64,000 nt of DNA. Origin: Patescibacteria group bacterium (GTDB lineage Bacteria > Patescibacteriota > Patescibacteriia > Patescibacteriales > UBA12465). Shown here one piece after another: positions 1 to 64,000 of this stretch (within the stretch, counting starts at the first letter, position 1; each line of letters begins with the position of its first letter). Where the stretch lies: the NCBI GenBank assembly GCA_041649315.1, contig JBAZNJ010000001.1, positions 284,549 through 348,548 of the forward strand, given 5' to 3'. The notes beneath the pieces were generated by a model, which saw nothing but the letters and a program-made list of their open reading frames with translations, made no database searches and was not told the origin of the DNA. A program made the translations under genes and the position numbers.

Positions 1-2019
1 GATAAAACCGCTTTTATCGCCGCGCGAAACGGCGCTAAAGTTATAAAAGAAAAAAATCAAGGCTACGGAATCGCTATCCGACGCGGCTTCTGTGAAGTTC
101 AGGGAGAAATTATAGCTGTTTTAGACGGAGATGGCCAATATCCGGTCGAAAAAATCACTGAAATAGTCGAATATTTAGAAAAAAAAAATTTAGATTTTAT
201 TTCCGCTTCTCGATTCCCTCTAAAAAATAAAAAATCTTTATCAATCACTAGAAAAATAGGGAATAATCTTTTAACCGCCGCCGCTGTTTTTATTTTTGGC
301 TTCAAGCTTAAAGACTCTCAGTCCGGCATGTGGATTTTTAGAAAAAAAATATTAGATAAAATAAAACTAGAAAGCGAGGGGATGCCTTTATCAGAAGAAA
401 TAAAATTAAAAGTTTTAAACAATCATAAATTAAAATTCTCGGAATATCCAATTGGCTATCGGCCACGGCATGGTAAATCTAAACTACTTCCTTTTAAAGA
501 TGGCGCGGCGAACTTTCTTTATCTTTTCAAATTAAAATTTAAACTCTTAAAAAGTAACCGCCAACCTTTATGGTTTTTACTGGGAGTTATTTTTTTAAGT
601 CTAGTTATCGCGTCTTTAGCCGCTATTAATATAAAAAAACCTTTTTATCATGTTACTAGCGATGTTAATGGACAAAACGGACTTGCCGCTATAAATATCG
701 TCAATAATAGCGCCATAAAAATGCGATTTGGTTTAGCTACTTACGCCTTTATTGACAACCCTCAAACTGGAGACTTTTATACTCATCACCCAGCCGGTTT
801 TATTTGGCCAACTGTATGGTCTTATAAACTTTTTGGGGTAAGTGAAGCCACAACGCGTCTTGGTCCCTTATTATTCATGCTTACGGGTTTTTGGTTTTTT
901 GCTTATAGCTTGCGAAAAATATTCACCCCCAACATATCTCATCCCTTAATGATTCTGGCAGTATTTTCTATTTTACCGGGCGTTATTTTTTACGGCGAAA
1001 CCTTAGAATTAGCAATTTTCTCTCTACCAGCGGCCATGATAAGTTACTCTTTGTTTGTCGCCTGGCTCTACCGGAAAAATAAATTATACCAAATATTTTT
1101 CTTTATTTCCGTATTTTTAGGAGGTTTAATCGGCTGGTTTTTTTATTTAATTATCCCAGGAATTATAGTCTCCATCCTAATGGCTAAAGATATCAAAAAA
1201 CCTTGGTCTATTATAATTACTACATCTGCCGTCACAATACTCAGTGCCCTGGCAAACATGTTACATTTTTATTGGTTAAACGGTAATATCTTTAACAATC
1301 TAATTGGCGCTTTTAAAGAGCGCTCTAATCGCCCGGATTTTTTTATGCTTTGGATTGAAAGAATTTTTGATATGGCTCGCTTGCATTTTACTGATTTATT
1401 TTTATTTTTAGCCTTACTGGGATTAATTTTTATTATTTGCCGACCTCGATATTTTAAAGAATTAAAAATTTTTTTTCCTTGGCTATTATTCCCCTTGTTA
1501 GTATTTTTGATTTTCTCTCAATGGTCAACTCATCCTTTTGGCGTCATCTTTTTATCTCCGCTTATTGCTATTTTAGCGGGCTGGCTCATAGCTTCTGCCA
1601 CGATTCAAATAACTAAAAAAACCAACCAAGTGTTAAACGGTGTAATAATAATTTTAATAATTTTTAGTTGTGGTTTTAGCGCCAGTCTAAAAAATATAAA
1701 CTATTTCTTTAATGATTTTATAATTCTCGCTCCGACCGATCTAGACTTCTTAAAGTCCTTAAAGCCAAACGTTGACAATAAGGAAATATGCCTAGGACAA
1801 AATAATATGGGTATCGGCTACTACGGGATAATCCAATGGGTTTTAGAAAAAAATTTACTATTTTCGCCTGATTGCTTCAACCATAATTTTAACTCGGCCA
1901 TAATTTTTAATCCTCGCTTAGGTAATTTTTATGAAATAGAGGCGGCCAAATTTATTAAAAATGGCTTTGTCTTTAAATCTTGTTCTGGATATTTATGTCT
2001 TTTGGAAAAACAAATTTAA
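1..2019 (+). CDS. Family 2 glycosyltransferase (dolichyl-phosphate sugar synthase-like) fused to a C-terminal polytopic membrane domain; 5'-partial, enters the window in frame
   Basis: Frame 1 is open from position 1 (DKTAFIAARNGAKVIKEKNQGYGIAIRRG...AVLDGDGQYPVE...SASRF) into the annotated ORF 328..2019 with no stop, giving a GT2 catalytic core. The downstream half is very hydrophobic with many predicted TM helices. Confidence 0.6.
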   Translation, partial: DKTAFIAARNGAKVIKEKNQGYGIAIRRGFCEVQGEIIAVLDGDGQYPVEKITEIVEYLEKKNLDFISASRFPLKNKKSLSITRKIGNNLLTAAAVFIFGFKLKDSQSGMWIFRKKILDKIKLESEGMPLSEEIKLKVLNNHKLKFSEYPIGYRPRHGKSKLLPFKDGAANFLYLFKLKFKLLKSNRQPLWFLLGVIFLSLVIASLAAINIKKPFYHVTSDVNGQNGLAAINIVNNSAIKMRFGLATYAFIDNPQTGDFYTHHPAGFIWPTVWSYKLFGVSEATTRLGPLLFMLTGFWFFAYSLRKIFTPNISHPLMILAVFSILPGVIFYGETLELAIFSLPAAMISYSLFVAWLYRKNKLYQIFFFISVFLGGLIGWFFYLIIPGIIVSILMAKDIKKPWSIIITTSAVTILSALANMLHFYWLNGNIFNNLIGAFKERSNRPDFFMLWIERIFDMARLHFTDLFLFLALLGLIFIICRPRYFKELKIFFPWLLFPLLVFLIFSQWSTHPFGVIFLSPLIAILAGWLIASATIQITKKTNQVLNGVIIILIIFSCGFSASLKNINYFFNDFIILAPTDLDFLKSLKPNVDNKEICLGQNNMGIGYYGIIQWVLEKNLLFSPDCFNHNFNSAIIFNPRLGNFYEIEAAKFIKNGFVFKSCSGYLCLLEKQI

Positions 2020-2048
2020 TTCAATAAAAAATTACTTAATACTAATTT

Positions 2049-2831
2049 ATGAATAATCACAAATTTAAACGCATCTTAATAGCAACCATTAAATCGGCCG
2101 GGGCTTCCTTACTGAAAGATTACAAAACCATGAAACGTACTGAGGCACAGCTTAAGGGCGGACGCGATTTAGTCACGCCGGCGGATTTAAAAAGCGAAAA
2201 AATTATTATTAGCGCCATCAAAAAAAATTTTCCGAATCATCAAATTTTATCGGAAGAAGCCGGTTTAAGCGCCAAGCACGAAGATTATTTATGGATTATT
2301 GATCCGCTTGACGGCACGACTAATTTTTATATTCATAATCCTTTGTGGTCGGTTTCGGTTGCCTTAGCTTATAAAGGCGAATTGATTTTAGGCGCGATCT
2401 ACGCCCCGCTTTTAGATGAATTATACTTCGCGGCTAAAGGCCAGGGCGCTTATCTAAACAACAAAAAAATAAAAGTCCGGGATGATAAGTTAAAAAATAT
2501 CAATGCTTTCTGCCATGGCCGAGAAGATAAAAATATTAAACGCGCTCTAAAATATTTCTCTTACCAAAAACAAAACGCTCTTGACTGCCGACAACTTGGC
2601 AGTGCCGCGATTGAATTAGCTTATGTCGCTACCGGCCGACTGGCTTCCTTTCTTGTTCCCGGCGCCTGGGCCTGGGACGTCGCAGCCGGCGTTTTACTGG
2701 TTCGCGAAGCCGGCGGGCGCGTTACGGATTTTAAAGGCCGCGACTGGAAAATAAAAGAACGCGATTTATTGGCGGCTAACAAAAAGGTACATGGAGAAAT
2801 TTTGAGGACGATTAGAAAATTAAAGATTTGA
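2049..2831 (+). CDS. Inositol monophosphatase family protein (SuhB/IMPase-like)
   Basis: WIIDPLDGTTNF motif and AWDVAAGVLLVREAGG C-terminal signature, both typical of the IMPase family. Confidence 0.8.
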   Translation: MNNHKFKRILIATIKSAGASLLKDYKTMKRTEAQLKGGRDLVTPADLKSEKIIISAIKKNFPNHQILSEEAGLSAKHEDYLWIIDPLDGTTNFYIHNPLWSVSVALAYKGELILGAIYAPLLDELYFAAKGQGAYLNNKKIKVRDDKLKNINAFCHGREDKNIKRALKYFSYQKQNALDCRQLGSAAIELAYVATGRLASFLVPGAWAWDVAAGVLLVREAGGRVTDFKGRDWKIKERDLLAANKKVHGEILRTIRKLKI

Positions 2832-2875
2832 TAATAAGGACTACTCCGGCTGGCTTGGCGAATTAATAATTAAAC

Positions 2876-2908
2876 CACAAAAAAACGAGGATAAAATCTC
2901 GTTTTTTT
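2876..2908. terminator. Bidirectional hairpin terminator between the convergent IMPase-like and uvrA genes
   Basis: aaaaaCGAGgataaaatCTCGttttttt hairpin flanked by A and T runs. Confidence 0.5.
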
Positions 2909-3007
2909 AATCTAATACTAAAAATATAATTTAAAATTAACCGATAATCTATCCTAAAATCCAGCCCAACAATATGCCACTATAATCAAACCGCTGGATC
3001 AACTAAT

Positions 3008-5500
3008 CTATTTAAGCGCCTCCTTTAAATACTTCCCAGTATAACTTTTCGCGACCTTCGCCACTTCTGGCGGCGTGCCGGCCGCCACGATTTGGCCGCC
3101 TTCGTCGCCGCCGCCCGGGCCTAAATCAATAACCCAATCCACCGATTTAATCACATCTAAATTATGCTCGATAATCAAAACCGTATTCCCCTGATCGACT
3201 AACATATTTAAAACTTTCAACAAGCGGTCAATATCCGCAAAATGCAAGCCGGTGGTCGGTTCATCTAAAATATATAGTGTCCGACCGGTGGCCCGACGCG
3301 ATAATTCGGTCGCGAGCTTAATGCGCTGGGCCTCGCCGCCGGAAAAAGTCGTCGCGCTTTGGCCGAGTTTAATATAGCCGAGACCGACTTCTTCTAAGGT
3401 TTTCAATTTCTGACTCAGGGCGGAATGATTCTTAAAAAATTCCGCGGCCTCAGCAACGGTCATTTCTAAAACTTCAAAAATATTCTTGCCTTGATATAAG
3501 ACCTCTAGGACTTTCGATTTAAAACGCCGACCGCCGCAAACCTCGCAAGTCAAATAAACATCGGATAAAAATTGCATCTCAACTTTGATAACCCCGTCGC
3601 CGGCGCAATTCTCACAGCGTCCGCCCGGCACATTAAAAGAAAAATGTCCGGCGCTCAAACCTTTAACCCGCGCTTCCGGAAGTTCCGCAAAAATATCCCG
3701 GATATAAGTGAATAAACCGGTATAAGTCGCCGGATTAGAGCGCGGCGTCCGGCCGATCGGCGACTGATCAATATCAATAACCTTGTCGATTAGCTCTAAG
3801 CCGGTGAGCGCCTGATGCGCGCCCGGCTCGGTTTTCGCTCGATAAAATTTCTTGCTCAAAGCGTTCGCCAAAATATCGCTCATCAAAGTTGATTTACCCG
3901 AACCGGAAACGCCGGTAATCGCCACTAATTTGCCGAGCGGAATCTCGACGTCAATATTTTTCAAATTATGTTCGGTCGCGCCGATAATCTTGATTGCTCC
4001 GCCGTTTCCTTTCCGAAATTGCGCCGGCATCTTAATCGCCTTCTTTCCGGATAAATAAGCGCCGGTCAATGATTCGCCGCATTTTTTAATTTCCGCCGGC
4101 GTACCGGTAAATAAAACCCGACCGCCATTATCCCCGGCGCCCGGTCCGATATCAACAAGCCAATCAGCCGCCAAAATCGTCGCGGCATCATGCTCAACCA
4201 CAATTACGGTATTTCCGTTATCGCGCAGACCTTTTAAAGTCGCGATTAATTTATCATTATCCCGCTGATGCAGTCCAATAGACGGTTCGTCTAAAACATA
4301 TAAAACGCCGCTCAAAGTCGAGCCGACTTGCGAAGCGAGGCGGATCCGCTGGGCTTCGCCGCCGGACAAAGTCATGGCCGGCCGGCTTAAAGTCAAATAA
4401 TCTAAACCGACATTAGCTAAAAAATCTAAATTTTTTATAATTTCTTTAATAATCGGTTCGCTGATTTCACGCTGGCCGTTTAAAGATGTCGTGCTCTTGA
4501 GCCAACTTTTCAATAAAGCTAAAAGATCTTTAATGCTTTTATTGGTCAATTCAATGATTGATAGGTTATTTATTTTTATTTCTAAAGATTCCGGTTTCAA
4601 ACGCGCGCCCTGACAATTCGGGCATAAAGAAACGCGCATAGTTTTTTCGATTTCGCCTTTAACAAAACCGGATTTTGTCTCATTATACTTATCCTCTAAA
4701 ACTTTCAATAGGCCGCTAAAAATCCCGTCGCCGGATAAAATTAATTTTTTCTGTTCCGGAGCAAGGTCTTTAATCGCCGGCCGCAAGCTAAAATCATGGC
4801 GGGCGGCCAATTCGTTCAACTCGGAAAACAAACCGTTGCCGCTTAAATTAACATGCGACAAGGGCTTAATCGCTCCCTCTAAAATACTGAGGTTATGATT
4901 AAATATCAATTCCGGATCAATTTCCGCCTTCGTGCCTAGACCGCCGCAAGCCAAACATGCGCCGCTTGCGGAATTAAAAGAAAAATCGCGCGGTTCCGGT
5001 TCGGCGCGGCGATAGTCGCAATTCGGACAAGAAAAAAACCGTTCCAATTTCGTGGATTTTATTTGGCGGCCGCGCACATTTTTAATCGTCTTTTTCTCCT
5101 GGCTATCCTTTTTTAATTTTACCTTGCAATGCGGACAGTATGGTTGACCGGCGCGGGCGTAAAGCAAGCGCAGATAATCATAAATTTCCGTAATCGTCCC
5201 GACGGTCGAGCGCGGATTATGACCGGTCGTCCGCTGATCGATAGAAATCGCCGGCGACAAACCTTCGATCAAATCGACTTCCGGCTTATTCATTAGGCCC
5301 ACAAATTGGCGGGCATAAGAAGATAAAGATTCAACATAACGACGCTGGCCTTCAGCATAGACCGTATCAAAGGCCAAAGAAGATTTTCCCGAACCGGACA
5401 AACCGGTAATTACCACTAATTTATCCCGCGGAATATCTAAATTGATATTTTTCAAATTATTAGTCCGCGCTCCCTTGATCCTAATGAAATTACCGGCCAT
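3008..5500 (-). CDS. uvrA: Excinuclease ABC subunit A (UvrA)
   Basis: Two ABC ATPase modules ([10 protein letters not shown] and [10 protein letters not shown] Walker A; LSGGEAQR signature twice) and zinc-finger cysteines (CPHC, CPNC). At 830 aa it is shorter than canonical UvrA, as in reduced genomes. Confidence 0.9.
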
Positions 5501-5623
5501 AGAAGTTAAAAATAAAAAATAAATGTTGCCGATATTATAGCGGAAAAAATGAAAGAAGGCAAGACAAGTAAATAAAAACGCCCGAGCTTAATTAACTCGA
5601 GCATTATTTGGTTTTTATTTTAA

Positions 5624-6022
5624 TTAACATATCTTTATATCCCGAACAGCTAATTTCCCATGTTCCGAATATAAATAAAAACTGAATTCTTCTCCGGGGA
5701 AATCATCTCTTCCGTGAACATAAACGCTTTCTCCTGATTTTAAAACCTTAAATAAACTGTCTAAGGCCAAACCCGGTGTTTTCCCGGAAAAATAATCATC
5801 CCGACTCTTATAATGGATTGAACCGCCATAGCAATTCAAAAAACAAGAGCCGTCTTCATTATAAACAACCGAAAAACGGCAAGGATTCTTAAGGAGCCCC
5901 AAAGGCGTTTCCTTTAAAAATTCGTAAATTTCCTTTAATTCTCCGCCGACGTTTTCAATAAAATTCGGCAAAGAATAAAGAGAACAATACGCTTCTAAAA
6001 ATTCTAATTCTGTTTTAATCAT
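5624..6022 (-). CDS. Hypothetical protein
   Basis: 132-aa ORF with protein-like composition and no recognisable motif. Confidence 0.35.
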   Translation of the reverse strand: MIKTELEFLEAYCSLYSLPNFIENVGGELKEIYEFLKETPLGLLKNPCRFSVVYNEDGSCFLNCYGGSIHYKSRDDYFSGKTPGLALDSLFKVLKSGESVYVHGRDDFPGEEFSFYLYSEHGKLAVRDIKIC

Positions 6023-6129
6023 AATCTTATATTTTTAATGAACAATTGCTTTTACCTTTCTTATCTTAAACTTTCCTAATTTTTTGTCAATCGTTGCTAG
6101 GAAATAAACAAATTAATGTCGCCCGCGCC

Positions 6130-7218
6130 TTAAAATATCGGATACAAGAATTTAAAAACCATAATCAAAACCCGGTCAATCCAGCGTCGCTGTTTAGATT
6201 CGGCAACAAAAAATTCCGATTCACTTTTCCATTTTTCAATTAAACGAGCTAGCTCCGCCACTAAATTTCTCTGGCGAAAAAACATTCCAGCTTCAATATT
6301 AAAATTAAAAGAAAGAACGTCCAGATTCTGCGAACCAACCACGCCCTCTTCATTATCAATCAACATTATCTTGGCATGGTTCATAAACGGCGAACGATAA
6401 ACCTTTGCTCCATATTCGGACAAGCGGCAAGCATTAAGATAATTTATCTTGTTAAGCGGTTTAACATCGGTATCTCGCGGAATCAATATTTCAACCCGCA
6501 CGCCGCGGCGGCAAGCATTTTCTAATAAAGCGATAAAACGGCGCGGCGGCAGAAGATAAGGCGTAACAATTATGATTGATTGTTGGGCGGCGGCAATCAC
6601 GCGGCGATAATAAGTATTTAAATAATAAAACTTACCCGTACGGGGAAAATTATCCGTCACCCATGACTTTATTTTCTGAACTAATGGCAAACGGCTATAT
6701 GTTAAAATGTTTTCCTTCCGGCCGCCGGCCATTTCATAAGCATAAGCGAAAGATTTTAAAATTCGCTTGACGATTTTTCCGCTCACTCTAATCTGAAGAT
6801 CGTGCCAATTACGGATCTTCTCTTCAATATTAACCCCGCCGATAAAAGCAATTTTTTTATCAATGATCAAGATTTTTCGATGCGTCCGGCGGAACAGATG
6901 AGAAAAATAATGAAATTCCACACCAACCGTTCGAAGCCGGGTAATAGCCGCGGACGACAAAGCCGAACTCCCCCAAGCGTCGGCAATAATCACAATCTCT
7001 AAACCGGCCCGCGCTTTCTGCTCCAATAACCCTAAAAAATCATGCGTTGTCCGAGTGTTGTCTAAAAAAATATACATCTCCATATACACCGAATTCTGCG
7101 CCGCCGAAATCGCTTTAAACATCCCGTCCCAGGCTTTTTGTGAAGTTGTATAAAATTTATAAATCATTTTTTCGTTTAACTTTATAATGATTAATTCGGC
7201 ATTCCAACCGACTATCAT
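6130..7218 (-). CDS. Phospholipase D family protein with two HKD motifs (cardiolipin synthase-like). The true start may be internal (MIYKF..., about 7167).
   Basis: Two HxK(x4)D motifs: HRKILIIDKKIAFIGGVNI and HAKIMLIDNEEGVVGSQNLD. Confidence 0.7.
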   Translation of the reverse strand: MIVGWNAELIIIKLNEKMIYKFYTTSQKAWDGMFKAISAAQNSVYMEMYIFLDNTRTTHDFLGLLEQKARAGLEIVIIADAWGSSALSSAAITRLRTVGVEFHYFSHLFRRTHRKILIIDKKIAFIGGVNIEEKIRNWHDLQIRVSGKIVKRILKSFAYAYEMAGGRKENILTYSRLPLVQKIKSWVTDNFPRTGKFYYLNTYYRRVIAAAQQSIIIVTPYLLPPRRFIALLENACRRGVRVEILIPRDTDVKPLNKINYLNACRLSEYGAKVYRSPFMNHAKIMLIDNEEGVVGSQNLDVLSFNFNIEAGMFFRQRNLVAELARLIEKWKSESEFFVAESKQRRWIDRVLIMVFKFLYPIF

Positions 7219-7252
7219 CTTCCGGCGGCAATTCTATCATCTGCCTACCTAT

Positions 7253-8068
7253 TTATGCCGCTAATAATCTTTTTAACTCAGGCATTTCCTTAAGCATGGC
7301 CCGTTCGCCAACTTCAATTAACCGCTCAGCCGTTGCCGCATTTAGATATTTTTTAAAATCCCGCGTCTTAATAAATTCTGAACAATCCGGTTCAACAACA
7401 ATATCCGCGCTCTTAACGGCGTTCTTAGCTAAATTATGCATCACGATCCGCGTACCGCGCAAAGCGGCGCGGGACATCGTGAACTTCTTGGCGATAAATT
7501 CATTCTTATTATACAGATTAACACCAATAACAATATCCACTCCGGCCTGCCGGACTAAATCGCCCGGTACCGGATCGCTCAAGCCGCCGTCAACTAATAA
7601 TTTATCCTGGTACTTGACTGGCTTAAAAACCAAAGGGACAGATAAGCTCGCTAAAACTGCCGTAGCAATATCGCCGCGCTTAAAAACAAAGGGCTGGCCG
7701 CTGATCAAATCGGTCGCGGTTATCTGAAGCGGTATTTTTAGAGAAGAAAAACTTTTTCGGCCCAATTTGCTTTTTAAATACTCGGATAATTTTCGACCGG
7801 CGATAAAACCGCCGGTTAAACTTACTTCCAAAAGCGGCTTTAAATTCCCGGCCGGCCGCGCCGCAAAATCTTTTTCTAATTTTTCCACGTCGCAAAAAAT
7901 CGCATAATGCGCCGCCGCCCAAGCGCCGATGCTTGATCCGCTTAAATAATCAATCGGAATATTATGTTTTTTCAAGGCCTTAAGGACGCCAATATGAGCA
8001 AAGCCCCGAAAGACACCGGAACCGAGCGCTAAACCAACTTTTTTTTGGGATTTTATTGAGGTTTTCAT
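7253..8068 (-). CDS. Patatin-like phospholipase
   Basis: Glycine-rich oxyanion motif GSGVFRG, nucleophile elbow GSSIGA (GxSxG) and a downstream DGG motif. Confidence 0.75.
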   Translation of the reverse strand: MKTSIKSQKKVGLALGSGVFRGFAHIGVLKALKKHNIPIDYLSGSSIGAWAAAHYAIFCDVEKLEKDFAARPAGNLKPLLEVSLTGGFIAGRKLSEYLKSKLGRKSFSSLKIPLQITATDLISGQPFVFKRGDIATAVLASLSVPLVFKPVKYQDKLLVDGGLSDPVPGDLVRQAGVDIVIGVNLYNKNEFIAKKFTMSRAALRGTRIVMHNLAKNAVKSADIVVEPDCSEFIKTRDFKKYLNAATAERLIEVGERAMLKEMPELKRLLAA

Positions 8069-8376
8069 AATTTGACCAAGTTAATTTTGTCACTTATAAT
8101 AAAATTATAACATTAAAATATAAAAATAACGATTATTAATGTTCTTTGAAGTATTAGGGCACAGCCTATGGGATGGCGGCGCGAAGCGACCTTGGCTAAT
8201 TATTAATAAATAAAGCCGATTTCCAAAGAAATCTGAAGAGACTGCTTTAGTCTGCTAACACATTTAATTAGTTCTTGACGTACGACAAGAACGAGTGATA
8301 GCACCCAGCTCATTTTCCGGGACCCGCGACCCCCTTCTACAATAAAAAAAAGAAGGGGGTTTTATTTCATTCATTT

Positions 8377-9345
8377 ATGTTTTATCTATTACAACTATTC
8401 GTCGAATGGCTAACCTATGGCCTTGGCGGCCTAAACCCAGCATCGCATCTTGGAACAGCGACATATTTCTTTATCTACGACTCTTTAAAAATTTTAATCC
8501 TGCTTCTGGTAATTAATTATTTCATGGCCATCTTGCGCCATTATTTGCCGATTGAAAAACTGCGCGATTTTTTAGCCTCACGCAAATGGTATGGTTTAGA
8601 TTATTTTTTAGCCGCAATTTTCGGTGCAATAACGCCGTTCTGTTCCTGTTCGTCAATTCCTCTCTTTATCGGTTTTTTGGAAGCCGGAATTCCTCTGGGC
8701 GTAACTTTGTCGTTCTTAATCGTTTCCCCCTTAGTTAATCAAGTGGCGGTAGTGCTTTTCGCCGGATTATTCGGCTGGAAAATTACAATTTTATATGTGG
8801 CAGCGGCGGTCTTGCTGGGAATGGTCGGCGGTTTTATTTTAAACAAATTAAAACTGGAAAAATATGTGGCTGATTATGTTTGGAAAATAAAAAGCCAAAA
8901 GCTTGAAGTAAAAAATGAAAAAATTCTATTCAGAAAGTTGCTTAAAAATTTTTGGGACGAAGGATTTGCTCTGACCAAAAAAATTACGCCCTATGTTCTA
9001 ATTGGCATTGCCGTCGGCGCCGCGATTCATGGTTTTGTGCCGGCCGGATTTTTTGAAAAATATATAACCGCTGAGAATCTGTTCGCCGTTCCGGCGGCCA
9101 CTATTATGGCCGTACCACTATACGCTAATTCTGTCGGCGTTATTCCAATCATGCAATCCTTAGTAGAAAAAGGAATTCCCTTGGGCACGGCTCTGGCCTT
9201 TATGATGGCGGTGGTCGGCTTGTCTTTACCGGAAGCCTTGATTTTAAAACGAGTAATGAAGGTAAAATTACTCGTTTACTTCTTCGGCATAACCACTATC
9301 AATATAATCATCATTGGATATCTATTTAACGCCTTCGTGAAATAA
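8377..9345 (+). CDS. Predicted permease (DUF318/ArsP-like, with paired cysteine motif)
   Basis: Polytopic membrane protein with TPFCSCSSIPLFIGFLEAGIPLG, as in the two-cysteine permease family. Confidence 0.55.
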   Translation: MFYLLQLFVEWLTYGLGGLNPASHLGTATYFFIYDSLKILILLLVINYFMAILRHYLPIEKLRDFLASRKWYGLDYFLAAIFGAITPFCSCSSIPLFIGFLEAGIPLGVTLSFLIVSPLVNQVAVVLFAGLFGWKITILYVAAAVLLGMVGGFILNKLKLEKYVADYVWKIKSQKLEVKNEKILFRKLLKNFWDEGFALTKKITPYVLIGIAVGAAIHGFVPAGFFEKYITAENLFAVPAATIMAVPLYANSVGVIPIMQSLVEKGIPLGTALAFMMAVVGLSLPEALILKRVMKVKLLVYFFGITTINIIIIGYLFNAFVK

Positions 9346-9371
9346 TAAGACCTTAGTGATATAATATAATC

Positions 9372-10481
9372 ATGAGGCAAAAAATAAAAAATTTAATAGA
9401 AATCATCTTAATTTCCCTGATTTCATTATCAATTATCTTCGGAGTTTTTAAAATTGCCCGAGCGCCGCTCGGAGAATTTATAGAAAGCCTGGCTCAAAGA
9501 GAAAATACTATCCGTGATAACGACGCCCGTTTGCCGACCGTGCCGACCGTGCCAGAAAAAGCGCCGGTCGTTTTTATTTTCGGCGGCGACGTGATGCTTT
9601 CGCGCCAGGTCAATAGCCGGATGGTAAAATATGATAACTATTCCTGGCCCTTGGCTAAAATCGCAAATTTTTTAAAAACCGCGGATTTAACAATTATCAA
9701 TCTTGAATCACCTTTTTTACTGACCGACGATTATTATGTCCCGACCGGTTCCTTTTCTTTTAAGGCCGACCCGCAGGCAATTAGCGGCCTAATCGCTGCC
9801 GGAATTGATATTGTTTCTTTGGCTAATAACCATGCTTTAAACCAGGGCGTCCGGGGGCTAAGCGATACTTTCCGGATATTAAGCGATAATGGAATAAAAT
9901 ATATCGGGGCCGGAAATAACGAGGCCGAAGCGCGGCAAGGCGAAATCATTGCTATTAACGACGATAAATTTGGCTTCCTGGCCTACGCTTATTTAAACGA
10001 CGCCTCTCTGGCCGGAGAAAATTCTTCGGGCATCGTTAATATGGATATAGAAAAAATGCAGGCTGACGTCGCAAGATTAAAAAAGCTTGGCGCGGAAGTA
10101 ATCTTAAACATGCACGCCGGCATTGAATACGTAACTGAGCCGAATCAACAACAAATTGATTTCGCTCACGCGGCCATAGACGCCGGCGCGGCCGCAGTTA
10201 TCGGCCATCATCCGCATTGGCCGCAAACTTTTGAAATTTATCAAGGCCGACCAATTATTTATTCCCTCGGTAATCTTGTTTTTGATCAGATGTGGTCGGA
10301 AGAAACCCGGCAAGGATTGCTCGCAAAAATGACTTGGCGCGACGACTGGGAAGAAATCGAATTGATTCCAATAAAAATTTATGACTACGGCCAGGCGGAA
10401 ATAATCACGGATAAAGCGGAGCGAAAAATAATCTTAGAGAAAATCGGCGCGCCGGAAAACGGGATGATTTTAATGGAATGA
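9372..10481 (+). CDS. CapA/PGA_cap family metallophosphatase-like protein (poly-gamma-glutamate capsule synthesis-like)
   Basis: N-terminal TM segment, then FIFGGDVMLSRQ, LANNHALNQG and GHHPHWPQ motifs. Confidence 0.65.
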   Translation: MRQKIKNLIEIILISLISLSIIFGVFKIARAPLGEFIESLAQRENTIRDNDARLPTVPTVPEKAPVVFIFGGDVMLSRQVNSRMVKYDNYSWPLAKIANFLKTADLTIINLESPFLLTDDYYVPTGSFSFKADPQAISGLIAAGIDIVSLANNHALNQGVRGLSDTFRILSDNGIKYIGAGNNEAEARQGEIIAINDDKFGFLAYAYLNDASLAGENSSGIVNMDIEKMQADVARLKKLGAEVILNMHAGIEYVTEPNQQQIDFAHAAIDAGAAAVIGHHPHWPQTFEIYQGRPIIYSLGNLVFDQMWSEETRQGLLAKMTWRDDWEEIELIPIKIYDYGQAEIITDKAERKIILEKIGAPENGMILME

Positions 10482-10530
10482 TTTTAAAAAGCAAACCATT
10501 AAAAAATTATAATTAATAATACTAATTAAT

Positions 10531-10950
10531 ATGGAGGATACAAAAAATAAGAAGAGCTTAACGGTTTTGAGCAGTAAATTTTATAGACGCTGGATGTTCG
10601 TGTTAGGCGTTATAGCAACCATTGCTTATCGTATCATCGTTGTCTTAAACGGCTATAATCAAATTTATGTCCAAATTGCTTGGTATATAGGCACTATCGG
10701 ATTCGTCTGGTATTTTGCTCATAGATTTAAGATTGAAAACCGTCGCGATAAACTAATCACTGACCTAGGCTTAGAAAAGAAGATAAAAAATAACCAAGTC
10801 CTAACCGATAAAGAGAGAGAATCTTTGGTATATATTTTAAAAGGTCTTCAAACTAGCTTGTCAAAATGGAATTATATCGCTATTTTCTTTTTTTCAGCCA
10901 TCGCTTTAATCTACGGTTTCTTCCAGGATATTTTGCATTTGATGAATTAA
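10531..10950 (+). CDS. Small membrane protein
   Basis: 139 aa with three hydrophobic segments. Confidence 0.4.
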   Translation: MEDTKNKKSLTVLSSKFYRRWMFVLGVIATIAYRIIVVLNGYNQIYVQIAWYIGTIGFVWYFAHRFKIENRRDKLITDLGLEKKIKNNQVLTDKERESLVYILKGLQTSLSKWNYIAIFFFSAIALIYGFFQDILHLMN

Positions 10951-11107
10951 AGGTTCTTAAGTAAATTGTCGTCCTCGCCCGCCGCCGGCTTGTTCAGTCC
11001 CCCGACTTACGAGGCAAAATAATTGACTTATTCCTTAAAATTTATTAATATAAACGGAATCGTAATTTAAAATTTAACTATTAATCACTATAAAAAGGAG
11101 GTAACTC

Positions 11108-11830
11108 ATGGAATTAGAAATTCGGGCTAAAAACAATCTTTTAGCATTAAAACAAAATCCTTATCCTGGTAGGGGAATTATTGTCGGCATGGATGAAACT
11201 GGTAAATACCTAATCCAAGTGTATTGGATTATGGGTCGTTCTGAAAACAGTCGTAACCGCGTTTTCGTAATTGAAGATAATGGCGTTCTAAAAACAGCGC
11301 CATTTGACCCCGCCAAAGTTAAGGACCCAAGCCTTATCATTTACACAGCAATGGCTGAAATCCTCACGCATTATGCGGTTAGCAATGGCCACCAAACACT
11401 GGATGCCTTGTCTATAAAAGGTCTGGACTCTTCACTGAAAAAATGGGAATACGAACCAGACAGTCCTAATTACACGCCTCGAATATCAGCCCTGCTTGAA
11501 CCAAGAGTTTTTGCGCCACAAATTGCGGAGTTATCTATTTTAAAAAAATCTCCGTTTAGTGATATGTGCAACAGATATTTGTATAAGTTGGATATATCCA
11601 GTCCGGGCTTAGGTTATTGTATTACTACCTATAATGGAGACGGCAATCCATTACCATCATTTACCGGCGATCCCTATTTGATACCGCTTACAGGAGGCAT
11701 CGAAGACATTGCACAAACTTTCTGGGATAGCCTGAACAAAGACAATAAAGTTTCACTGGCTGTGAAATTTATTGAAATTGACGAGCGCAATGTCTTAATG
11801 ACAAAAAGAAATATTCACGAAGGCGATTAA
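11108..11830 (+). CDS. IMP cyclohydrolase PurO-like protein (archaeal-type)
   Basis: GRGIIVG...YWIMGRSENSRNR...VSNGHQTLDAL...SPNYTPRISALLEP, which matches the conserved blocks of archaeal PurO as I recall them (RSFPNR, SNG-HTD, NTPRIA). Confidence 0.55.
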   Translation: MELEIRAKNNLLALKQNPYPGRGIIVGMDETGKYLIQVYWIMGRSENSRNRVFVIEDNGVLKTAPFDPAKVKDPSLIIYTAMAEILTHYAVSNGHQTLDALSIKGLDSSLKKWEYEPDSPNYTPRISALLEPRVFAPQIAELSILKKSPFSDMCNRYLYKLDISSPGLGYCITTYNGDGNPLPSFTGDPYLIPLTGGIEDIAQTFWDSLNKDNKVSLAVKFIEIDERNVLMTKRNIHEGD

Positions 11831-11972
11831 AGGCCATCTAATCATGTCTAGTGCGAAACCCCGTTCTCATAAATTGAGCGGGGTTTTATAATATAAAACA
11901 GAATTTAACAAATATTGAACACTTTCTTTCGTTTTGTAGTCTTAAAATCTCGAGTTTCCGAAAAAATTGGTG

Positions 11973-12013
11973 AGATTATTGGGGAAATTGAGGAGTGGAC
12001 GGAAATTTTAAGT
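11973..12013 (+). repeat. Partial third copy of the 3' portion of the 137-bp repeat (gagattattggggaaattgaggagtggacggaaattttaag)
   Basis: About 37 of 42 nt identical to 14048..14089 and 18978..19018. Confidence 0.7.
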
Positions 12014-12032
12014 TAAGCAGAAACTTTTTTTA

Positions 12033-12061
12033 TTGACAATCGTCTAATAATCGTCTATAAT
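12033..12061 (+). promoter_or_regulatory. Sigma70-like promoter for the Fic gene
   Basis: TTGACA, a 17-nt spacer, then TATAAT, ending 10 nt before the Fic ATG. Confidence 0.5.
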
Positions 12062-12071
12062 ATGACTATCT

Positions 12072-13100
12072 ATGTTTAAGCCAAAATATACAATTACAAA
12101 TAAATTATTAGCTAATATTAAAAGAATTAGTGAAATTACTACCGAACTAAACAGTCGTAATTTTTCAAATATAGTTTTGCTTAATATGGAAAAACGCGCC
12201 CGCGAAATATCGGCATATTCGTCAACCAGTATTGAGGGCAACCCCCTGCCTTTAACAGACGTAAAAAGAATTTTGAAAAATAAACCGGAGAACGCCAGGG
12301 ATAGCGAAAAAGAAGTTTTAAACTATAATAAAGCGCTAATTGAATTAGACGCTTTACTTAAATCCCGCCGGGAAATATTTAACATTGAATTAATATTACA
12401 AATTCAGCGGGCAATAACTAATGGTCTGATTGAAGATTATCGTTGCGGCCAAATTCGTCAAGAACCGGTTTTCGTAAACAATCCTAAAACGCGTCAAACC
12501 GTCTACCTGCCGCCCGACCATCAAGAAGTTGATAAACTATTAAATGAGCTTTTCTATTATTTGAGCGCCAATAAAGAAATAACCGACCCCTTGATTTTAG
12601 CCGGTCTTTTCCATAAACAATTCGTAATTATTCATCCTTTTATAGACGGTAACGGCCGAACGGCTCGATTAGCCACCAAGGCCTTGTTAGCCAAAATGGG
12701 GCTTAATACTTTTTATCTTTTTAGTTTTGAAAATTATTATAACAAAAATGTTAGTCGTTATTTTCAAGAAGTCGGCGTTTTAGGAAATTATTATGAAATT
12801 AAAGACGACATAGACTTTACTTCCTGGTTAGAGTATTTCACGGATGGTATTATTGATGAGCTCCTACGTGTTATTAAAGAGCTAGTTGAAGAAAATAGTT
12901 CTCCGGCCAAAGAATTAAAAGAGCATCATTTAAAAATAATAAATCACATAAAAAAGAGGGGGTATATTGCCGACAGGGATTATGCTCTATTAACTAAACG
13001 CGCCAAGCCGACGAGAAACTTAGATTTTAGAAAATTAATCGCCGATGGAATAATTGAAAAAGTCGGAAAAGGCAAGGCGACTTATTATAGGTTGAGATAA
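12072..13100 (+). CDS. Fic/Doc family protein (adenylyltransferase-like)
   Basis: Canonical Fic motif HPFIDGNGRTARL and a C-terminal winged-helix-like tail. Confidence 0.85.
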   Translation: MFKPKYTITNKLLANIKRISEITTELNSRNFSNIVLLNMEKRAREISAYSSTSIEGNPLPLTDVKRILKNKPENARDSEKEVLNYNKALIELDALLKSRREIFNIELILQIQRAITNGLIEDYRCGQIRQEPVFVNNPKTRQTVYLPPDHQEVDKLLNELFYYLSANKEITDPLILAGLFHKQFVIIHPFIDGNGRTARLATKALLAKMGLNTFYLFSFENYYNKNVSRYFQEVGVLGNYYEIKDDIDFTSWLEYFTDGIIDELLRVIKELVEENSSPAKELKEHHLKIINHIKKRGYIADRDYALLTKRAKPTRNLDFRKLIADGIIEKVGKGKATYYRLR

Positions 13101-13264
13101 AATGAGGGATTATTGCTGGCAAAAATTAAAGAGTCGCAATCAAGATTAAAAGATTACTATATTAAAAATTTAAAAGATAAAAATCTCTATGCTTAAAAAA
13201 ATTCAATTCAAGCTCGCAAAGGCGATTTTCTAAGCGTAGGCGTGCTTGAAGTCGTTGATTAAAT

Positions 13265-13915
13265 ATGACATTTGTTAAAAATAATCCTTATAAATTTGTG
13301 CTTGTAGGATTTCTTGTATTAGTATTTATTTGTACAAGTGTCTTTTTTATAGCAAAAAACAAAAAGCCAAGAAAAGAGCAGGAAGCGCTTTTATCAAGAG
13401 TTGATTATCGAATATTCGCTTGTGGCGAAGAAATATTATTAAAAATAGATAAAGAAGCTATCAAGTTTAAAAAAAATGGTTTGTTTGCGCGCAGTAAATC
13501 CGGGGAGATCATCGCTGACGGCTTAATTTTAAATGATGAGAATATTTCGCTAAATTCATTTTTTGAATTATTTGGCGGGACTATTGAATACACAGATAAT
13601 CATGAGGCCGAGCTTCGCATGCCAACTGAAACAGGCGTACGTGAATTTCAATCTGGAGATTTATGTAAGGGAAAAGAAGCGGATCTTTATGTAATAAATC
13701 ATCGAGTTGAAACAGGAACAACCCCATGGTCTATTTATTCGAGAATCATATGGAAATATTGGGATTATACTTTAATGAATAATTACGGCAAAGTTCCTCC
13801 TGGTGATTGTCTGATTTTTCTTTTTGATTCCGAGGATGTGTTAGACCGCCCATGGCCAACTTGCCCTTCTCACGATAGGGCGCTTGCTAATGGAGAATTA
13901 ATTTTAGAAAAATAA
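13265..13915 (+). CDS. Hypothetical protein with N-terminal TM anchor
   Basis: 216-aa ORF with an N-terminal hydrophobic helix. Confidence 0.4.
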   Translation: MTFVKNNPYKFVLVGFLVLVFICTSVFFIAKNKKPRKEQEALLSRVDYRIFACGEEILLKIDKEAIKFKKNGLFARSKSGEIIADGLILNDENISLNSFFELFGGTIEYTDNHEAELRMPTETGVREFQSGDLCKGKEADLYVINHRVETGTTPWSIYSRIIWKYWDYTLMNNYGKVPPGDCLIFLFDSEDVLDRPWPTCPSHDRALANGELILEK

Positions 13916-13951
13916 CCACTTTTTGTAAACGTTAACTGATTTAAAAATATA

Positions 13952-14089
13952 TTCGATTCCCCCGGCTAACGCCGTCTAATTAAAAAGCGCCCAGCTAACG
14001 CTGAGCCCTTTTTAATAGCCCTAAAATCTGAGGTTTGACAAAATTACAACGGGATTATTAGGGAAATTGAGAAGTGGGCGAAAATTTTA
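13952..14089 (+). repeat. 137-bp direct repeat copy 1 (left boundary of the methyltransferase/Z1 cassette)
   Basis: Near-identical to 18882..19018 (about 3 mismatches over about 137 bp). It begins with ttcgattcccccggctaacgcc. Confidence 0.9.
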
Positions 14090-14106
14090 AGGCGAAACGA
14101 TCCTCT

Positions 14107-14424
14107 CTAACCTTTCGTCAAAAGTCCTATAATCATTACAGTGGCAAATATTGCCCATATGATACTTATAAGGATTTTATTTTTCTTTTTTTCATCTCCT
14201 CTTTTTTTAGCTGTTGAATCAACCCAATCGTCTAAATAGTGTATCCCGAACATCAATAGAAAAAAGGCTATTATACTAATAAATGGTTTGTCGACCAAGT
14301 AGTTAGCGACATTTGTTGCAAAAACAAGAAAAGAAAACAATATTATAAAAAGAAAAATCAAAATATAGTAAATTAAATAAGTCATATTATTAATTAATTT
14401 TCTCTGCTGTAAGATATTCTGCAC
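14107..14424 (-). CDS. Small membrane protein
   Basis: 105 aa with three hydrophobic helices. Confidence 0.4.
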   Translation of the reverse strand: MQNILQQRKLINNMTYLIYYILIFLFIILFSFLVFATNVANYLVDKPFISIIAFFLLMFGIHYLDDWVDSTAKKRGDEKKKNKILISIIWAIFATVMIIGLLTKG

Positions 14425-14605
14425 GAGCTTCTTCGACTTCCTTTTCCATTATTTTAATTTTTTCAATCTCTTTCGGTGTTAGTGCTTTTTTAGAAGAATC
14501 AAATTTACCGCCGATCCACCCTCCCCCCATGAATTGTTTTCTATATTCTTTCAATCGTTGCTCAAGCTCCATATATTTTTTAAGAGTCTCTTTTTTATCG
14601 TTCAT
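14390..14605 (-). CDS. Small hypothetical protein
   Basis: 71 aa, charged and coiled-coil-like; overlaps the neighbouring ORF by 35 nt. Confidence 0.25.
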   Translation of the reverse strand: MNDKKETLKKYMELEQRLKEYRKQFMGGGWIGGKFDSSKKALTPKEIEKIKIMEKEVEEARAEYLTAEKIN

Positions 14606-14609
14606 AAAC

Positions 14610-14906
14610 TTATTGTTTATCTAGCTTATTTTTGAAATGCCTTTTTTCTGCCCTCATGCTGTAAGCAACGTCTTCAACCGCCACTAATTTACTTCTACTT
14701 AGTACAGTCTTTACCGCCCTTGGGATATCATCAAAGTAATTAAACATTTCATCGCTAGGCTTAACTCCTTTCGTTTGATTAGCCTCTAAATGAACATTGC
14801 CACATGTCCAAAATGGTATCTGTTTATTTTTATCCCCTACGTGATCCGGCAAATCATTCGTAAAAAAACGAATTGTTATGCCGATTGTTTTATTATCTTT
14901 CTTCAT
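14610..14906 (-). CDS. Hypothetical protein, upstream gene of the methyltransferase operon
   Basis: 98-aa ORF directly upstream of and co-oriented with the methyltransferase gene. Confidence 0.35.
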   Translation of the reverse strand: MKKDNKTIGITIRFFTNDLPDHVGDKNKQIPFWTCGNVHLEANQTKGVKPSDEMFNYFDDIPRAVKTVLSRSKLVAVEDVAYSMRAEKRHFKNKLDKQ

Positions 14907-14946
14907 AAGATTACTATATTGCTTAATAAAAATTAATAACTACGCT

Positions 14947-15984
14947 TTATTTTGCATACACATCTAGATGATCATATAACTTTTGTGCTTGCCTCTTAGC
15001 AAAAATCGGGGGAACGGCGTCTCCTATTAATCTTGAAACACTTATTAATCCAGCATAAGCAGGAAAATAGTAATTTATAGGGAAACTCTGAAGCAACGAA
15101 GCCTCTCTCATTGTAATTGCTCTATTCTTTGTTGGGTGCAAGTATCTGCCTTTTGAGGGATTGAAACAACCCCCAGTTAGTGTTGGGGCTACGTCATCCC
15201 ATTTTATCCTGCCGTATACATCTCGAAACCCCTCTGTTTTTATATGGCAAGGTAGCTGCTTTTTGAGAGCCGATCTACTCCCGCCATTTTTAGGTATTTT
15301 AGATATTAATTTTTTAATTCTTGGGGTATTTTTCAAAAATAACTTATGTAATGAATCCTCGGACCCGGCGGGATTCGGCAGATATTCTATCACGGACCTT
15401 ACCGTTTTTAACTTTTTATCAGGGTTAGGGAGTTCTGGCGCGCCGATTCTAGACGCCATAAAAATGAATCTTTTTCTCCGTTGTGGCGCACCGTAATTAG
15501 CAGCATTTAATATTGAACACACCGATTGATATCCAATTTCTTTTAAGTTCTTTTCAAATTTCTTAAATCGTTCGTCCAAAGATAGCCCTGGTACATTTTC
15601 CATAAGAACAGTTTTTGGTCTAATTTGTATGATTAGTCTCAAAAATTCAAATACCAAATCGTTTCTTGGGTCATCAGTACTTAATCTGTTTAAATTTTTT
15701 ATACGCGAAAACCCCTGACAAGGAGGACAACCGGCAAGCAAATCTAATTCGCCTCGTTTCACGCCAGCTGCCTTTAATAGACTTCGTCCGCTAACTTTCC
15801 GTATATCAGATTCAATTAAATTTGTTTTTGTGTGATTTTTTCTGTAGGTTAATGCTGCCAGGGGGTCAATTTCTACGGCAGCTTTAACTATAAAGCCTGC
15901 TTTTTTAAGGCCAAGAGACAAGCCGCCGCAACCAGAAAATAAATCCATTGCTTTGTATTTTTTTGTTTTCTTCTTACTACTCAT
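14947..15984 (-). CDS. dcm: DNA (cytosine-5)-methyltransferase
   Basis: Motif I DLFSGCGGLSLG, motif IV PPCQGFS (catalytic Cys) and ENV motif LMENVPGL. Confidence 0.9.
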   Translation of the reverse strand: MSSKKKTKKYKAMDLFSGCGGLSLGLKKAGFIVKAAVEIDPLAALTYRKNHTKTNLIESDIRKVSGRSLLKAAGVKRGELDLLAGCPPCQGFSRIKNLNRLSTDDPRNDLVFEFLRLIIQIRPKTVLMENVPGLSLDERFKKFEKNLKEIGYQSVCSILNAANYGAPQRRKRFIFMASRIGAPELPNPDKKLKTVRSVIEYLPNPAGSEDSLHKLFLKNTPRIKKLISKIPKNGGSRSALKKQLPCHIKTEGFRDVYGRIKWDDVAPTLTGGCFNPSKGRYLHPTKNRAITMREASLLQSFPINYYFPAYAGLISVSRLIGDAVPPIFAKRQAQKLYDHLDVYAK

Positions 15985-15989
15985 AAATA

Positions 15990-17987
15990 TTATCTTTCAA
16001 AACTAAAGGCTAATACATAGTTTCCCTCTGGAAATCTCAACGCTGGCCACCACACTTCAAGACCTTTGCTGCTTTTTTTAAGTTTATAAATATATAAAGT
16101 CGGTGCGTCTTTTGGGGCCAAATCGTCCTCTCCTCCAGAGAGGAAGTTTTGCGTTTCTCTTCTTGACTCGTTTAAATCTCGTCCCTTTTTAACCACAATG
16201 TAAGCTTTGTTTCCATAAAGAGATTTAATTTGATCTAATGCGGCGATTATTGTTTTGTGATTCCATAACTCGGCTCCGTATTCCGGATCATGCTCGCATT
16301 TCTGTATTATCTCTTGAAGTAATTCTATATTCACTTGCGAGCATGGCTGATTGTTATCAAATTGAGATAACATCTTATCGAGCCATACAGTGTTATCGGC
16401 CATTTCGTCAGTTCTTAATGGGTACGATGGGTTACAGTAACCACCAGCTACATAAAGACCAATCGAGTTAGGGTCGAGCACATTCGATCTAGTTGCGTGC
16501 AGAGGAGATGAAATAAAAATACCTTCAAACTTTCCTTCAGGGTATTTTTCTACTAAATCCCTAAGAGCGCTTTCCATTTGATGGATTAGACGAAAATGTT
16601 CGGACAATTTTTCAGGTAAAAATAATCTCGTTACTCCTAAATCATTTTGCCTGTACCCATACATTCTCGCATGCTGTAAAACGGTATCGGCATTTGGTTT
16701 TTTGGGATTTCGTCCATAATAGCTAACAAGTAAATTTTTGATTGTTACTCCTCGGCCTAATTTATTGCCCCCAACAAATATATTATAAACGGAATCGAGT
16801 TTTATTTCCTCATTGGAAGCAGCATTAATTAATTTTATACTTGCGCCGCGCAAATAAAATTTTATTTTATCAATAATTTTTTCAAATTCCGGCATGCCTT
16901 GTTGCGTCTGTTGTAAATCAACATAAGCCTCCTTGAACTGGGGCATTAACCTATCAACCTCAGCAAGCGGATAATTCTGAAACACGTTCATCGTTTCTTC
17001 CTTAAATTTATCTATCAAATTTACAATATACTGATGATCAATTTTCGTATGACTGACATGGCACAAAAAAGCATAGCCCTCTGCTGGGTTCTGTATTATT
17101 TTAAAAGTGGCCCCAATAAGAAATGTGCATAGGGCTTTTTTTAATCCCGTGGGGATTGTTCCACTCGGCGTTGGCTGATAGCTAGCATGAAGCAAATCTA
17201 CTTCTTCTAAGTCAACAGGTTTTAACAATTTGGAGCCAACCTCAAAAAACACATCGCCTCCAACATATCCTGGGCCGGGAGCGCTTAGAATAGTAAAGGA
17301 TGGCCTGTATCTGTGATCCGGCCTCTGTAAGAATAATGCTTGGGGAGTTGCGGTTACCTGTAAATAAGTATTAACAGGGAAAAAATCTCTAAACTGGGTT
17401 ATTATCTCATTGGTGCTACTGATTTGCTCACCACCTTTGCTGGTGTACGTGTTTAAACTAGCTTGATCGGCTTCATCATCAATAATGAGCGTTGACAACC
17501 CTTTCGCCCCGGCCTTTTTAAAGGCGTCTAACAAGCTACGTAATTTTGGTACACCCTTGGAACACACTATAGCAAAAGGAGTTGTGCGTATTTGTCTTTG
17601 GAATCTAGCCGGGTCATTCCAATCATCTTTTCCCATAACTGTTAATCCACGCAAAACTTTTCTTACTCTCTCTAGAGTTTGTTCATATAAAGGGTCATAA
17701 TTTGATGTTAATATTAATAAAAATTGAAAGCCATTGTCTACCGCCATTGCGGCAGCTACCGTAATAATACTTGTTTTACCGCTTTGAATAAGACCATATA
17801 ACAACCCATCGCTAGGATATTCTGGTGGCCCAGCAATTGGATCAACTGATTTTTCAATAAGTTTAGCCGCCTTTTCAGTTATCGCCACTATTGACTCAGG
17901 ATATTTTATTTCGTTGGCGAGTACGCTAAGAACTTCAGTCGTGTGTTGACCATCATGAATTAAAACTTTTTGGTTTTGTTCACTCAT
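15990..17987 (-). CDS. Z1 domain-like P-loop NTPase, probable restriction/defence partner of the methyltransferase
   Basis: Walker A-like GLIQSGKTSIITVAAAM and Walker B-like LIIDDEAD. The 665-aa protein sits immediately upstream of and co-oriented with the C5 methyltransferase, as Z1-domain proteins typically do. Confidence 0.6.
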   Translation of the reverse strand: MSEQNQKVLIHDGQHTTEVLSVLANEIKYPESIVAITEKAAKLIEKSVDPIAGPPEYPSDGLLYGLIQSGKTSIITVAAAMAVDNGFQFLLILTSNYDPLYEQTLERVRKVLRGLTVMGKDDWNDPARFQRQIRTTPFAIVCSKGVPKLRSLLDAFKKAGAKGLSTLIIDDEADQASLNTYTSKGGEQISSTNEIITQFRDFFPVNTYLQVTATPQALFLQRPDHRYRPSFTILSAPGPGYVGGDVFFEVGSKLLKPVDLEEVDLLHASYQPTPSGTIPTGLKKALCTFLIGATFKIIQNPAEGYAFLCHVSHTKIDHQYIVNLIDKFKEETMNVFQNYPLAEVDRLMPQFKEAYVDLQQTQQGMPEFEKIIDKIKFYLRGASIKLINAASNEEIKLDSVYNIFVGGNKLGRGVTIKNLLVSYYGRNPKKPNADTVLQHARMYGYRQNDLGVTRLFLPEKLSEHFRLIHQMESALRDLVEKYPEGKFEGIFISSPLHATRSNVLDPNSIGLYVAGGYCNPSYPLRTDEMADNTVWLDKMLSQFDNNQPCSQVNIELLQEIIQKCEHDPEYGAELWNHKTIIAALDQIKSLYGNKAYIVVKKGRDLNESRRETQNFLSGGEDDLAPKDAPTLYIYKLKKSSKGLEVWWPALRFPEGNYVLAFSFER

Positions 17988-17993
17988 ATAATT

Positions 17994-18470
17994 TTAATTA
18001 ATTACTATTTCCGGCCAATCCTGCAATGGTACCTTGTGGCTCAATTTTCCATTCGGACCCGCGACGGCATATTGCTCATTAAAATTTCTTTTAGCCGACA
18101 GCCACATGACAGCACCGTCCAAAAGAGTAGACGCCTCCGCCCAGTCTATAGCGCATACGCCATCCCCGCCGCACACAAGTGCAATAACACCCTTTACCCA
18201 TAGCTTCTCTGATTCAAGAAGAAAATTTACTTCTTCACTGCTAATAATGAAACGCCACGGGCTTTTAACTTTTGTCGAATATTTAATAAGAACGGCCGAT
18301 TTATCGTTGATAAGGTAGCCTATTCCAAACCGCTTAATATTAGAACATTTCTGAGAATTTAAGGCTCTGATGAGGGCTGAGCCATAGTAAAATTCTTGTT
18401 TGTCTATCATATATTGATGATATTTATATTTTAGCACTTTTTTCCAAAGACGGAAATTGCGAATAATCAA
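17994..18470 (-). CDS. Hypothetical protein, first gene of the methyltransferase/Z1 operon
   Basis: 158-aa ORF, 7 nt upstream of the Z1 gene. Confidence 0.35.
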   Translation of the reverse strand: MIIRNFRLWKKVLKYKYHQYMIDKQEFYYGSALIRALNSQKCSNIKRFGIGYLINDKSAVLIKYSTKVKSPWRFIISSEEVNFLLESEKLWVKGVIALVCGGDGVCAIDWAEASTLLDGAVMWLSAKRNFNEQYAVAGPNGKLSHKVPLQDWPEIVIN

Positions 18471-18721
18471 ATAATTTTAGTCCATTGATTCGCCTTCCAT
18501 TTTTTGCTATAATGCTCTCATAGACTTATTAATAAACAATAATAAGGCAGGAAGATAAAACCTAGCTACGGCTAGTCAGATTACGTCCATGAATTTAAAC
18601 ACGCAGTCTTCAATATAATAACGAGCAAAGTCTAAATCTTTGCCAACTCAACTTAAAACACGAGCAATATATCCGGATATATGACTTGTGTTTTTTGTTT
18701 GGCCGAGTGGCCGTCTTATCG

Positions 18722-18881
18722 GGATTACAGTCTACCCTAGGGGAATCATCGCCCTCGCCCGCCGCCGGCAAAGCGGCGGGCTAACTTGTCCTGGGTCAGC
18801 GTTAAGCATCCCCCGGATGCTTAGCGACGCTCTCCTTTTCGCTTCGCCTCCCGGCTCAGCTCAAGACTCGCTTCTGACCTG
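18722..18881 (+). repeat. GC-rich structured unit, copy 3, preceded by a partial copy of the tRNA-Glu 3' end (ccctaggggaatcatcg)
   Basis: Collinear with 19888..20060 (ccctaggggaatcatcgc...cttgtcc...gttcgattccc). Contains perfect hairpins gcccgccgcc/ggcggcgggc and taagcatc/gatgctta. About 60% GC against an AT-rich background. Confidence 0.7.
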
Positions 18882-19018
18882 TTCGATTCCCCCGGCTAAC
18901 GCCGTCTAATTAAAAAGCGCCCAGCTAACGCTGAGCCCTTTTTAATAGCCCTAAAATCTGGGGTTTGACAAAATTACAACGGGATTATTAGGGAAATTGA
19001 GAAGTGGACGGAATTTTC
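18882..19018 (+). repeat. 137-bp direct repeat copy 2 (right boundary of the methyltransferase/Z1 cassette)
   Basis: Near-identical to 13952..14089. Its last ~30 nt encode the C-terminus of the minus-strand NYN gene. Confidence 0.9.
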
Positions 19019-19713
19019 CAATCATCAGGTTTATGAAAGTCACCATTAATATCCACCATATCATCAAAAAATTGAGAATTTGCTAATGCCAATTTTCGAA
19101 TTATCTTTATGTCTTTATTTACGGCATCTTGAAGCTTATGATTGGTTTTTTTATAAGGGTTTAACAATCTTACTTTTAATCCATCACGACTATTTGCTAT
19201 TTTTATCGATTCCGCCAAATCAGAATCATTAGAAACTATTATGGCGACATCAAACTTTTTTTCATAAACATCTACAATTAGATGGGTGGCTAAATTTACA
19301 TTAGAACCTTTTTCTTCGGTTTTTTTGACAACCAGGTAATTTTTGCCAAGTAAAGGGAGTCTGGTTTGCGCTTTGTCGAATTCAACGTTAGCCTCTTGTC
19401 GGCCTGTTTTTTGACATTTTTCAGGCACAAACATTGTGGCCTCGTTTTCCAAAAAAGTTCCTGGTATTATTTCTAAATTAGGAAGAGTGCGCAGAGCTCG
19501 AAAATATGTTAACTGTCTAACCGGTTTATCCAAATCATCCTTGCGAGCCTTAGTGACAGCTGAAAAATATTTTATTTTTTTAATCTCATATTTTGGAAAA
19601 TAAAAACCGGCCAATTTGTTTAAATCTAGCCATTTATAACTAGTTCTCTTCAGGCTGCCATAGAAAAGATTAAAACCATCGACATATATATACGCCGTTA
19701 ATTTTTTTGCCAT
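18988..19713 (-). CDS. NYN domain (LabA-like) protein; start taken at the internal MAKKLTAYIYVDG
   Basis: YVDGFNLFYG N-terminal motif and IVSNDSDL acidic motif, both typical of NYN/LabA nucleases. Confidence 0.7.
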   Translation of the reverse strand: MAKKLTAYIYVDGFNLFYGSLKRTSYKWLDLNKLAGFYFPKYEIKKIKYFSAVTKARKDDLDKPVRQLTYFRALRTLPNLEIIPGTFLENEATMFVPEKCQKTGRQEANVEFDKAQTRLPLLGKNYLVVKKTEEKGSNVNLATHLIVDVYEKKFDVAIIVSNDSDLAESIKIANSRDGLKVRLLNPYKKTNHKLQDAVNKDIKIIRKLALANSQFFDDMVDINGDFHKPDDWKIPSTSQFP

Positions 19714-19887
19714 ATCACGTCTAGATAAAAGCAGAGGTCGCCTTACGGCGACCTCGCGTTCTGCCACCGAAGCGACAGAAGTAGTATATGACTATATTAT
19801 ATAGCAAGCGCTTGCTAATGTAAAGAGCTAAACTTTCGCTAATTCTACAAACAAAAAGAGAACTGGCACAAGCCAGTTCCCCGATAG

Positions 19888-20070
19888 TAGCCCCTAGGGG
19901 AATCATCGCGCTCACTCGCCGCCATAATGCGGCTCGTTCACTTGTCCGGAGTCGGCGTCGAGTCCTGCGCCAGCTCGGACTCGCCGGCGCTCGTTCGCTC
20001 GTTATTTCTTCCGAAATAACTCGCGCCTCGCTTCCGACTTGTTCGATTCCCGGCTCGACAATTACAAAAT
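19888..20070 (+). repeat. GC-rich structured unit A; begins with a 16-mer identical to the tRNA-Glu 3' end (tagcccctaggggaat)
   Basis: Homologous to 18722..18881. Hairpins gccgc/gcggc, gagtcc/ggactc and gttatttc/gaaataac. Followed by hairpin aaataacgcacaaagtgcgttatttt at 20071..20098. Confidence 0.7.
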
Positions 20071-20103
20071 AAAATAACGCACAAAGTGCGTTATTTTATT
20101 TTG

Positions 20104-20270
20104 TAGCCCCTAGGGGAATTCCGCCTCGCGGCGCTTAGCCGCGCCGCTCGTTGCCCGGACGGACCCGATAAACGCTCGCTCGCTCGCGTTTATCGTCGCT
20201 CGATTACTCGAATTCGCTCCGCTCATTCTCGTATCTCGCTCGCCGTCTGTTCGCTTCCCCTAGTTTACCA
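20104..20270 (+). repeat. GC-rich structured unit B; begins with tagcccctaggggaat and has ends that can pair (ctaggggaa / ttcccctag)
   Basis: Second tandem unit with the same layout (16-mer, GC-rich body, terminator-like hairpin) immediately next to tRNA-Glu. Confidence 0.65.
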
Positions 20271-20280
20271 CCCATTAATT

Positions 20281-20310
20281 AAAAAACTCTAACATTCGTT
20301 AGAGTTTTTT
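20281..20310 (-). terminator. Rho-independent terminator of tRNA-Glu
   Basis: aaaaaactctaacattcgttagagtttttt: perfect stem with a U-run in the minus orientation, directly 3' of the tRNA. Confidence 0.7.
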
Positions 20311-20316
20311 AATTAG

Positions 20317-20388
20317 TAGCCCCTAGGGGAATCGAACCCCTGTTATCAGGATGAAAACCTGGTGTCCTAACCACTAGACGAAGGGGCC
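20317..20388 (-). tRNA. tRNA-Glu (anticodon UUC)
   Basis: Reverse complement GGCCCCTTCGTCTAGTGGTTAGGACACCAGGTTTTCATCCTGATAACAGGGGTTCGATTCCCCTAGGGGCTA folds as a cloverleaf (GTCT/GGAC D-stem, GGGGG/CCCCT T-stem, TTCGATT T-loop, anticodon TTC). Confidence 0.9.
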
Positions 20389-20532
20389 ATTGCTCTTGCG
20401 ATAATGGCGCAAAATAAAAATCTAAGTCCTTAGATTTAATCTTATTTTATAGATAAACCCATTTTCTGTCAAGAATTTTAGGAGCCTGATTCAATAGTTG
20501 TTTTTTTCCTAAAATACCCTACAATAATAGAT

Positions 20533-21606
20533 ATGTATATTTTGGGTATAGAAACCAGTTGCGACGAAAGCGCCGCTTCCATAATTAAAGCCGACCAAAA
20601 AAACGGCCGGCTTCGCGTTTTATCAAACGTAATTTCCTCGCAAATTCCTATCCATAAAAAATATGGCGGCGTCGTGCCGGAGATCGCGGCTCGCGAACAT
20701 GTTTTAAATATTATACCGGTCATCCACGAAGCTCTAAAGACTGCAAAAATCCGACCGAACCAAATAAGCGCCATCGGCGTAGCCAAGGGTCCGGGACTGA
20801 TTACCTCTTTAATCACCGGCGCAGAAACCGCCCGGACTTTAGCTTTTGCCTGGGATAAGCCACTTATTGGCATAAATCATGTTGAAGGCCATATCTACGC
20901 GAATTTTATCGCTCCGCACACGCCAATCCGCTTCCCGGCTATAATTTCAACCGTTTCCGGCGGTCATACGATTTTGTTAAAAATGGATAAGAATTTAAAA
21001 ACTAAAATAATAGGCGAAACGCGCGATGACGCGGCCGGCGAGGCTTTTGATAAGGCGGCAAAAATGATGAATCTCGGCTATCCGGGCGGACCGATTATTT
21101 CCCGTTATGCTGATAAATATAAATCAATCGGAAAAGTTCGGAAAATAGGCAAGGACTCTAAAAATTCTAAAACACTAATCCAGCCGCTTCCCCGCCCAAT
21201 GATAAATTCTGATAACTTTGACTTTTCTTTTTCCGGCCTAAAGACCGCCCTGCTTTATCAGCTCCAAAAAGATAAAAATTGGCAGAAAAAAATCCCGGCC
21301 TATTGCCATGAGATTCAACAGGCAATTATTGATGTTTTAATTCATAAGACGATAAAAGCTGCATCTAAAACCAAGGCGAAAACCATAATGCTTTCCGGCG
21401 GCGTGAGTGCTAACCGCGAACTTCGCCGACAATTAGCGGAAACTATCGCCCTTAAAGCGCCGGGTGTAAATTTTTTAGTGCCGGATTTAGAATATACGAC
21501 CGATAATGCCGCCATGATCGCGGCCGCGGCTTTTTACAAACTAAAAGAAAAGGGTTCGCGCGATTTTTCCCGGCTCCGAGTCGAGGCCGGTTTACAACTT
21601 AAATAA
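20533..21606 (+). CDS. tsaD: tRNA N6-adenosine threonylcarbamoyltransferase TsaD (Kae1/Gcp family)
   Basis: MYILGIETSCDESAASII N-terminus, HVEGHIYA metal-binding motif and GGVSAN motif. Confidence 0.9.
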   Translation: MYILGIETSCDESAASIIKADQKNGRLRVLSNVISSQIPIHKKYGGVVPEIAAREHVLNIIPVIHEALKTAKIRPNQISAIGVAKGPGLITSLITGAETARTLAFAWDKPLIGINHVEGHIYANFIAPHTPIRFPAIISTVSGGHTILLKMDKNLKTKIIGETRDDAAGEAFDKAAKMMNLGYPGGPIISRYADKYKSIGKVRKIGKDSKNSKTLIQPLPRPMINSDNFDFSFSGLKTALLYQLQKDKNWQKKIPAYCHEIQQAIIDVLIHKTIKAASKTKAKTIMLSGGVSANRELRRQLAETIALKAPGVNFLVPDLEYTTDNAAMIAAAAFYKLKEKGSRDFSRLRVEAGLQLK

Positions 21607-21743
21607 GATAAGTTAAAATTCAAATGTTGGCCGGAGTGCTTAAATGTCAATTAAAACACTCGATCAGATAAATATCTAGAATAATTGCAATTCGGTAATA
21701 AAATCATCTAAAAAGTTATCCGGATAAACAACTATATATAAAC

Positions 21744-21817
21744 GGCTCGATGGCGAAGTGGTCTAACGCAGCAGTTTGCAAAACTGCGACTCGTGGGTTC
21801 GACTCCCACTCGAGCCT
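21744..21817 (+). tRNA. tRNA-Cys (anticodon GCA)
   Basis: GGCTCGATGGCGAAGTGGTCTAACGCAGCAGTTTGCAAAACTGCGACTCGTGGGTTCGACTCCCACTCGAGCCT: acceptor GGCTCGA/TCGAGCC, anticodon stem GCAGT/ACTGC, loop TTGCAAA. Confidence 0.9.
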
Positions 21818-21823
21818 CAAAAT

Positions 21824-21853
21824 AAAAATACTCTAAAAGAGTATTTTTATTTT
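21824..21853 (+). terminator. Rho-independent terminator after tRNA-Cys
   Basis: aaaaatactctaaaagagtatttttatttt. Confidence 0.7.
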
Positions 21854-22765
21854 GATGTTTTGAAAGGGGAGTCGAACAGGTCAGGAGCGAGCTAGATATT
21901 CGCTAGCCATATTATCCCCAAACTAATCCCCAAACCTGTGGATAACCTGTGTTTTCTGTGTATAAAACCATAATTTAAGTCCAGGTTAGCGTGGACTTAA
22001 ACTATTAAAAAGACAATTTAATTAAATTATTTATTTAAATATTAGCAAAAAATACTAAAATATTCCATTTTAAGTCCACAATAGTTGACCCTTATTTTTA
22101 AAAGTGCTATAATATACTTAGGTTCATTAACTAGCTCTGGATTCATTACCGACGCTAACGCGGTAAAGAAAAAAGCTTGAGCAAATTAAATTGTGCTAAA
22201 AGAATAAAATTTGATAAAAGTCATAAAGAAATTTTTATTAAAATTTATTAAAAATTAGCAAAAATAATAAAAATTATTTTAAATTTGCTAGGAGCTGGTA
22301 AGAATTATTCTCTAAAGTTAGCAAGAGACTCAAAGTCCTTAATAATAATCAAGAAAAGATTAGAAAAAAAGGACTGAGGCTCATGACGCGGCTATTAATT
22401 AATTTACTTTATTTTATAATAAAGAGCAGCCCGTCATGGGCCTCTTTTGTTATTAAAAACCGATTTAATAGATTTGAGACTTGATTTAATATGTGGTTTA
22501 ATTGACAAAAATGGTTGGTGAAAATACTAAATTTGACGTAATATCAAATCAGAATAAGAAACAATTATAAAACGGATAATAATATAATAAAAAATATTGG
22601 CAAAATCGCTAATCTCGGCTATACTCAAATCATAATCTGCCATATATTCATATAATTCATATCTTCCGGATCGCTAAAATTGCAAATAATCATTATTCAA
22701 CCTATTTTAACGGACGAGCCTGACGAACAAATGCAATAATAAATTTTCCTAATATAAAATAAAAT

Positions 22766-23830
22766 ATGTCATTATCCATCGGTATTGTCGGCCTGCCTAA
22801 TGTCGGAAAGTCAACCTTGTTTAATTTATTAACTAAAAAAGGCGTGGAAGCGGCTAATTATCCTTTTTGCACCATAGATCCGAATGTTGGGGTCGTAAAA
22901 GTACCGGATGAACGTTTAGATAAATTAGCCGCGGTCTCTAAACCGGCTCGAATTATCAATACAACGATTGAATTTGTAGATATTGCGGGTTTAGTCGCCG
23001 GTGCGAGTAAGGGCGAGGGCTTAGGCAACCAATTTTTAGCTCATATTCGCGAATGTGACGCAATTTGCGAGGTTATCCGCGATTTTAAAGATGCTAACAT
23101 TATTCATGTAAGCGGTAAAATCGATCCGGTCGGAGATAAAGAAACAATAAATACCGAGCTAATACTAGCTGATTTATCTTCAGTGGAAAAACGCCTGGAC
23201 AAAATTCGTCGCGAAGCGCGAAGTGGTGATAAAGAATTAAAAATCCAAGAGCTAATATTAGATAAGATATTTAAACAACTGGCGGCCGGAGAGGCGGCGC
23301 GGGAGCTTGAATTTACAGAAGAAGAGCTAATATTCGTTAAAACTTTAAATTTATTAACCATAAAACCACTTATTTACCTCTTAAACATCGACGAGAAACA
23401 TAGCGGCGATGTTCTTCTCGGAACAAAAGAGACGGTTTTGAAAATTAATGTAAAATTAGAGGAAGAAATTGTTAATTTGCCAGCTGAAGAGCAGGCTGAA
23501 TATATAAAAGAGCTTGGATTAGAACAAAGCGGCCTTGATAAGCTAATCAAAACCGCCTATCAAACTTTGGGACTGGAAACATTTTTCACGACTGGGCCGG
23601 ATGAGACTCGCGCCTGGACCATAAAAAGCGGCGCCAAGGCGCCGGAAGCGGCCGGTGAAATCCATACGGACTTTATCAAAGGATTTATTCGGGCGGAAGT
23701 GGTAAATTGGGAAAAATTCGTGGAATGCGGCAGTGAAGCAAAAGCTCGGGAACTCGGTCAGATCCGTACTGAGGGTAAGGACTATATTGTTAAAGATGGA
23801 GATGTGTGTAATTTTTTGATAAATAGGTAA
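22766..23830 (+). CDS. ychF: Ribosome-binding ATPase YchF (Obg-like GTPase family)
   Basis: GIVGLPNVGKSTLFN G1 motif, DIAGLV G3 motif and a C-terminal TGS-like domain (TAWTIKSGAKAPEAAGEIHTDF). Confidence 0.9.
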   Translation: MSLSIGIVGLPNVGKSTLFNLLTKKGVEAANYPFCTIDPNVGVVKVPDERLDKLAAVSKPARIINTTIEFVDIAGLVAGASKGEGLGNQFLAHIRECDAICEVIRDFKDANIIHVSGKIDPVGDKETINTELILADLSSVEKRLDKIRREARSGDKELKIQELILDKIFKQLAAGEAARELEFTEEELIFVKTLNLLTIKPLIYLLNIDEKHSGDVLLGTKETVLKINVKLEEEIVNLPAEEQAEYIKELGLEQSGLDKLIKTAYQTLGLETFFTTGPDETRAWTIKSGAKAPEAAGEIHTDFIKGFIRAEVVNWEKFVECGSEAKARELGQIRTEGKDYIVKDGDVCNFLINR

Positions 23831-23909
23831 ACGGCTTTATTGGATATTTGGTCTATAAAACAAAAATAGAAGCTTTTGGCTTCTATTTTTTAAACTCGCT
23901 AATTCATTT

Positions 23910-24209
23910 TTACATCTTTTCTAAAAACTCCTGGATAGGCGCAACCAAATCTTCTCTAACATTAGCCTTATCAGCTTCAAATAAATTTTTTGCTTCAATA
24001 ATAGCCTGCTTGAATTTCTCTTGCGCTTCAGACGACATTTTTTCAACGATGGCTGGGCTGTTTAATTCAGAACAACACAAGCTATTCCAAATTTCCACCC
24101 AATCTTTTTTCTGTAATTCAGCTGATAAAATATCAACTTCGCTTTCCGCTCTTTTAACCATAACTTCATTATCATTAGCCGGTTTTTCAAATTTATTAAA
24201 TAATCCCAT
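23910..24209 (-). CDS. Hypothetical protein
   Basis: 99-aa ORF. It reads more like protein than the overlapping low-complexity plus-strand ORF 23848..24231. Confidence 0.3.
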   Translation of the reverse strand: MGLFNKFEKPANDNEVMVKRAESEVDILSAELQKKDWVEIWNSLCCSELNSPAIVEKMSSEAQEKFKQAIIEAKNLFEADKANVREDLVAPIQEFLEKM

Positions 24210-24286
24210 AAATTTTGTTTTAAATTATTAATTATTTTTAAACCACCTATCTCTATAATACCCCCCCCTCTTAAAAAATCAAGCCC

Positions 24287-25471
24287 CTATACCCTCTCCA
24301 TCACCACTACTTCCCGATAAACTTTCTGTCCGGGCCGGCCGTAAACAATAGTATCGCGGCCGGTTTTTTTTATAAATTCGCTTTGGCGCAAGCTCGCCGG
24401 AACCATATTTAAAATCTTAAACCCCTCGTAACGCGGCGCAATCGGACGCTGACCATAAAATAAAGGCCAAATCATGACAACACGGCCGCCCGGTTTCAAG
24501 ACCTCTTTAAATCCAACCAAAGCCGCGGAATAAAGCTCTTCGAGTTCAGCAATTACCGGCTTAAAATTAATCATTCCTCTCTGCGGCCCTAAAAACGGCT
24601 CGGTAATAATCGCGTCGCCGGAACCGGCTTTAATAAACTTCGCGATATCAACGGCATTTTTAACAACCAGTTTAGTCCGGCAATCTTCAATTTTATATAA
24701 TTCTTTAAGCCAGCTTAAATTTTTATAAGTATCATCAATCGCTTTCGGCGAAATATCCGAACCGAACAATTTTTTATAACCGAGCAGGGCGGCTTCGCTT
24801 AAAATCGTCCCGGAACCACAAAACGGATCAATAATTACGGCATTTTCATCGGTTATTTGCGCTAAATTAATCATAATCTGCGCCAATTTCGGCGGCAACA
24901 TACCGGAACGGTCGTCGCGCGCCGGCCGGCCAAAGTCGCGGCGGGATAAATCTTTAAAGGGCTGGACCGCTAAGGTTTCGCCGATTATCCATTGATTATT
25001 ATTTTTTATCAAAACAACCTCAATCCCCCGAGAAATTAACTTATTTTGGGTAATTACGACACTAGAAAGAGTTTTTTCACGGCTCACAACAAAACGCGAG
25101 CTGATTTTTTTCTCCGTAAAATATTTCTTTGCTTTCAGCCCTAAATCATTTTTATTAACTTCACCCTTCCCATAATTAGAAAAACCAAAATTAAATTTTC
25201 CGGTCGGACCGCTCGCCTGTTTGGCCGCGGCAATTTCCTGTATCTCCGCTACAAGATTTTTTTCCTCGCCGACCGGGATTTCCTTAATAATCCTTCCAAT
25301 TTTAATAATTCCTCCTAGGCGGGCGATAAGTTTAACGGTATCTATTTCCCGCTCAACTTCCGCCGCTAAAAAATCCGTCGCTAACAACCGTGGCTCTTTA
25401 ATATCCAAAACCGCAGCCAATTCGGCTAAAGAAAGGGCGGTGTTTGTGCCTAAAACAAAGAAGTATTTCAT
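24287..25471 (-). CDS. Putative RNA (guanine-N2) methyltransferase, Trm14/RlmL-like
   Basis: DPFCGSGTILSEAALLGY motif typical of the RlmL/Trm14 N2-guanine methyltransferase family; N-terminal THUMP-like region. Confidence 0.6.
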   Translation of the reverse strand: MKYFFVLGTNTALSLAELAAVLDIKEPRLLATDFLAAEVEREIDTVKLIARLGGIIKIGRIIKEIPVGEEKNLVAEIQEIAAAKQASGPTGKFNFGFSNYGKGEVNKNDLGLKAKKYFTEKKISSRFVVSREKTLSSVVITQNKLISRGIEVVLIKNNNQWIIGETLAVQPFKDLSRRDFGRPARDDRSGMLPPKLAQIMINLAQITDENAVIIDPFCGSGTILSEAALLGYKKLFGSDISPKAIDDTYKNLSWLKELYKIEDCRTKLVVKNAVDIAKFIKAGSGDAIITEPFLGPQRGMINFKPVIAELEELYSAALVGFKEVLKPGGRVVMIWPLFYGQRPIAPRYEGFKILNMVPASLRQSEFIKKTGRDTIVYGRPGQKVYREVVVMERV

Positions 25472-25752
25472 AATTTTATCTTATACTAATATGCCCCGGC
25501 TGACAATGATTACCCGATGCTATTGTAATTTCTCCGGCTTCATGCTAAACTAAGGGCACAAATTAATAAACCAATATCTTTCCCATATCTCGGGTGCCGG
25601 CTAAGCCGGATCGACTCAAGATAATTCCGCCGATTAACGAGCAGAATTAAAGGTATTCTTTAGCCCCAAAACTATGGAATACTTTGGGGATTTTATTTAA
25701 TAAGAGCAGGTTAGCTTGAGGAAGTTTCATGTTTATTGATAGATAATTTAAC

Positions 25753-25907
25753 GCCGTTCGCCGCCAGTATTCCTTCGCTTCGGTAATTTCTGTGGCAAAA
25801 TTCACCGCCTCTTCTCCGCCTCCGCGCCTAGCCGGCGCTCCGGCGGCCGGCGATAAATTTTGCTCTACGAAATTACAGGCGCTCAGGAACACTGTCGCCC
25901 GAACGGC
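25753..25907. mobile_element. GC-rich 155-bp MITE-like element with 13-bp terminal inverted repeats (GCCGTTCGnCGnC), copy 1
   Basis: About 90% identical to the reverse complement of 47857..48012. Ends are gccgttcgccgcc ... gtcgcccgaacggc. About 62% GC in an AT-rich intergenic context. Confidence 0.75.
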
Positions 25908-26000
25908 TACTAAGCTATTGATAAGGATGGAAGTTTCCCCATAAAAAAATCTTTTAGAAAAAATTTAAATGATTTTAAGCACCTCTCATTTATAATATCT

Positions 26001-26525
26001 ATGTCAAAAACAAAAAAAACCGGAACGACCCATTACGAGATTCTTTTTATCATCCCGAATAAATTCACGGATGAAGAAGCGAAAAAGCTTACGGAAGAAA
26101 TAGAAAAAACTCTAACGGAAAACAATGGCGAAATCAGCCATCGCGAATATTGGGGTAAGAAAAAATTAGCTTATCCGATTAAGCAAAACGTCTATGGGTA
26201 CTACGGGCTCTTTGAATTTGATCTAGAAGGGAAAGACCTGGCTAAAATCGACCAGACCTTCCGGCTCTCGACTAATATTCTCCGCCATCAAATTGTTATT
26301 AAAAAGAAAAAAAGCGATGAGGAGTTAGCACGGGAAAAGGAAATCCAGGTTAAAATCGATTCTAAAAAAGCTACGGAAGATAAAAAACGGGAAGAAAAAG
26401 TAAAAACTTCGTCCCCGTCCGCCACGAGCGCTTCCAAGGTTAAAGAAAAAACTGAGAAAAAAGTAGATCTAAAGGACTTGGACGAAAAACTGGAAGGCAT
26501 TTTAAATGCCAAGGATTTAATTTAA
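26001..26525 (+). CDS. rpsF: 30S ribosomal protein S6 with a lysine/glutamate-rich C-terminal extension
   Basis: HYEILFIIPN...REYWGKKKLAYPI, in an rpsF-ssb-rpsR arrangement. Confidence 0.85.
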   Translation: MSKTKKTGTTHYEILFIIPNKFTDEEAKKLTEEIEKTLTENNGEISHREYWGKKKLAYPIKQNVYGYYGLFEFDLEGKDLAKIDQTFRLSTNILRHQIVIKKKKSDEELAREKEIQVKIDSKKATEDKKREEKVKTSSPSATSASKVKEKTEKKVDLKDLDEKLEGILNAKDLI

Positions 26526-26550
26526 TTAATTTTTCTGAAGCCGCTCTTAA

Positions 26551-27036
<486 letters not shown>

Positions 27037-27093
27037 TTAATAAAAATAAAAGCGCCGCTTCCGTCTCGGACGGCGAGAATTAAAATAAATATT

Positions 27094-27306
27094 ATGAGCA
27101 ATAAAAAAACCAAAGAATGCTATTTCTGCGTTAATAATCTTGATGTTGATTATAAAGACACGCGCACTTTGCGTCGCTTCATCAACTTCTACATGAAAAT
27201 CTTGCCCGGCTCCCGGACCGGCGTCTGTGCCTGGCACCAGCGGAAACTCACGACCGCGATCAAACGCTCCCGCGTGATGGCGCTCTTGTCCGCGACTCAT
27301 AAATAA
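27094..27306 (+). CDS. rpsR: 30S ribosomal protein S18
   Basis: CYFCVNN...DYKDTRTLRRFI...GSRTGVCAWHQRKLTTAIKRSR. Confidence 0.9.
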   Translation: MSNKKTKECYFCVNNLDVDYKDTRTLRRFINFYMKILPGSRTGVCAWHQRKLTTAIKRSRVMALLSATHK

Positions 27307-27351
27307 ACGGCGATTCTCGCTAATTAAAGACCGGAATAATTTTTAACGCTT

Positions 27352-27909
27352 ATGCTAAACTTCAATGAAATCAAGACCGGCAAGGTCATTAAAATCAATA
27401 ACGAACCCTACGTGATAATCAAAACCGATCATCATAAAATGGGCCGAGGCGGCGCGGTGCTTAAGACGAAATGTCGCAACCTTTTAAGCGGTAATATGCT
27501 AGAAAGAACTTTCCAAGGCGCGGAAAAGGCGGAAGAAGCGGAAACGGAAACGAAAAAAGCGAATTTCATGTATAAGGATAAGGACCAGGCCTATTTCATG
27601 GATAATAAGGATTACGAGCAATTTGATTTGCCGCTCGAGTCGCTCGGCGAACAGGAAAGATTCTTAAAAGACGGGACCGATGTTGATGTGTTATATTTCG
27701 AGGGCCGACCGGCTTCAATCAGCTTGCCGATCAAAATGGATTTCAAAGTCGTAAGCGCGCCGCCCGGAGTAAAAGGAAATTCCGCCGGCAATGTTAATAA
27801 GACCGTGGAAATTGAAACCGGCGCGAAAATCAGCGTCCCGATGTTTATTAACGAAGGCGATGTAATTAGAATTAATACGGAAACTGGAGAATATGTTGAA
27901 CGGGCTTAA
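27352..27909 (+). CDS. efp: Elongation factor P
   Basis: KTGKVIKINNEPYVII ... KTKCRNLLSGN, a three-domain EF-P-like protein of 185 aa. Confidence 0.85.
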   Translation: MLNFNEIKTGKVIKINNEPYVIIKTDHHKMGRGGAVLKTKCRNLLSGNMLERTFQGAEKAEEAETETKKANFMYKDKDQAYFMDNKDYEQFDLPLESLGEQERFLKDGTDVDVLYFEGRPASISLPIKMDFKVVSAPPGVKGNSAGNVNKTVEIETGAKISVPMFINEGDVIRINTETGEYVERA

Positions 27910-28012
27910 ACGAGTTAAATCGAATAAAAACGCCTCTCCGCTCGGAGCGGCGTTTTGTGTTATAATGTAATTAATTAAAGAATTTATTATTTAGCTCGCT
28001 ATCCCCTATATT

Positions 28013-28492
28013 ATGGAAAAAAATTTAAAACAATTTTTAATAATTGCCAAACAAAAAAGTTATGCCGGGGGCGGAGAAAAACGCGCCAGAATTTTAACTA
28101 ATGGGCAAAAAGAATACTTGTTTAAAAAAGGCGATCTTAAATATATTGATAGATACCGAGGACATGAAAAATTTTCCGGACAAGAAAAAGTTTTTAAAGC
28201 GACCAAGCTAATATGGACTATGAAATATTCAGGGGGCGTGCTATCTAAAAAAATTTCTCCAGATGATATCTATGCGTTTTTAAGAAAGGCTCTGAAAATA
28301 ATTCCAAAAAATATTCCTTTTAGGGGACCCGAAAAGCTTGTTGAGGGGGATTATAAATACATAAATAAAACAAAAGGCGCTTTAAACGATTTTTCCGGGG
28401 AAGAAAAAATATTTTATAAAGATAAATTAATATATCAACTAAATTATAGTGGCGGGGCTAGTGAAAAAATAAATAACATAGCCATTTTTTGA
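28013..28492 (+). CDS. Hypothetical protein with an internal tandem duplication (two ~40-aa repeats, each ending (K/N)YSGG)
   Basis: KYIDRYRGHEKFSGQEKVFKATKLIWTMKYSGGVLSKK and KYINKTKGALNDFSGEEKIFYKDKLIYQLNYSGGASEK. Confidence 0.45.
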   Translation: MEKNLKQFLIIAKQKSYAGGGEKRARILTNGQKEYLFKKGDLKYIDRYRGHEKFSGQEKVFKATKLIWTMKYSGGVLSKKISPDDIYAFLRKALKIIPKNIPFRGPEKLVEGDYKYINKTKGALNDFSGEEKIFYKDKLIYQLNYSGGASEKINNIAIF

Positions 28493-28574
28493 AATTTGAT
28501 TCTTATGTTAAGATATGTTAATCTTATTAAAATTAAAAAATGAAATTTAACAATTAAATAAAGAGGAGGGGAAA

Positions 28575-29495
28575 ATGTATATAATATGGAACTTAACGAG
28601 GCTTTGTCCTTGGAATTGCGAATTTTGCTGCGTATCAGCTATTTGCTCTAAAAGTAAAAATGGGGCGGAAAAAATCCACCAAAAAGAAATTAAAGACAAA
28701 CGACAATTAACTTTTAAAGAAAAAGATGAAATCCTAAAAATTATTAGCGCAAAAAACTTAGAGATTGATTTTTCTGGCGGAGATCCATTATATCTTGAAG
28801 ATGATATTAAAATACTTGAAAAAGCTATCTTAATTATGCCAAAAGAAAAAATTGATATCAGTATGACCGGAGTTTTTATTGATGCTAGAAAAATTAATAT
28901 TCTAAAACAAGTTAATAAAGTGGAATTTACTTTAGATAATTTAGAAAAAGCTCATAATCCATTACGTCCAAATGGTTTTAATATTTCTACTATGAAAGTA
29001 ATTCCTAAACTGATCTCTCGCGGAATAAATGCTTCTGCTGTTACGATTCTTCATAAACACACCGCCTCTAAAGATAACTTGCGAACTATTTATAAATGGC
29101 TTTGTAAAAACAGAGTGAAATCTTGGAGCGTCTTAAAATTTTATCCTGTCGGCCGAGGAGAATCGATGAAAAATATGTTATTAACGAAAGATGACTATTT
29201 GGAAATAATGGATTTTTTGAATTCCCTTAAAGGTTATACTGAAATTATATTCCAACATTCTCTGCGGATATTGAACGGTAGTTATACCTGCCATGCCGCC
29301 GTGGAAACAGTCGGAATACTCCCCGACGGAACTGTCCTAGCTTGCGCCTGGGCGTTAAAAAACGGCTGTCTGCCAATTAACGGATTTAAAATCGGAAAAT
29401 TGCCTGAAGACAATTTTGACGCTATACTTAAAAAAGCTCAGGAAGAAATGGGATATCAGTGTAGATGTAATTTTTGCAGAATAACCAAACAATAA
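28575..29495 (+). CDS. Radical SAM protein with a C-terminal SPASM/twitch-like cysteine cluster
   Basis: CPWNCEFC (Cx3Cx2C), FSGGDPL glycine-rich motif, and C-terminal cysteines CHAAVETVGILPDGTVLAC ... QCRCNFC. Confidence 0.7.
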   Translation: MYIIWNLTRLCPWNCEFCCVSAICSKSKNGAEKIHQKEIKDKRQLTFKEKDEILKIISAKNLEIDFSGGDPLYLEDDIKILEKAILIMPKEKIDISMTGVFIDARKINILKQVNKVEFTLDNLEKAHNPLRPNGFNISTMKVIPKLISRGINASAVTILHKHTASKDNLRTIYKWLCKNRVKSWSVLKFYPVGRGESMKNMLLTKDDYLEIMDFLNSLKGYTEIIFQHSLRILNGSYTCHAAVETVGILPDGTVLACAWALKNGCLPINGFKIGKLPEDNFDAILKKAQEEMGYQCRCNFCRITKQ

Positions 29496-30307
29496 TTAAA
29501 ATCATGAAAATTAGAGAAATAAAATCAAAAACAATCCTGACTGATAGCCGTCTGCCGGAAGTAAATTATTGTATCAACCCTTACGTCGGTTGCGCACATG
29601 CCTGTACTTATTGTTATGCTAGATTCATGCGGAGATTTACAGGGCATAATAATGAAAAATGGGGAGAATTTATTGATGTAAAAACTAATGCGGCGGAGAT
29701 AATTGAAAAACAATTATTTACAAAGAGCAAAAAGGGCGCCATTTTGCTTGGCAGCGTAACTGATGCTTATCAGCCAATCGAAAAAAAATATCAATTAACT
29801 CGTTCTATCTTGGAAAAAATAATTAAAAATTCTTTTCCTATATCAATCTTAACAAAATCATCTTTAGTAACGAGGGATATTGATTTATTACAAAAAATAA
29901 ATACCTGTGAGGTCGGCATTACTATTACCATGCTAAACTCAAAATATTCTAGCATCATAGAACCGCGTGCTTCATCCCCGCAAGACAGAATAAAGGCGAT
30001 AGACGAACTCAAAAAGGCCGGAATTAAAACTTATGTTTTTATAGGTCCTATATTACCAGGGATAACCGATTTAGACGAAATTTTCAGACAAATACAAAAT
30101 AAAGTGGATTTCGTTATGGCCGAAAGTTTAAACCAAAAATTCGGAGATTGGGATGGTTTAATAAAAGCCATAACTAATTGTTCTTCTGTTTTACTAGAAT
30201 TATATCAAGCTGGTTTCGATAAAAAATATTGGGATGAGACAGAAAAAAAAATTGTTTTATTAAGTAAAAAATATAATATAAAACTAAAAGGCTTTTACCG
30301 GCATTAA
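29474..30307 (+). CDS. Radical SAM protein of the SplB-like (DNA-photolyase-like) family. The start may be the internal MKIREIK at about 29504.
   Basis: PYVGCAHACTYCYARF motif, characteristic of this family. Confidence 0.65.
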   Translation: MQNNQTIIKIMKIREIKSKTILTDSRLPEVNYCINPYVGCAHACTYCYARFMRRFTGHNNEKWGEFIDVKTNAAEIIEKQLFTKSKKGAILLGSVTDAYQPIEKKYQLTRSILEKIIKNSFPISILTKSSLVTRDIDLLQKINTCEVGITITMLNSKYSSIIEPRASSPQDRIKAIDELKKAGIKTYVFIGPILPGITDLDEIFRQIQNKVDFVMAESLNQKFGDWDGLIKAITNCSSVLLELYQAGFDKKYWDETEKKIVLLSKKYNIKLKGFYRH

Positions 30308-30430
30308 ACAAATTATCATAAATCCGTTGAGGAACATTCAACGGATTTTTTATTAGGTTTTATGTTATAATGTAATTAATATGATAGTTTATTGTTTAGC
30401 TCTCTATCTTCTATAATAAATCACTAATTT

Positions 30431-30760
30431 ATGTCGATTATTTCTCTGGATGTACAAGAACCTTATTTGTCTTTTATTCTAAACGGCCAAAAAACCGTTG
30501 AGGGACGCTTGAATAAGGGAAAATTCAAAGAGCTAAAAGTCGGCGATAAATTATCGATCGGTCCGGATGAAAAATTGTTTATTGTTGACCAGATAAATAA
30601 TTATGATGGCTTTAGAAATATGATAATTGGCGAGGGGTTGAAAAATGTTATCCCTGATAAGAATACCTTAGAAGAAGCTGAGGCCGTCTATTATAAATTC
30701 TATACTAAAGAACAGGAAAAAGAATTTGGCGTTATTGCGATAAGAATAAAAATGTTATAA
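30431..30760 (+). CDS. ASCH (PUA-like) domain protein
   Basis: 109 aa; fold signature LDVQEPYLSFILNGQKTVEGR...GDKLSI. Confidence 0.55.
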   Translation: MSIISLDVQEPYLSFILNGQKTVEGRLNKGKFKELKVGDKLSIGPDEKLFIVDQINNYDGFRNMIIGEGLKNVIPDKNTLEEAEAVYYKFYTKEQEKEFGVIAIRIKML

Positions 30761-30960
30761 ATTCTTAATTTTTGTTGATATTTTTTTCTATTTTAATTCT
30801 AACAACATCTATAGTCCTTCTCTTGAAAAATAACCTCTGCGGAGGTTGTTTTGTGTTTAGGCCGAAGAAAAATTTAAAACTCGTAGACAACATCAATCTG
30901 CCAAAAATTTTTAAACTTGATTATTTTGTTTGTTTTTAAGGCAAATGATATAATAACCTT

Positions 30961-32367
30961 ATGACTATCGCAATCTCTATCTTTTGCCTGCTTTTCCTTG
31001 CCCTGGCCCTATACCGGCTCCCTTGGGCGCTTTTAGTAATCATTGCCGCCTTACCGTCTTATCTAATCCGTTTCACGATTGCCGACCTGCCCCTGACTTT
31101 TTTAGAACTCATGATTTTAATCGCCTTTGCGGTTTGGTTTTTAAAAAACTTTTTGCCCGGGCTAAAAGATCTTTTAAAAAGCCGACGGGGAAAAAAAAGC
31201 GGCCGCAGTACTTGGCAAGCCTATCCTTTTTCTCTAGAAATGACCTTAGTCCTGATTGCGGCACTCATTGCCGTCGGTATTAGCGGCTGGAGCGCCGGCG
31301 CTTTCGGGATATGGAAGGCCTATTTTTTTGAACCCCTGCTTCTTTTTATTTTGCTTTTCAATGTTTTTAAAAGCCGAGCGGATTGGCAAAAAATTCTTTG
31401 GGCATTACTGGTCTCCGCGGCCGGCGTGAGCTTATTCGCGCTCCTGCAAAAATTGACCGGCTCTTTCCTGCCGGCGCCCTGGGCGACTAATGAGCCTTTA
31501 CGCGTCACTTCCTTCTTCCCTTACCCGAACGCAGTCGGATTATATCTGGCGCCGCTCGCCGCGCTTTTTGGCGGCTGGCTTTTTTATGAGCAAGGCGAGA
31601 ATTCCCGCGGAAAAAAAATCGTTATTTTATTAACCATTATCACTTCCGGACTGGCGATTTATTTTGCTCGTTCCGAAGGCGCTTTAATCGGACTACTGGC
31701 CGCTATCGTTGTTTTTGGCTTATTAGCGACTAGAATAAGCCGAATCATTACTTTAGCTTTTATCATTCTCGGGGCGGCGTTGATATTTATAAATCCGACG
31801 CTAAAAACTTTCGTTCTAGAAAAAATAACTTTAAGCGATTTGTCCGGAGAAATCCGCCAACAGCAATGGCGGGAAACGAAAGCAATGCTTTCCGGGCCGC
31901 GCTTTTTAACCGGTGCCGGCCTAGATAATTACCAGCCCGCGATTGCCCCATATCATCAAGAGGGGATTTTCTTTAATCGCGATAAGATTGATAATTTTCA
32001 TTCTCTGGCCTATGGCAGCGCGGAACTGCGGGAAAAATACTGGCAGCCGGTCGAGGTCTATCTTTATCCGCATAATATTTTCTTAAATTTTTGGAGCGAA
32101 CTCGGTTTATGGGGCGCGCTTTTATTCGTTTGGATAATTCTGCGCTTCCTATACACGGCCTTTATCGTTAATCTCAGCTGCGGCCGGGAAAAGAAACCGG
32201 AAAAATATTTGGCGCTCGGCTTATTCGCGGCCATGACCGCGATTGTTGTCCACGGCTTAGTTGACGTCCCTTATTTTAAAAACGACTTAGCAATAATGTT
32301 TTGGATCTTAATCGCTTTGCTCGGCGCGCTTAATCTCCGTTGCCGACGCGAGATGGAACTTAAATAA
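30961..32367 (+). CDS. O-antigen ligase/polymerase-like membrane protein (Wzy_C family)
   Basis: About 10 TM helices plus the periplasmic-loop motif HSLAYGSAELREKYWQPVEVYLYPHNIFLNFWSELGLWG. Confidence 0.6.
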   Translation: MTIAISIFCLLFLALALYRLPWALLVIIAALPSYLIRFTIADLPLTFLELMILIAFAVWFLKNFLPGLKDLLKSRRGKKSGRSTWQAYPFSLEMTLVLIAALIAVGISGWSAGAFGIWKAYFFEPLLLFILLFNVFKSRADWQKILWALLVSAAGVSLFALLQKLTGSFLPAPWATNEPLRVTSFFPYPNAVGLYLAPLAALFGGWLFYEQGENSRGKKIVILLTIITSGLAIYFARSEGALIGLLAAIVVFGLLATRISRIITLAFIILGAALIFINPTLKTFVLEKITLSDLSGEIRQQQWRETKAMLSGPRFLTGAGLDNYQPAIAPYHQEGIFFNRDKIDNFHSLAYGSAELREKYWQPVEVYLYPHNIFLNFWSELGLWGALLFVWIILRFLYTAFIVNLSCGREKKPEKYLALGLFAAMTAIVVHGLVDVPYFKNDLAIMFWILIALLGALNLRCRREMELK

Positions 32368-32433
32368 ATAAAAACTTAAATAGAGCCACTAAGATAAATA
32401 AAGCTTGAATAAACATAATCAAAATAAATAGAC

Positions 32434-33201
32434 ATGAATAATATGGCTGAAGTCCTGCAAAAAATAATTGCGACAAGCGGCTTAGCTTCCCGCCGGGCGG
32501 CTCAAGAAATGATTAGGAAAGGTTTAGTTAAAATAAACGGCGAAGTCGCCCAGCTCGGCGATTGCGCTGACGCGCAACATGATCAGATAAGCGTTAACGG
32601 TCGGCCCTTATCAAAAGCGGCGGGAAAAATCTATTTAAAACTCAACAAGCCGATTGGCTATACCTGTACTAACCGGAGGTTCGCGAAAGAAAAAAATATT
32701 TTCGACCTGATTGATATTCCGGAAAAATTATTCGCGGTCGGCCGGCTTGATAAAGACAGCCGCGGCCTGGTCTTGCTCACTAATGATGGCGACTTGGCCC
32801 AACGCCTAACGCATCCGCGCTTCGGGCATGAAAAAGTTTATAAAGTTAAAATTAAAGGGGATATAAAAGACGGCGACGCTTTAGCCCAGCGCTTAACGAC
32901 CGGCGTTGATATTAAAGGCGAAGACGGCTTTGTCCGCGCTAAACGGGCGGAATATTTACAAAATGGGATTTTTGTAATAACCTTAAGCGAGGGACGAAAA
33001 CGCCAGATTCGGCGGATGTTCGCCGCTTTAGATTTAACGGTGAACGATTTAATCCGGACGGCAATCGGACCTTTAAAGCTCGGCCCGATGAAAGAGGGGG
33101 GATGGGAACGATTGGGCGAACCGGAAATTATGGAATTGAAAAAATTAGAAAATACGAAGCCACGGCCTAAGCGTAATAATAATTTAAGATTAAAAAAATA
33201 A
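32434..33201 (+). CDS. rRNA pseudouridine synthase (RsuA/RluB family)
   Basis: S4 domain N-terminus and catalytic motif GRLDKDSRGLVLLTNDG. Confidence 0.85.
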   Translation: MNNMAEVLQKIIATSGLASRRAAQEMIRKGLVKINGEVAQLGDCADAQHDQISVNGRPLSKAAGKIYLKLNKPIGYTCTNRRFAKEKNIFDLIDIPEKLFAVGRLDKDSRGLVLLTNDGDLAQRLTHPRFGHEKVYKVKIKGDIKDGDALAQRLTTGVDIKGEDGFVRAKRAEYLQNGIFVITLSEGRKRQIRRMFAALDLTVNDLIRTAIGPLKLGPMKEGGWERLGEPEIMELKKLENTKPRPKRNNNLRLKK

Positions 33202-33207
33202 AAAAAT

Positions 33208-33525
33208 ATGAAGAACTCAAAACTAATCCTAACAGCGGTTTTAAACGCCTTAGGCGTCGCCATTTATGTTTTCTTGATATCATTAATCATGACCAACGGT
33301 GACAAGATTTTCGGTTCAGTAGATAATGAGGCCATCGCGCCCCTTGCCTTCTTATTATTATTCGTTTTCTCCGCGTTGGTCACCGGCGGATTGATTTTAG
33401 GGCGGCCAATCATGCTCTATGCTGACGGCCAGAAAAAAGAAGGGGTTAAACTACTATTCTATACCGGCGCCAGTTTATTTATTTTATTAATTTTAGCGTT
33501 CTTAGGATTAGCAATGACGAAATAA
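33208..33525 (+). CDS. Small membrane protein
   Basis: 105 aa with three TM helices. Confidence 0.4.
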   Translation: MKNSKLILTAVLNALGVAIYVFLISLIMTNGDKIFGSVDNEAIAPLAFLLLFVFSALVTGGLILGRPIMLYADGQKKEGVKLLFYTGASLFILLILAFLGLAMTK

Positions 33526-33560
33526 AAAAATAAATATAATCCGGATAAAACCGGGTGATA

Positions 33561-33647
33561 GGAGACGTGTCAGAGTGGTTGAATGAGCCGCACTCGAAAT
33601 GCGGTATGCCGGAAACGGCATCGGGGGTTCGAATCCTCCCGTCTCCG
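33561..33647 (+). tRNA. tRNA-Ser (anticodon CGA), class II with long variable arm
   Basis: GGAGACG...GCCGCACTCGAAATGCGG...TATGCCGGAAACGGCATC...GGGGGTTCGAATCCTCCCGTCTCCG. Confidence 0.85.
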
Positions 33648-33826
33648 CAGATTGTCAATAGCCCTACAGCTACATTTTGCAATTTTATTCGTAGTTATTG
33701 ACATAAAATACCAATATGCTATTATTTAAATATATTCAGAATATGGTGATTAATGAAGAAACTCCTTTGTTTTACTAAAACCACCCACCCTGCCTCCGAA
33801 AGGGGGCACGGTGGGTTTTCCATTAT

Positions 33827-34378
33827 ATGGGCAATGATAAAGAAATAAGAGTTGCTATCTATATCGACGGAAGCAACTTGTATCACAAATTAAAAGATTT
33901 AAAAATTGAAAGAACTACCGAGTTTGACTATTTTGGTTTGTGCAATCTTCTAGCTAGAAAAAGGGTTATTGTTTCTTATCGTTATTACGTGGGTGCGGTC
34001 AGAGCTAAAGTTGGGGATTCTTTGAGCCAGTCTAAAAGATATGGGCAACAAAGGCTATTTAATCATTTAGAAAATCAGGGTTTTCGTGTTAAGCAAGGTT
34101 ATCTAATGGAAAACGGCGAGATATTTCACGAAAAGGGTGTTGATGTTAAAATTGCCGTTGATTTGTTGGTTGGCGCTTATGATGATTTGTATGATGTGGC
34201 TATTTTAATTTCTTCAGATACGGATTTAATTCCGGCTATTAAAAAAGTAAGGCATTTAGGCAAAGAATTAGAATACGTGGGATTTTCCCATCTTCCTAGT
34301 TTTGCTCTGCAGAAAAATGCGACATTATCTAGATTATTGTTAAAGGACGATTTGGAAGAATTTATTAAAAAAGACTAA
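33827..34378 (+). CDS. NYN domain (LabA-like) protein
   Basis: IYIDGSNLYH N-terminus and ILISSDTDL acidic motif. Paralogue of 18988..19713. Confidence 0.7.
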   Translation: MGNDKEIRVAIYIDGSNLYHKLKDLKIERTTEFDYFGLCNLLARKRVIVSYRYYVGAVRAKVGDSLSQSKRYGQQRLFNHLENQGFRVKQGYLMENGEIFHEKGVDVKIAVDLLVGAYDDLYDVAILISSDTDLIPAIKKVRHLGKELEYVGFSHLPSFALQKNATLSRLLLKDDLEEFIKKD

Positions 34379-34474
34379 CAACCTTATTCCTAATCTCTTT
34401 TATAGTACCAAACTCTCCACAGTAATTTTTTATATTATATTAACCCATATATTCAAAGCAAAAATTTATTCCCT

Positions 34475-35032
34475 ATGTTCCCGAAAAACTTAGAAAAAAT
34501 AAAAGTGCCGGAAAATCAAGAAAAAATTGCTCTAATTGAAACCTTGAAAACCGGCGCCGAACAAAAAGCTAATTTGATTTTAGTATTGTTAGGAGAAAAA
34601 CCGGGCTTAGCCTTGACGCTTTTCGCAGACACACCGGAAGAGATTTCCGCGGACGAGGAAAAAATAAAAAATCTAGGCCTAAAATATCAAAAAGTTTCTC
34701 AAGAAAAAAAAGGCAAGCGATATTCTAGTAAATTTTTAATTTCTAAAAATCAAGAAACCTTAGACGCCCTAACAGAAGTTGACCCGGCCAAAAACCATGA
34801 AAAATATGGGGCTTTAATGGGCTACCCGGATTCGGCTATCAAAGCCTTTTTAACGGGAGATTCTTTAAGTTCCGAGGAAGAAAGAAAAATGCTTAGCCAA
34901 TATCCGGAAATAGTTTTCCGTAATTTCCGCTTATCAAAAGATAGCGCCGCGGAAGAAATCGAACTACTTAAACATCAGAATAATTTGATAAAAAACACTG
35001 CCCCGAACATTTATAATGAATTAAAAGGTTAA
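34475..35032 (+). CDS. Hypothetical protein
   Basis: 185-aa ORF with no recognised motif. Confidence 0.35.
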   Translation: MFPKNLEKIKVPENQEKIALIETLKTGAEQKANLILVLLGEKPGLALTLFADTPEEISADEEKIKNLGLKYQKVSQEKKGKRYSSKFLISKNQETLDALTEVDPAKNHEKYGALMGYPDSAIKAFLTGDSLSSEEERKMLSQYPEIVFRNFRLSKDSAAEEIELLKHQNNLIKNTAPNIYNELKG

Positions 35033-35125
35033 AAATATTTTTTAATTTTGCAATAATATATTTTAGCGAATATTAAAAAAAATGTTTAACACTAGAGTCT
35101 CACCTCGGGATTTAAAATTTTTATT

Positions 35126-36154
35126 ATGCCTGAAAAAATAATACTATCTAAAATATTTTCCAGAGAAAGGCCGTTTTTCTATGCCTTCATGTGGAATGAT
35201 AGCGATAGGTTGGGTTATAGTTTATTTTTAAAATACCAGGTAAAAAATAATCTATTTCTGTATGATAAGGAAAATCGTAAAATAACGGTTTGGTATAATC
35301 TAAACGAACTTTCTAAAATTCAAAGAAAATTGGAAAAACAGCTGTCGGATCATAATATTCCTTTTAAGAAACGGCTATTTAAAATTTTGGAATCAAATTG
35401 GCCGACAGTTTTAAAATATTTAGAAAATGGGATTGATTCTCCGAGTCAATTTAATAACTATTATAAACACTTAGTCAAATGGTGGTCGGCGATGAACTTA
35501 GTATTTTTAGCGCCGAATATAAAAAAAATCGATAACAAAACAAAAAAAGAATTTTTATCCTATCGCGTCCTAGCCGAACGCTATACTTCAAAAATGAACC
35601 AAGTTGTTATGGATTTTTGCTCTAAAATACATAAAACGGAAGGCCTCGCCGCTATTCTAACGCCTAAAGAGATAATAAAAATCGCTCAAAAAAACTTCTC
35701 TTCTGAAGATATAAACCAAATTAAAAAACGCCTAGATGGTTTCGGCGCTTTAAATGGCAAAATATATTTACAAAAAAATTTAGATAAAAAATTGTTAAAA
35801 AATAAAATCACTTTAGAAGACCCTGGCGCAAAGGGCGCTTCTATTAAGGGTAATGTCGCTTATCCTGGAAAAGTTAAAGGCAGAGTAAGAGTAGTGCTAT
35901 CTAGTAAAGATTTTTCATTATTTAAAAATAACGAAATTTTAGTTACGGAAATGACTGATCCTAATTTTATCTCTATATTTAAAAAATCATTAGCCGTAAT
36001 TACAGACGAAGGCGGCATAACTTCTCACGCCTCCATTACTTCTAGAGAACTAAAAATACCTTGTATCGTCGGGACTAAAATTGCCACTAAATCCTTGAAA
36101 AACGGCGACTTGATAGAAGTTGACGCTCGCAAAGGAATCGTTAGAAAATTATAA
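35126..36154 (+). CDS. PEP-utilising-enzyme mobile-domain protein (phosphohistidine swivel domain at the C-terminus)
   Basis: C-terminal GGITSHASITSRELKIPCIVG (conserved phospho-His); the N-terminal half has no assignable domain. Confidence 0.55.
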   Translation: MPEKIILSKIFSRERPFFYAFMWNDSDRLGYSLFLKYQVKNNLFLYDKENRKITVWYNLNELSKIQRKLEKQLSDHNIPFKKRLFKILESNWPTVLKYLENGIDSPSQFNNYYKHLVKWWSAMNLVFLAPNIKKIDNKTKKEFLSYRVLAERYTSKMNQVVMDFCSKIHKTEGLAAILTPKEIIKIAQKNFSSEDINQIKKRLDGFGALNGKIYLQKNLDKKLLKNKITLEDPGAKGASIKGNVAYPGKVKGRVRVVLSSKDFSLFKNNEILVTEMTDPNFISIFKKSLAVITDEGGITSHASITSRELKIPCIVGTKIATKSLKNGDLIEVDARKGIVRKL

Positions 36155-36266
36155 AAAAATTACAGGTAATATAAAACTTGCCTGGCGCGATCCGCCCTTC
36201 CAACAAGCCGCAACAAACTAAAAACACCCGACCGGGTGTTTTTAGTTTGTATAATCTATAAAATCT

Positions 36267-37013
36267 CTACTTAAAAATTTTAATAGAGTTAGACCAATCT
36301 GAAGAAGTATTGCCTTCTTCATCTATTGTCCCGTCCGAAGCCACGGCCGCTTGTCCAAGCTCAACAAAAAAGAATTTTTCCGGGATATTATTATCCATTA
36401 AAAAATACCGGGCCCCATTGGTCTCTCCGTAATCTAAAGGGCATTTATTAAAAACTTCTAGCCCATTTCCCCGATCTCCTGCCGGCGATAAGCCCGCTTT
36501 TACATAACTACTGGGAGTATTTTTACTTTCATACTGTTTAGCAAAACATTCTTCATCTTTATAACCTATAAGAAATTTTTCGGTTAAAGCTTCTACTAAA
36601 CTTAATTCTGGGTCCTTTTCAAAAAAATATAAATTTTGTCCGTCAATATTAATATTGTTTCCGCTCTCAGTTATTTTTATATTTTGATTGTCAAATAACT
36701 CACGGTAAGTGAAAGCCAGGCCCATACTACTAGAATAATAAATTTTAGTACCAGGCGCTTTTTTATCTAAATTCATTTCCTCTATTAAATCATTATAAGA
36801 CAAGAACTTTTTTGCCGATGAAGAGATGGCGCCATCATTATTTTGTTCTTCATTTTTTTGTCCGAGCTCAAGGTCGGTAATCCTATTTTCTAATAATTTT
36901 ATAGAATTTTTAATATTTTCATTTACTGTCTTTAATTCGTTAGCATTTATGATAGAACATCCCGACAATAAAAAAATAAAGCAAATAGCCAAGGAAATCA
37001 TTAATTTTTTCAT
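36267..37013 (-). CDS. Secreted lipoprotein
   Basis: Signal peptide with lipobox LLSGC. Confidence 0.5.
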   Translation of the reverse strand: MKKLMISLAICFIFLLSGCSIINANELKTVNENIKNSIKLLENRITDLELGQKNEEQNNDGAISSSAKKFLSYNDLIEEMNLDKKAPGTKIYYSSSMGLAFTYRELFDNQNIKITESGNNINIDGQNLYFFEKDPELSLVEALTEKFLIGYKDEECFAKQYESKNTPSSYVKAGLSPAGDRGNGLEVFNKCPLDYGETNGARYFLMDNNIPEKFFFVELGQAAVASDGTIDEEGNTSSDWSNSIKIFK

Positions 37014-37143
37014 ACTTTTTAAATTATAAATAAAAATTTTAAAATTCTACTTCTTAATACTCCCGGATCTCTGTTATTATTTTTCTGCAACTATCCCAAG
37101 ATTGTTCATTCTTAAAATTTAATATTCCCTCTCCATTTCGTCT

Positions 37144-37857
37144 TTATTCCTGCCCGCTCTTCTTCTCCTCCTCCTCAACCTCTTTAATTATCTTCTTGGC
37201 CGAGCCGCGAAAACCCATGAGTAAAAAGATAATCAAGCTCCCGATAATTATTCCTAAAACATTAAGGAGATAAACATTAAGCGCGTCTTTAAATATCCAA
37301 AAATTCTCCACCGCTAAAGCCAGGCCGGCAACCGCTAAGGGCGGCAAGAGGGCAACGGTCACGGCAACGCCCGGCAAAGAGCTGTTCAATTCTTTTTTCG
37401 CCCAGGCAAAACTGGCGGCCGCACCGGCGGCAACTGGAATTAAAAAAACCGTTAAATCGCTAACTCTTAAAAGTTCCAATAAGCTAATATTCATAATTGA
37501 AAAATCAGCGATTAGACCGAGACCATAAGCGATTAACAAGGTCACCGCGGCGGAAACAATGAATATCTTAAGCGAACGCCAGAGAACTTTGAAATTAAAA
37601 ATCGTAACCGCTAAAGAAATTGATAATATCGGCGATAACAAAGGTGCGACCAACATGCCGCCAATGACTAAAATCAAGCTATTTTTAAGCAGGCCGACAG
37701 TCACGATAAAAGTAGACAAAACAAGCAATAAATAAAAGCCGGCTTTTGGCGCCGAAGAATTTATAATATTCTCGCAAAGCTCGTCGCGCTCGGTTTTTGT
37801 CGCCGATAAAGAATTACTCGACTCTCCGCTAATATTCATTTTAAAAATTTTCCACAT
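37144..37857 (-). CDS. Polytopic membrane protein (DUF389-like)
   Basis: 237 aa with about 6 TM helices and a charged C-terminus. Confidence 0.4.
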   Translation of the reverse strand: MWKIFKMNISGESSNSLSATKTERDELCENIINSSAPKAGFYLLLVLSTFIVTVGLLKNSLILVIGGMLVAPLLSPILSISLAVTIFNFKVLWRSLKIFIVSAAVTLLIAYGLGLIADFSIMNISLLELLRVSDLTVFLIPVAAGAAASFAWAKKELNSSLPGVAVTVALLPPLAVAGLALAVENFWIFKDALNVYLLNVLGIIIGSLIIFLLMGFRGSAKKIIKEVEEEEKKSGQE

Positions 37858-37927
37858 AAGATTAATTGTATTATAATTATAATGATATCATTTTTATTAA
37901 AAATAACAAAAAGTTTTATAAATTATT

Positions 37928-38914
37928 ATGACTATCTCCGATCGCGTTTACGGACAAATAAATATTACTGAACCGATAATTTTGGAACTATTAGCCTCCC
38001 CCGTTCTAGAGAGATTAAGAGACATAGACCAACATGGCTACACCAGAGCGCACTGGCCAAAGGATAAAATAATCAGCCGCCTAGAACATTCAATTGGCGT
38101 CTATTGGCTTTTAAAAAAATACGGCGCCCCCTTAGCTGAGCAGGTGGCCGGGCTGATTCACGATATTTCACACTCTGCCTTCTCGCACTGTATTGACTAT
38201 ATTTTAAACGAAGGAAACGGCCAGAAACAAAATCACCAAGATAATATTTTTCCCGATTTTGTCCGCCAATCGGATATAGGAAGTATTTTGGAAAAACATG
38301 GCCTAGATCTTGAATACCTTTTAGATGATAATAATTTTCCGCTCAAAGAAGCTCCTCTGCCTAACCTATGCGCCGACCGCCTGGACTATTCTTTGCGAGC
38401 GGCTATCGTTTATGGCGACCTGTCCAAAACAGCGGCTAATTTATTATTAAATAATTTAGTTATTAAGGATAAGGCCTGGGTGTTTAAGGATTTACCGAGC
38501 GCTAAGCAATACGCCGAACTATTTAAAACTTTAAACGATAAATATTACACGGCCTTACGGGCCGGAGCCATGCATCAAGTTATTGGCGACTATCTAGGAT
38601 ATGCTTTAGATAAAGGGTACTTAGAAAAAGCGGATCTCTATACCACCGATCAGGAAATTTTAGACAAGACGGCTTCTTTTCATCAGCAAGACAGAAAATT
38701 ATTAAATCTTTCAAAACGTCTTAACATAAAAGATGGCTTTGAAAATAACCCCAACAACTACGACCGAATAATTCATCTTAAATCACGACTGGTTGACCCG
38801 CTTTTCTTTGATCAGGGAGAAATTCACCGCTTTTCGGATATTGAAACATCCTGGAAAAAAATACTAAAACAAGAATTGGGCTATAAAACCCTCTACCTAA
38901 AATTTAAAAACTAG
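37928..38914 (+). CDS. HD-domain phosphohydrolase
   Basis: RLEHSIGV ... LIHDISHSAF (H...HD motif). Confidence 0.65.
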   Translation: MTISDRVYGQINITEPIILELLASPVLERLRDIDQHGYTRAHWPKDKIISRLEHSIGVYWLLKKYGAPLAEQVAGLIHDISHSAFSHCIDYILNEGNGQKQNHQDNIFPDFVRQSDIGSILEKHGLDLEYLLDDNNFPLKEAPLPNLCADRLDYSLRAAIVYGDLSKTAANLLLNNLVIKDKAWVFKDLPSAKQYAELFKTLNDKYYTALRAGAMHQVIGDYLGYALDKGYLEKADLYTTDQEILDKTASFHQQDRKLLNLSKRLNIKDGFENNPNNYDRIIHLKSRLVDPLFFDQGEIHRFSDIETSWKKILKQELGYKTLYLKFKN

Positions 38915-38996
38915 GAAGAATCCTCCGATTAGCCCCCTTGATTTTTAAATAAATTCCGCTATAATCAAAGCATCGCCGCCAAAGAGCGGCTAAGCC

Positions 38997-39068
38997 GTCT
39001 CCATAGTTCAACGGATAGAACGTGAGATTCCGGATCTCAAGATGGGGGTTCGATTCCCTCTGGAGGCA
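38997..39068 (+). tRNA. tRNA-Arg (anticodon CCG)
   Basis: GTCTCCATAGTTCAACGGATAGAACGTGAGATTCCGGATCTCAAGATGGGGGTTCGATTCCCTCTGGAGGCA. Confidence 0.85.
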
Positions 39069-39140
39069 CCGGATTGGCGCTTAGCGTTTTGACAAAAATA
39101 AAACGCTCTGCTATTATTTTTTTGCGGTTAAATTAAACAA

Positions 39141-39214
39141 GGAGTGGTAGCTCAGTTGGTTAGAGCGTCTGCCTGTCACGCAGAAGGTCGCGGGTTCGAG
39201 CCCCGTCCATTCCG
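39141..39214 (+). tRNA. tRNA-Asp (anticodon GUC)
   Basis: GGAGTGGTAGCTCAGTTGGTTAGAGCGTCTGCCTGTCACGCAGAAGGTCGCGGGTTCGAGCCCCGTCCATTCCG. Confidence 0.85.
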
Positions 39215-39222
39215 CTAACAAA

Positions 39223-39252
39223 AACAACCTAAATTTATTTAGGTTGTTTTTG
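39223..39252 (+). terminator. Rho-independent terminator after tRNA-Asp
   Basis: aacaacctaaatttatttaggttgttttt. Confidence 0.7.
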
Positions 39253-39372
39253 AGTCTTTTTTAATATCTAAATTGGTATAATTATTATTTATACTTTCAA
39301 GTAGAAAAATATTTATTTTTGTTTTTCATGTCAGCATGGTAAAATTAAAATACAAGTATTAATTTTAAAAAT

Positions 39373-40125
39373 ATGGAAGAGTACAAAATAATAGCCTTAG
39401 ATGAGACAGGAAAAGCTAGTATGAATCATCAATCAAAGACTTTCATATTGTCAGGGCTTATTTTAAAAGAATCATATCAAAGAGAGTTAGAAAAGAAGAT
39501 TAAAGATTTGAAGAAGAAATATTTTAATAGTAATGACATAGTTTTGCATTGTAGAGACATGATAAGAAAGAAGGGGCCATTTTCTTGTTTTAGAAAAGAT
39601 TCTGATATGGAAAAAGATTTTTGGCGAGATTTAATTGAAATTATAGAAGCAGAAGAATTGTCGCTAGCGTTTGTGGTGACAAATAAAGAAAAGGCTAAGA
39701 AATTAGGGTGGAATAGTACTACAATACTTAGAAGGTCATACAATAAGATATTAGAAGAGTTTGTTAAAAATTATCTGTCTGATAACAAAGGTAAAATATT
39801 GGTAGAATCTGACCCTTCTCAGGATAAGTATTTAATTGAGGCCCATAATAGATTGCAAGGAATGGGACTGCCATCAGAAGGAATTAGTGGTTTTGAGTAT
39901 AGGCAGAGAGTTACTTCAATAAGTTTTGTTAATAAGTTGAATTTTGATTCAGAAATTCAATTAGCAGATACTTTAGCAATAATGGCCAGTTTATTCTATG
40001 ATATAAAAATGGGCAAAAAAAATAATGGAGATATTACCATTATTGAACAGATGATGAATAAAACTTTGCTTGATAAAAAGATTGAAGATCAAGATAGTAA
40101 GAATATTTTTGAGATATTAGTATAA
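39373..40125 (+). CDS. Hypothetical protein, possibly DUF3800-like
   Basis: N-terminal IIALDETGKAS resembles the DUF3800 Y/I-x-DESG start. Very AT-rich codon usage compared with its neighbours. Confidence 0.35.
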   Translation: MEEYKIIALDETGKASMNHQSKTFILSGLILKESYQRELEKKIKDLKKKYFNSNDIVLHCRDMIRKKGPFSCFRKDSDMEKDFWRDLIEIIEAEELSLAFVVTNKEKAKKLGWNSTTILRRSYNKILEEFVKNYLSDNKGKILVESDPSQDKYLIEAHNRLQGMGLPSEGISGFEYRQRVTSISFVNKLNFDSEIQLADTLAIMASLFYDIKMGKKNNGDITIIEQMMNKTLLDKKIEDQDSKNIFEILV

Positions 40126-40310
40126 ACAAAAAAGCTAGTCATGGCTATCCGCACATATACTAACTTTTTATAATCATATTATACACCTTTCAAAATATTT
40201 GTAAACCCCATATTATCTATTTGTCATAGCTCCATCTTGTCAAAAAGCCTTATCTACGCTATACTTAAGACAATAAACTGTAGGGCTATAGTTTTTTATT
40301 TTATACTAAT

Positions 40311-40694
40311 ATGGAAAATAAATTAGACAAAAAAACCTTGGAAAATATAGAAAAAGAGCTTTTGGCGCAAAAAAAACAGATTATGGCCGATCTGGCTAAA
40401 TTGTCGCGCAAAGATGATCATGAAGCCGACGAAACCTCGGCTAAATTTCCGGAATATGGCGATAAGCCAGATGAAAACGCCCAGGAAATCGCTGATTATT
40501 CAACTAACATTGTCGCGGAAAAAGTTTTGGAAAAAAGCTTGGAAGATATTAATAAAACCCTGGAAAGAATTAAAAAAGGCAATTACGGAATCTGTAAATA
40601 TTGCGGCCAGCCGATTGCGGAAAAACGACTTTTAGCCCGACCGACCGCGAGCTCCTGCATCTCCTGTAAAACCGAACTGCAGGAACAAGATTGA
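40311..40694 (+). CDS. DksA/TraR-family C4-type zinc-finger protein
   Basis: Coiled-coil N-terminus plus CKYCGQPI...CISCK zinc finger. Confidence 0.7.
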   Translation: MENKLDKKTLENIEKELLAQKKQIMADLAKLSRKDDHEADETSAKFPEYGDKPDENAQEIADYSTNIVAEKVLEKSLEDINKTLERIKKGNYGICKYCGQPIAEKRLLARPTASSCISCKTELQEQD

Positions 40695-41188
40695 TTACGA
40701 AAGAAATGAATAAACTATTTCTAAATCTCAAGAATAAAAATATAGCTATTGCTTCTGTGATAGCTATATTTTTTATGATTGATCGCTATTTGAAGCTTGC
40801 GGCCTTGCATTTGGCAAATGGCGAACCTATTAAGCTGATAGGTAATATTTTTTCTTTCAACTTTACGGCTAATTATTATTTAGCTTTTTCTTTGCCCTTA
40901 TCCGGACCATTGGTAAACTCCTTAATAATTTTAATCATTATCGGGTTAATCTATTATATCTTGCTCAACCGGCGCGATTCAGCCAAGCGATGGGAAGTCA
41001 TAATCTTGACATTTATTATCTTTGGTGCTATAAGTAATATACTTGACCGACTGATTTATGGCTATGTTATTGATTATTTAGAGCTGAAATATTTTACGGT
41101 TTTCAACCTGGCGGATGTGATGATCAGCGGCGGGGCGATAATTCTCTTAACCAAAACTATAAAATTAAACAAAAAAACGGCCGCCTAA
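40691..41188 (+). CDS. lspA: Lipoprotein signal peptidase II
   Basis: Four TM helices and the FNLADV motif (YFTVFNLADVMISGG). Confidence 0.8.
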   Translation: MITKEMNKLFLNLKNKNIAIASVIAIFFMIDRYLKLAALHLANGEPIKLIGNIFSFNFTANYYLAFSLPLSGPLVNSLIILIIIGLIYYILLNRRDSAKRWEVIILTFIIFGAISNILDRLIYGYVIDYLELKYFTVFNLADVMISGGAIILLTKTIKLNKKTAA

Positions 41189-41528
41189 GCGGTCGTTTTT
41201 TGCTTTATTTTTTACATTAACTATTCTCTCTCGGAATTTTCTCTTTCCTCTTTAATAGCGTCTGATAATTCCTCTTGGGTCTTAAAAAAACCGATTGTGC
41301 CGTCGCGGAAAGTATATTGGATATTACCTCTTTCCGGCGCCGGACCCTTTTTGGCTACTTCTGGATTTTCAAAATTTGGCATAATCTTTGTAAAATATCA
41401 TAACTTCTATGAATAATTCCAAAAAAAGTTAGCTGATATTCATTATTATTAACTATTGACAATTAATCTTTGTTATATTATAATAAATTGAATAAAAAAA
41501 GTCAATACATTAACAAAAATATAAAGAA

Positions 41529-42074
41529 ATGGAAAAAAAGCAGAAATTTATATTACCTGAATTTTCAGCGTCTTTAAACGGAACGCTGACCGAAAAATTC
41601 GCTGATGAGTTAACCGCTAAGTTAATAAACCTGAGCAAAGATAGCAAAAATATCTATCTAATTATGAACAGCCCTGGGGGGAATTGGGCGGGAGCGATGA
41701 AAATATACGACACTATTCAAATCTTGCCGGTAGAAACTTTTGGAGTAGTTGTCGGGGATGCTTTCTCTATAATTTCCGGAATAATATTACAAGCCTGCCA
41801 TCAACGATTAGCGACAAAAAATTCAAGAATCCATGTTCACGAACTAAACAACCCAGTTACCTGGACATTATCTCCAAGCGATTCTGATGGCTACTTACGT
41901 GATAGCATTTCCTCGGAATTACTAGAAATAAAAAGAAAAAACAAAATTATGAAAGATATTTTAATAAAAAGAGTTTTATTAAATATAAATGGCCTGGAAG
42001 AATTGATGAAAGAAAATAAAATATTACTCCCGATAGAGGCTAAAAAATTCGGCCTTATTGACGAAATAATATAA
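41529..42074 (+). CDS. ClpP-like (S14 peptidase fold) protein, divergent and possibly inactive
   Basis: LIMNSPGG motif. The canonical GxAASMG catalytic-serine context is replaced by VGDAFSIISG. Confidence 0.5.
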   Translation: MEKKQKFILPEFSASLNGTLTEKFADELTAKLINLSKDSKNIYLIMNSPGGNWAGAMKIYDTIQILPVETFGVVVGDAFSIISGIILQACHQRLATKNSRIHVHELNNPVTWTLSPSDSDGYLRDSISSELLEIKRKNKIMKDILIKRVLLNINGLEELMKENKILLPIEAKKFGLIDEII

Positions 42075-42172
42075 AAAACAAAAAAGGAGCTGAAAACATA
42101 ATGTTTAAAGCTCCTTTTAAATTTGTAAAATTTTTTTCCAAGCTTCTTCCGCGCTTATATTTTCCTATAAAA

Positions 42173-42604
42173 TTATTTCAAAACAATCTCTCGTCGGCTA
42201 TTATTTAAATATTTAATTCTCATCACCCTAACCCTTCGCGGCCAAATCTTTTTCACTTTCTCTGCCCATTCAATAACCGTAACCGTTTCCGGAGAATTAA
42301 ATATTTCCTTAACGCCTAAGGCGCTTAATTCTTTTTCGGACTTTAAACGATAAGCGTCAATATGGCAAAAATATTTTATCTCAAAGCCGCGCTTGCTTAT
42401 CTTATATAATTTTAAAATATTAAAAGTCGGGCTATTGACCCGGCTCTTAACGCCCAATCCGGCCGCCAGACCCTGCGCCAATTTTGTTTTGCCGGCGCCG
42501 AGCTCTCCTATTAACACGAAAACTTCGCCGCCGCGACAAGCACGGCCTAAAGCAACGCCATAAGCTAAAGTTTCCTTTTCATTGTGAGTAGTTGTTTTTT
42601 TCAT
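42173..42604 (-). CDS. tsaE: tRNA threonylcarbamoyladenosine biosynthesis protein TsaE (YjeE)
   Basis: P-loop LIGELGAGKT and VNSPTF motif. Confidence 0.8.
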   Translation of the reverse strand: MKKTTTHNEKETLAYGVALGRACRGGEVFVLIGELGAGKTKLAQGLAAGLGVKSRVNSPTFNILKLYKISKRGFEIKYFCHIDAYRLKSEKELSALGVKEIFNSPETVTVIEWAEKVKKIWPRRVRVMRIKYLNNSRREIVLK

Positions 42605-42770
42605 GTCTAAAACATGGAGACAATTTCCGCCTTTACAAGTTTAAATAAAATCTTTTCGGGCGGGAACCTGGTATGACCTGAGGCCCTGGCTCGTTAATAA
42701 TAATTATGCTGATATTATAGCTTTAGATAAATAAAAAAGGAAGTCTGATGTTCTAGACTTCCTTGTAAAT

Positions 42771-43391
42771 TTATGGTTTCCAGTTTATTCCAATTTTTAG
42801 TAATTGATTTTGATTTAAAAAATCATAACCAATATCCGTATAAATTGAAAAGTCTTTGCTGACTGCTTGGGTATATTTTAATGACACGGTGTGCTGTGGC
42901 TTATTCTTCATATAATTAATGAGGCAATAAGTTGCATTAAACCGCCAAGCATTTACAGTAATAGCATTTACTCCGAACAGAAACGAAGCATTTGATTCTA
43001 TTTCCCCCTCTGGTTTTCCGAAAGACCAACCATACCAGTGTAAAGTAGAAATAAATTTTATCGAGGAAAAAACAATCATAGGTCCACCATAAGGAACATT
43101 ATAGAAATAACCAACATTCGGCCCAATTAAAATTTTATCTTTGAATAAGCGATAAAAATAGGTTATTTCTAAATCATTCTCACTGATTGTCATCTGTATT
43201 ATAGCATTATCACTTTCCAGGTTAAAATATAAATATAAACCCGAACTTATAGCCCCTTTACCAGATGAAATGTCAATACTTGATAGATGAATGCTCGCTG
43301 AATCTTTTTTTGCTGAAATTGAATCAGTTTTTGACTGAGCAAAAACGCTAACCGTTAACACGGAAAAAACAATTACTAAAATATTTTTCAT
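42771..43391 (-). CDS. Secreted hypothetical protein
   Basis: Signal peptide MKNILVIVFSVLTVSVFAQS; rich in beta-strand-like residues. Confidence 0.4.
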   Translation of the reverse strand: MKNILVIVFSVLTVSVFAQSKTDSISAKKDSASIHLSSIDISSGKGAISSGLYLYFNLESDNAIIQMTISENDLEITYFYRLFKDKILIGPNVGYFYNVPYGGPMIVFSSIKFISTLHWYGWSFGKPEGEIESNASFLFGVNAITVNAWRFNATYCLINYMKNKPQHTVSLKYTQAVSKDFSIYTDIGYDFLNQNQLLKIGINWKP

Positions 43392-43657
43392 GATTTATTC
43401 CTTTTTTAAAGATTAAATTATTCGATTAATTACTAAATCTGCCTTCCGCCGGCTGACGTATTTAGACAAACTTGGTAATTAATCAAATATAACCTTATTT
43501 GTAAACGAACTATCCCCTACTATTTTAATGTTTATATAATAGCATACTTTCAGTTAAATGTCAATAACCCGCTAATTTACTGGGAAAAGCTTAACAAAAC
43601 TATCCATTAACTTGTTTATACGCAAAAGACCCCCAAAATAGGAGTCTTGACTTAAGG

Positions 43658-43731
43658 TGGGCGCACAAGGATTTGAACCCTGGACCCCTTCGGTGTAAAC
43701 GAAGTGCTCTAACCAGCTGAGCTATGCGCCC
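43658..43731 (-). tRNA. tRNA-Val (anticodon UAC)
   Basis: Reverse complement GGGCGCATAGCTCAGCTGGTTAGAGCACTTCGTTTACACCGAAGGGGTCCAGGGTTCAAATCCTTGTGCGCCCA. Confidence 0.85.
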
Positions 43732-43753
43732 GATTTTTTAACAAACGATCTAG

Positions 43754-43835
43754 TGCGCGAGAGAGGACTTGAACCTCCACGCCTTGCGGCACTGGCACCT
43801 CAAGCCAGCCTGGCTACCAATTACAGCACTCGCGC
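43754..43835 (-). tRNA. tRNA-Leu (anticodon GAG), class II
   Basis: Reverse complement GCGCGAGTGCTGTAATTGGTAGCCAGGCTGGCTTGAGGTGCCAGTGCCGCAAGGCGTGGAGGTTCAAGTCCTCTCTCGCGCA. Confidence 0.85.
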
Positions 43836-43842
43836 TTAGAAG

Positions 43843-43868
43843 AAAACCGCCACTAGAGGGCGGCTTTC
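43843..43868 (-). terminator. Terminator of rplS
   Basis: aaaaccgccactagagggcggctttc hairpin (ccgcc/ggcgg) with flanking A and T runs. Confidence 0.6.
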
Positions 43869-43877
43869 TTGATTTCT

Positions 43878-44204
43878 TTATTTAACAACTTTTTCTTTTA
43901 ATCTCTTCTTATAACCGCTTCGTAAATAATAAAGCTTTGCTTGCCGAACCGCGGCTTGCTTCTTAATTTCAATCTTGGTAATCGTCGGCAAATTAAGCGG
44001 AAAAATCTTTTCCACGCCAATACCCTCGGAAACCTTGCGGACAGTAATCGTCGCCCCGGTCTCTTTATTATGCTTCCGAGCGATAATCATGCCTTCAAAA
44101 TACTGCACCCGCTCTTTTTCTTCGCCTTTAGAATTTAATTCTTTAATTTTCTGATAAACCCTGACGGTCATTCCGGGCTTCAGTTCTAATTTGGTCTCAA
44201 CCAT
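43878..44204 (-). CDS. rplS: 50S ribosomal protein L19
   Basis: GMTVRVYQKIKE...ERVQYFEGMIIARK...ITVRKVSEGIGVEKIFPLNLP. Confidence 0.9.
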   Translation of the reverse strand: MVETKLELKPGMTVRVYQKIKELNSKGEEKERVQYFEGMIIARKHNKETGATITVRKVSEGIGVEKIFPLNLPTITKIEIKKQAAVRQAKLYYLRSGYKKRLKEKVVK

Positions 44205-44377
44205 ATAATTTTTAAACGAGATTTTAAAATCTCGTTTTTATGCTTATTTATTTTAAATCTTGTCTAATATTATAACTATTTTTTCTTATTGTCAAGAAGC
44301 TATGGATAGGGCTAATGGCCTACCAATAAACAATATTATTATAAGATAATTGCCAAAATCCGTCCGCAATCCATGCT

Positions 44378-44950
44378 TTACAAAGTCCTGTCCGCGGCTG
44401 AATCGGCCTTAACCCTAGCTAAAACCGCGGCAAAAACCTCTGCCGGCGGCATATCGGTCGTATCTAAGTAAAAATCATAATTTTTCGGGTCGTAAGCGTC
44501 AATATTATAGTATTTGCGATAACGGAAATTATCGCTGGCAATCCGCTCCTGATTACTAGCCAGAACGTCCTGCCAACTGGCCAAGTCGGCGGCTTCATTG
44601 CGGTCATTTTTCTTCTGCAAGGCCTTAAAAATCCGTTTTGCTCCATCTTCCTGGTTAACATCTAAATAAATTTTCAAAGAATGAGGGATAAAATGCCAAC
44701 AAGTCCGGCCTTCAATCACAAAATTATCCTCTTTTTCGCCTAATTCCTTAACATAATCATCAACTTCTTGATCGGTCACGGGATCGCTTTCGCCTAATTT
44801 ATTGTATTCGGCCAAGGTTAGCCCTCGTTTTTTCGCCGCCTCCCGACGCAATCCGCCCATATAGTAGCGCGGCCAGCCAAGCTTTTCGGCCAACATCTGA
44901 GCAATCGTGCTTTTACCCGATCCGGGCGCGCCGCTTAAAGAAATTATCAT
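44378..44950 (-). CDS. Cytidylate kinase, archaeal-type (COG1102-like (d)CMP kinase)
   Basis: MIISLSGAPGSGKSTIAQMLAEKLG P-loop; about 190 aa; layout of archaeal-type CMP kinases. Confidence 0.55.
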   Translation of the reverse strand: MIISLSGAPGSGKSTIAQMLAEKLGWPRYYMGGLRREAAKKRGLTLAEYNKLGESDPVTDQEVDDYVKELGEKEDNFVIEGRTCWHFIPHSLKIYLDVNQEDGAKRIFKALQKKNDRNEAADLASWQDVLASNQERIASDNFRYRKYYNIDAYDPKNYDFYLDTTDMPPAEVFAAVLARVKADSAADRTL

Positions 44951-45073
44951 AAATTTATTTGGATTATAATTGGATTATAAAAAGGTTTTATTGTATTTTT
45001 ATGAAAACTTTACTATCATATTAACTATATTATACTAATTATTAAACGGCTAAGCTAAAAAAGCAAGACCTTT

Positions 45074-47833
45074 ATGTATTTAGAAAAACTGGAAATCCAA
45101 GGTTTTAAATCTTTCGCTAATAAAAATAAACTAATCTTCTCCGGCTTGATTGGCGCGGAGAAGCGTGGCTTGACCGCGATTGTCGGTCCGAACGGCTCAG
45201 GAAAATCTAATGTCGCTGATGCTATCCGTTGGGCGCTCGGCGAGCAAAGCATGAAAACCCTGCGCGGTAAAAAAAGCGAGGATATTATTTTTTCCGGCTC
45301 GGACCAAAAAAACCAGCTTGGCTTTGCCGAGGTCTCTTTATATTTAAATAACGCTGAGTCAGCGAAAAACAAAGAAAAAGAAGAAATTATTATTGAAGAA
45401 GAAAAAGATCTTGACCGCCTGATTTTAAGCTGTCCGGAAATAAGCATTACCCGGCGGCTCTATCGCAACGGCGACAGCGAATATTTAATCAACAATAACC
45501 GGGCGCGCTTGACCGATATTCAAATGCTTTTAGCGAAAGCTAATTTCGGCCAAAAAACTTATAGCGTCATCGGCCAAGGCATGGTGGAAAATTTCTTAAG
45601 CACCTCGGCGGCCGAACGCAAGGATTTTTTTGATGAAGCGACCGGCGTCAAGCAATTCCAGATCAAACGCGATTCGGCTTTAAATAAATTAGAAAGCAGT
45701 TATGAAAATCTCCAGCAGGTCGAGATGCTTTTAGCGGAAATCCGACCGCGCTTAAAAAGCTTGACTCGCAGTGTAGAAAAGCTAAAACGACGTAGCGAAA
45801 TTGAAGCGGAATTAAAAAACCGGCAACTGAATTATTATTATCATCTATGGAAAGAGATTAATGAAAAATTGGATTCTTATAACGCAACATTTTTAGAAAA
45901 AGAAAAAGTAAAAATCGACCGCGATAAAAAAATCGCCAAACTTAATGAAGATCTTAATAAGATTAAGCAGACCGATAATAACCGCGCCTGGAACGAGCTC
46001 CAGCCGCGGCTCCAGGAATTACATAATTCTAAAAATCAACTGCACAAGCAACTGGCGAAATACCAAGCCGAATTAGAAATCGGCCTAGAGTCGCAGGGGA
46101 AATTCGACCTGTCCTGGTTAAACAGTAAACAAAGCGAATTAAGCGCGGATTTAGAAAAAGCGGAAAAAGAACTTGCCCTGCTTATTCCCGAACAAAAAAA
46201 TGACGAAGAAAGAGAATTGGCTGATAAATTAGCTCGCTTGAACAAAGAATTAGAAGAAGCTAATCGCCGCTTGCGAAGCGCCAGCGCGGGTCTGGGCGGC
46301 GAACGGCAGGAAAAAACGCGAGAAGAAATAAACAAGATTATTACTGATTTCTTAAGCCGTCTGGAAGAGATAAGCGCCGAAGAAGATTTAACAACTATTA
46401 AAACGGCTCTGCGCGCCGCTCAAGACGATTTTAAAAATCAAATCAAGGATTTCTTAAACACCGGCGAAGAAAACCAATTGTTAGCCATCAAAGAAATCCA
46501 GGAAAAAATAATTTCCCTAAACGAAGAAAAACAGACAATCAGTGCGACCCTTAACGATCAGCGTTTCCGTTCGGCCGCCGCGAAAGAAAAATATAATTTA
46601 TGGCGAGAAAAGAAAACCCAATTAGAACGCGAGCTTAGCGAGATTAAAAATAAAATCGCCCGCCAAGGCGCACCGGATGATAAGAGCGGCGCTCTAATCG
46701 CACGGCAAGAAGTGGAAAAAAACCTCGAGAATGTTAATGAACAGATTAAAAATTTAGAAAAAGAAGCGGAAGGCCTTAACGCCGCCAAGGATCGAGAAAA
46801 ATCTCTGATTTTTGACTGTCAGCGCAATCTACAAGCGGTTCAGAAAGAAGTTGATTTCTTGAACATCGAACTTAATGAATTAAAAGTAAGCGCCGCCCGG
46901 CAAGAAACGCGGCTTGAAGATTTAGAAAATAATATTCGCAATGACGGCCTGAATCTTTTGGAAATTAAGGGTGGGGAAAATAAAATTGATGAAGAGTCGG
47001 GCGAATTTGACGCAGATAAAATGATCCGCCGAATAACCGAGTTAAAAAATCAACTTGACCAGATTGGCGGCATTGACCCGGAAACAGAAAAAGAATATTC
47101 GGAAACTAAGGAACGCTATGATTTCTTAAGTAACCAAACCGCGGATCTAAATGACGCAATCAAGTCCTTAGAAGAAATAATCTATGAGCTTGATCTAAAC
47201 ATCAAGACCCGCTTTGACGCGGAATTTAAAGTTATTTCAGAAAAATTCAATGAATACTTTAAAATTTTATTCAACGGCGGCAGTGCGAAAATATCAAAAG
47301 TAATGATTGAGGATTTAGAGAAAGAAAATGCTAAAAATAACGGAAGCGGGAATAATGAAGGAGCCGCCGACGGGAATGAAACCACGGCTCATAGCGGACT
47401 AAGCGCGGCGGAAATAAAAATTAAAGAAGAATCCGACGATAAATTGAAAAGAATAAAATTTTTGAAAAAACATAACGCGGTCGGTCTCGCCGGCATTGAA
47501 ATCCAGGCCACGCCCCCGGGCAAACGGATCCAGGCGGTCACTATGCTCTCCGGCGGCGAACGAGCCTTAACAGCCATCGCCTTAATTTCCGCGATTATCA
47601 GCGCCAATCCTTCACCTTTTGTGGTTCTTGATGAAGTTGACGCCGCGCTTGACGAAGCAAACTCGGAACGGTTGGCAAAAATCCTTGATGATTTATCCAA
47701 TAAAACGCAATTTATTGTCATTACTCATAATCGCGCTTCCATGCGACGCGCCAGCATTCTTTATGGCGTAACCATGGAGTCGGACGGCGTGAGTAAACTC
47801 TTGAGCGTTAAATTGGATGAATTGAAAAGATAA
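45074..47833 (+). CDS. smc: Chromosome segregation protein SMC (short form)
   Basis: N-terminal Walker A GPNGSGKSN, long coiled coils, hinge, and C-terminal LSGGERALTAIALISAI...VLDEVDAALD. Confidence 0.85.
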   Translation: MYLEKLEIQGFKSFANKNKLIFSGLIGAEKRGLTAIVGPNGSGKSNVADAIRWALGEQSMKTLRGKKSEDIIFSGSDQKNQLGFAEVSLYLNNAESAKNKEKEEIIIEEEKDLDRLILSCPEISITRRLYRNGDSEYLINNNRARLTDIQMLLAKANFGQKTYSVIGQGMVENFLSTSAAERKDFFDEATGVKQFQIKRDSALNKLESSYENLQQVEMLLAEIRPRLKSLTRSVEKLKRRSEIEAELKNRQLNYYYHLWKEINEKLDSYNATFLEKEKVKIDRDKKIAKLNEDLNKIKQTDNNRAWNELQPRLQELHNSKNQLHKQLAKYQAELEIGLESQGKFDLSWLNSKQSELSADLEKAEKELALLIPEQKNDEERELADKLARLNKELEEANRRLRSASAGLGGERQEKTREEINKIITDFLSRLEEISAEEDLTTIKTALRAAQDDFKNQIKDFLNTGEENQLLAIKEIQEKIISLNEEKQTISATLNDQRFRSAAAKEKYNLWREKKTQLERELSEIKNKIARQGAPDDKSGALIARQEVEKNLENVNEQIKNLEKEAEGLNAAKDREKSLIFDCQRNLQAVQKEVDFLNIELNELKVSAARQETRLEDLENNIRNDGLNLLEIKGGENKIDEESGEFDADKMIRRITELKNQLDQIGGIDPETEKEYSETKERYDFLSNQTADLNDAIKSLEEIIYELDLNIKTRFDAEFKVISEKFNEYFKILFNGGSAKISKVMIEDLEKENAKNNGSGNNEGAADGNETTAHSGLSAAEIKIKEESDDKLKRIKFLKKHNAVGLAGIEIQATPPGKRIQAVTMLSGGERALTAIALISAIISANPSPFVVLDEVDAALDEANSERLAKILDDLSNKTQFIVITHNRASMRRASILYGVTMESDGVSKLLSVKLDELKR

Positions 47834-47856
47834 TGATTTTATTTTTATGACCAGCA

Positions 47857-48012
47857 GCCGTTCGGGCGGCAATACTACTGAGCGCCTGTAATTTCGTAGA
47901 GCAAAATTTATCGCCGGCCGCCGGAGCGCCGAGTAGGCGGCGGAGGCGGAAAAGAGGCGGTGGATTTTGCCACAGAAATTACCGAAGCGAAGGAGTGTTG
48001 CCGACGAACGGC
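47857..48012. mobile_element. GC-rich 156-bp MITE-like element with terminal inverted repeats, copy 2 (inverted relative to copy 1)
   Basis: Its reverse complement aligns end to end with 25753..25907. Ends are gccgttcgggcggc ... gccgacgaacggc. Confidence 0.75.
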
Positions 48013-48207
48013 CAATAATTTATCGATAACAAAAAATTCCTCATAAAAAAATAATTTAGAAAAAATTTAAATAATTTTCACGCCTGATTTTATATAATAA
48101 AACCGCCCTTAGCCAAGGCGGTTTTTAAAATTCTTGACAATAGTCAAAAATTTAAAAATTTTAATCAAATTGGAAATTAGGATTTAGAAATTTGAAATTA
48201 AATATTT

Positions 48208-49746
48208 ATGCCCACAAAAATATTATCCGCCGCTCTAAACGGCTTGGACGCGGTTATTGTCGCCGTGGAAGCCGATTCCGGCGGCGGCGATTTTGGTCGG
48301 ATAACGATCGTCGGCCTGCCGGACACGGCAGTTTCCGAAGCGCGCGAACGGGTCCGTAGCGCTTTGCGCCATTCCGGCTTTCCTTATCCGCAACGAAAAA
48401 TCACGGTTAATCTCGCTCCGGCGGATTTAAAAAAACACGGACCAGCTTATGACCTGCCGATTGCTGTGAGCATTTTAGCTTTAAAAAATCGCCTGGCTTT
48501 TGACCCGGCAAAAAGCTTAATCGCCGGCGAACTCTCTTTAGACGGTTCAACCCGGCCGCTCAACGGTGCCTTATCAATCGCCATGGCCGCCAAACAGGCA
48601 AAAATAAAAAATCTTTTTTTGCCGGCGGCCAATGTCGCCGAGGCCGGCTTGATAAAAAATCTAAAAATTTTTCCGGTTGAAAATTTAAACCAACTAATTC
48701 TTCATCTTCAAAACAAACAGCGCCTAAGCGCCTGGTCCGGCGATCAGCGACAAGCAAAAAAAAGCCCGGTAGCTAAAGAGCGGGGAAATACGGTTAACCT
48801 AAGCGAAATAAGCGGGCAAGAACATGCCAAGCGGGCCTTAGAAATTACCGCGGCCGGCGGGCATAATCTTCTATTCTTCGGTCCGCCCGGCAGTGGCAAG
48901 ACCTTGCTTGCAAAATCCATGCCGAGCATTTTGCCAAAACTTAATACTCAAGAAAAATTAGAAATAACTAAAATTTACAGCGCCGCCGGCGAACTTAAAA
49001 ACCAGGCTGGTCTGATCTTATCCCGCCCTTTCCGTTCACCTCATCATAGCGCCTCCGGCATCGCCTTAATCGGCGGCGGCTCCCAACCCCGGCCGGGAGA
49101 AATTTCCTTAGCGCACCGCGGCGTTCTATTCTTAGACGAATTTCCGGAATTTTCCCGCGCCGCTTTAGAAAATCTGCGCCAACCGCTAGAAGACGGGGAA
49201 ATCAGCATTTCTCGAGCGGCCGCTTCTCTAAAATTTCCCGCAAAATTTATGCTTATCGCCGCCATGAATCCTTGCCCCTGCGGTTATTTCGGCGATAAAA
49301 GCCGGACTTGTTCCTGCGGCCCGAAACAGATTGCCGCCTACCGCCGGCGCTTATCCGGCCCGATTATTGACCGCATTGACCTGCATGTCGAAGTGCCGCG
49401 GATTAATTTAGAAAAAATCAACCGGGAAAAAAATCCGGAAAATTCCGCCTTGGTCCGCAAACGGATTGAAGCGGCACGAAACATCCAAGCGGCGCGCTTT
49501 AAAAAACAAAATTTTTCCACTAACGCCGAAATGATTAATGCCGCCATTAAAGATTTCTGTCTTTTGGATTTAGCCGGCCAGCGCTTGCTCCGCCAAGCTG
49601 CGGAAAAAATAAACTTATCCGCCCGATCTTACTTCCGGGTCTTAAAATTAGCTCGAACTATTGCCGATTTGGCTCAAGAAAAAAATATCTTAAACAGCCA
49701 TCTGGCCGAAGCCCTACAATACCGGCCGAAATTCCCCGCTCTTTGA
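48208..49746 (+). CDS. Mg-chelatase-like AAA+ protein YifB/ComM family
   Basis: N-terminal Lon-like domain (ITVNLAPADLKKHGPAYDLPIA), AAA+ Walker A GPPGSGKT, and C-terminal ChlI-like region. Confidence 0.85.
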   Translation: MPTKILSAALNGLDAVIVAVEADSGGGDFGRITIVGLPDTAVSEARERVRSALRHSGFPYPQRKITVNLAPADLKKHGPAYDLPIAVSILALKNRLAFDPAKSLIAGELSLDGSTRPLNGALSIAMAAKQAKIKNLFLPAANVAEAGLIKNLKIFPVENLNQLILHLQNKQRLSAWSGDQRQAKKSPVAKERGNTVNLSEISGQEHAKRALEITAAGGHNLLFFGPPGSGKTLLAKSMPSILPKLNTQEKLEITKIYSAAGELKNQAGLILSRPFRSPHHSASGIALIGGGSQPRPGEISLAHRGVLFLDEFPEFSRAALENLRQPLEDGEISISRAAASLKFPAKFMLIAAMNPCPCGYFGDKSRTCSCGPKQIAAYRRRLSGPIIDRIDLHVEVPRINLEKINREKNPENSALVRKRIEAARNIQAARFKKQNFSTNAEMINAAIKDFCLLDLAGQRLLRQAAEKINLSARSYFRVLKLARTIADLAQEKNILNSHLAEALQYRPKFPAL

Positions 49747-49816
49747 ATAATAATGTTGATTTTGCTATAATAAGAACAGAATTCCTCTAAACTTTATAAA
49801 TTAATTTCTTCTGAAT

Positions 49817-51190
49817 ATGCCTAAAAAAATATTAATCCTCGCTCTCTTGTCCGTCTTTATGCTTACGACCGGTTTTGGCTGTAAAACAACGGATAAAGAA
49901 ACCCGGGAAGCAATGCAACCGATTACCCTCACTTATTGGCGGGTCTTTGACGATACTGATGCCTTTGATGAAATAATCGCTAAATATAAAGCCCTGCATC
50001 CTTTCGTCACCATAAACTACCGCAAACTCCGCTACGATGAATATGAAAATGAATTGCTAAACGCCTTAGCCGAAGATCGCGGCCCAGATATTTTTTCTAT
50101 CCATAACACCTGGCTCAGAAAATACCAAACGAAATTAGCTCCGATGCCGCCGACAATTACTATGGCTTATCCGATCGTCAAAGGAACAATTAAAAAAGAA
50201 ACCGTGCCGGAACTGCGCGTCACCAATAGCTTGACCTTGAAGCAGATAAAAGATAATTTTGTCGACGCCGTAAGCAATGATGTAATACTTGATGATGGCC
50301 TGGTTTATGGCTTGCCCTTATCAGTCGATACTCTAGTGATGTATTATAACCGAGATTTATTCAACAACGCCGGCCTGATCGCCCCGCCCGCTTATTGGAA
50401 CCAGGAATTTTTACAAGACGTAAAAAAATTAACTAAGTTAAACGTAAGTCAGGAAATCGTTCAATCCGGCGCCGCTTTAGGCGCGGGAAACGTTAATCGC
50501 TTCAGCGATATTTTGTCCGTCCTGATGATGCAGAACGGCGCGATTATGATGGAAAACGGAAAATCCGCTTTTAATCTTGTGCCGAACGTATTCAAAGAAA
50601 CGGGTTATAATCCCGGCCTTGAGGCCCTGCGCTTCTATACGGATTTTTCCAATCCGGCCAAAGAGGCCTATTCCTGGAACAATGGACTGCCAAATTCTTT
50701 AGAAATGTTTATCAGCGGCAATCTGGCAATCATGTTCGGCTATGCTTATGATCTGCCGACCATTAAAGCCCAGGCGCCAAAACTTAATTTCTCAATCGCG
50801 CCACTGCCACAAATCGAAGGAAATCCGCCGACCAATATTAATTTTGCCAATTACTGGGTCGAGGTCGTTTCCAAAAAAAGCAAGCATCAAAACGAAGCCT
50901 GGGATTTCATACAATTCGTGACTGCGGCCGACCAAGCCCGGACTTATTTAGCAAAAACAAAAAAACCGACCGCCCTGCGCGCCTTAGTGCCGGAACAGAG
51001 AGATGATGACGAAATCGGCGTCTTCGCCAGACAGGTCTTAACGGCAAAAAGCTGGTACAAAGGGAAGAATCCCTTAGCGGCGGAAACCGCGATTAAAGAA
51101 ATGATTGAAGCGGTTATCAACAATCCTTTAGAAAAAATCCAGGATATAATCAATGCCGGCGCGGCCAAGGTCCAACAAACAATAAATTAA
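49817..51190 (+). CDS. ABC transporter extracellular solute-binding protein (family 1, carbohydrate-type)
   Basis: Signal peptide with GC near its end; solute-binding-protein-like composition (YWRVFDD..., LPLSVDTLVMYYN). Confidence 0.65.
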   Translation: MPKKILILALLSVFMLTTGFGCKTTDKETREAMQPITLTYWRVFDDTDAFDEIIAKYKALHPFVTINYRKLRYDEYENELLNALAEDRGPDIFSIHNTWLRKYQTKLAPMPPTITMAYPIVKGTIKKETVPELRVTNSLTLKQIKDNFVDAVSNDVILDDGLVYGLPLSVDTLVMYYNRDLFNNAGLIAPPAYWNQEFLQDVKKLTKLNVSQEIVQSGAALGAGNVNRFSDILSVLMMQNGAIMMENGKSAFNLVPNVFKETGYNPGLEALRFYTDFSNPAKEAYSWNNGLPNSLEMFISGNLAIMFGYAYDLPTIKAQAPKLNFSIAPLPQIEGNPPTNINFANYWVEVVSKKSKHQNEAWDFIQFVTAADQARTYLAKTKKPTALRALVPEQRDDDEIGVFARQVLTAKSWYKGKNPLAAETAIKEMIEAVINNPLEKIQDIINAGAAKVQQTIN

Positions 51191-51232
51191 TCAAGCGAAC
51201 CGTAAATTAATTCAGCAACAGTCCATAAATTT

Positions 51233-51673
51233 ATGTCTAAAACATGGAAAAAAATTACAATCGGGCTTTTTCTTCTACTTTTAAGCGTCGGCCTAATCGG
51301 TTTAAGCGGCGCGGCGCAAGCGCAAATAGTAGACAACACCTCGTCTAAGTATCGAACAGGAAATTACGATCTGGATGATTTTATTCGTTTAATCATAACT
51401 GCTTCCCAATGGCTCCTCGGTATCGTCGGCTCCTTGTCCCTAATAATGTTTATTTACGGCGGCGTGATGTTTTTAATCTCCGCCGGTTCAAGCGACTCGG
51501 TCGCCAAGGCAAAAAAAATAATCATTGCCGCGGTTATCGGCCTGATCATTGTTTTTTCCAGCTGGCTCCTGATCGGTTTCGTTCTCCGGACCCTTAACCC
51601 GAATATCCATTGGATCGGCATGAAAGTTGATATTAATGAAATAAAAAAAGTTGATATTAATGAAATAAAATAA
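51233..51673 (+). CDS. Secreted two-TM pilin-like protein (VirB2/TrbC-like topology). Paralogue of the 56744..59544 array, with a C-terminal KVDINEIK duplication.
   Basis: Signal peptide ending AAQAQ, then IVGSLSLIMFIYGGVMFLISAGSSDSVAKAKKIIIAAVIGLIIVFSSWLLIGFVL. The block layout is the same as in the six array members. Confidence 0.6.
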   Translation: MSKTWKKITIGLFLLLLSVGLIGLSGAAQAQIVDNTSSKYRTGNYDLDDFIRLIITASQWLLGIVGSLSLIMFIYGGVMFLISAGSSDSVAKAKKIIIAAVIGLIIVFSSWLLIGFVLRTLNPNIHWIGMKVDINEIKKVDINEIK

Positions 51674-51675
51674 GC

Positions 51676-52008
51676 ATGAACTTCTTTGTCCCGAAAAAAA
51701 TCGACGCGGAAAACAGTTGGGGCGAAAAATTGCGCTTAGCTCGAGAAGGGCGCGGCTTAGAAATAGAAGAAATCGCGAAAAAAATAAATATCCGTAGCGA
51801 TTACTTAAAAGCGTTGGAAGAAGAGCGCCTTGACCTCCTGCCGGCCGGTTTGTATGGAAAAAATTTCTTGAAAGAATATGCCGGCTTCCTGGGGCTTGAA
51901 GCTAAAAACCTGATTGAAGAACATGGCGAAATGGCTACCGAAAATATTTCTGATCCTTTTTCTAAAAAAATAGTTAAAAAAATAAATTCCTGGTTTTCCC
52001 GAAAATAA
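51676..52008 (+). CDS. HTH domain protein (RodZ N-terminal-like). Possibly the 5' part of a frameshifted gene continuing in 52023..52331.
   Basis: LRLAREGRGLEIEEIAKKINIRSDYLKALEEE HTH_25-like region. Confidence 0.5.
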   Translation: MNFFVPKKIDAENSWGEKLRLAREGRGLEIEEIAKKINIRSDYLKALEEERLDLLPAGLYGKNFLKEYAGFLGLEAKNLIEEHGEMATENISDPFSKKIVKKINSWFSRK

Positions 52009-52022
52009 TCAGAAATATCCTC

Positions 52023-52331
52023 TTGCTGGCGATCGGAATAATTTGCTTTCTTTACTTGCTTTTTTACCTGAAAAAAATTTTTCTCGCACCAGAACTTATC
52101 GTCACCCAACCGGATCGCAATCTCCTAATTTCCGAAAACTCTTTATTGATTACGGGGAAAACCGAACCGGAAGCCGAAGTAAAAATAAACGGCGAAGTTA
52201 TCCTAAACAACAACCAAGGACAATTTTCCCAAGTTATTAATTTAAAGAAGGGCCTAAACGACCTGGAAATTACCGCCCAAAAAAAATACAGTCGGGAAAA
52301 AATCGTCACCAGGCAGATTTTAGTAGAATAA
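52023..52331 (+). CDS. TM-anchored beta-rich domain protein (TTG start in the ORF track). Possibly the 3' part of a RodZ-like gene.
   Basis: TM helix then ITGKTEPEAEVKINGEVILNN...LNDLEITAQ (Ig-like). The upstream frames overlap across an A-run at 51965..51980. Confidence 0.4.
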   Translation: MLAIGIICFLYLLFYLKKIFLAPELIVTQPDRNLLISENSLLITGKTEPEAEVKINGEVILNNNQGQFSQVINLKKGLNDLEITAQKKYSREKIVTRQILVE

Positions 52332-52468
52332 ACCTTAATCAGCTCCGACAAATATTATTAGTAGAGTAGATCATAACTGACCCTAGTAAATATTACTGAA
52401 ATAAAATTTAACCGATAACAAAAAACGCCGACGACTTAATAATTAGGGAAAATATTTATCATAAATAT

Positions 52469-53020
52469 ATGGAAGAAATAAAAAAAACCGCCCTCCTTGA
52501 CATTGAAACCATTTTGAATAAAATGGATATCGGCGAGCGGCAAAAAGTCGCCGAGCTCGGTTGCGGCAATAACGGCTTCTTTGTCTTTCCTTTAGCCCGA
52601 CTTGTTGGCCGCTACGGGAAAGTTTACGCGGTTGATATCCTAAAATCAACGCTTGAAGAAATCCGGAAAGAAGCCGTGAAAAAAAATCTGGCCCAAATTA
52701 TGCCGATCTGGAGTAATCTAGAAATCTTCAAAGCTACGGATATTGAAGCCAGTAGTATTGATAACGCTCTTTTGGTAAATATTCTCCATCAATCCGATAA
52801 GCGCTTAGAAATCCTTAGAGAGGCCATCCGGCTTTTAAAACGGAACGGGAAATTGCTGATTATTGAATGGAAAAGCGCGGATATCCCGCTCGGACCGGCT
52901 CCGGAACGGCGCGTTAAAATAGAAGCGTTAAAAGCGGCTGCTCCGAAAATCGGCTTGGACTTGATTGAGGAATTTGAAGCCGGACCTTTCCATTACGGTT
53001 TAATCTTTGTTAAATTATAA
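52469..53020 (+). CDS. Class I SAM-dependent methyltransferase
   Basis: VAELGCGNNGFF motif I. Confidence 0.6.
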   Translation: MEEIKKTALLDIETILNKMDIGERQKVAELGCGNNGFFVFPLARLVGRYGKVYAVDILKSTLEEIRKEAVKKNLAQIMPIWSNLEIFKATDIEASSIDNALLVNILHQSDKRLEILREAIRLLKRNGKLLIIEWKSADIPLGPAPERRVKIEALKAAAPKIGLDLIEEFEAGPFHYGLIFVKL

Positions 53021-53038
53021 TATTTTCATCAACCTTGT

Positions 53039-53422
53039 ATGAACAACTTATTAACCTTAGCTTATTGGTTTAATCTTCGTCCCGGGGCCTTAATCCCGGC
53101 CGGTCAAAGAATCTTTATCGCCGGCCTCGTTATCTTGATTGCCGCTTCAATTATAATCGCTATTTTTAAAAAAAGGGGTGGAATCTATCGTGGCTTCCTT
53201 AACCGCCTATATGTCTTTTCCGTTTCTAACGCCGTTCTCGGCCTGATTTTCTTATTCTTTACCCGCGAAGAAATTCCTTTTCTCTCCGCCCGCTTCTGGC
53301 TTCTACTCTGGCTGGTCGCCATGATTGTCTGGTTAATTTTAATTCTTAAAAAATTAAAAGCTATCCCGGCCCAGCGGCAAAAATTAGAGGAAGAAAGGGA
53401 ACGGAAAAAATACCTGCCTTAA
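53039..53422 (+). CDS. Membrane protein
   Basis: 127 aa with three TM helices. Confidence 0.4.
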   Translation: MNNLLTLAYWFNLRPGALIPAGQRIFIAGLVILIAASIIIAIFKKRGGIYRGFLNRLYVFSVSNAVLGLIFLFFTREEIPFLSARFWLLLWLVAMIVWLILILKKLKAIPAQRQKLEEERERKKYLP

Positions 53423-53542
53423 AATCAAAGCTATATACCCTAAACCATCCCTATCCTAGACCGGCTAAACTCGAATAAGCAAAGCATCATTATAAAATCA
53501 TTTCTAACCTAAAAGCTCCGATTTCGGAGCTTTTAAAAACCT

Positions 53543-53911
53543 ATGGCTCTTAGAAAAGAATTAGGTAAGCGCGGTGAAATCTTGGCGCGGCAATATTTGG
53601 AACAGAGCGACTATAAAATTATCGCGGCTAATTTTCGAATCGGCCGGAACGAGTTTGACCTTATCGCTCAATATAAGGGCAAAACTATTTTTTTTGAGAT
53701 AAAAACCCGACTCAAAACCGAAGAGTCGGACAAAGAAAACGGCACCGATTGCTTTTCCGCGAATCAAGCGCAAGGCCTAAAGCGGGCAATAAACGCCTAC
53801 TGCCTTAAAAACCGCTTAGCCGGCGAAAAAGTCCGCCTGGATTTAATAATCGTTTCCGTTAACCCGGAAAAAGGCCGGGCTGATTTAAAACATTATAAAA
53901 ATATTTTTTGA
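53543..53911 (+). CDS. YraN-family (UPF0102) endonuclease-like protein
   Basis: GKRGEILARQYLEQSDYKIIAANFR...EFDLIA...IFFEIKTR (PD-(D/E)xK-like). Confidence 0.65.
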   Translation: MALRKELGKRGEILARQYLEQSDYKIIAANFRIGRNEFDLIAQYKGKTIFFEIKTRLKTEESDKENGTDCFSANQAQGLKRAINAYCLKNRLAGEKVRLDLIIVSVNPEKGRADLKHYKNIF

Positions 53912-53919
53912 ATTTTGTT

Positions 53920-54675
53920 TTATTTTAGCCTTTTCAACCGCCGACGCAAAAACCATAAATTCTTAAAAAACCCCCAGCTGTCTTTTAAAATCCGGACTGA
54001 ACTGGCGCGTCGGATAAAACGATTATCCCGCCAATCAACCGGAATTTCCTTGACCCGATATCCTAAATATTCAGCCCAAACAATTAACTCCGTATCAAAA
54101 AACCAATAATTATCCAAAAGATACGGTTGTAATTTATAAAAAGCTTCTCGCTGAATAGCTTTAAACCCGCATTGAGCATCTTTAATATTATATTTTAATA
54201 AAAATCTGGATAAAAAATTATAAATTTTAGAAATAAGCGCTCGGTTAAACGATCGCTTAGCGCTTCCGCCGGCAATAAAACGTGAACCAATTGTTAAATC
54301 GCTTTCTTTATTAATTATAGGGAAAATTAAAGCGGGAATATCAGTTAAAGCAACCGCTAAATCAACGTCCATATAAACTAAAACATCAGCCCGGCTTTCA
54401 GACCAATATTCTTTAAGCGCTCGGCCTCGGCCGGCCGGAATAATTTCCTTATAATCAATTAAACCGGAAAATTTTTCTTTAAATTCCGCTAAAATCTTAA
54501 CTGAAGAATCTTTAGAGCCGTTAATAAGCCCGATAATCCGCCAAGAAAAATTAAAATTTGCTGTCTGACAATAATTTAATAATTTTTCCAAATTAAGCCG
54601 CAAAATCGCTTCTTCGTTCCTTATCGGTAGACAAAAATCTATTAATAATTTTTTATCTTCATTCATTTTATTCAA
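53920..54675 (-). CDS. Family 2 glycosyltransferase
   Basis: GT2-like N-terminus (CLPIRNEE...DSS...YMDVDLAV DxD-like); overlaps the downstream membrane glycosyltransferase by 8 nt. Confidence 0.6.
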   Translation of the reverse strand: MNKMNEDKKLLIDFCLPIRNEEAILRLNLEKLLNYCQTANFNFSWRIIGLINGSKDSSVKILAEFKEKFSGLIDYKEIIPAGRGRALKEYWSESRADVLVYMDVDLAVALTDIPALIFPIINKESDLTIGSRFIAGGSAKRSFNRALISKIYNFLSRFLLKYNIKDAQCGFKAIQREAFYKLQPYLLDNYWFFDTELIVWAEYLGYRVKEIPVDWRDNRFIRRASSVRILKDSWGFFKNLWFLRRRLKRLK

Positions 54676-56626
54676 CTTTAAATTTTAAAATCCTTTTTTT
54701 ATAAATAACCGAGACTTCATCAAAATAAATTTTTTCCCAAATTGCGGAACTCTCTAAAAATTCTCTCAAATAATTAGGGGAGTTGAGATTTTCCGGTTTA
54801 ATCCAAAAAAGTTTTTCTTCCCATTTTTTAACTTTAATTTCCTTTTCTTTAATCGGAATAAGCACTAGGGCAATCTTATATTGCGCCAACTTGTTTTTAA
54901 TCTTATCATATTTTTCGCTTTCTGCGGTAAATTCGTCAATTCTAAAAAATTCGTAATATTCTTCTAAAAAAGTATGTCCGGCGAATTCAACTTGAGGCAA
55001 GCGTCCGTCAATAAATAATTTTTGTTCCGGCCAAACTCCGATTAAATAACCGCCCCAATTATAACTATTAAAAATTTTTAAATTATTATGCTCCGGATGA
55101 GCCCGTAAAAAATCTATCGCCGCGCAAGGATAATCGCGGCAAAAGGAAACAAAAGGATCTTTTACCGGCCGGATTAAAAATAAATTTAAAAAAATTACCA
55201 ACGATAAGCATGTTAATAAATATATTTTTAACCAAAAAGTAAGATCGCGACGCGGTTTTTTAAAATCTCCTCGCTTGTCAGTGTCCTCAATAAATAAACC
55301 GCCCTTGCTTAAATCCCGCCCAATTTCTCGAATAAACTCCGTACCCATTGAAACCAAAAAACCAAAAGTCGCGACAAACATTAAAGGAAAATGGCGACGC
55401 GATTTAACGCTTAAAAATCCAAATAAAAAAACCAAGGCAAGGGTCCATAAATCCGGTTCATCATCTTTAAAATCTCCCTCAAGCGATCTACTGTCTTGAA
55501 ATTTTTCCGCAACCGATTTATTTTCTTGAAATTCTCCCACAACCGAACTACCCTCCTTACGCTCTCCTGTAAGTTGCTTTCTGCGTCTTTTTTTTAAATT
55601 TAAAAGGTAAAAATAATAAATTATTGCCACGCCCAAAAGCGCTAAATAAGCCAATTGCCAATATTGGAAAGGAAAAGAAAACTGCGGCAACCATTCGCTA
55701 ATATGCGATAAATAAAATTTATCTTTATATCCGGCTAAAAAAGAATACAAAGATAATTTATAAGGAGTAAATAAAGTCGCAAGAAAAGAAAACGCCGTTA
55801 TACCGACAAAAATAATTAATGATCGGGTTTTTAATGGCTTAATCTTTAAAAATAAAAATGAAACCGCTCCCGTTTTATCTTCCGTTCTTATTCCCATCTC
55901 TGTTTTCATCCTTGTTTTTGTTTCCGTTTCTGCCCCCACCAAAATTTTCATTTCCATTTCCGTTTCTATTTTCATTTGCTTTTTTAGCCGCCAAAAATTT
56001 AAAATTTTCTCCAAAATTTTAACCACCAACCATAGCCCCAACAACAAAAACCCCAACAAAAAACTGCCATGCAAATTGGCCCAAAGATAAAATAATGGTG
56101 GTAAAAATAATAAAATCCAAATTTTTTGCTCCCGACGATAAAAATCAAGAATAACTAAAAGAAAAAATAAACATAATAAGCCAAGCTCTTGAACCCGGAC
56201 GCCGAAATGCGGTAGAGAAGCAATCAGTCCAAAAATTTGTAAACCGGCAATCAAAAGTGGGGGGGCTAAGGGCCAACGGCGCCGGGCATAAATATTTAAT
56301 AAAACAAAAACTAGAATAATTAAAAGCGTAAAAATGATTACCATGGCCGAATAACCCAAAGCATCGCCCACTTTAAATAACAAAAAATTACTTAACCATT
56401 CGTGATCAACCCAATCGCCGGTAAAAGTATAATTATAAATATTAGCTTGCGGAACCATTCCGGTTTTAGCAATTTCTTCACCAACCCGCCAATGCCAACC
56501 AAAATCCGGATCAAGATAGCTAAAAGAAGCCCTAATTAACAAACTAAACAGGAAAAGATAGAAAAAAATCCAGAAAATCTTAAGAAAATTATCTTTATTT
56601 GTCTTTTTAAACATAAAAATGGCCAA
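54668..56626 (-). CDS. GT-C fold membrane glycosyltransferase (ArnT/PMT-like) with an internal low-complexity E/T/M/K-rich insert
   Basis: More than 10 TM helices; N-terminal loop DPDFGWHWRVGEE...; operonic with the GT2 gene. Insert METEMEMKILVGAETETKTRMKTEMGIRTEDKT is encoded by degenerate ttttcat(t/c) repeats at about 55870..55990. Confidence 0.5.
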   Translation of the reverse strand: MAIFMFKKTNKDNFLKIFWIFFYLFLFSLLIRASFSYLDPDFGWHWRVGEEIAKTGMVPQANIYNYTFTGDWVDHEWLSNFLLFKVGDALGYSAMVIIFTLLIILVFVLLNIYARRRWPLAPPLLIAGLQIFGLIASLPHFGVRVQELGLLCLFFLLVILDFYRREQKIWILLFLPPLFYLWANLHGSFLLGFLLLGLWLVVKILEKILNFWRLKKQMKIETEMEMKILVGAETETKTRMKTEMGIRTEDKTGAVSFLFLKIKPLKTRSLIIFVGITAFSFLATLFTPYKLSLYSFLAGYKDKFYLSHISEWLPQFSFPFQYWQLAYLALLGVAIIYYFYLLNLKKRRRKQLTGERKEGSSVVGEFQENKSVAEKFQDSRSLEGDFKDDEPDLWTLALVFLFGFLSVKSRRHFPLMFVATFGFLVSMGTEFIREIGRDLSKGGLFIEDTDKRGDFKKPRRDLTFWLKIYLLTCLSLVIFLNLFLIRPVKDPFVSFCRDYPCAAIDFLRAHPEHNNLKIFNSYNWGGYLIGVWPEQKLFIDGRLPQVEFAGHTFLEEYYEFFRIDEFTAESEKYDKIKNKLAQYKIALVLIPIKEKEIKVKKWEEKLFWIKPENLNSPNYLREFLESSAIWEKIYFDEVSVIYKKRILKFKVE

Positions 56627-56743
56627 TACAAGCTATTTTATTTATATTTTAGCATGTCTAAATTTATTTGTCTTGTTTAAAATAATGTGCTAAAATTAGA
56701 GATGTAAAATAAAAAATTATAAAAACTAGAAAGGTGGTGAAAT

Positions 56744-57121
56744 ATGAAAAAAATTTACAAACACTTACTTTCTCTTGCGATTATTTCCGCTTTTGCCGTA
56801 CCGCTAGTGGCCTTTGGACAAGCTGATTTCGGTCTAGAAAACGTTGAGAGCGGATTAAACAACAGCTTAGCGTCCGGAGATCCACGGGAAATCGTCGGCC
56901 GAATTATCCAGGTCGCTTTAAGCTTCTTGGGGGTAATCGCGGTGGTCATCATCTTATACGGTGGCTTTAAATGGATGACCGCGGCCGGGAACGAAGACAA
57001 AACCGCTGAAGCGAAAAAATTATTAGGCGCCGGCGTTATTGGTTTAGTTATTATCTTGGCTTCTTGGGCGCTCGCGACTTTCCTTCTTAACACTCTCAGC
57101 GAACAAATTTCAGCAACCTAA
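56744..57121 (+). CDS. Pilin-like two-TM secreted protein, array member 1
   Basis: Signal peptide, then IVGRIIQVALSFLGVIAVVIILYGGFKWMTAAGNEDKTAEAKKLLGAGVIGLVIILASWALATFLL. Confidence 0.6.
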   Translation: MKKIYKHLLSLAIISAFAVPLVAFGQADFGLENVESGLNNSLASGDPREIVGRIIQVALSFLGVIAVVIILYGGFKWMTAAGNEDKTAEAKKLLGAGVIGLVIILASWALATFLLNTLSEQISAT

Positions 57122-57136
57122 ATTTCAAGAAAATAA

Positions 57137-57210
57137 GTGATTCTCATTTCTAATGGGAATCACTGCCTTGGCCGCGAATCTGATTCCCGCCTAAGGCAGT
57201 GATTATTTTA
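57137..57210 (+). promoter_or_regulatory. Attenuator-like element: two mutually exclusive hairpins, the second a terminator
   Basis: gtgattctcat/atgggaatcact (57137-57164) overlaps gaatcactgcctt ... aaggcagtgatt (57157-57204; 12-bp perfect stem) followed by a T-run. Confidence 0.5.
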
Positions 57211-57666
57211 TCGGACCGGATTATGGCCGCGTCCTCTTTCGTTTATAAAATTATGTTTAAGAAAATAATTTTCATCTCCGTCTTATCTTGCTTCTCGCTG
57301 GCTTTTTTATTTTTAGTCCTTCCGGCTCCGGCGGCCCAAGCGCAGAATATAATATCTGATCCGAGTTCCGGTCTAGAAGAAACCCGAAGCCAAGTTGAAG
57401 CTTTCAAAGATCAAAAAGTTGAACCGACTTTATCCGGTTTCTTGGCGACTAAAGCCGGCCAGATTATTAGTTTAGTCCTATCTTTTGTCGGCGTCTTATT
57501 CTTAATCCTGATGATTTACGCCGGCATTACCTGGATGACGGCGCAAGGAAATGAACAGCAAGTTGCAAAATCAAAAACCCTAATGATCAACGCGGTAATC
57601 GGAATAATTATTGTCTTTGCCGCGTACGCTCTGACTTCTTTCATCGGCCAGGAGCTTTTACAATAA
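57199..57666 (+). CDS. Pilin-like two-TM secreted protein, array member 2 (true start probably the internal Met at about 57223-57253)
   Basis: ...AAQAQ signal peptide; KAGQIISLVLSFVGVLFLILMIYAGITWMTAQGNEQQVAKSKTLMINAVIGIIIVFAAYALTSF. Confidence 0.6.
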   Translation: MIILSDRIMAASSFVYKIMFKKIIFISVLSCFSLAFLFLVLPAPAAQAQNIISDPSSGLEETRSQVEAFKDQKVEPTLSGFLATKAGQIISLVLSFVGVLFLILMIYAGITWMTAQGNEQQVAKSKTLMINAVIGIIIVFAAYALTSFIGQELLQ

Positions 57667-57694
57667 GCCGTTTTACCCTAAACTCCCTATCCAA

Positions 57695-58108
57695 ATGTCT
57701 AAAATCTTCCTAAAAAAACTAGCTGCAATTTTCTTGATTTCTTTTTGCTTAACCGGCGCAACAGTGGCTTTAAGCGCACCGTCCGCTTTAGCTCAAGGGG
57801 AGAGTTATGATTTTAATCGGGACAGCGGCCTAACCAAGGCCGGAGACACGGCCGGCTATGAAACCGGAGCGGACCGAACCTCGGTTGAAGATATTATCAG
57901 TAATGTCATTTATGCGGTTCTGGGCTTAGTCGGTATTATCTTTTTCGGCTTTATAATCTATGGCGGCTTAATATGGATGACCGCGCAAGGTAATGAGGAA
58001 AAAATAAAAAAGGCCACGGATATCGTGATGAACTCTTTATTCGGCCTGATTATTACTTTAGCCGCTTACGGCATCGCCTACTTCTTAATCAGCTACTTTT
58101 GGCAATAG
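57695..58108 (+). CDS. Pilin-like two-TM secreted protein, array member 3
   Basis: IISNVIYAVLGLVGIIFFGFIIYGGLIWMTAQGNEEKIKKATDIVMNSLFGLIITLAAYGIAYF. Confidence 0.6.
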   Translation: MSKIFLKKLAAIFLISFCLTGATVALSAPSALAQGESYDFNRDSGLTKAGDTAGYETGADRTSVEDIISNVIYAVLGLVGIIFFGFIIYGGLIWMTAQGNEEKIKKATDIVMNSLFGLIITLAAYGIAYFLISYFWQ

Positions 58109-58111
58109 TTT

Positions 58112-58528
58112 ATGAATAAAGTAAAGATAGTTTTTCTAACCTTAATTTTAACGGCGACGGCGCTCGGCGGCTTCTTATTCGACCCGGTTCAGGCCGCGCT
58201 TTTAAAACCGGATAAACGTGATGATCTTGAAGACTATTCTTATATCGTGGCCGAGGACAGCGGCTACCAAATGGAAAAACAAGAGCTTGAAGATATTATC
58301 GCCAACATCGTCCGAATGGTTCTCTCGGTTATCGGCGCCATTTTCGTTACTTTAATTTTCGTGGCCGGCAACCAATGGATGCAAGCGGCCGGCAATGAAG
58401 AAAAAATTAAGAAATCCAAGGGTAGGATTCAATCCGCCTTAGTCGGCCTGGTTATTATTCTGATTGCCTATGCTTTAAGCGCGGGTTTTTCCGGGGTATT
58501 AAGCTCTCTTATCCAGGGGCGCGGATAA
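58112..58528 (+). CDS. Pilin-like two-TM secreted protein, array member 4
   Basis: IIANIVRMVLSVIGAIFVTLIFVAGNQWMQAAGNEEKIKKSKGRIQSALVGLVIILIAYALSAGF. Confidence 0.6.
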   Translation: MNKVKIVFLTLILTATALGGFLFDPVQAALLKPDKRDDLEDYSYIVAEDSGYQMEKQELEDIIANIVRMVLSVIGAIFVTLIFVAGNQWMQAAGNEEKIKKSKGRIQSALVGLVIILIAYALSAGFSGVLSSLIQGRG

Positions 58529-58589
58529 ATTAAGCAGGCAAGCTCACTTATTTGAAAATTTGGGATACTTTAAACTATAAATAAGCTAT

Positions 58590-59120
58590 ATGAAAAAAAA
58601 TCTTATTAAATCCATATTCCTCCTTTTATTTTTAAGTTTTTTTCTTATCCTTCCGGGCCTTGTCTCGGCTCAAACGATAGATCCCTTGCCAGCGACTGTT
58701 TCGGCGCAACGAGATGATTATGTCCCGAGTCCGATAGACCCCTTGCCAGGCACTATCCCGACAAATGAGCCGAACCAATCTATTGTTACTTCGCCTTCCG
58801 GCTCAAGAGCCGCTTCCGGCGAAAGCCCGCTTTTAGGCCGCTTGAAAATCGTGGCGGAACGCGGCGGCTATAATACTGATCCGGCGGTCGCTTCTTCAGC
58901 TCGGATAATCGGATTAGTTGTTAGGGCTCTTCTCGGCTTCACCGGGCTTATCTTCATAGTTTTAATTATAATTAGTGGCTACACTTGGATGACCGCCTCC
59001 GGCAATGAAGAAAAAGTGAAAAAAGCGACTTCAACAATAAAAACCGCAGTAATCGGCTTAATCGTTTCTCTTTCCGCTTATACTCTTTGGACCTTTATTT
59101 TCCAAAGATTAATCAAATAG
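58590..59120 (+). CDS. Pilin-like two-TM secreted protein, array member 5 (longer Pro/Ser-rich variable region)
   Basis: RIIGLVVRALLGFTGLIFIVLIIISGYTWMTASGNEEKVKKATSTIKTAVIGLIVSLSAYTLWTF. Confidence 0.6.
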   Translation: MKKNLIKSIFLLLFLSFFLILPGLVSAQTIDPLPATVSAQRDDYVPSPIDPLPGTIPTNEPNQSIVTSPSGSRAASGESPLLGRLKIVAERGGYNTDPAVASSARIIGLVVRALLGFTGLIFIVLIIISGYTWMTASGNEEKVKKATSTIKTAVIGLIVSLSAYTLWTFIFQRLIK

Positions 59121-59124
59121 CTTT

Positions 59125-59544
59125 ATGAAAAAAACTTTTTTAATAATCGCTTTAATTTCCTTTATCGGCTTAAGCGGCGCCATAATCGCGGCACAAGCGC
59201 AGAGTCAGGGGTTGATAACCGACACGACGGCTTTAGAAACTTTAACGACTGATATGGCCTCGGCCGCCAATCTCGGCCAAACCGATATTGGGAATTTAGT
59301 CGCTTCTATAATTAGGATTGTTCTCGGTTTCTTAGGCATAATCTTCCTTGTCTTGACGATTGTTGCCGGCTTCCGTTGGATGACCGCCGGCGGCAATGAA
59401 GAACAAATAAAAAAAGCCCAGGGAATACTCCAGGCCGCGCTAATCGGCTTAGTTATCGTCCTGATGGCCTACGCAATAACTTACTTCGTCTTCAAATATC
59501 TACCGGTTAGCGGGGGCGGGGGTGGGATGCCTAATCCAAAATAA
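59125..59544 (+). CDS. Pilin-like two-TM secreted protein, array member 6 (Gly-rich C-terminus)
   Basis: LVASIIRIVLGFLGIIFLVLTIVAGFRWMTAGGNEEQIKKAQGILQAALIGLVIVLMAYAITYF. Confidence 0.6.
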   Translation: MKKTFLIIALISFIGLSGAIIAAQAQSQGLITDTTALETLTTDMASAANLGQTDIGNLVASIIRIVLGFLGIIFLVLTIVAGFRWMTAGGNEEQIKKAQGILQAALIGLVIVLMAYAITYFVFKYLPVSGGGGGMPNPK

Positions 59545-59562
59545 ATTAATAAAATATTATTT

Positions 59563-59597
59563 AAAAAAGGATGTTTACACATCCTTTTTTTATTTTT
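59563..59597 (+). terminator. Rho-independent terminator closing the pilin-like array
   Basis: aaaaaaggatgtttacacatccttttttt. Confidence 0.7.
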
Positions 59598-59615
59598 TAG
59601 GTTTAGGTTTAACGT

Positions 59616-60320
59616 CTATCTCTCAGGCAACAAAACCATATAATCATATTTTTTGCCCTTATGATAGTATCCTATATTCCCCCCTGTTTTTTTTTGGATT
59701 GCCTTCCTGTCATAAGCGGATTCAAAAACTGTCAAATAAGTTCCCGGGCCAGGAATATTAAAAATAAATTCTCCTCCATTTGCCGAAAGATCCGTCCCTC
59801 GAAAAAAATTCCCAGGGCCTGTCACTGTAACAAATACCAATTCATTCCAATAATTTATTATGATGCCTTTCAAAGAATCTTTTTGTTGATTATTCTTACT
59901 GTATTCTATAACAGCATAGGCGTCGGCTACTGCTTCAGCATTCCCCTTTAACTTAACATCTTCAGTTTCATCTTTGCTGGTAGCATTTATAATAAAAATA
60001 TTATGAGCGTTTGTAAGTTCATAAATTTTATCATTATAAGAATCAATACGATTATTATTCAATTTAATCTGATTATTAATTACTTGAAACTTAGAGCTAT
60101 CAGACGAACTAATTAAAAGCGCTAATAATCGATTATTTTTTTGTTCTAAATCGTCAATTTCGTTATAGTATTTATTTATCTGTTTATTAAATACTTTATT
60201 TGACTTTTTAATTTCCCGAATACTTTTATCACCGAATGAAATTTGGCTTTGCCCATAAGCTTCTGTTCCGGCAACCGCTGCGATTACCAGAATAATAATT
60301 ACAACAATTTTTTTCATCAT
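59616..60320 (-). CDS. Secreted hypothetical protein
   Basis: Signal peptide MMKKIVVIIILVIAAVAGTEAYGQ; Asn/Lys-rich mature part. Confidence 0.4.
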   Translation of the reverse strand: MMKKIVVIIILVIAAVAGTEAYGQSQISFGDKSIREIKKSNKVFNKQINKYYNEIDDLEQKNNRLLALLISSSDSSKFQVINNQIKLNNNRIDSYNDKIYELTNAHNIFIINATSKDETEDVKLKGNAEAVADAYAVIEYSKNNQQKDSLKGIIINYWNELVFVTVTGPGNFFRGTDLSANGGEFIFNIPGPGTYLTVFESAYDRKAIQKKTGGNIGYYHKGKKYDYMVLLPER

Positions 60321-60623
60321 TATCTGTTTTTTGGTTATTAAATATTTATTTTTTAAAGAGCGGTCTAACTAATGTCAAAAATCCGCTTTGTTTTTAATAA
60401 TCTTGAGAATTTTAACGCTTTTTATCGGTCAAAAATCTCTAAATTATTAAATAATTATATCATATTTATATATTTTTGTCAATAAGTTTTCCCCAGCCAT
60501 AATAGCGCCAGCTCTTGACTTTTTAAAGCGCCTGTGCTAAAGTAATCGGTCAAGAAAATCCCTGCTTTTATATCATTACTTATGGTAAAGTAGGGATTTT
60601 ATATTTGGCTAATATTAAATAAT

Positions 60624-61331
60624 ATGAAAATATTACAAAAATTAAGTGAGGAAGTTGTCCCTCTCAGTAGTAAGCAGGCCGTGGTCTTAATGACCATTAT
60701 CGCCTGCATTTTCCAATTCGTTCTCTTCTACGCGCCGGCCCTGGCCGAAGAAGCGGTGAGCCGCCAGATGACGGCGGAAGAAGAAAAATGGCGCCTGCTC
60801 GGGCAGGAAGATGCGCTTGCGGTAAGCGAGGAAGCGGCCTTAGAAAAACTTGCCGGATTAAAAGAAGAGGCCTCCGAGCTGATTGTGGCTAACGATTTAG
60901 TAATTAAAAGCGCAATCATGGATCCAGAAGCGGCTAAACTTATGGCCGAAGCCCAAAAGACCTATACGGTTGTCCGAACCAGCGTCCATGCGATGACCGC
61001 TTATAATTCCGAAGCGGCTCAAACCGATGCCAGCCCTTGTATTACGGCCAACGGCTTCAATGTCTGCGAGCATGGGATTGAAGACACTATCGCCGCCAAC
61101 TTTCTGAAATTCGGCACCAAGGTTCGTATTCCGGATTTATTCGGCGACCGGATTTTTATTGTCCGCGATCGGATGAACCAACGTTATCCGGATCGGGTTG
61201 ATATCTGGATGAAAGATAAAAGCGACGCCCTGCAATTTGGCGTTCGCACGGCTCGGATAGAAGTTATTGTTGAAGAAACTAAGCTCCCGGACAGCCAGGC
61301 CCCTAAAAATAGCCAAATCGCGAAAAAATAA
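60624..61331 (+). CDS. 3D-domain protein (cell-wall binding/lytic-transglycosylase-like)
   Basis: MTAYNSEAAQTDASPCITANG...GTKVRIPDLFGDRIFIVRDRMNQRYPDRVDIWM...ALQFGVR, typical 3D-domain blocks. Confidence 0.65.
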   Translation: MKILQKLSEEVVPLSSKQAVVLMTIIACIFQFVLFYAPALAEEAVSRQMTAEEEKWRLLGQEDALAVSEEAALEKLAGLKEEASELIVANDLVIKSAIMDPEAAKLMAEAQKTYTVVRTSVHAMTAYNSEAAQTDASPCITANGFNVCEHGIEDTIAANFLKFGTKVRIPDLFGDRIFIVRDRMNQRYPDRVDIWMKDKSDALQFGVRTARIEVIVEETKLPDSQAPKNSQIAKK

Positions 61332-61501
61332 ATTTAACCAAAAAAGGGAAATAATAAAATCAATTAAAATATAGAAGGCCGATGTGAAACGCTTGGTTAA
61401 AAAATTTATAATAAAACGCTAATTAAAATAAAAACGCCCTGATTCATTTACGTACTGAAGCGGGGCATTTTTATATGCTCTAAAAAATAAACCCGTGCGC
61501 C

Positions 61502-63913
61502 CTAAAAAAACAAACTTAATATCCCCTTGCTCCGCCGGATCTGTTTTTCTTTTTTAGTAATCGCCAAAGTCGTCGTAATAACCGTATCCGGATTTAAAGA
61601 TAAGCTATCAATTCCTTCTTCAACTAAAAATTCCGCGAAATCCGGAAAATCACTCGGACCCTGGCCGCAGATGCCAACTTTGCGGCCGCGTTTTTTTGCG
61701 GTTTTAATCAAAGACCGAATAAGTTCCTTGACCGCTTCATTTTTTTCATTAGAAACGCCGGCAATATTCAAGGTTCCGCCGGAATCGCGATCAATGCCTA
61801 AAGTAAGCTGGGTTAAATCATTGGAGCCGATTGAAAAACCGTCAAAAATATCGCAGAATTTATCCGCTAAAATTATATTAGACGGAATCTCGGCCATCAC
61901 ATAAATTTCCAAACCACCTTGGCCCCGGCACAAGCCGTTCTTGGCCATGATTTCCTGAACCCGGCGGCCTTCTTCAATCGTCCGGCAAAAAGGCACCATG
62001 ATTTTTAAATTCTTCAAGCCCATTTTTTCCCGAACTAAACGGATTGCCGCGCACTCCATCTCAAAAGCCGGCAAGAATTCCGACGCGTAATAACGGCTCG
62101 CCCCGCGCCAACCAATCATCGGATTAGCTTCTACCGGTTCATACTCCTGGCCGCCGATTAAATTAGCGTATTCATTGCTCTTAAAATCACTTAAACGCAA
62201 AATCACGTCTTTCGGATAGAAAGCGGCGGCAATCATCGCGATTCCTTGAGCCAGGCGGTCAATAAAATACTGCTTTTTATCATTATAACCGACGCTTAAC
62301 TTCGCGATTTTATTTTTTACCGCTTTATCCTTAAGCTTTCCGTAATTTATCAAGGCCAGGGGATGGATCTTAATATAATTATTGATAATAAATTCTATCC
62401 GGGCCAAACCGACGCCGTCATTTGGTATCTGGGAATTAAGAAAAGCCGTGTCCGGCTCGCCGATATTCATCATCATTTTTGTCTTGTTCTTAACTAAGCC
62501 CTTAACATCGGTCTTATCAACTTTATAGGGCAAGCGCCCCTCATAAACAAAACCGATCTCGCCTTCGGCACAGCTAACGGTCAGATCCCGGCCGCTCTTA
62601 ATCTTGCTCGTCGCGCCGAGAGCTCCGACCACGCAAGGAATCCCCATTTCCCGGGAAACAATGGCCGCATGGCAAGTCCGGCCGCCCTTGTCGGTAACAA
62701 TGGCCGAAGCGATTTTCATCACCGGCACCCAATCCGGATCAGTCATATCAGTCACTAAAACCTGGCCCGCTTTGAATTTATGAATATCCTTAACACTCAT
62801 TATTCGATTCGCTTCCCCGGCGCCAATCTTATTCCCAACGCTCTGGCCGCTCACGACAACCTTGCCGCGCTTCAGCAGTTTATAAGTTTCAATAACATTC
62901 CGATCCTTTTGGCTTTCAACGGTTTCCGGGCGCGCCTGGACAATATAGAGCTGATTATCGCGGCCGTCTAAAGCCCATTCAATATCCATCGGCCGCTTAT
63001 AATGTTTCTCAATCGCCAAGCCCCAAGCCGCTAATTTTTTAACCTGGGCATCATTTAAAGACGGCTTAATCTGTTCTGCCGGCGACAAAGCAATATTTTT
63101 AACCGGCTTGCGCCCGCTAGTATTATAAATCATTTTCATTGATTTTTTCCCGATGCGCCGGGAAATAATCGCACCAGTCGGCTTGAAAACATAAAATTCA
63201 TCCGGACTCACATGGCCTTGAACAATATTCTCGCCAAGACCAAAAATAGAATTTATCAAAACCGCATTCTGGAAACCGGATTCCGTATCAATCGTGAACA
63301 TCACGCCGGAAGAGCCGGAGTCAGCCCGGATCATCCGCTGGACGCCGACGGAAAGCGCAATGGAAAGATGATCAAATTTATTTTCTTCCCGATAAGCAAT
63401 GGCCCGATTCGTGAATAAGGACGCGATGCATTTTTTAATGGCAATTAAAAGATCAGCTTCGCCTTTTACATTCAAATAAGTTTCCTGCTGGCCGGCAAAG
63501 GAAGCGTCGGGCAGATCTTCGGCCGTCGCGCTGGAACGAACCGCGACATCAAGATTTTTAACTTTGCTTTCTTTTGATAAACGATGATAGGCCTTGATTA
63601 TCGCTTCTTTAAAATCTTTCGGAAATTCCGCGTCTAAGATTATTTTCCGCACCGTGGCCCCGCGCTTCATTAGATCCCGAACATCCTTGGCGTTAAGGCC
63701 TTTCAAGGCCGCTTTGATTTCTTTTTTTAAGCCGGACGCCTCTAAAAAATAGCGGTAGGCCGCGGCCGTAGTCGCAAAGCCGTTCGGGACTTTTATTCCT
63801 TTTTTAGCTAGTCGGACATACATCTCGCCAAGCGAAGCGTTCTTTCCACCGACTTTAGGGACATCTTTGATTGATAGTTCTTTAAAAAACCGGATAAAAT
63901 CCTTATTAGGCAT
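61502..63913 (-). CDS. ppsA: Phosphoenolpyruvate synthase (pyruvate, water dikinase)
   Basis: N-terminal ATP-grasp MPNKDFIRFF...VGGKNASLGEM, phospho-His swivel GGRTCHAAIVSREMGIPCVVG, and C-terminal PEP-utilising TIM barrel. Confidence 0.9.
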   Translation of the reverse strand: MPNKDFIRFFKELSIKDVPKVGGKNASLGEMYVRLAKKGIKVPNGFATTAAAYRYFLEASGLKKEIKAALKGLNAKDVRDLMKRGATVRKIILDAEFPKDFKEAIIKAYHRLSKESKVKNLDVAVRSSATAEDLPDASFAGQQETYLNVKGEADLLIAIKKCIASLFTNRAIAYREENKFDHLSIALSVGVQRMIRADSGSSGVMFTIDTESGFQNAVLINSIFGLGENIVQGHVSPDEFYVFKPTGAIISRRIGKKSMKMIYNTSGRKPVKNIALSPAEQIKPSLNDAQVKKLAAWGLAIEKHYKRPMDIEWALDGRDNQLYIVQARPETVESQKDRNVIETYKLLKRGKVVVSGQSVGNKIGAGEANRIMSVKDIHKFKAGQVLVTDMTDPDWVPVMKIASAIVTDKGGRTCHAAIVSREMGIPCVVGALGATSKIKSGRDLTVSCAEGEIGFVYEGRLPYKVDKTDVKGLVKNKTKMMMNIGEPDTAFLNSQIPNDGVGLARIEFIINNYIKIHPLALINYGKLKDKAVKNKIAKLSVGYNDKKQYFIDRLAQGIAMIAAAFYPKDVILRLSDFKSNEYANLIGGQEYEPVEANPMIGWRGASRYYASEFLPAFEMECAAIRLVREKMGLKNLKIMVPFCRTIEEGRRVQEIMAKNGLCRGQGGLEIYVMAEIPSNIILADKFCDIFDGFSIGSNDLTQLTLGIDRDSGGTLNIAGVSNEKNEAVKELIRSLIKTAKKRGRKVGICGQGPSDFPDFAEFLVEEGIDSLSLNPDTVITTTLAITKKEKQIRRSKGILSLFF

Positions 63914-64000
63914 AATATTTTTTGATTAATTTTAATTTTTAAAAAATTTTAGCTAATTTATTTGTTCTCTTAAAAAAACCGCAAAATTGGCTGCTTTTTA

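Follow-up and report, generated by a model that had tools for sequence, protein, structure and literature searches.

The repeats that delimit the defence gene cassettes in the 64,000-nucleotide stretch of Patescibacteria DNA analysed here (the window) are, with a probability of about 0.8 in our estimate, attachment-site scars of a family of small integrative elements (about 6-8.5 kb) in Patescibacteria. The original prediction saw in the region an accumulation site for toxin and defence cassettes with a recombination or att-like sequence between them, and this description is supported by the present analysis. Beyond it, the evidence supports the view that the repeat derives from a large serine recombinase (LSR) gene, whose 3' end it represents in a displaced position, that the array is anchored by tRNA-Glu and by units mimicking it (E units), that the recombinase and Rep genes have been lost, and that the array is not integron-like.

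A repeat search of the window recovered the two long copies as a direct pair of 136 nt with 97% identity (13952-14087 and 18882-19017). When the pair was compared base by base, four mismatches were found (14031, 14078, 14081, and 14084), and the similarity ended from 14088/19018. The third copy, which had been placed near 11973, is real and longer than first stated. Its 39-nt core (11974-12012) shows 90% and 85% identity to the other two copies, the similarity becomes weaker going back from the core to 11936, and this partial copy covers about 80 nt (11936-12016). The block of about 80 nt common to all three copies lies on the forward strand at 11936-12016 (copy A), 14015-14092 (copy B), and 18945-19022 (copy C), and the 136-nt repeat is composed of the block, a terminator, and the start of an adjoining E unit. 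Identical bidirectional terminator hairpins, found by the repeat search, precede copy B (13979-14016) and copy C (18909-18946) and would represent their B arms. When we searched the window for the 27-mer GGGATTATTAGGGAAATTGAGAAGTGG with up to three mismatches, exactly three matches were obtained against 0.00 expected from 100 shuffles, and the objection that the shared sequence is a generic promoter or terminator motif fails with only three occurrences.

Each copy of the block is a putative B-P' junction scar. Copy A lies 3' of the terminator of an IMP-cyclohydrolase-like gene and carries the last 26 LSR codons and the stop codon (VVLKSRVSEKIGEIIGEIEEWTEILS) without a start codon. Copies B and C are pseudogenised LSR tails; copy B contains an in-frame TGA, and the last 10 codons of the NYN gene on the other strand overlap copy C. 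A look-up with the IMP cyclohydrolase returned solely a 7-kb contig of the same strain that breaks inside the repeat at copy B, and a database look-up for contigs encoding the NYN protein of the window (two start choices) or TsaD returned none.

The gene content is arranged as originally described: the repeat copies bracket a Fic cassette and a methyltransferase/Z1 cassette, with the NYN gene and then tRNA-Glu beyond. The cargo of the presumably oldest element (12033-13915, forward strand) comprises a sigma70-like promoter (12033-12061) with a 12/12 match to TTGACA-17-TATAAT, the Fic/SoFic gene (12072-13100; Pfam Fic, 4.9e-19) in which the HPFIDGNGRTARL motif is readable, and a gene for a 216-aa membrane-anchored protein with a hydrophobic N-terminus, h216 (13265-13915). 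The own promoter of the Fic gene and the membrane-anchored protein had both been predicted. The cargo of the second element (14107-18470, reverse strand) comprises three small ORFs (14107-14424, 14390-14605, and 14610-14906), a C5 DNA methyltransferase (14947-15984), a Z1/RM type II helicase protein (15990-17987), and a 158-aa ORF (17994-18470). The third element remnant carries the NYN-domain gene (18988-19713, reverse strand). PADLOC models of known or candidate defence systems were matched in all three cassettes, namely SoFic, RM type II methyltransferase with Z1 helicase, and HEC-09/NYN.

Cassette content, which was to be compared between strains, does vary between relatives: in the syntenic genome Falkowbacteria GWF2_43_32, an MNT/HEPN pair and a 320-aa gene take the place of Fic. 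Blocks are present between ArsP and h216 in this genome too, in the same orientation, and homologues of h216 adjoin blocks in L012/L045, L003, and L022. A search of genomes and metagenomes for the conserved core, as originally proposed, gave exact matches of the 24/25-mer at 11 loci from genomes and 34 from metagenomes. The block is thus present in at least 45 contigs, whose named sources are Patescibacteria MAGs, and is not private to the strain of the window. Using nhmmer, we found 78 block copies; a locus commonly has 2-4 of them, which point the same way and are spaced by 1-5 kb. The genes between them differ from locus to locus, the neighbours are heterogeneous, and no gene commonly adjoins the blocks.

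Several other origins of the block were considered and rejected. As an orphan 3' end of a host gene, it returned only ORFs of 30-62 aa in a peptide search of 5.8 billion proteins. As a phage attP, it gave no match of the 24-mer in IMG/VR viral contigs, and five 17-mer matches are attributable to chance. As a dif/Xer site, it shows no visible dif-like arms and lies near the probable origin, not the terminus. Readthrough or frameshift into the block from the upstream gene is inconsistent with the reading frames by coordinate arithmetic.

The block would correspond to the missing end of a recombinase gene in relatives. In three loci, LSR genes of about 507 aa read, in the frame of the block, into the antisense 3' end of tRNA-Glu; the ORFs are open for 525-540 codons in L008/L028, L026, and L027 and end inside the antisense tRNA. 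The proteins carry the Pfam domains Resolvase, Recombinase, and Zn_ribbon_recom. The catalytic resolvase domain (PF00239) was detected at 2e-36 in the L026 protein and at 2e-37 in the L027 protein, with YYRVSTEDQ and DRLSR motifs readable, and matches to PF07508 and PF13408 in LSR relatives correspond to the Recombinase domain and the zinc beta-ribbon domain. An occupied tRNA-Glu is seen in L008, L026, and L027, and the tRNA of L008 stays intact. At each LSR locus a block is found 5.7-8.5 kb upstream, at the far end of the element and in the same orientation, and cargo and a rolling-circle Rep gene (PF23343, REP_ORF2-G2P) lie in between. The order tRNA-Glu, LSR, Rep, cargo, and block is consistent in these three loci and corresponds to the Islander signature. 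When the three Reps were used in tblastn, further copies were found in L006/L037, and two REP_ORF2-G2P genes are listed in the gene table of L052.

L052 contains a tandem pair in which the downstream LSR reads into tRNA-Arg, while the upstream LSR (P0049, 525 aa) is intact and ends with a block-type tail (PLREKISKRFNEIIGEIKRWARFL). P0049, which sits in this tandem array rather than on a circle, is the sole intact LSR with such a tail. We also found database mini-ORFs that represent P-P' joins, in which the LSR tail region is fused to the block (P0006, P0018, and P0022: ...LILQNKRELASASSPIVV followed by LKSE..IIGEIEKW.EIL). At E<1e-60 there are at least 169 LSR homologues, and among the 120 listed, most have C-termini that read as antisense tRNA T-arm and acceptor (RGIEPLL, TGIEPV, TGFEPV, RRIEL, and others), and these endings predict several different tRNAs as targets. 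The tails of P0080, P0088, and P0102 read ..I.(E/D)I(K/R)(K/R)W.., and P0026 (14 contigs) reads into an E unit. The four junction types have in common only (A)GTAG(T/C)C. Neither a free circular element nor an empty/occupied site pair from a single population was recovered.

We infer a position of attP within the 3'-terminal part of the LSR gene, judging from the ORF that continues into the antisense tRNA, the tail at the far junction, the P-P' joins, and the intact P0049. An intact element would then consist of a rolling-circle Rep, an LSR of ~520 aa, attP within the last ~25 LSR codons, and cargo that varies and is mostly defence-like in the annotated cases. The primary attB is probably tRNA-Glu(UUC), with the crossover at its 3' end in GACTAC/GGCTAC, and recombination would occur within the 6-7 bp common to attP and the tRNA, (A)GTAG(T/C)C. 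Since attP would be inside the LSR gene, integration would part the last ~25 codons, which are the block, from the gene body. The body would stay beside the tRNA with a new ending from the antisense tRNA (...VVPRGIEPLLPG and stop), and the native tail (LKSEISQNFDGIIGEIEKWAEIL and stop) would move to the far end of the element, right after the chromosomal terminator hairpin. The repeat would accordingly be an att junction in which the chromosomal terminator and E-unit arm are joined to the P' arm of attP, and the rejoined (circular) junction would read LSR ...CCGATA-GTAGTC-TTAAAGTCTG... block.

In the window, tRNA-Glu(UUC) (20316-20388, reverse strand) is unoccupied. The E units, all on the reverse strand, are GC-rich, structured sequences downstream of it; their last 17 nt are the same as those of the tRNA, and their bodies are ~69% identical (mean column identity). 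E3 (20103-20265) is unoccupied and lies directly downstream of the tRNA, with terminator hairpins on both sides (20063-20105 and ~20270-20315) and ~50 nt between E3 and the tRNA. E2 (19887-20058) is probably occupied by the NYN element. E1 (18730-18898) is a GC-rich multi-hairpin unit of ~165 nt whose 3' end copies the tRNA-Glu 3' end and whose 5' end is the left end of the repeat at copy C; it is a candidate pseudo-attB that may have served as a secondary landing site. The E0 relic (13952-13976), a truncated E unit, consists of a mini-hairpin (CGGC-GUUA-GCCG) and the first ~10 nt of the E element. The 136-nt repeat begins on the left with this relic, and the identical truncation abuts h216 in GWF2_43_32.

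A relic of the LSR gene 3' end is retained as a P arm (KLSLILQTKRELAQASSPIVA) at 19830-19886 (or, more widely delimited, 19830-19904) on the forward strand, where it would form the P-B' right junction of the NYN element. It includes a hairpin encoding KRELAQASS, is fused to the E2 core, aligns with the P-B' junction of L008, and shows 84% identity over 25 aa in tblastn (E 1e-6). Just 19 codons of the LSR tail region are retained in the window, and the catalytic domains are seen in relatives only; tblastn detected no LSR body in the window and, with the Reps of the relatives, no Rep gene. The right junction of the methyltransferase/Z1 island (18471-18733) has no recognisable P arm.

We suggest that three elements landed at E0, E1, and E2, with the E units acting as additional landing sites; because they share the final 17 nt of tRNA-Glu, several elements could sit side by side. 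Each element would later have lost Rep and the LSR body and kept one block together with its cargo, namely Fic/SoFic and h216, the methyltransferase with Z1 and the small ORFs, and NYN/HEC-09. If the repeat is a detached LSR gene tail, its three copies delimit three decayed defence-carrying elements. Since neither the LSR body nor Rep is left in the window, this three-cassette history is reconstructed, not observed. A point against the model is that tandem arrays at one tRNA could only be built by recombining attP with attL or attR, a reaction that LSRs are not known to carry out normally.

A rather unlikely explanation, which nevertheless survives better than the other alternatives, is that the repeats are portable homology only, and that RecA-type recombination or segmental duplication between copies of block, hairpin, and E unit shaped the locus with no site-specific recombinase. 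The 97% identity of the repeats at copies B and C extends over 136 nt and both arms while the E bodies are only ~69% identical, the left edge of the repeat coincides with the end of the available homology at the truncated E0, and no recombinase gene is present among the Pfam-scanned ORFs of the window (0-48 kb). Against this, the P-arm relic of the LSR coincides exactly with the E2 junction, every locus shows a sharp block boundary at GTAG(T/C)C, and the LSR-tRNA and block junctions are present in intact elements. Both mechanisms may have operated: the B/C pair is probably due to homologous recombination, which does not, however, account for how the blocks arose. The identity over both arms is easier to reconcile with recent homologous recombination than with two separate site-specific integrations, and it suggests a recent insertion by homologous recombination, or gene conversion, atop the site-specific history.

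It is very improbable that the block is a free-standing small gene, either a minus-strand C/U-rich sRNA with its own terminator or a peptide of ~27 aa, with the copies being paralogues between islands. The block is strongly conserved across genera and always lies beside a terminator hairpin, its minus strand resembles the seed region of an sRNA in having little G and much C/U, and some gene callers predict ORFs of 30-62 aa here. Its substitution pattern is coding-like (VVLKSEISQNFDGIIGEIEKWAEIL and stop), yet a start codon is absent. Leu codons vary among TTA, CTA, and CTG, Lys is exchanged for Arg via CGC, CGT, AGG, and CGG, the stop codon is retained 1-4 codons past EIL, and the divergent L028 copy still translates as VVPREEISQRLGEIIEEIKRWAEIL. 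None of the other five frames has as few stops or as good a mean BLOSUM score. As a peptide gene, however, the block lacks a conserved start codon, has a stop directly 5' in several copies, and shows internal stops or a frameshift in several of the 39 distinct copies. As an RNA gene, it shows no helix covariation, and the A-to-T change in GATATTT is without a compensating partner. We likewise rejected hairpins within the block (GAAAUUU/AAAUUUU and the palindrome UCAAAAUUUUGA), whose variants are uncompensated, and a minus-strand sRNA with a TAAAAT -10 box and a C-rich seed, given the missing covariation, the coding-type substitutions, and the continuity with the LSR ORF. Rfam gave no match to the block or the E units at E<=1 within 10-23 kb of the window. 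The frame of the block is continuous with the LSR ORF in the P-P' joins and in P0049, and this continuity explains the missing start codon under the attachment-site reading.

An integron-like array, in which the repeats are attC-type folded sites and the cassettes were inserted by an integron integrase, has hardly any probability left. The cassettes are indeed delimited by repeats, and the cassettes of chromosomal integrons typically carry toxin and defence genes. On the other hand, a tyrosine recombinase or IntI (with attI and Pc) is absent from the Pfam-scanned ORFs at 0-48 kb of the window, the R''-L''/L'-R' architecture is not visible on reading the aligned copies, in which the block behaves as coding, and the repeat is a fragment of a serine-recombinase gene. 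The cassettes are also multi-gene, lie in both orientations, and have their own promoters. Least probable of all, the block would be the tag reading frame of an unusual, possibly two-piece tmRNA with E as its tRNA-like part, as the start-less ORF with GTA or GCA as first codon and the tRNA-like end of E might suggest, but ARAGORN and Rfam are negative here, the block ORF and E lie on opposite strands, T-arm or acceptor pairing is absent, the sequence 3' of the block is not conserved, and the missing start codon is already accounted for by LSR continuity.

Returning to the integrative elements, we consider it possible, at somewhat below an even chance, that Patescibacteria harbour a large and apparently undescribed LSR family that targets tRNA 3' ends from an attP inside its own 3' coding end. 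Integration would swap the conserved C-terminal helix (..IIGEIEKW.EIL) for a short antisense-tRNA peptide, which could act as a built-in directionality switch or a "suicide" switch, and the E units, as mimics of the tRNA-Glu 3' end, would offer extra landing pads on which defence cargo piles up in arrays. Such a family would combine traits that the literature calls unknown or archaea-only, contradicting the statements that serine integrases are not known at tRNA genes and that integrases which split their own gene occur in archaea only. Most database proteins of the family have a chimeric C-terminus translated from antisense tRNA, which matters for annotation, and new serine integrases with defined short att sites are of practical interest for genome engineering. 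Patescibacteria (CPR) genomes are mostly without recognisable mobile elements, and an anonymous repeat now becomes a marker: the block and the E units can be used to find the borders of integrated or decayed elements and of the defence islands that adjoin tRNA-Glu.

Phage large serine integrases (Bxb1, phiC31, TP901-1, and those of Bacillus phages) have the same Resolvase, Recombinase, and zinc ribbon set, and the LSR shows ~30% identity to Bacillus and Virgibacillus phage integrases. Their att sites have only a short common core. To our knowledge, these enzymes target protein-coding genes or intergenic sites and have an attP that is not part of the int gene. The present family differs in its target at the tRNA 3' end, in an attP probably located within the gene, and in a small Rep-encoding carrier that is not a phage. 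In the CIME/ICE system of Streptococcus thermophilus, recombinase-less cassettes flanked by att sites stand beside complete elements or replace them, and a tyrosine integrase targets the 3' end of the protein-coding gene fda. The window likewise has adjoining, recombinase-less cassettes with putative att scars at their borders, but the target and the integrase class differ.

SSV-type "suicidal" integrases carry the recombination site inside the integrase gene, which is therefore cut in two on insertion into a tRNA gene and ends up with one part on each side of the element; they are tyrosine recombinases and are stated to be archaea-only (PMC8371274). An attP within the integrase ORF would be a shared trait, whereas the serine domains and the Patescibacteria MAG hosts set our family apart from the tyrosine fold and archaeal hosts. 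In the SSV type, the enzyme loses a large part through the split; in our family, only ~25 C-terminal residues out of ~520 would be replaced by ~10 antisense-tRNA residues, and the catalytic, recombinase, and zinc-ribbon domains stay intact after the tail exchange.

In Prochlorococcus, tycheposons occupy tRNA-adjacent hotspots where successive integrations push earlier elements inward, leave integrase remnants and partial tRNAs, and bring defence or adaptation cargo and replication modules; 910 of 937 have tyrosine recombinases, and the replication genes are primases and helicases (bioRxiv 10.1101/2020.12.28.424599). As far as the available part of that account goes, the tRNA hotspots, successive integration, remnants, defence cargo, and replication modules are alike, while the rolling-circle Rep, the serine recombinase, and the host phylum are different here, and an attP within the recombinase gene and E-type mimic sites are not among the features it describes.

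Islander-type islands integrate at tRNA 3' ends and keep the tRNA functional, and in their tandem arrays the older elements are farther from the tRNA and decayed, with direct-repeat scars delimiting the cargo; tyrosine integrases are stated to be the only kind known to target tRNA genes (PMC4383910). The elements described here resemble this signature in the tRNA 3' end target, the intact tRNA, the decayed elements, and the scar-delimited cargo. They differ in using a large serine recombinase in place of a tyrosine integrase and in a shared core of only 6-7 bp, so that no long tRNA fragment is duplicated and the scar consists mostly of recombinase coding sequence.

A repeat search showed that the repeat claimed in the original prediction is real, with copies at 13952-14087 and 18882-19017 (136 nt, 97% identity), and base-by-base comparison of these copies (B and C) revealed 4 differing positions, with divergence from 14088/19018 onward. 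A third copy (A), proposed as a 41-nt match, is also present, but its length had been underestimated, since similarity in the three-copy alignment starts at GTAGTC (11936) and reaches approximately 12015. The repeat search of the window also detected a 39-nt family starting at 11974, 14053, and 18983 (85-90% identity), and with ≤3 mismatches allowed the 64-kb window contains the core 27-mer at three positions, with 0.00 expected. A same-strain contig (L001; Logan SRR8542065, 6955 bp) is identical across the Patatin-to-h216 region and terminates inside copy B, an assembly break caused by the repeat.

The gene content was as predicted: Fic, the 216-aa membrane-anchored protein h216 (13265-13915), the methyltransferase/Z1 segment, NYN, and tRNA-Glu. 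Fic is preceded by a perfect TTGACA-17-TATAAT promoter-like site, and the minus-strand segment consists of a C5 methyltransferase, a Z1 protein, and small ORFs. When we classified the cassettes with PADLOC, which covers established as well as candidate defence systems, Fic matched SoFic (2.9e-46), the methyltransferase and Z1 pair matched RM type II components (2e-88 and 5.5e-98), and NYN matched HEC-09 (1.9e-33). The last 10 codons of NYN (18988-19022; WKIPSTSQFP and stop) lie on the strand opposite block C, so this cargo gene ends inside an att scar. Elsewhere, a second NYN-domain gene (33827-34378) directly follows tRNA-Ser (33561-33648) and a DUF3800 gene (39373-40125) directly follows tRNA-Asp (39141-39215); both may be further tRNA-linked accessory insertions.

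The repeat core is not confined to this window. An exact search with GATTATTRGGGAAATTGAGRAGTGG retrieved 11 loci in genome assemblies, from Falkowbacteria, Paceibacterota, other Patescibacteria MAGs, and three MAGs labelled Gammaproteobacteria, and a 24-mer version retrieved 34 metagenome contigs. The conserved unit, or block, is approximately 80 nt, (T/A)GTAGTCTTAAAGTCTGAAATTTCTCAAAATTTTGATGGGATTATTGGGGAAATTGAGAAGTGGGCGGAAATTTTG, and is nearly always preceded by a hairpin whose sequence differs between loci. A profile search found 78 block copies across these loci, many of which contain 2-4 copies facing the same way at spacings of 1-5 kb, indicating that repeat-delimited arrays are the rule rather than a peculiarity of the window. 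The neighbouring genes are heterogeneous and include Fic (3 members), MNT/Polbeta nucleotidyltransferases (3 members, two with an adjacent HEPN gene), Macro, GNAT, ABC ATPases, an IS transposase, HisRS, and NUDIX. Falkowbacteria GWF2_43_32 (L012/L045) is syntenic with the window (YchF, tRNA-Cys, TsaD, tRNA-Glu ... h216 ... ArsP) and carries three blocks in the same orientation (L012 2908-2983, ~5875-5899, and 6749-6826), the third of which is a decaying copy, as its conserved TGG (Trp) codon is replaced by TGA. Between one block and h216, at the position of Fic in the window, it has MNT, HEPN, and a 320-aa gene, so that cassette content does vary between relatives, as had been suspected.

The substitutions in the block look coding-like in one plus-strand frame. 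Of the six frames, this one contains the fewest stops (10, compared with ~93 when columns are shuffled) and scores best on mean BLOSUM, with no increase in the synonymous fraction. The peptide reads VVL(K/R)SE(I/V)(S/C/Y)QNF(D/N)(G/E)IIGEIEKW(A/V)E(I/V)L, with a stop 1-4 codons later, leucine encoded by TTA, CTA, or CTG and lysine replaced by arginine via CGC, CGT, AGG, or CGG. Even the most divergent copy (L028) still translates as VVPREEISQRLGEIIEEIKRWAEIL. The block has no start codon, a stop often lies directly upstream, and some copies are disrupted, with an in-frame TGA in both B and C. Among 5.8 billion proteins, the peptide matched only ORFs of 30-62 aa. A structured RNA was rejected, because no helix is supported by compensatory change and the frequent GAAATTT-to-GATATTT variant is not accompanied by a compensating change; the block has no Rfam match.

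When all loci were scanned for long ORFs running into any GTAG(T/C)C... core, the frames at L008/L028, L026, and L027 were open for 525-540 codons and ended in antisense tRNA-Glu, exactly in the block frame (...TPKISLILQNKRELASASSPIVV followed by PRGIEPLLPG and stop). The encoded proteins of ~507 aa carry Resolvase, Recombinase, and Zn_ribbon_recom domains and are large serine recombinases (LSRs); their identity to serine integrases from phages of Bacillus and Virgibacillus is ~30%. Three of the mini-ORFs in the database (P0006, P0018, and P0022) read ...LILQNKRELASASSPIVV and then directly LKSE..IIGEIEKW.EIL, and are thus the recombinase C-terminal region joined to the block. The recurrent terminator-like hairpin upstream of some blocks (gagaactagcaagtgctagttctc) corresponds to the codons KRELASASS. 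Every locus that has an intact recombinase also has a block in the same orientation, 5.7-8.5 kb upstream of it, and between them are cargo genes (ABC-3C components SMEK, CTD10, and DUF2326, a trypsin-like protease, DUF4145, an HNH protein, and an ABC ATPase) and, just before the recombinase, a REP_ORF2-G2P rolling-circle initiator (Rep).

In the simplest reading, the recombinase gene contains attP within its final ~25 codons. [quoted passage not shown] The tRNA remains whole at the integrated locus (cf. L008). Neither a circular form nor an empty/occupied pair from one population was recovered.

We found 169 LSR homologues at E<1e-60, the named ones being from Patescibacteria. Most of the 120 homologues listed (P0023-P0142) have C-termini that correspond to the translated antisense strand of a tRNA T-arm and acceptor (RGIEPLL, TGIEPV, TGFEPV, RRIEL, AGLEPAS, and similar, also ..RGIEPLLPG and ..TGIEPVLPH), from which the family as a whole appears to be integrated at tRNA genes, apparently several different ones. 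The annotation of most database entries of the family is systematically chimeric, with an antisense-tRNA C-terminus, and this peptide reveals the tRNA occupied by each element. A few homologues have different tails: motifs of the form ..I.(E/D)I(K/R)(K/R)W.. in P0080, P0088, and P0102, and ...PLREKISKRFNEIIGEIKRWARFLDECPF in P0049. At the P0049 locus (L052), two Rep-LSR elements lie in tandem at tRNA-Arg(tct) (16686-16758); the tail belonging to the downstream element completes the upstream recombinase, and the downstream recombinase reads into the tRNA. This is the predicted P-P' configuration, in which the LSR tail region is joined to the block, and it indicates that the block-type tail is the native LSR C-terminus. 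Immediately upstream of these elements (L052, 1-21578, Ga0116171_10000002) are a diversity-generating retroelement (Avd and reverse transcriptase) and its likely target genes.

Downstream of tRNA-Glu, on its (minus) strand, are three structured E units of ~165 nt with 55-62% GC and several hairpins, E1 (18730-18898), E2 (19887-20058), and E3 (20103-20265), and a 25-nt relic, E0 (13952-13976). Each full unit is preceded by a terminator hairpin and closed by a CUAGGGGAAU/AUUCCCCUAG helix, and a mini-hairpin in the spacer is kept in E1 and the E0 relic. E2 and E3 share their last 17 nt with the local tRNA-Glu (GGGGCTAC in the window, GGGACTAC in GWF2_43_32), and the end of E1 is slightly diverged. 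E units fold with z = -3.4 to -5.1, show double compensatory changes in 12 of 20 predicted pairs (11 copies), have homologues in at least 15 of the other Patescibacteria loci, and have no Rfam match. They appear to serve integrases as landing sites: the recombinase P0026 (14 contigs) reads into an E unit (...VVPRGIIALTRRHNAARSLV), and an LSR tail relic, KLSLILQTKRELAQASSPIVA (19830-19886), adjoins E2 (tblastn E 1e-6). A 42-nt plus-strand match to the E unit 5' end (GGGGAGTCGAACAGGTCAGGAGCGAG...; 21864-21905; nhmmer E 0.003 and an inverted-repeat match) follows tRNA-Cys (21744-21818) and a terminator hairpin. Beside it, three DnaA-box-like 9-mers (21912-21965, one a perfect TTATCCACA) cluster where cumulative GC skew reaches a local minimum (~22000-22200) and may mark a replication origin. 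Over the window as a whole, 9-mers of this type are no more numerous than expected by chance.

Based on the junction relics, we infer that the window holds three elements, inserted at E2, E1, and E0. Read on the tRNA strand, tRNA-Glu, a terminator, E3, a terminator, and E2 are followed by the putative first element (P-arm relic, that is, LSR tail preceding the crossover ... NYN ... block C), a terminator, and E1; by the second (158-aa ORF, Z1, methyltransferase, small ORFs ... block B), a terminator, and the E0 relic; and by the third (h216, Fic ... block A) and the terminator of an IMP-cyclohydrolase-like gene. Each element would have lost Rep and the recombinase body; tblastn in the window found no Rep or LSR relic beyond that at 19830-19886, and the right junction of the methyltransferase/Z1 island has no recognisable P arm. 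In GWF2_43_32, h216 is likewise followed by a truncated E relic, hairpin, and block, as at copy B, indicating that the E0 truncation is old. Copies B and C are 97% identical over block, hairpin, and E 5' end, whereas the E bodies are only ~69% identical (mean column identity). We interpret this as a recent arrival of the methyltransferase/Z1 island and E1 by homologous recombination via the 136-nt stretch, or as homogenisation of this stretch by gene conversion.

The phenomenon belongs to a familiar kind, islands that grow beside a tRNA gene as elements integrate one after another and that contain decayed elements and att scars, as described for Islander (PMC4383910) and for tycheposons (bioRxiv 10.1101/2020.12.28.424599). 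According to the Islander paper, however, no serine integrase is known to target tRNA genes (PMC4383910), whereas the integrase at tRNA genes here is a serine recombinase. A 2021 review places recombinases that split their own gene only in archaea, all of them tyrosine enzymes (PMC8371274), in contrast to the serine enzyme of Patescibacteria described here. The literature searched, with incomplete coverage, contained no account of such elements in Patescibacteria. Within that same coverage, tRNA targeting by a serine integrase and an att site in the integrase gene are the two features that differ from known systems.

Follow-up and report, generated by a model that had tools for sequence, protein, structure and literature searches.

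Folded elements with tRNA-matched ends behind tRNA genes: an apparently undescribed family in Patescibacteria

The three GC-rich units that stand behind tRNA-Glu in a Patescibacteria contig are members of a widespread, apparently undescribed family of folded elements of about 160 bases in Patescibacteria. The two ends of a unit are matched to the tRNA gene that it follows, and the body between them folds into a conserved three-armed structure. From their sequences, the units may be a small (about 160 nt), non-autonomous, structure-dependent repeat element of tRNA trailers that spreads between tRNA genes, a reading for which we consider the chances to be evenly balanced. Full-text literature searches returned no relevant description of the family. 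The window referred to below is the whole stretch of DNA analysed, 64,000 nucleotides long.

Three units behind tRNA-Glu

The features of the tRNA-Glu locus, in window coordinates, are the following.

20316-20388, minus strand: tRNA-Glu(UUC), called by ARAGORN (Rfam tRNA, 62.1 bits)
20104-20263, minus strand: unit B, diverged 'type II' body (covariance-model match of 56.7 bits, E=5e-15; fold)
19888-20052, minus strand: unit A, 'type I' body (covariance-model match of 158.4 bits, E=1.7e-45)
18731-18892, minus strand: unit C, 'type I' body (covariance-model match of 154.1 bits, E=3.3e-44)
21866-21908, plus strand: truncated tRNA-Cys-type unit, 5' block GGGGAGTCGAAC and start of the body
20276-20315, minus strand: perfect 18-bp AT-rich hairpin with A and T runs beside it (inverted repeat; fold of -20.1 kcal/mol)
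20063-20105, minus strand: perfect 20-bp terminator-like hairpin between units B and A (inverted repeat)
19857-19882, minus strand: GC-rich hairpin followed by a T-run, immediately after unit A
18893-18946, minus strand: terminator-like hairpin (18909-18946) and spacer hairpin (18893-18904) (inverted repeat)
20444-20472, minus strand: sigma-70-like promoter TTGACA-17-TAAAAT (11/12 consensus matches, consensus match only)

A preliminary description of this locus had noticed that a 16-mer of the tRNA-Glu 3' end recurs beside GC-rich bodies. The 16-mer TAGCCCCTAGGGGAAT indeed has exact matches at 19888, at 20104 and, in the tRNA itself, at 20317, and a match with three mismatches at 18731. These four matches compare with 0.49 expected, and four were reached in none of 100 shuffles. 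The full segment from A58 to the discriminator (+1) of tRNA-Glu, ATTCCCCTAGGGGCTAC, has a copy at the 3' end of units A and B; the 3' block of unit A (19888-19904) is an exact copy, and that of unit C is degenerate (CCCTAGGGTAGA, with the three mismatches inside the 16-mer). In unit B the plus-strand positions are 20249-20263 for the 5' block and 20104-20120 for the 3' block. The three bodies have a GC content of 59-66%, compared with 39% for the window. The homology proposed between the units at 18722 and 19888 is confirmed and extends to unit B as a diverged subtype, whose nearest relatives are in loci L003, L011, L012 and L018. The absence of ORFs of 60 aa or more from the units was wrongly stated, as mechanical ORFs of 73 aa (18688-18909, plus strand) and 64 aa (19721-19915, minus strand) overlap them; neither has any sign of protein coding.

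Read on the minus strand, the order is hairpin, spacer, 5' block, body, tRNA-like 3' block and hairpin. Terminator-like hairpins flank every one of the three units. That at 20276-20315 begins immediately at the tRNA-Glu 3' end and is terminator-like both ways, and the pair at 18893-18946 lies directly upstream of unit C in the tRNA sense. The hairpin and T-run at 19857-19882 are predicted from their sequence to be an intrinsic terminator on the tRNA strand, the one case in which the terminator after a unit is one-directional, and a homologous flank stands after unit U3 of locus L006. The hairpins beside closely related bodies are not conserved, and the boundaries of the moving segment are therefore undefined.

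No promoter of the units' own was found between the two strong hairpins that enclose them. The promoter upstream of tRNA-Glu is the sole candidate in the sequence that could provide read-through into units B and A. The extended -10 of the preliminary description does exist (TGCTATAAT, 18485-18513, plus strand) but has no relation to the units. About 220 nt separate it from unit C, it is on the strand opposite to that favoured by the pair counts given below, and an inverted repeat with a T-run after it (18650-18699) stands in between.

In all three units the 5' and 3' blocks pair to form a T-stem-like closing helix, P1; the pairing of the ends first seen in unit B thus holds for units A and C. 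P1 (GGGGAATCG / CGAT-A-ATTCCCC) corresponds to a duplex of positions 56-65 of the tRNA gene with a 1-3-nt bulge, and in unit B it is lengthened to CTAGGGGAA/TTCCCCTAG. The acceptor 3' strand remains as a free tail before the terminator hairpin. The body, conserved and rich in GC, consists of three arms with GNRA-type loops and tandem G-A mismatches.

The family and its tRNA-matched ends

A strict pattern of the ends gave 20 matches in GTDB genomes, 19 of which are true homologues, and a pattern of the body only gave at least 102 matching stretches in metagenomes, from which 80 loci were examined further. Since hairpin lengths vary, a covariance model seeded by hand replaced RNAalifold on plain MAFFT alignments. 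Model R1 finds at least 107 matches in the 80 metagenome loci and at least 132 (about 117 of nearly full length) when genomes and metagenomes of Patescibacteria are taken together. Rfam 15 gave no family match for the units, neither to tRNA, tmRNA or mascRNA nor to another model. At the gathering threshold it detects tRNAs only, and a permissive scan of 18400-20500 (E up to 10) gave no tRNA-clan match in the units, the best non-tRNA matches (14-22 bits, far under thresholds) being located on hairpins. Scans of viral contigs gave either nothing or six chance matches that the model rejected, and a phage origin of the units was set aside on these scans.

The fold is supported by compensatory changes, with 41 of 50 pairs altered on both sides. 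Paired cells amount to 90%, compared with 29-40% when the partners are slid, and the observed values were reached in none of 500 shuffles; the junction nucleotides are also conserved. The units are to be read on the minus (tRNA) strand. On this strand G-U pairs outnumber A-C (177 compared with 112, and 31:0 and 40:0 at two well-defined pairs), G-A/A-G mismatches outnumber C-U/U-C (208 compared with 18), and the loops read GGAA. Folding energy is always better on the tRNA strand, but the z-scores are alike (-3.3 and -3.0), and we rejected it as a means of assigning the strand, only the asymmetry of pair types being informative. The helices are almost wholly Watson-Crick on both strands; for an RNA this large, the number of G-U pairs is very low.

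The family trails tRNAs for Glu, Ser, Gln, Ala, Asp, Gly, Val, Trp, Cys and Asn, and the adjacent units cover at least 15 tRNA isoacceptors. Among the matches listed, 49 of 49 tRNA-adjacent units lie on the strand of the tRNA, 46-62 nt downstream. The preliminary description had tied the units to tRNA-Glu; this tie does not hold, as units looked for elsewhere were found behind other tRNAs with the 3' ends of those tRNAs. The 5' block is complementary to G53-C65 of the neighbouring tRNA (T-loop and 3' strand of the T-stem) and follows its T-loop positions 59-60 and its T-stem. In 34 of the 49 adjacent cases the 3' block reproduces 17 nt of the adjacent tRNA, from A58 onward, without a mismatch. 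It fails to match in about ten of them, two of which (L055 and L060) are artefacts caused by unit ends that the model called too short. A lineage-specific variant, GGGGCTAC, is common to the tRNA of the window and to units A and B, two units of different body subtypes. A share of perfect 17-mers this high is also compatible with selection for tRNA identity, i.e. a host function.

The likeness to a tRNA is confined to these ends. The acceptor 5' strand, the D arm and the anticodon arm are absent from the units, no upstream sequence is able to pair with positions 66-72 and hence there is no acceptor-like helix, and ARAGORN calls seven real tRNAs in the window and none of the units. Of the structured RNA with tRNA-like 3' ends first suggested, what stands is a strongly structured family with tRNA-derived 3' ends, which is not tRNA-like beyond the end. 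A role of the ends as a primer-binding site (the plus strand being complementary to the tRNA 3' end) was also considered and rejected, since no TGG for CCA precedes.

Turnover of the units and the cargo between them

Several features suggest movement or duplication. Bodies that are 83-92% identical bear the ends of different tRNAs. The distribution is patchy among tRNAs and genomes. Most loci consist of a single unit without cargo, many genomes keep exactly one behind tRNA-Glu, and other tRNAs of the window have no unit, yet their isoacceptors bear one elsewhere. The comparison with related genomes proposed in the preliminary description revealed differing body types at one syntenic tRNA-Glu locus. 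The Cys-type copy of the window, whose 5' block GGGGAGTCGAAC is the complement of the tRNA-Cys T-arm and which lies 47 nt after tRNA-Cys, behind the tRNA-Cys hairpin (21819-21853), is in decay, with 43 nt left compared with the 126 nt still kept by its syntenic counterpart (L001:158-283). The whole period is duplicated in tandem in L055 and L081, and a 226-nt module is 100% identical between two contexts, L006 and L007. Copies that are patchy, decaying and in tandem, together with near-identical bodies carrying different tRNA ends, are why we read the family as a mobile or duplicative element; gene conversion between resident units could mimic such mobility.

We looked for proteins that might accompany the units in 40 chosen ORFs and in 145 representatives of 274 neighbouring ORF clusters scanned with Pfam, which sample each genome in part. 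In these sets, reverse transcriptases, transposases and tyrosine integrases do not recur beside the units. The only recombinases found beside units, by Pfam and motif search, are large serine recombinases; the matches to an 'HxLRH' motif are PLD-like proteins. The large serine recombinases occur in eight related loci, where the gene abuts, and reads into, a tRNA or the 3' block of a unit. Their junction cores measure 6-8 nt at tRNA-Ser and tRNA-Glu (for example the 8-nt core CTCTCCGC that bounds the L046 element) and 16 nt at a tRNA-Asn-type junction in L045. A few of these neighbouring elements, and no others, carry G2P-like rolling-circle Rep genes.

Within the window, the cargo and its junctions are as follows.

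18988-19716, minus strand: NYN-domain gene (Pfam NYN, E=2.8e-8; promoter-like site at 19796-19824)
18945-19013, plus strand: X motif, copy 1 (tblastn and alignment of 11 copies)
13953-14092, minus strand: duplicate comprising the X motif, hairpin, spacer hairpin and first 11 nt of a unit (GGGGAATCGAA)
11936-12010, plus strand: X motif, copy 3, beside GTAGTC

The NYN gene is cargo between unit A and the X motif. It was considered as a dedicated partner of the units and rejected, as the cargo varies by locus (Fic/CYTH, acyltransferase, NAPRTase, NUDIX). Copy 1 of the X motif stands at the distal junction of the NYN module and adjoins ATAGCC, a remnant of the tRNA-Glu 3' end. The duplicate at 13953-14092 is a truncated unit that closes a restriction-modification cargo module. 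Copy 3 marks the far end of the island and adjoins an IMP-cyclohydrolase-like gene, a kind of gene that is found directly behind a unit in L018. X-motif junctions are also found beside GACTAC. The X motif was also considered as a coding remnant; its variation by codon position (16:9:16) is not clearly that of coding sequence.

Sequence comparison of these junctions shows that unit 3' blocks are re-used as extra attachment cores by large-serine-recombinase islands. Unit C and the truncated copy are parted from units B and A by modules (NYN; Z1 and C5-methylase; Fic) that integrated at tRNA-like ends. Extra attachment sites of this kind account for the cargo found at about 11.9-19.9 kb (NYN, restriction-modification and Fic).

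Candidate explanations and known systems

If the units are a repeat element of tRNA trailers, the element would spread to new tRNA genes, and at each new site the 3' block would be derived from the target by a 17-nt target duplication, from A58 to the tRNA end, or by an equivalent recombination. P1 would afterwards be restored through a few compensatory changes. The propagation machinery, presumably supplied in trans, would recognise the conserved fold of one strand, most likely that of a read-through transcript from the tRNA promoter and less likely that of single-stranded DNA. A target duplication reaching through the terminator was rejected, because the hairpins upstream and downstream of the units are unrelated, except in the two recent tandem duplications. 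We may go further and wonder whether the units represent a new class, either a nucleic-acid-guided mobile element or a mimic of a tRNA half: a conserved three-armed fold whose ends are programmable, the one by complementarity and the other by identity to the T-arm/acceptor 3' strand of the chosen tRNA. With them it would recognise the tRNA itself or the two strands of its gene, and insert or act exactly at A58. This proposal is tentative, and we hold it to be possible rather than probable. To our knowledge, no transposition, integron or tRNA-mimicry system has such programmable tRNA-matched ends.

A host function is somewhat unlikely. The units would then be ncRNA genes, with a stable RNA produced from the tRNA 3' trailer by read-through and processing and mimicking the 3' half of the cognate tRNA. 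Such an RNA could possibly act as a decoy or partner of an enzyme or toxin that reads the T-arm or acceptor end, or pair with the 5' acceptor strand of the tRNA, and its ends would be kept tRNA-identical by selection or gene conversion. This agrees with the strong covariation and conserved junction nucleotides, the tandem G-A pairs and GNRA loops on the tRNA strand, the invariable co-orientation behind highly transcribed tRNA genes with a terminator after, the 34 perfect 17-mers out of 49 and the GGGGCTAC variant common to the tRNA and units A and B, and the many genomes with exactly one unit behind tRNA-Glu and no cargo. On the other hand, the presence of the units is patchy across tRNAs and genomes, copies are truncated and decaying, one locus stacks several diverged paralogues, the acceptor-like helix cannot form and G-U pairs are very few for the size. 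The lack of a promoter of their own and the enclosure of the units by two strong hairpins, with a strong terminator upstream, further weaken the case for an RNA.

By analogy with the integron attC site and the forked-hairpin attP of CTX phage, the units might also be folded single-stranded DNA recombination sites, which we consider improbable. Inverted T-arm half-sites about 140 nt apart would anneal and rebuild a duplex copy of the T-arm segment, which a recombinase acting in trans would exchange with the tRNA gene, leaving an intact inverted half-site, a structured spacer and a hybrid site running into the tRNA 3' end. The geometry (inverted half-sites, bulged P1, branched spacer), the nearly pure Watson-Crick helices, the hairpins that insulate both sides and the missing promoter are consistent with this, as is the tandem build-up at one target; elements that exploit Xer accumulate in tandem at dif. 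Some neighbouring integrated elements carry rolling-circle Rep (G2P-like) genes, but these belong to the serine-recombinase elements, with a different junction. Moreover, no integron-type or Xer-type recombinase was found among the neighbours scanned, the units lack the attC core motifs, the viral contigs scanned are without true matches, and frequent switching between tRNAs is difficult to account for if the element has to bring its own tRNA 3' end.

The units are very unlikely to be inert scars, i.e. attL/attR leftovers of ordinary prophages or islands serially integrated into tRNA-Glu, a reading that the covariation already contradicts: the tRNA 3' part is directly repeated from the T-loop onward, cargo genes lie between units and serine-recombinase islands do integrate at these ends, but the repeat adjoins about 140 nt of conserved fold with 41 of 50 pairs covarying across more than 100 copies, no integrase accompanies the units among the neighbours scanned, most loci have one unit and no cargo, the same body stands behind at least 15 isoacceptors, and the recombinase junction cores are of 6-8 nt (16 nt once) instead of the 17-nt block. 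From the att-remnant hypothesis of the preliminary description we therefore keep the stacking, which reflects repeated insertion or duplication at the tRNA 3' end, and not the ordinary att remnants.

If the family is as it appears, Patescibacteria, a large and poorly understood share of bacterial diversity, bear an abundant unannotated class of structured elements tied to tRNA genes. This would explain GC-rich islands behind tRNAs in AT-rich genomes, help to define island boundaries and flag dispersed repeats that may drive rearrangements and errors of assembly or binning. Ends rewritten for each tRNA would imply either insertion or target recognition centred on A58 or mimics of the tRNA 3' half. 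In both cases the biology would be new, with the potential for a programmable recognition module. The question can be tested directly on transcriptomes and strain-resolved metagenomes by means of the covariance model and alignments.

Among known systems, integrative elements that target tRNA genes, which Williams is said to have classified by sublocation in 2002, leave direct repeats of the tRNA 3' part as identity blocks from the T-loop to the 3' end. The units resemble them in this direct repeat (exact 16-17-mers), in the stacking of copies and in the island cargo between copies. They differ in their size (about 160-215 bp), in the lack of an associated integrase, in the covarying fold beside the repeat and in the association of one body with the ends of at least 15 isoacceptors. 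Between the tRNA repeats there are only a hairpin, a spacer and the covarying unit, and neither an integrase-bearing element nor its decay products.

Integron attC sites are single imperfect hairpins of 57-141 nt with RYYYAAC/GTTRRRY cores and extrahelical bases. Like attC and CTX attP, the units keep structure more than sequence, have inverted half-sites that give a bulged target-like duplex (here P1), favour one strand and form tandem arrays with cargo between sites. Unlike them, they are multi-branched and about 160 nt long, have no link to IntI or Xer and target the tRNA T-arm. The 5' block ATCGAAC fits the attC core at six of seven positions, but no complementary GTTRRRY exists at the 3' side, and no tyrosine recombinase that would go with an intI and attI array was found among the scanned neighbours (Pfam, motif search).

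AT-rich genomes harbour GC-rich palindromic repeats, such as the Rickettsia palindromic elements and mitochondrial GC clusters. The units share with these and with MITEs a small size, non-coding GC-rich sequence, hairpin formation, multiple patchy copies and a tendency to decay. They differ by a strict target (tRNA trailers), a strict orientation and a terminal repeat derived from the target: their 9-12-nt inverted repeat (P1) varies with the target tRNA, and the sole direct repeat is the one-sided 17-nt copy common to the upstream gene, as opposed to the short symmetrical target duplication of MITEs. Casposon- or IS-type transposition was rejected, element-specific terminal inverted repeats being absent. 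An analogy with TnpB omega-RNA or bridge RNA was likewise rejected, as the units lack a partner protein and P1 sequesters the 'guide'. As for retroelements, no reverse transcriptase recurs among the 145 cluster representatives; a partner may act in trans.

As in tRNA-like structures and small RNAs of tRNA trailers (the tRNA-like domain of tmRNA, mascRNA, YrlA, 3'ETS-leuZ), a tRNA-derived T-stem and acceptor 3' strand form the 3' end of a larger structure, and the location is a tRNA 3' trailer. Unlike these, the units are without an acceptor helix, a D arm and an anticodon arm, and their tRNA-like part is specific to the neighbouring tRNA instead of fixed. Finally, large serine recombinase elements of the phiC31/Bxb1 type are kilobases long and account for the cargo and the X-motif junctions, not for the units; they are a separate layer, for which the units are secondary attachment sites.

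Folded units behind tRNA genes

Three GC-rich units of about 160 nt, each consisting of a 5′ block, a body and a 3′ block copied from a tRNA, lie behind a tRNA gene of the AT-rich window (39% GC).

20316–20388, minus strand: tRNA-Glu(UUC)
20104–20263, minus strand: unit B
19888–20052, minus strand: unit A
18731–18892, minus strand: unit C

The 16-mer TAGCCCCTAGGGGAAT, which spans in reverse complement the T-loop end, the 3′ strands of T-stem and acceptor stem, and the discriminator of this tRNA-Glu, has exact copies at 19888 and 20104 and a copy with three mismatches at 18731 (four matches in the window versus 0.49 expected). Each copy adjoins a body with 59–66% GC, and the three bodies are mutually homologous; the recurrence and the GC-rich bodies noticed in the preliminary description, with the homology it saw between two of them, are confirmed. 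On the tRNA strand, a long perfect AT-rich terminator-like hairpin directly follows the tRNA or tRNA-like end, and is followed by a 12–20 nt spacer (frequently a mini-hairpin), the 5′ block GGGGAAUCGAAC, the body and the 3′ block (CGAU)AUUCCCCUAGGGGCUAC, after which the next hairpin begins. A promoter-like site (TTGACA-17-TAAAAT) is located upstream of tRNA-Glu at 20472–20444.

A strict pattern of the two unit ends, run on the GTDB species genomes, gave 20 matches, 19 of which are true homologues, all in low-GC Patescibacteria assemblies, with tRNA-Glu (UUC or CUC) directly upstream on the same strand in 13 of the 19 loci. Most genomes of this set carry one unit and some carry arrays, for example three units in L015, or two units, then cargo, then one further unit in L006. 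The covariance model R1, built on the tRNA strand from nine copies with the body type of units A and C, recovers all three window units (158, 154 and 57 bits) plus additional copies. A second pattern, using body motifs only, retrieved 102 matching stretches from metagenomes, and R1 has 107 matches within 80 of these loci. The family has no match in Rfam, and a full-text literature search of incomplete coverage found no description of it, so that an earlier one is possible. The contigs of L003, L005, L011, L012, L013, L015 and L020 are labelled ‘uncultured Gammaproteobacteria’ and that of L007 ‘Bacteroidales’; all have 33–41% GC, a Patescibacteria-type tRNA-Glu/tsaD/tRNA-Cys synteny and units, and these labels look wrong, so that the assemblies may be mis-binned or mislabelled.

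The units had been linked to tRNA-Glu alone, which does not hold for the family. Where a tRNA lies just upstream, as it does for 49 units, the unit is always on the strand of that tRNA and 46–62 nt behind it; taken together, the tRNAs cover ten amino acids (Glu, Gln, Ser, Ala, Gly, Asp, Val, Trp, Cys and Asn) with 15 isoacceptors. In 34 of the 49 the 3′ block copies the adjacent tRNA from A58 onward over 17 nt without a mismatch, and in 39 it differs by at most two bases. The 5′ block varies with the T-loop (AUUC for GAAU, AAUC for GAUU, ACUC for GAGU and AGUC for GACU). Since the 5′ block follows the tRNA in this way, P1, the helix joining the two blocks, in effect reproduces the neighbouring tRNA's T-stem; in place of the T-loop it carries about 140 nt of structured insert, and the acceptor 3′ strand stays unpaired. 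An acceptor-like helix cannot form, and ARAGORN and Rfam detect nothing tRNA-like in the units. Of the earlier reading as structured ncRNAs with tRNA-like 3′ ends, the conserved fold and the copied 3′ block are supported; a tRNA-like acceptor is not.

The conserved fold and its strand

All copies share a single architecture. P1 contains a bulge of 1–3 nt; P2 is an additional hairpin; P3 comprises two arms, of which the first has a GGAA loop and recurrent internal loops of tandem G-A/A-G, and the second is a perfect hairpin with the apex CCGGGGG. The junction strands UCGAAC, GGACAAG.GA and GAG.GCG are conserved. Among 101 distinct copies, both partners vary in 41 of the 50 pairs, 90% of cells are paired (29–40% with the partners slid) and none of 500 shuffles reached the observed values, with the caveat that the alignment itself had been fitted to the model. 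Inert att scars, as which the preliminary description's att-remnant reading can be taken, are contradicted by this covariation and are highly improbable.

Folding energy, with composition controlled, does not separate the two strands. Pair types do: G-U pairs outnumber A-C pairs overall (177 versus 112) and at two solid pairs (31:0 and 40:0), and G-A/A-G outnumber C-U/U-C (208 versus 18). Both biases speak for folding on the tRNA strand.

Signs of turnover and serine-recombinase islands

Bodies that are 83–92% identical bear the ends of different tRNAs, and the nearest-neighbour body comes from the same tRNA class 37 times and from another class 23 times. At the syntenic tRNA-Glu/tsaD/tRNA-Cys locus the body type differs between genomes. 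In the window, tRNA-Ser(CGA), tRNA-Asp and tRNA-Val have no unit; the same isoacceptors have units elsewhere. One further unit is decaying:

21866–21908, plus strand: 43 nt left of a Cys-type unit that follows the hairpin after tRNA-Cys

The syntenic locus L001 retains 126 nt of this unit (158–283), and CTGTGGATAACCTGTG follows it in both. About 135 bp occur twice in direct orientation (13953–14092 and 18882–19013): the X motif described below, a hairpin, a spacer hairpin and a unit start; in the copy at 13.9 kb (about 13955) the unit is cut back to its 5′ block, the body being deleted after 11 nt. L055 and L081 each show a recent tandem duplication of the entire period, and L006 and L007 share, in differing contexts, a 226-nt module (core, hairpin, unit, core) at 100% identity. 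These are signs of turnover rather than of a fixed host gene. A weak R1 match on the minus strand at 10951–11011 (13.5 bits, E = 0.015), with no tRNA adjacent, resembles an internally deleted unit, its 5′ block fused to the 3′ half of P2. In L045 (3798–4030) and L075 (8575–8767), a tRNA-Asn-type 3′ block and hairpin lie upstream of a unit with a tRNA-Gln-type 3′ block, chimeric contexts which suggest that tRNA loci become rearranged with one another through their units.

Among the neighbouring genes scanned, one kind of recombinase alone recurs, a large serine recombinase (Resolvase, Recombinase and Zn ribbon), accompanied in several elements by a G2P-like rolling-circle Rep. Its gene is antisense, directly abuts a tRNA or unit 3′ block and reads into that end; integration therefore replaces the last residues of the enzyme (for example, the C-terminus ...RRERDSNPRYR is the translated tRNA T-arm).

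L046, 1288–2799: large serine recombinase gene against a tRNA or unit end
L097, 442–2160: the same
L105, 324–1838: the same
L045, 9140–10384: the same
L073, L048 and L094: the same

The 2.6-kb element of L046, bounded by the 8-nt core CTCTCCGC, sits between tRNA-Ser and a pre-existing hairpin and unit; other junctions have 6–16 nt in common. The tRNA-like ends of units, with the hairpin after them, serve as extra attachment sites. The 12 nt after the window tRNA-Ser(CGA) at 33561–33648 (AGATTGTCAATA; region 33649–33700) match the recombinase-proximal arm of the L046 element exactly, which suggests that a serine-recombinase element left a remnant at this tRNA as well.

The equivalent distal junction at Glu loci is the X motif, conserved over some 75 bp and located next to GACTAC.

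18945–19013, plus strand: X motif
14015–14092, plus strand: X motif
11936–12010, plus strand: X motif

Also present in L005, L006, L007, L013, L014 and L018, it always adjoins a terminator and the final 6–7 nt of the 3′ end of tRNA-Glu, where cargo modules end on their distal side. Read antisense, it gives the peptide VVLKSDISxNxxEIIxEIEKWAEIL, with some synonymous-looking variation, and could represent the attP arm distal to the recombinase or, alternatively, a C-terminal tail separated from a recombinase gene that spans attP. The three window copies delimit three modules.

Cargo module 1: NYN nuclease-like gene
Cargo module 2: 158-aa ORF, Z1-domain protein and C5 DNA methylase
Cargo module 3: 216-aa ORF and Fic/DOC protein

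An IMP-cyclohydrolase-like gene borders this region opposite the units behind tRNA-Glu; in L018 it directly follows the unit, and it is the native neighbour. From these modules and this gene order, the region at about 11.9–19.9 kb is a genomic island, with no recombinase gene remaining within it (11900–19900). A GC-rich hairpin with a T-run (19734–19755, minus strand), between the NYN promoter-like site (19796–19824) and start codon, may act as a terminator or attenuator in the leader. The extended −10 previously placed upstream of unit C exists as a plus-strand promoter-like site (18485–18513), but is unrelated to that unit; about 140 nt on lies an inverted repeat with a T-run (18650–18699), and the two could mark a short plus-strand transcript antisense to the restriction-modification operon leader.

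Nature of the units

We give about even chances to the units being a small non-autonomous element that would propagate within tRNA trailers, taking its 3′ block from the target by duplication of A58–N74 or an equivalent recombination, the conserved single-strand fold being the form that is recognized. Within this reading we lean slightly towards RNA, read through from the tRNA promoter, as the active form: units are co-oriented with the tRNA, each is followed by a terminator, GNRA loops and G-A pairs are present, and G-U is favoured over A-C. On the other side, the units have no promoter of their own, lie behind a strong hairpin and contain almost no wobble pairs, and for these reasons a single-stranded DNA form stays in contention. 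A host tRNA-trailer RNA mimicking the tRNA 3′ half would also have tRNA-copied ends, but the mixed tRNA ends, decay and tandem duplication make it unlikely. Still less probable is an attC/CTX-like folded single-strand recombination site, which the units recall in shape.

It is rather doubtful that the mechanism is categorically new. The units resemble tRNA-targeting integrative elements in repeating the 3′ part of the tRNA, folded single-strand att sites in geometry and the GC-rich palindromic repeats of AT-rich genomes in life style; they lack defining features of each, and fall among the repeat or mobile elements associated with tRNA 3′ ends.

Follow-up and report, generated by a model that had tools for sequence, protein, structure and literature searches.

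Results

Two inverted copies of one long hairpin

The window, by which we mean the whole 64-kb stretch of DNA analyzed here, contains two copies of a GC-rich intergenic element. Copy A (25753..25907, plus strand, 155 nt) lies between a divergent methyltransferase (MTase) gene (24287-25471, minus strand) and the rpsF-ssb-rpsR-efp operon, which starts at 26001. Copy B (47857..48012, minus strand, 156 nt) lies between SMC, which ends at 47833, and a ComM/YifB-like gene (comM) that starts at 48208. In NCBI, homologues of the flanking proteins carry the annotation Patescibacteria group or Candidatus Falkowbacteria. Copy A, a long form of the family described below, stands in the reference ('displayed') sense; the reference sense of copy B is on the minus strand.

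A first-pass annotation of this DNA had described two copies of about 90% identity in opposite orientation. Alignment of 25753-25911 with the reverse complement of 47853-48012 bore this out (144/160, 90% identity), with one stretch of 54 nt identical between the copies. On the same strand, copies A and B were 63% identical because a palindrome resembles itself; the element is 66% identical to its own reverse complement. It is GC-rich, as described, at 59% against 39% across the whole window. The family covariance model found two copies in the 64 kb, at 102 bits each, with the next match at 18 bits; with this model (R1), copy A scored 102 bits on the plus strand and 25 bits on the minus strand.

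Each copy folds as a single long imperfect hairpin of -71 to -90 kcal/mol, depending on the strand (z = -5.5 to -8.3; an equally good fold in 0 of 200 shuffles). The two copies have 8-bp perfect ends, GCCGTTCG at the start and CGAACGGC at the finish. These 'inverted ends', put at 13 bp in the first pass, are the base of one hairpin that spans the entire element. The family core with its apex occupies 25781..25881 (plus strand) in copy A and runs from CGGTAATTTC to AAATTACAGGCG; the loop strands CGCTT and CTC that flank it are conserved too. The inverted homology had been assigned to the GC-rich core, which it does cover, but it also extends into AT-rich outer arms, 25717-25752 corresponding to 48013-48044. 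At locus A, the hairpin and its outer arms (25717-25752 and 25908-25936) make up a full block at 25717..25936 (plus strand). At locus B, the right arm (48013..48044) shares homology with each of the two outer arms of copy A, and the left arm is shortened (47834..47856), beginning immediately 3' of the SMC stop codon.

A Logan contig (L001, from SRR8542065) that is 100% identical to window positions 25857-27140 starts within the 54-nt stretch of copy A that is identical in copy B. The element thus breaks short-read assemblies, and its misannotation as a small RNA is possible.

Gain and loss of the block between relatives

The element is absent at both loci in three more distant lineages (~70% protein identity). 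In L004/5, L006/7 and L008/9, whose ComM is 71-73% identical, the SMC-comM spacer measures 107-135 nt, compared with 374 nt here, and has no hairpin; the left AT-rich arm of copy B is also missing at the empty sites of L004, L006 and L008. Likewise, the hairpin is missing from the MTase-rpsF spacer in L069-L074 (rpsF 70-74% identical), where this spacer is 263-307 nt long in L070-L074, compared with 529 nt here. The covariance model detected zero copies at the empty sites of these relatives. An exact look-up of the SMC protein for further alleles of locus B returned no record.

A much closer empty allele was present in L075, L076 and L077, which are the ENA, JGI and NCBI records of one lineage and whose rpsF falls in the window's 90% cluster. 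Across the rpsF operon, their DNA matches the window at 96-97% identity, and in the flanks of locus A at 90-97%. In this lineage, 220 nt of locus A (25717-25936, both arms and the hairpin) are replaced by the 9 nt AGGGCCTAG. The junction reads ...gagcaggttagct AGGGCCTAG ccccataaaaaaatcttttagaaaaaatttaaat..., homology with the window stopping at 25716 and resuming at 25937, and comparison of the filled window with this 96-97% identical empty allele revealed no target-site duplication at locus A. At locus B, where the empty alleles are distant, deleting the block together with one TAA restores the 8-nt spacing between stop codon and motif seen at the empty sites, which would be compatible with a TAA duplication. 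A target-site duplication consistent across loci was sought and not found. An 8-nt match, GCCTAGCC, between the region of the 9-nt filler in L075 and the apex of copy A was left unused (chance probability ~0.05 by our estimate).

Gain or loss affects the whole block and leaves no target-site duplication, and the hairpin is an insertion/deletion polymorphism. It is not a conserved syntenic RNA, which the empty orthologous sites exclude; the case that the first pass had named against its own proposal, a conserved structured RNA at both loci in all relatives, is contradicted by the empty loci of these relatives.

Comparison with L075 also showed that CCCCATAAAAAAATCT is flanking DNA at locus A, and copy B has the homologous CCTCATAAAAAAATAA beside its arm. 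Homology between the two loci runs unbroken from the core through the arm and CCnCATAAAAAAAT into the AT-rich tail described below. Such continuity into flank and tail would point to a recombination copy that took flanking DNA with it and was anchored in the tail; to judge from these alignments, transposition with defined ends would fit less well.

The AT-rich tail as host promoter-like DNA

To the right of both copies, the first pass had noticed an AT-rich segment in the same orientation. This segment was confirmed as a direct repeat of 63 nt (25935-25997 and 48037-48099) with 78% identity. Both tails carry the exact 18-mer TTTAGAAAAAATTTAAAT, which occurs at no other place in the 64-kb window; a search of the window allowing three mismatches gave matches at chance level. 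With only two sites in the window, the exact 18-mer was rejected as a common promoter motif of this genome. The promoter-like rpsF tail (25953..25996, plus strand) lies outside the element and reads TTTAGAAAAAATTTAAAT-N20-21-TATAAT, with the rpsF ATG at 26001, 4 nt downstream. The comM tail (48055..48098, plus strand), which is also promoter-like and outside the element, is followed by a hairpin and T-run at 48102-48126. A TATAAT had been placed before both genes. This is correct for rpsF, but at comM a terminator-like hairpin and then a second promoter-like site (TTGACA) intervene between TATAAT and the gene.

The tail is also present at sites from which the element is missing. At rpsF, it is kept in the element-less L069, L070, L073 and L075, and in L069-L074 the tail motif precedes TATAATAACTATG, a stretch that contains the rpsF start codon. 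The comM tail is kept at the empty SMC-comM sites of L004, L006 and L008; L004/5, L006/7 and L008/9 show TTTAGAAAAAATTTAAAT (exact in L008), ~20 nt, TATAAT and a small hairpin with a T-run. Because empty sites at both loci retain the tail, it is an ancestral promoter-like module and not cargo of the element. Accordingly, we rejected one half of the initial suggestion, that the element carries a promoter module, and kept the other, that it lands beside one: the AT-rich tail is pre-existing host promoter-like DNA, and the element landed just upstream of it.

Both copies lie upstream of the 18-mer, at 16 nt for copy A (from the block end at 25936) and at ~10 nt for copy B. The position of both copies beside the sole two exact 18-mers in 64 kb is not explained by random insertion; a target preference, homology-anchored copying or simply tolerated gaps could account for it. 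Sigma-70 promoter and terminator scans around both copies remained at chance level, and neither sense of the element showed a -10 box at a constant distance from it.

Several features of the host DNA in these intergenic regions were noted alongside. The rpsF ATG has no Shine-Dalgarno sequence and stands 4 nt past TATAAT (25991-26003), an arrangement kept in relatives as TATAATAACTATG; judged by its sequence, the rpsF-ssb-rpsR mRNA looks leaderless. At 25540-25695 there is a leader-like region with a terminator-like hairpin at its end (ccccaaa...tttgggg then attttattt, 25664-25694), conserved between the MTase gene and rpsF in L070, L073 and L075. This region had no significant match in Rfam (best RAGATH-35, E = 3) and may be an undescribed small RNA or attenuator. 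Between the MTase gene and this conserved leader, L075 has ~300 extra nt (131-435) that end in a terminator-like hairpin, are missing from the window and gave nothing significant against Rfam. Upstream of comM, the TATAAT of the tail directly abuts the short GC hairpin and T-run (48093-48126), and this arrangement is conserved at ~71-73% ComM identity (L004 ~3990-4030, L006 and L008). A promoter that leads into a terminator-like hairpin at comM could serve as a 5'-terminal stabilizer or an attenuator, or could make a tiny RNA.

In-place inversion of the hairpin

The SMC-comM locus was also found filled in L003, which comes from the same ENA sample as L075, and in L053 (JGI), which is 100% identical to L003 over 2.7 kb. 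The copy in L003/L053 is orthologous to copy B and bears copy-B-specific stem variants. When the 156 nt of copy B were compared with L003, 143 of 156 positions (91.7%) matched without gaps in inverted orientation, against 67% in direct orientation. The right flank of L003, on the other hand, matched the window directly (93.5% over 199 nt), and the AT-rich arms are co-linear too. The inverted segment in L003/L053 is exactly GCCGTTCG to CGAACGGC. These results show that the opposite orientation of copies A and B is an in-place hairpin inversion, and they bear out the invertible segment that the first pass had raised as its alternative. The core of L003 is oriented to the tail like that of copy A in the window, and the most parsimonious account is an inversion of copy B in the lineage of the window.

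A second flip was found at hrcA, where the leader copies in L054 and L056 have opposite orientations. Thus, two of the five orthologous pairs (window/L003 and L054/L056) differ in orientation. In both L054 and L056, a CIRCE-like operator (TTAGCACTC-N9-GAGTGCTAA) and its promoter (TTGACT-N17-TATAAT) precede the element and the hrcA start codon follows it; the element is therefore transcribed in the two genomes in opposite senses. The two orientations of a locus were seen in comparisons between lineages (window versus L003/L053; L054 versus L056). Among copies with a co-directional neighbor gene, the reference sense was on the coding strand in 7 and on the opposite strand in 11. No promoter-like site was found inside the flipped segment.

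A low-copy family with a nearly invariant core

Further copies were collected in two scans, one with an exact core 18-mer against GTDB genomes and the other with CGGTAATTTC-gap-AAATTACAGGCG against JGI metagenomes, a pattern that matched all seven then-known copies and nothing else. Combined, the scans gave 20 distinct copies in Patescibacteria. Five copies, on four or more contigs, are long forms of ~156 nt and occupy four loci: MTase/rpsF, SMC/comM, a hypothetical gene/dnaG and the 3' end of ligA. The other 15 are short forms (~120-130 nt in model matches) without the GC-rich apical extension. The GCCGTTCG...CGAACGGC ends, or a close variant, are confined to the 5 long forms, and the 15 short forms have unrelated arms. 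With a covariance model built from the family alignment, each copy reached 95-118 bits in one sense, against 25-45 bits in the opposite sense.

Large contigs carry 1-4 copies each, and one 809-kb scaffold has, among the fetched loci, 3 full copies and 1 inverted half-copy. All 20 copies are intergenic, in either orientation, and lie tens of nt from neighboring stop or start codons; the neighbors are housekeeping genes, encoding GAPDH, TIM, a class II aminoacyl-tRNA synthetase, RuvX, an ExoIII-like nuclease, an RseP-like protease, HrcA, LigA and DnaG. In L042, an isolated inverted half-core (4534-4593) adjoins a full copy and could be what is left of a second copy or of a partial template-switch duplication.

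The asymmetric core of ~60 nt consists of two nearly invariant half-cores, 5' CGCTTCGGTAATTTCTGKGG and 3' CTCKACGAAATTACAGGCGCTC. Because the half-cores are imperfect inverted copies of each other, they form fixed bulges and internal loops. A variable apex hairpin lies between them, and copy-specific complementary arms enclose them. Outer arms and apex differ in sequence in almost every copy with pairing kept: 91% of cells were paired, as opposed to 36-50% with partner columns slid by 1-3, and double-sided changes were found in 147 cells, as opposed to 27-39 in the slid controls. In the outer stem, 13 of 14 pairs show variation on both sides; in the apex, pairs 49/116, 54/111 and 55/110 covary, and the half-cores are invariant. 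One-sided (G-U type) changes numbered ~10 by our own tally of the per-pair table. Watson-Crick pairs account for ~95% and G-U pairs for ~5% of all pairs, with no convincing strand bias (62 versus 43 G-U pairs by sense, of ~1000; two of those in the reference sense are invariant core pairs). As no convincing G-U bias was apparent across the family, we withdrew an assignment of the strand from folding energy, by which A(-)/B(+) had been favored by ~16-17 kcal/mol. An 8-bp duplex, GTAATTTC/GAAATTAC, is the same in the hairpins of both strands.

Exact core patterns were the means by which every copy outside the window was detected, so that pairs with a decayed core would escape detection and the invariance of 22-28 pattern positions is partly by construction; ~34 unselected core positions are still almost unchanged. 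In two orthologous pairs (L045/L068 and L049/L065; loci 71-77% identical), the core was 96-100% identical, and identity outside it was 70-88% in the arms, 57-60% in the apex and 44-78% in the flanks. The arm differences in these pairs were compensated, including transversions. A core that is almost unchanged where the flanks of orthologues have diverged by 20-50% suggests a putative recognizing factor.

Among the long forms, all four arm-apex combinations occur (winA, winB/L003, L051 and L063), a sign of exchange among copies. L048 and L054 have common inner arms and different outer arms, a pattern compatible with arm extension or gene conversion between copies.

Searches for mobilizing genes and known families

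No transposase, invertase or integrase was found within ~10 kb of either copy, and the remark of the first pass that no invertase gene lies nearby held. Nor was a recombinase or transposase found in the window ORFs at ~11-53 kb or among the Pfam-checked genes beside 12 other copies, all of which were housekeeping or defense genes. The neighbors checked, in stretches of up to 8-14 kb around the matches, included no RAYT (Y1 HUH) gene. BLAST against phage and plasmid collections and a pattern scan of viral contigs gave zero matches. In Rfam 15, the element was unmatched at the gathering threshold and at E < 10 (long form) or E < 1 (short forms).

Other repeats in the window

Three other regions of the window carry repeats. 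At 11974-20388, direct repeats of 136 nt (13952-14087 and 18882-19017; 97% identical) bracket genes for a C5 DNA methylase and a Z1-domain protein and a small ORF, with Fic-domain and NYN-domain genes just outside; shorter repeats (18860-18891, 20020-20051 and 20228-20259) lie next to a tRNA gene at 20317-20388. This region looks like an integrated defense island. At 56744-59544, six co-directional ORFs of 125-176 aa, with repeats ~390-610 nt apart, look like a tandem family of paralogous genes. A direct repeat of 62 nt (27952-28013 and 30357-30418; 82% identical) that contains TGTTATAAT precedes a DUF5680 gene at one site and another small ORF at the other, and has the look of a promoter region that was duplicated.

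Discussion

The element family described here matches nothing in the libraries searched, and its best reading is a new family of REPIN/ERIC-like elements. To the fuller proposal, that these are non-coding quasi-palindromic intergenic elements forming a low-copy family in Patescibacteria, whose arms are maintained and whose core is flipped by template switching, we give roughly even credence.

In this proposal, template switching during replication, or recombination between the element's own inverted arms, would flip the asymmetric interior, and a dedicated invertase would not be needed. The same process would keep the arms Watson-Crick perfect and could extend them. New copies would come from copying of a recombination type, in which flanking DNA can be taken along, and not from cut-and-paste between defined ends. 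The element would be transcribed as a passive long hairpin in neighboring mRNAs, and a putative trans-acting factor would recognize the asymmetric core in either orientation and thereby keep it constant.

Template switching is known to invert the sequence between inverted repeats, to compensate several bases in one step, and to create perfect stems or lengthen them (PMC8794818, PMC8604942, PMC13100816). The flips, the Watson-Crick-only covariation and the copy-specific arms of the element resemble these outcomes, and Watson-Crick-only compensation is what template switching predicts (PMC8794818, PMC8604942, PMC13100816). Arm homogenization, arm extension and spacer inversion, three predicted effects of template switching, would thus come together on one element of 100-160 nt. 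Two differences should be noted. Published inversions mostly concern 4-8 nt loops or short spacers, whereas the segment here is a structured core of 156 nt; moreover, the event itself is inferred here.

By analogy, the architecture of the element is closest to REPINs and its behavior is closest to ERIC sequences. REPINs have two inverted conserved units and a sequence-variable spacer that keeps its hairpin potential via compensatory changes (PMC3116915). All of these traits recur here, in elements that are likewise intergenic and non-coding. GTAG-tagged REPs form a known superfamily (PMC3733652), and a GTRG-like tetranucleotide is found here at the foot of the inner hairpin: GTAG on one half only, in 15 of the 20 copies, with GTGG or GGGG on the other half-core. 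Unlike the units of REPINs, however, the half-cores are not themselves small palindromes but pair with each other, and there are few copies per genome instead of tens to hundreds. The element differs further in its extra copy-specific outer arms, in its phylum (Patescibacteria) and in that no RAYT gene was found among the neighbors checked.

The ERIC/IRU sequences of enterobacteria are, like the element here, imperfect palindromes of ~100-150 nt with a well-conserved center. They too occur in transcribed intergenic regions, in either orientation and at low to moderate copy number, and are present or absent at orthologous sites. To our knowledge, neither the mobilization nor the function of ERIC has been established. 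No sequence relationship to ERIC was established for our family, which differs in outer arms unique to each copy and in documented in-place flips between orthologous loci.

A conserved asymmetric core would imply recognition by some factor. Our leading guess, drawn from REP/RAYT logic, is that DNA or a cruciform would be recognized. Both orientations persist with an intact core, which favors an orientation-independent role, be it through recognition of DNA or a cruciform or as a replicator in a REP/RAYT-type relationship; a strand-specific RNA role seems less likely, although strong conservation of an asymmetric core is also expected of a strand-specific RNA motif.

In its fullest form, this RNA reading takes the element as a cis-acting or processed structured RNA in operon mRNAs, whose loops bind a protein or are cleaved (e.g., once RNase III has cut the long outer stem) and which would regulate flanking genes at the level of stability or expression. 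It would account for internal loops and bulges that are invariant next to helices that covary, and for the 96-100% conservation of the core in orthologous pairs with flanks of 44-78% identity. It also suits the certainly transcribed position between promoter and hrcA start codon in L054/L056, and the tight gaps between tandem genes that the elements occupy. We nevertheless consider it unlikely. With the two orientations about equally frequent (7 versus 11) and two of five orthologous pairs flipped, the conserved loops would be present as their complement in every second transcript. In addition, G-U pairs are at ~5% without strand bias, Rfam gave no match even at E < 10, and a promoter of its own at a fixed distance neither fits in the gap nor was detected.

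Orientation would be irrelevant, and few copies per genome would be needed, if the element were a site acting at the DNA level, recognized as cruciform or duplex by a host DNA-binding or processing protein (e.g., in replication, recombination or chromosome organization). The strong constraint on the core despite indifference to orientation, Watson-Crick-only pairing symmetric between the strands, the 1-4 copies per large contig and the 8-bp GTAATTTC/GAAATTAC duplex shared by the hairpins of both strands are all in line with such a site. We hold it to be improbable, however, given that positions vary and orthologous loci of related genomes are empty, a poor fit to an essential chromosomal site. 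There is also no candidate protein, and recent duplication and loss within one lineage resemble the dynamics of an element more closely. We view with the same reserve the possibility that the invariant core is a functional RNA or DNA recognition module and that recombinase-free, arm-driven flipping acts as a heritable on/off switch for rpsF-ssb-rpsR, comM and hrcA. If true, this would be a structural 'self-inverting' regulatory element in ultra-small Patescibacteria genomes, kept by purifying selection across genera.

The first pass had proposed a MITE-like mobile element. Its mobile part stands, in that the family is dispersed and indel-polymorphic; the MITE part is not supported, in view of the missing target-site duplication at locus A, the unconserved termini, the low copy number and the lack of a transposase near the checked copies. 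Like Correia/NEMIS and other bacterial MITEs, the element is small, non-coding, bounded by inverted repeats and strain-polymorphic, and can adjoin promoters. Those MITEs have terminal repeats conserved across the family and target-site duplications (TA in the case of Correia), neither of which was found here. For a classical MITE to apply, a transposase encoded elsewhere would bind GCCGTTCG... terminal inverted repeats (TIRs), generate a short TA/TAA duplication and prefer tail-adjacent sites. Presence/absence polymorphism at both loci, common GCCGTTCG...CGAACGGC ends or a close variant in five long forms at four loci, the empty-site spacing of 8 nt that is restored at locus B when the block is removed together with one TAA, and the position of both window copies 16 nt and ~10 nt upstream of the same 18-mer would each fit. 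This explanation is nonetheless quite improbable in our estimate: against the 96-97% identical empty allele of locus A there is no duplication but nine unrelated nt, and the termini of the 15 short forms are entirely different around an invariant interior. Copies are few (2 in 64 kb; 3 and a half-copy among the fetched loci of the 809-kb scaffold), no transposase lies near the checked copies, the phage, plasmid and viral collections gave no matches, and the long forms L051 and L063 are not beside the tail motif.

Finally, a programmed phase-variation switch (inverton), in which a site-specific recombinase acts on GCCGTTCG/CGAACGGC to toggle the adjacent operon, is very improbable: although the breakpoints coincide with a perfect 8-bp inverted repeat, the flip separates lineages that are 92-98% identical in their flanks, and the element lies directly upstream of the rpsF and comM promoter-like motifs and within the hrcA leader, neither an invertase nor an integrase was found up to ~10 kb from either copy or beside the other checked copies, the flipped segment has no promoter-like site, and the inverted repeats are different in every short form, so that one recombinase could not recognize all copies.

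A REPIN/ERIC-like family remains our preferred reading. The genomes of Patescibacteria are very small and dense in genes, and few repeats or mobile elements are known from them. A conserved family of intergenic hairpins that appear, disappear and turn around between near-identical lineages would be a further source of structural variation in this phylum, and the identity of the putative factor that recognizes the core would tell REPIN/RAYT-type replicators from a host regulatory device.
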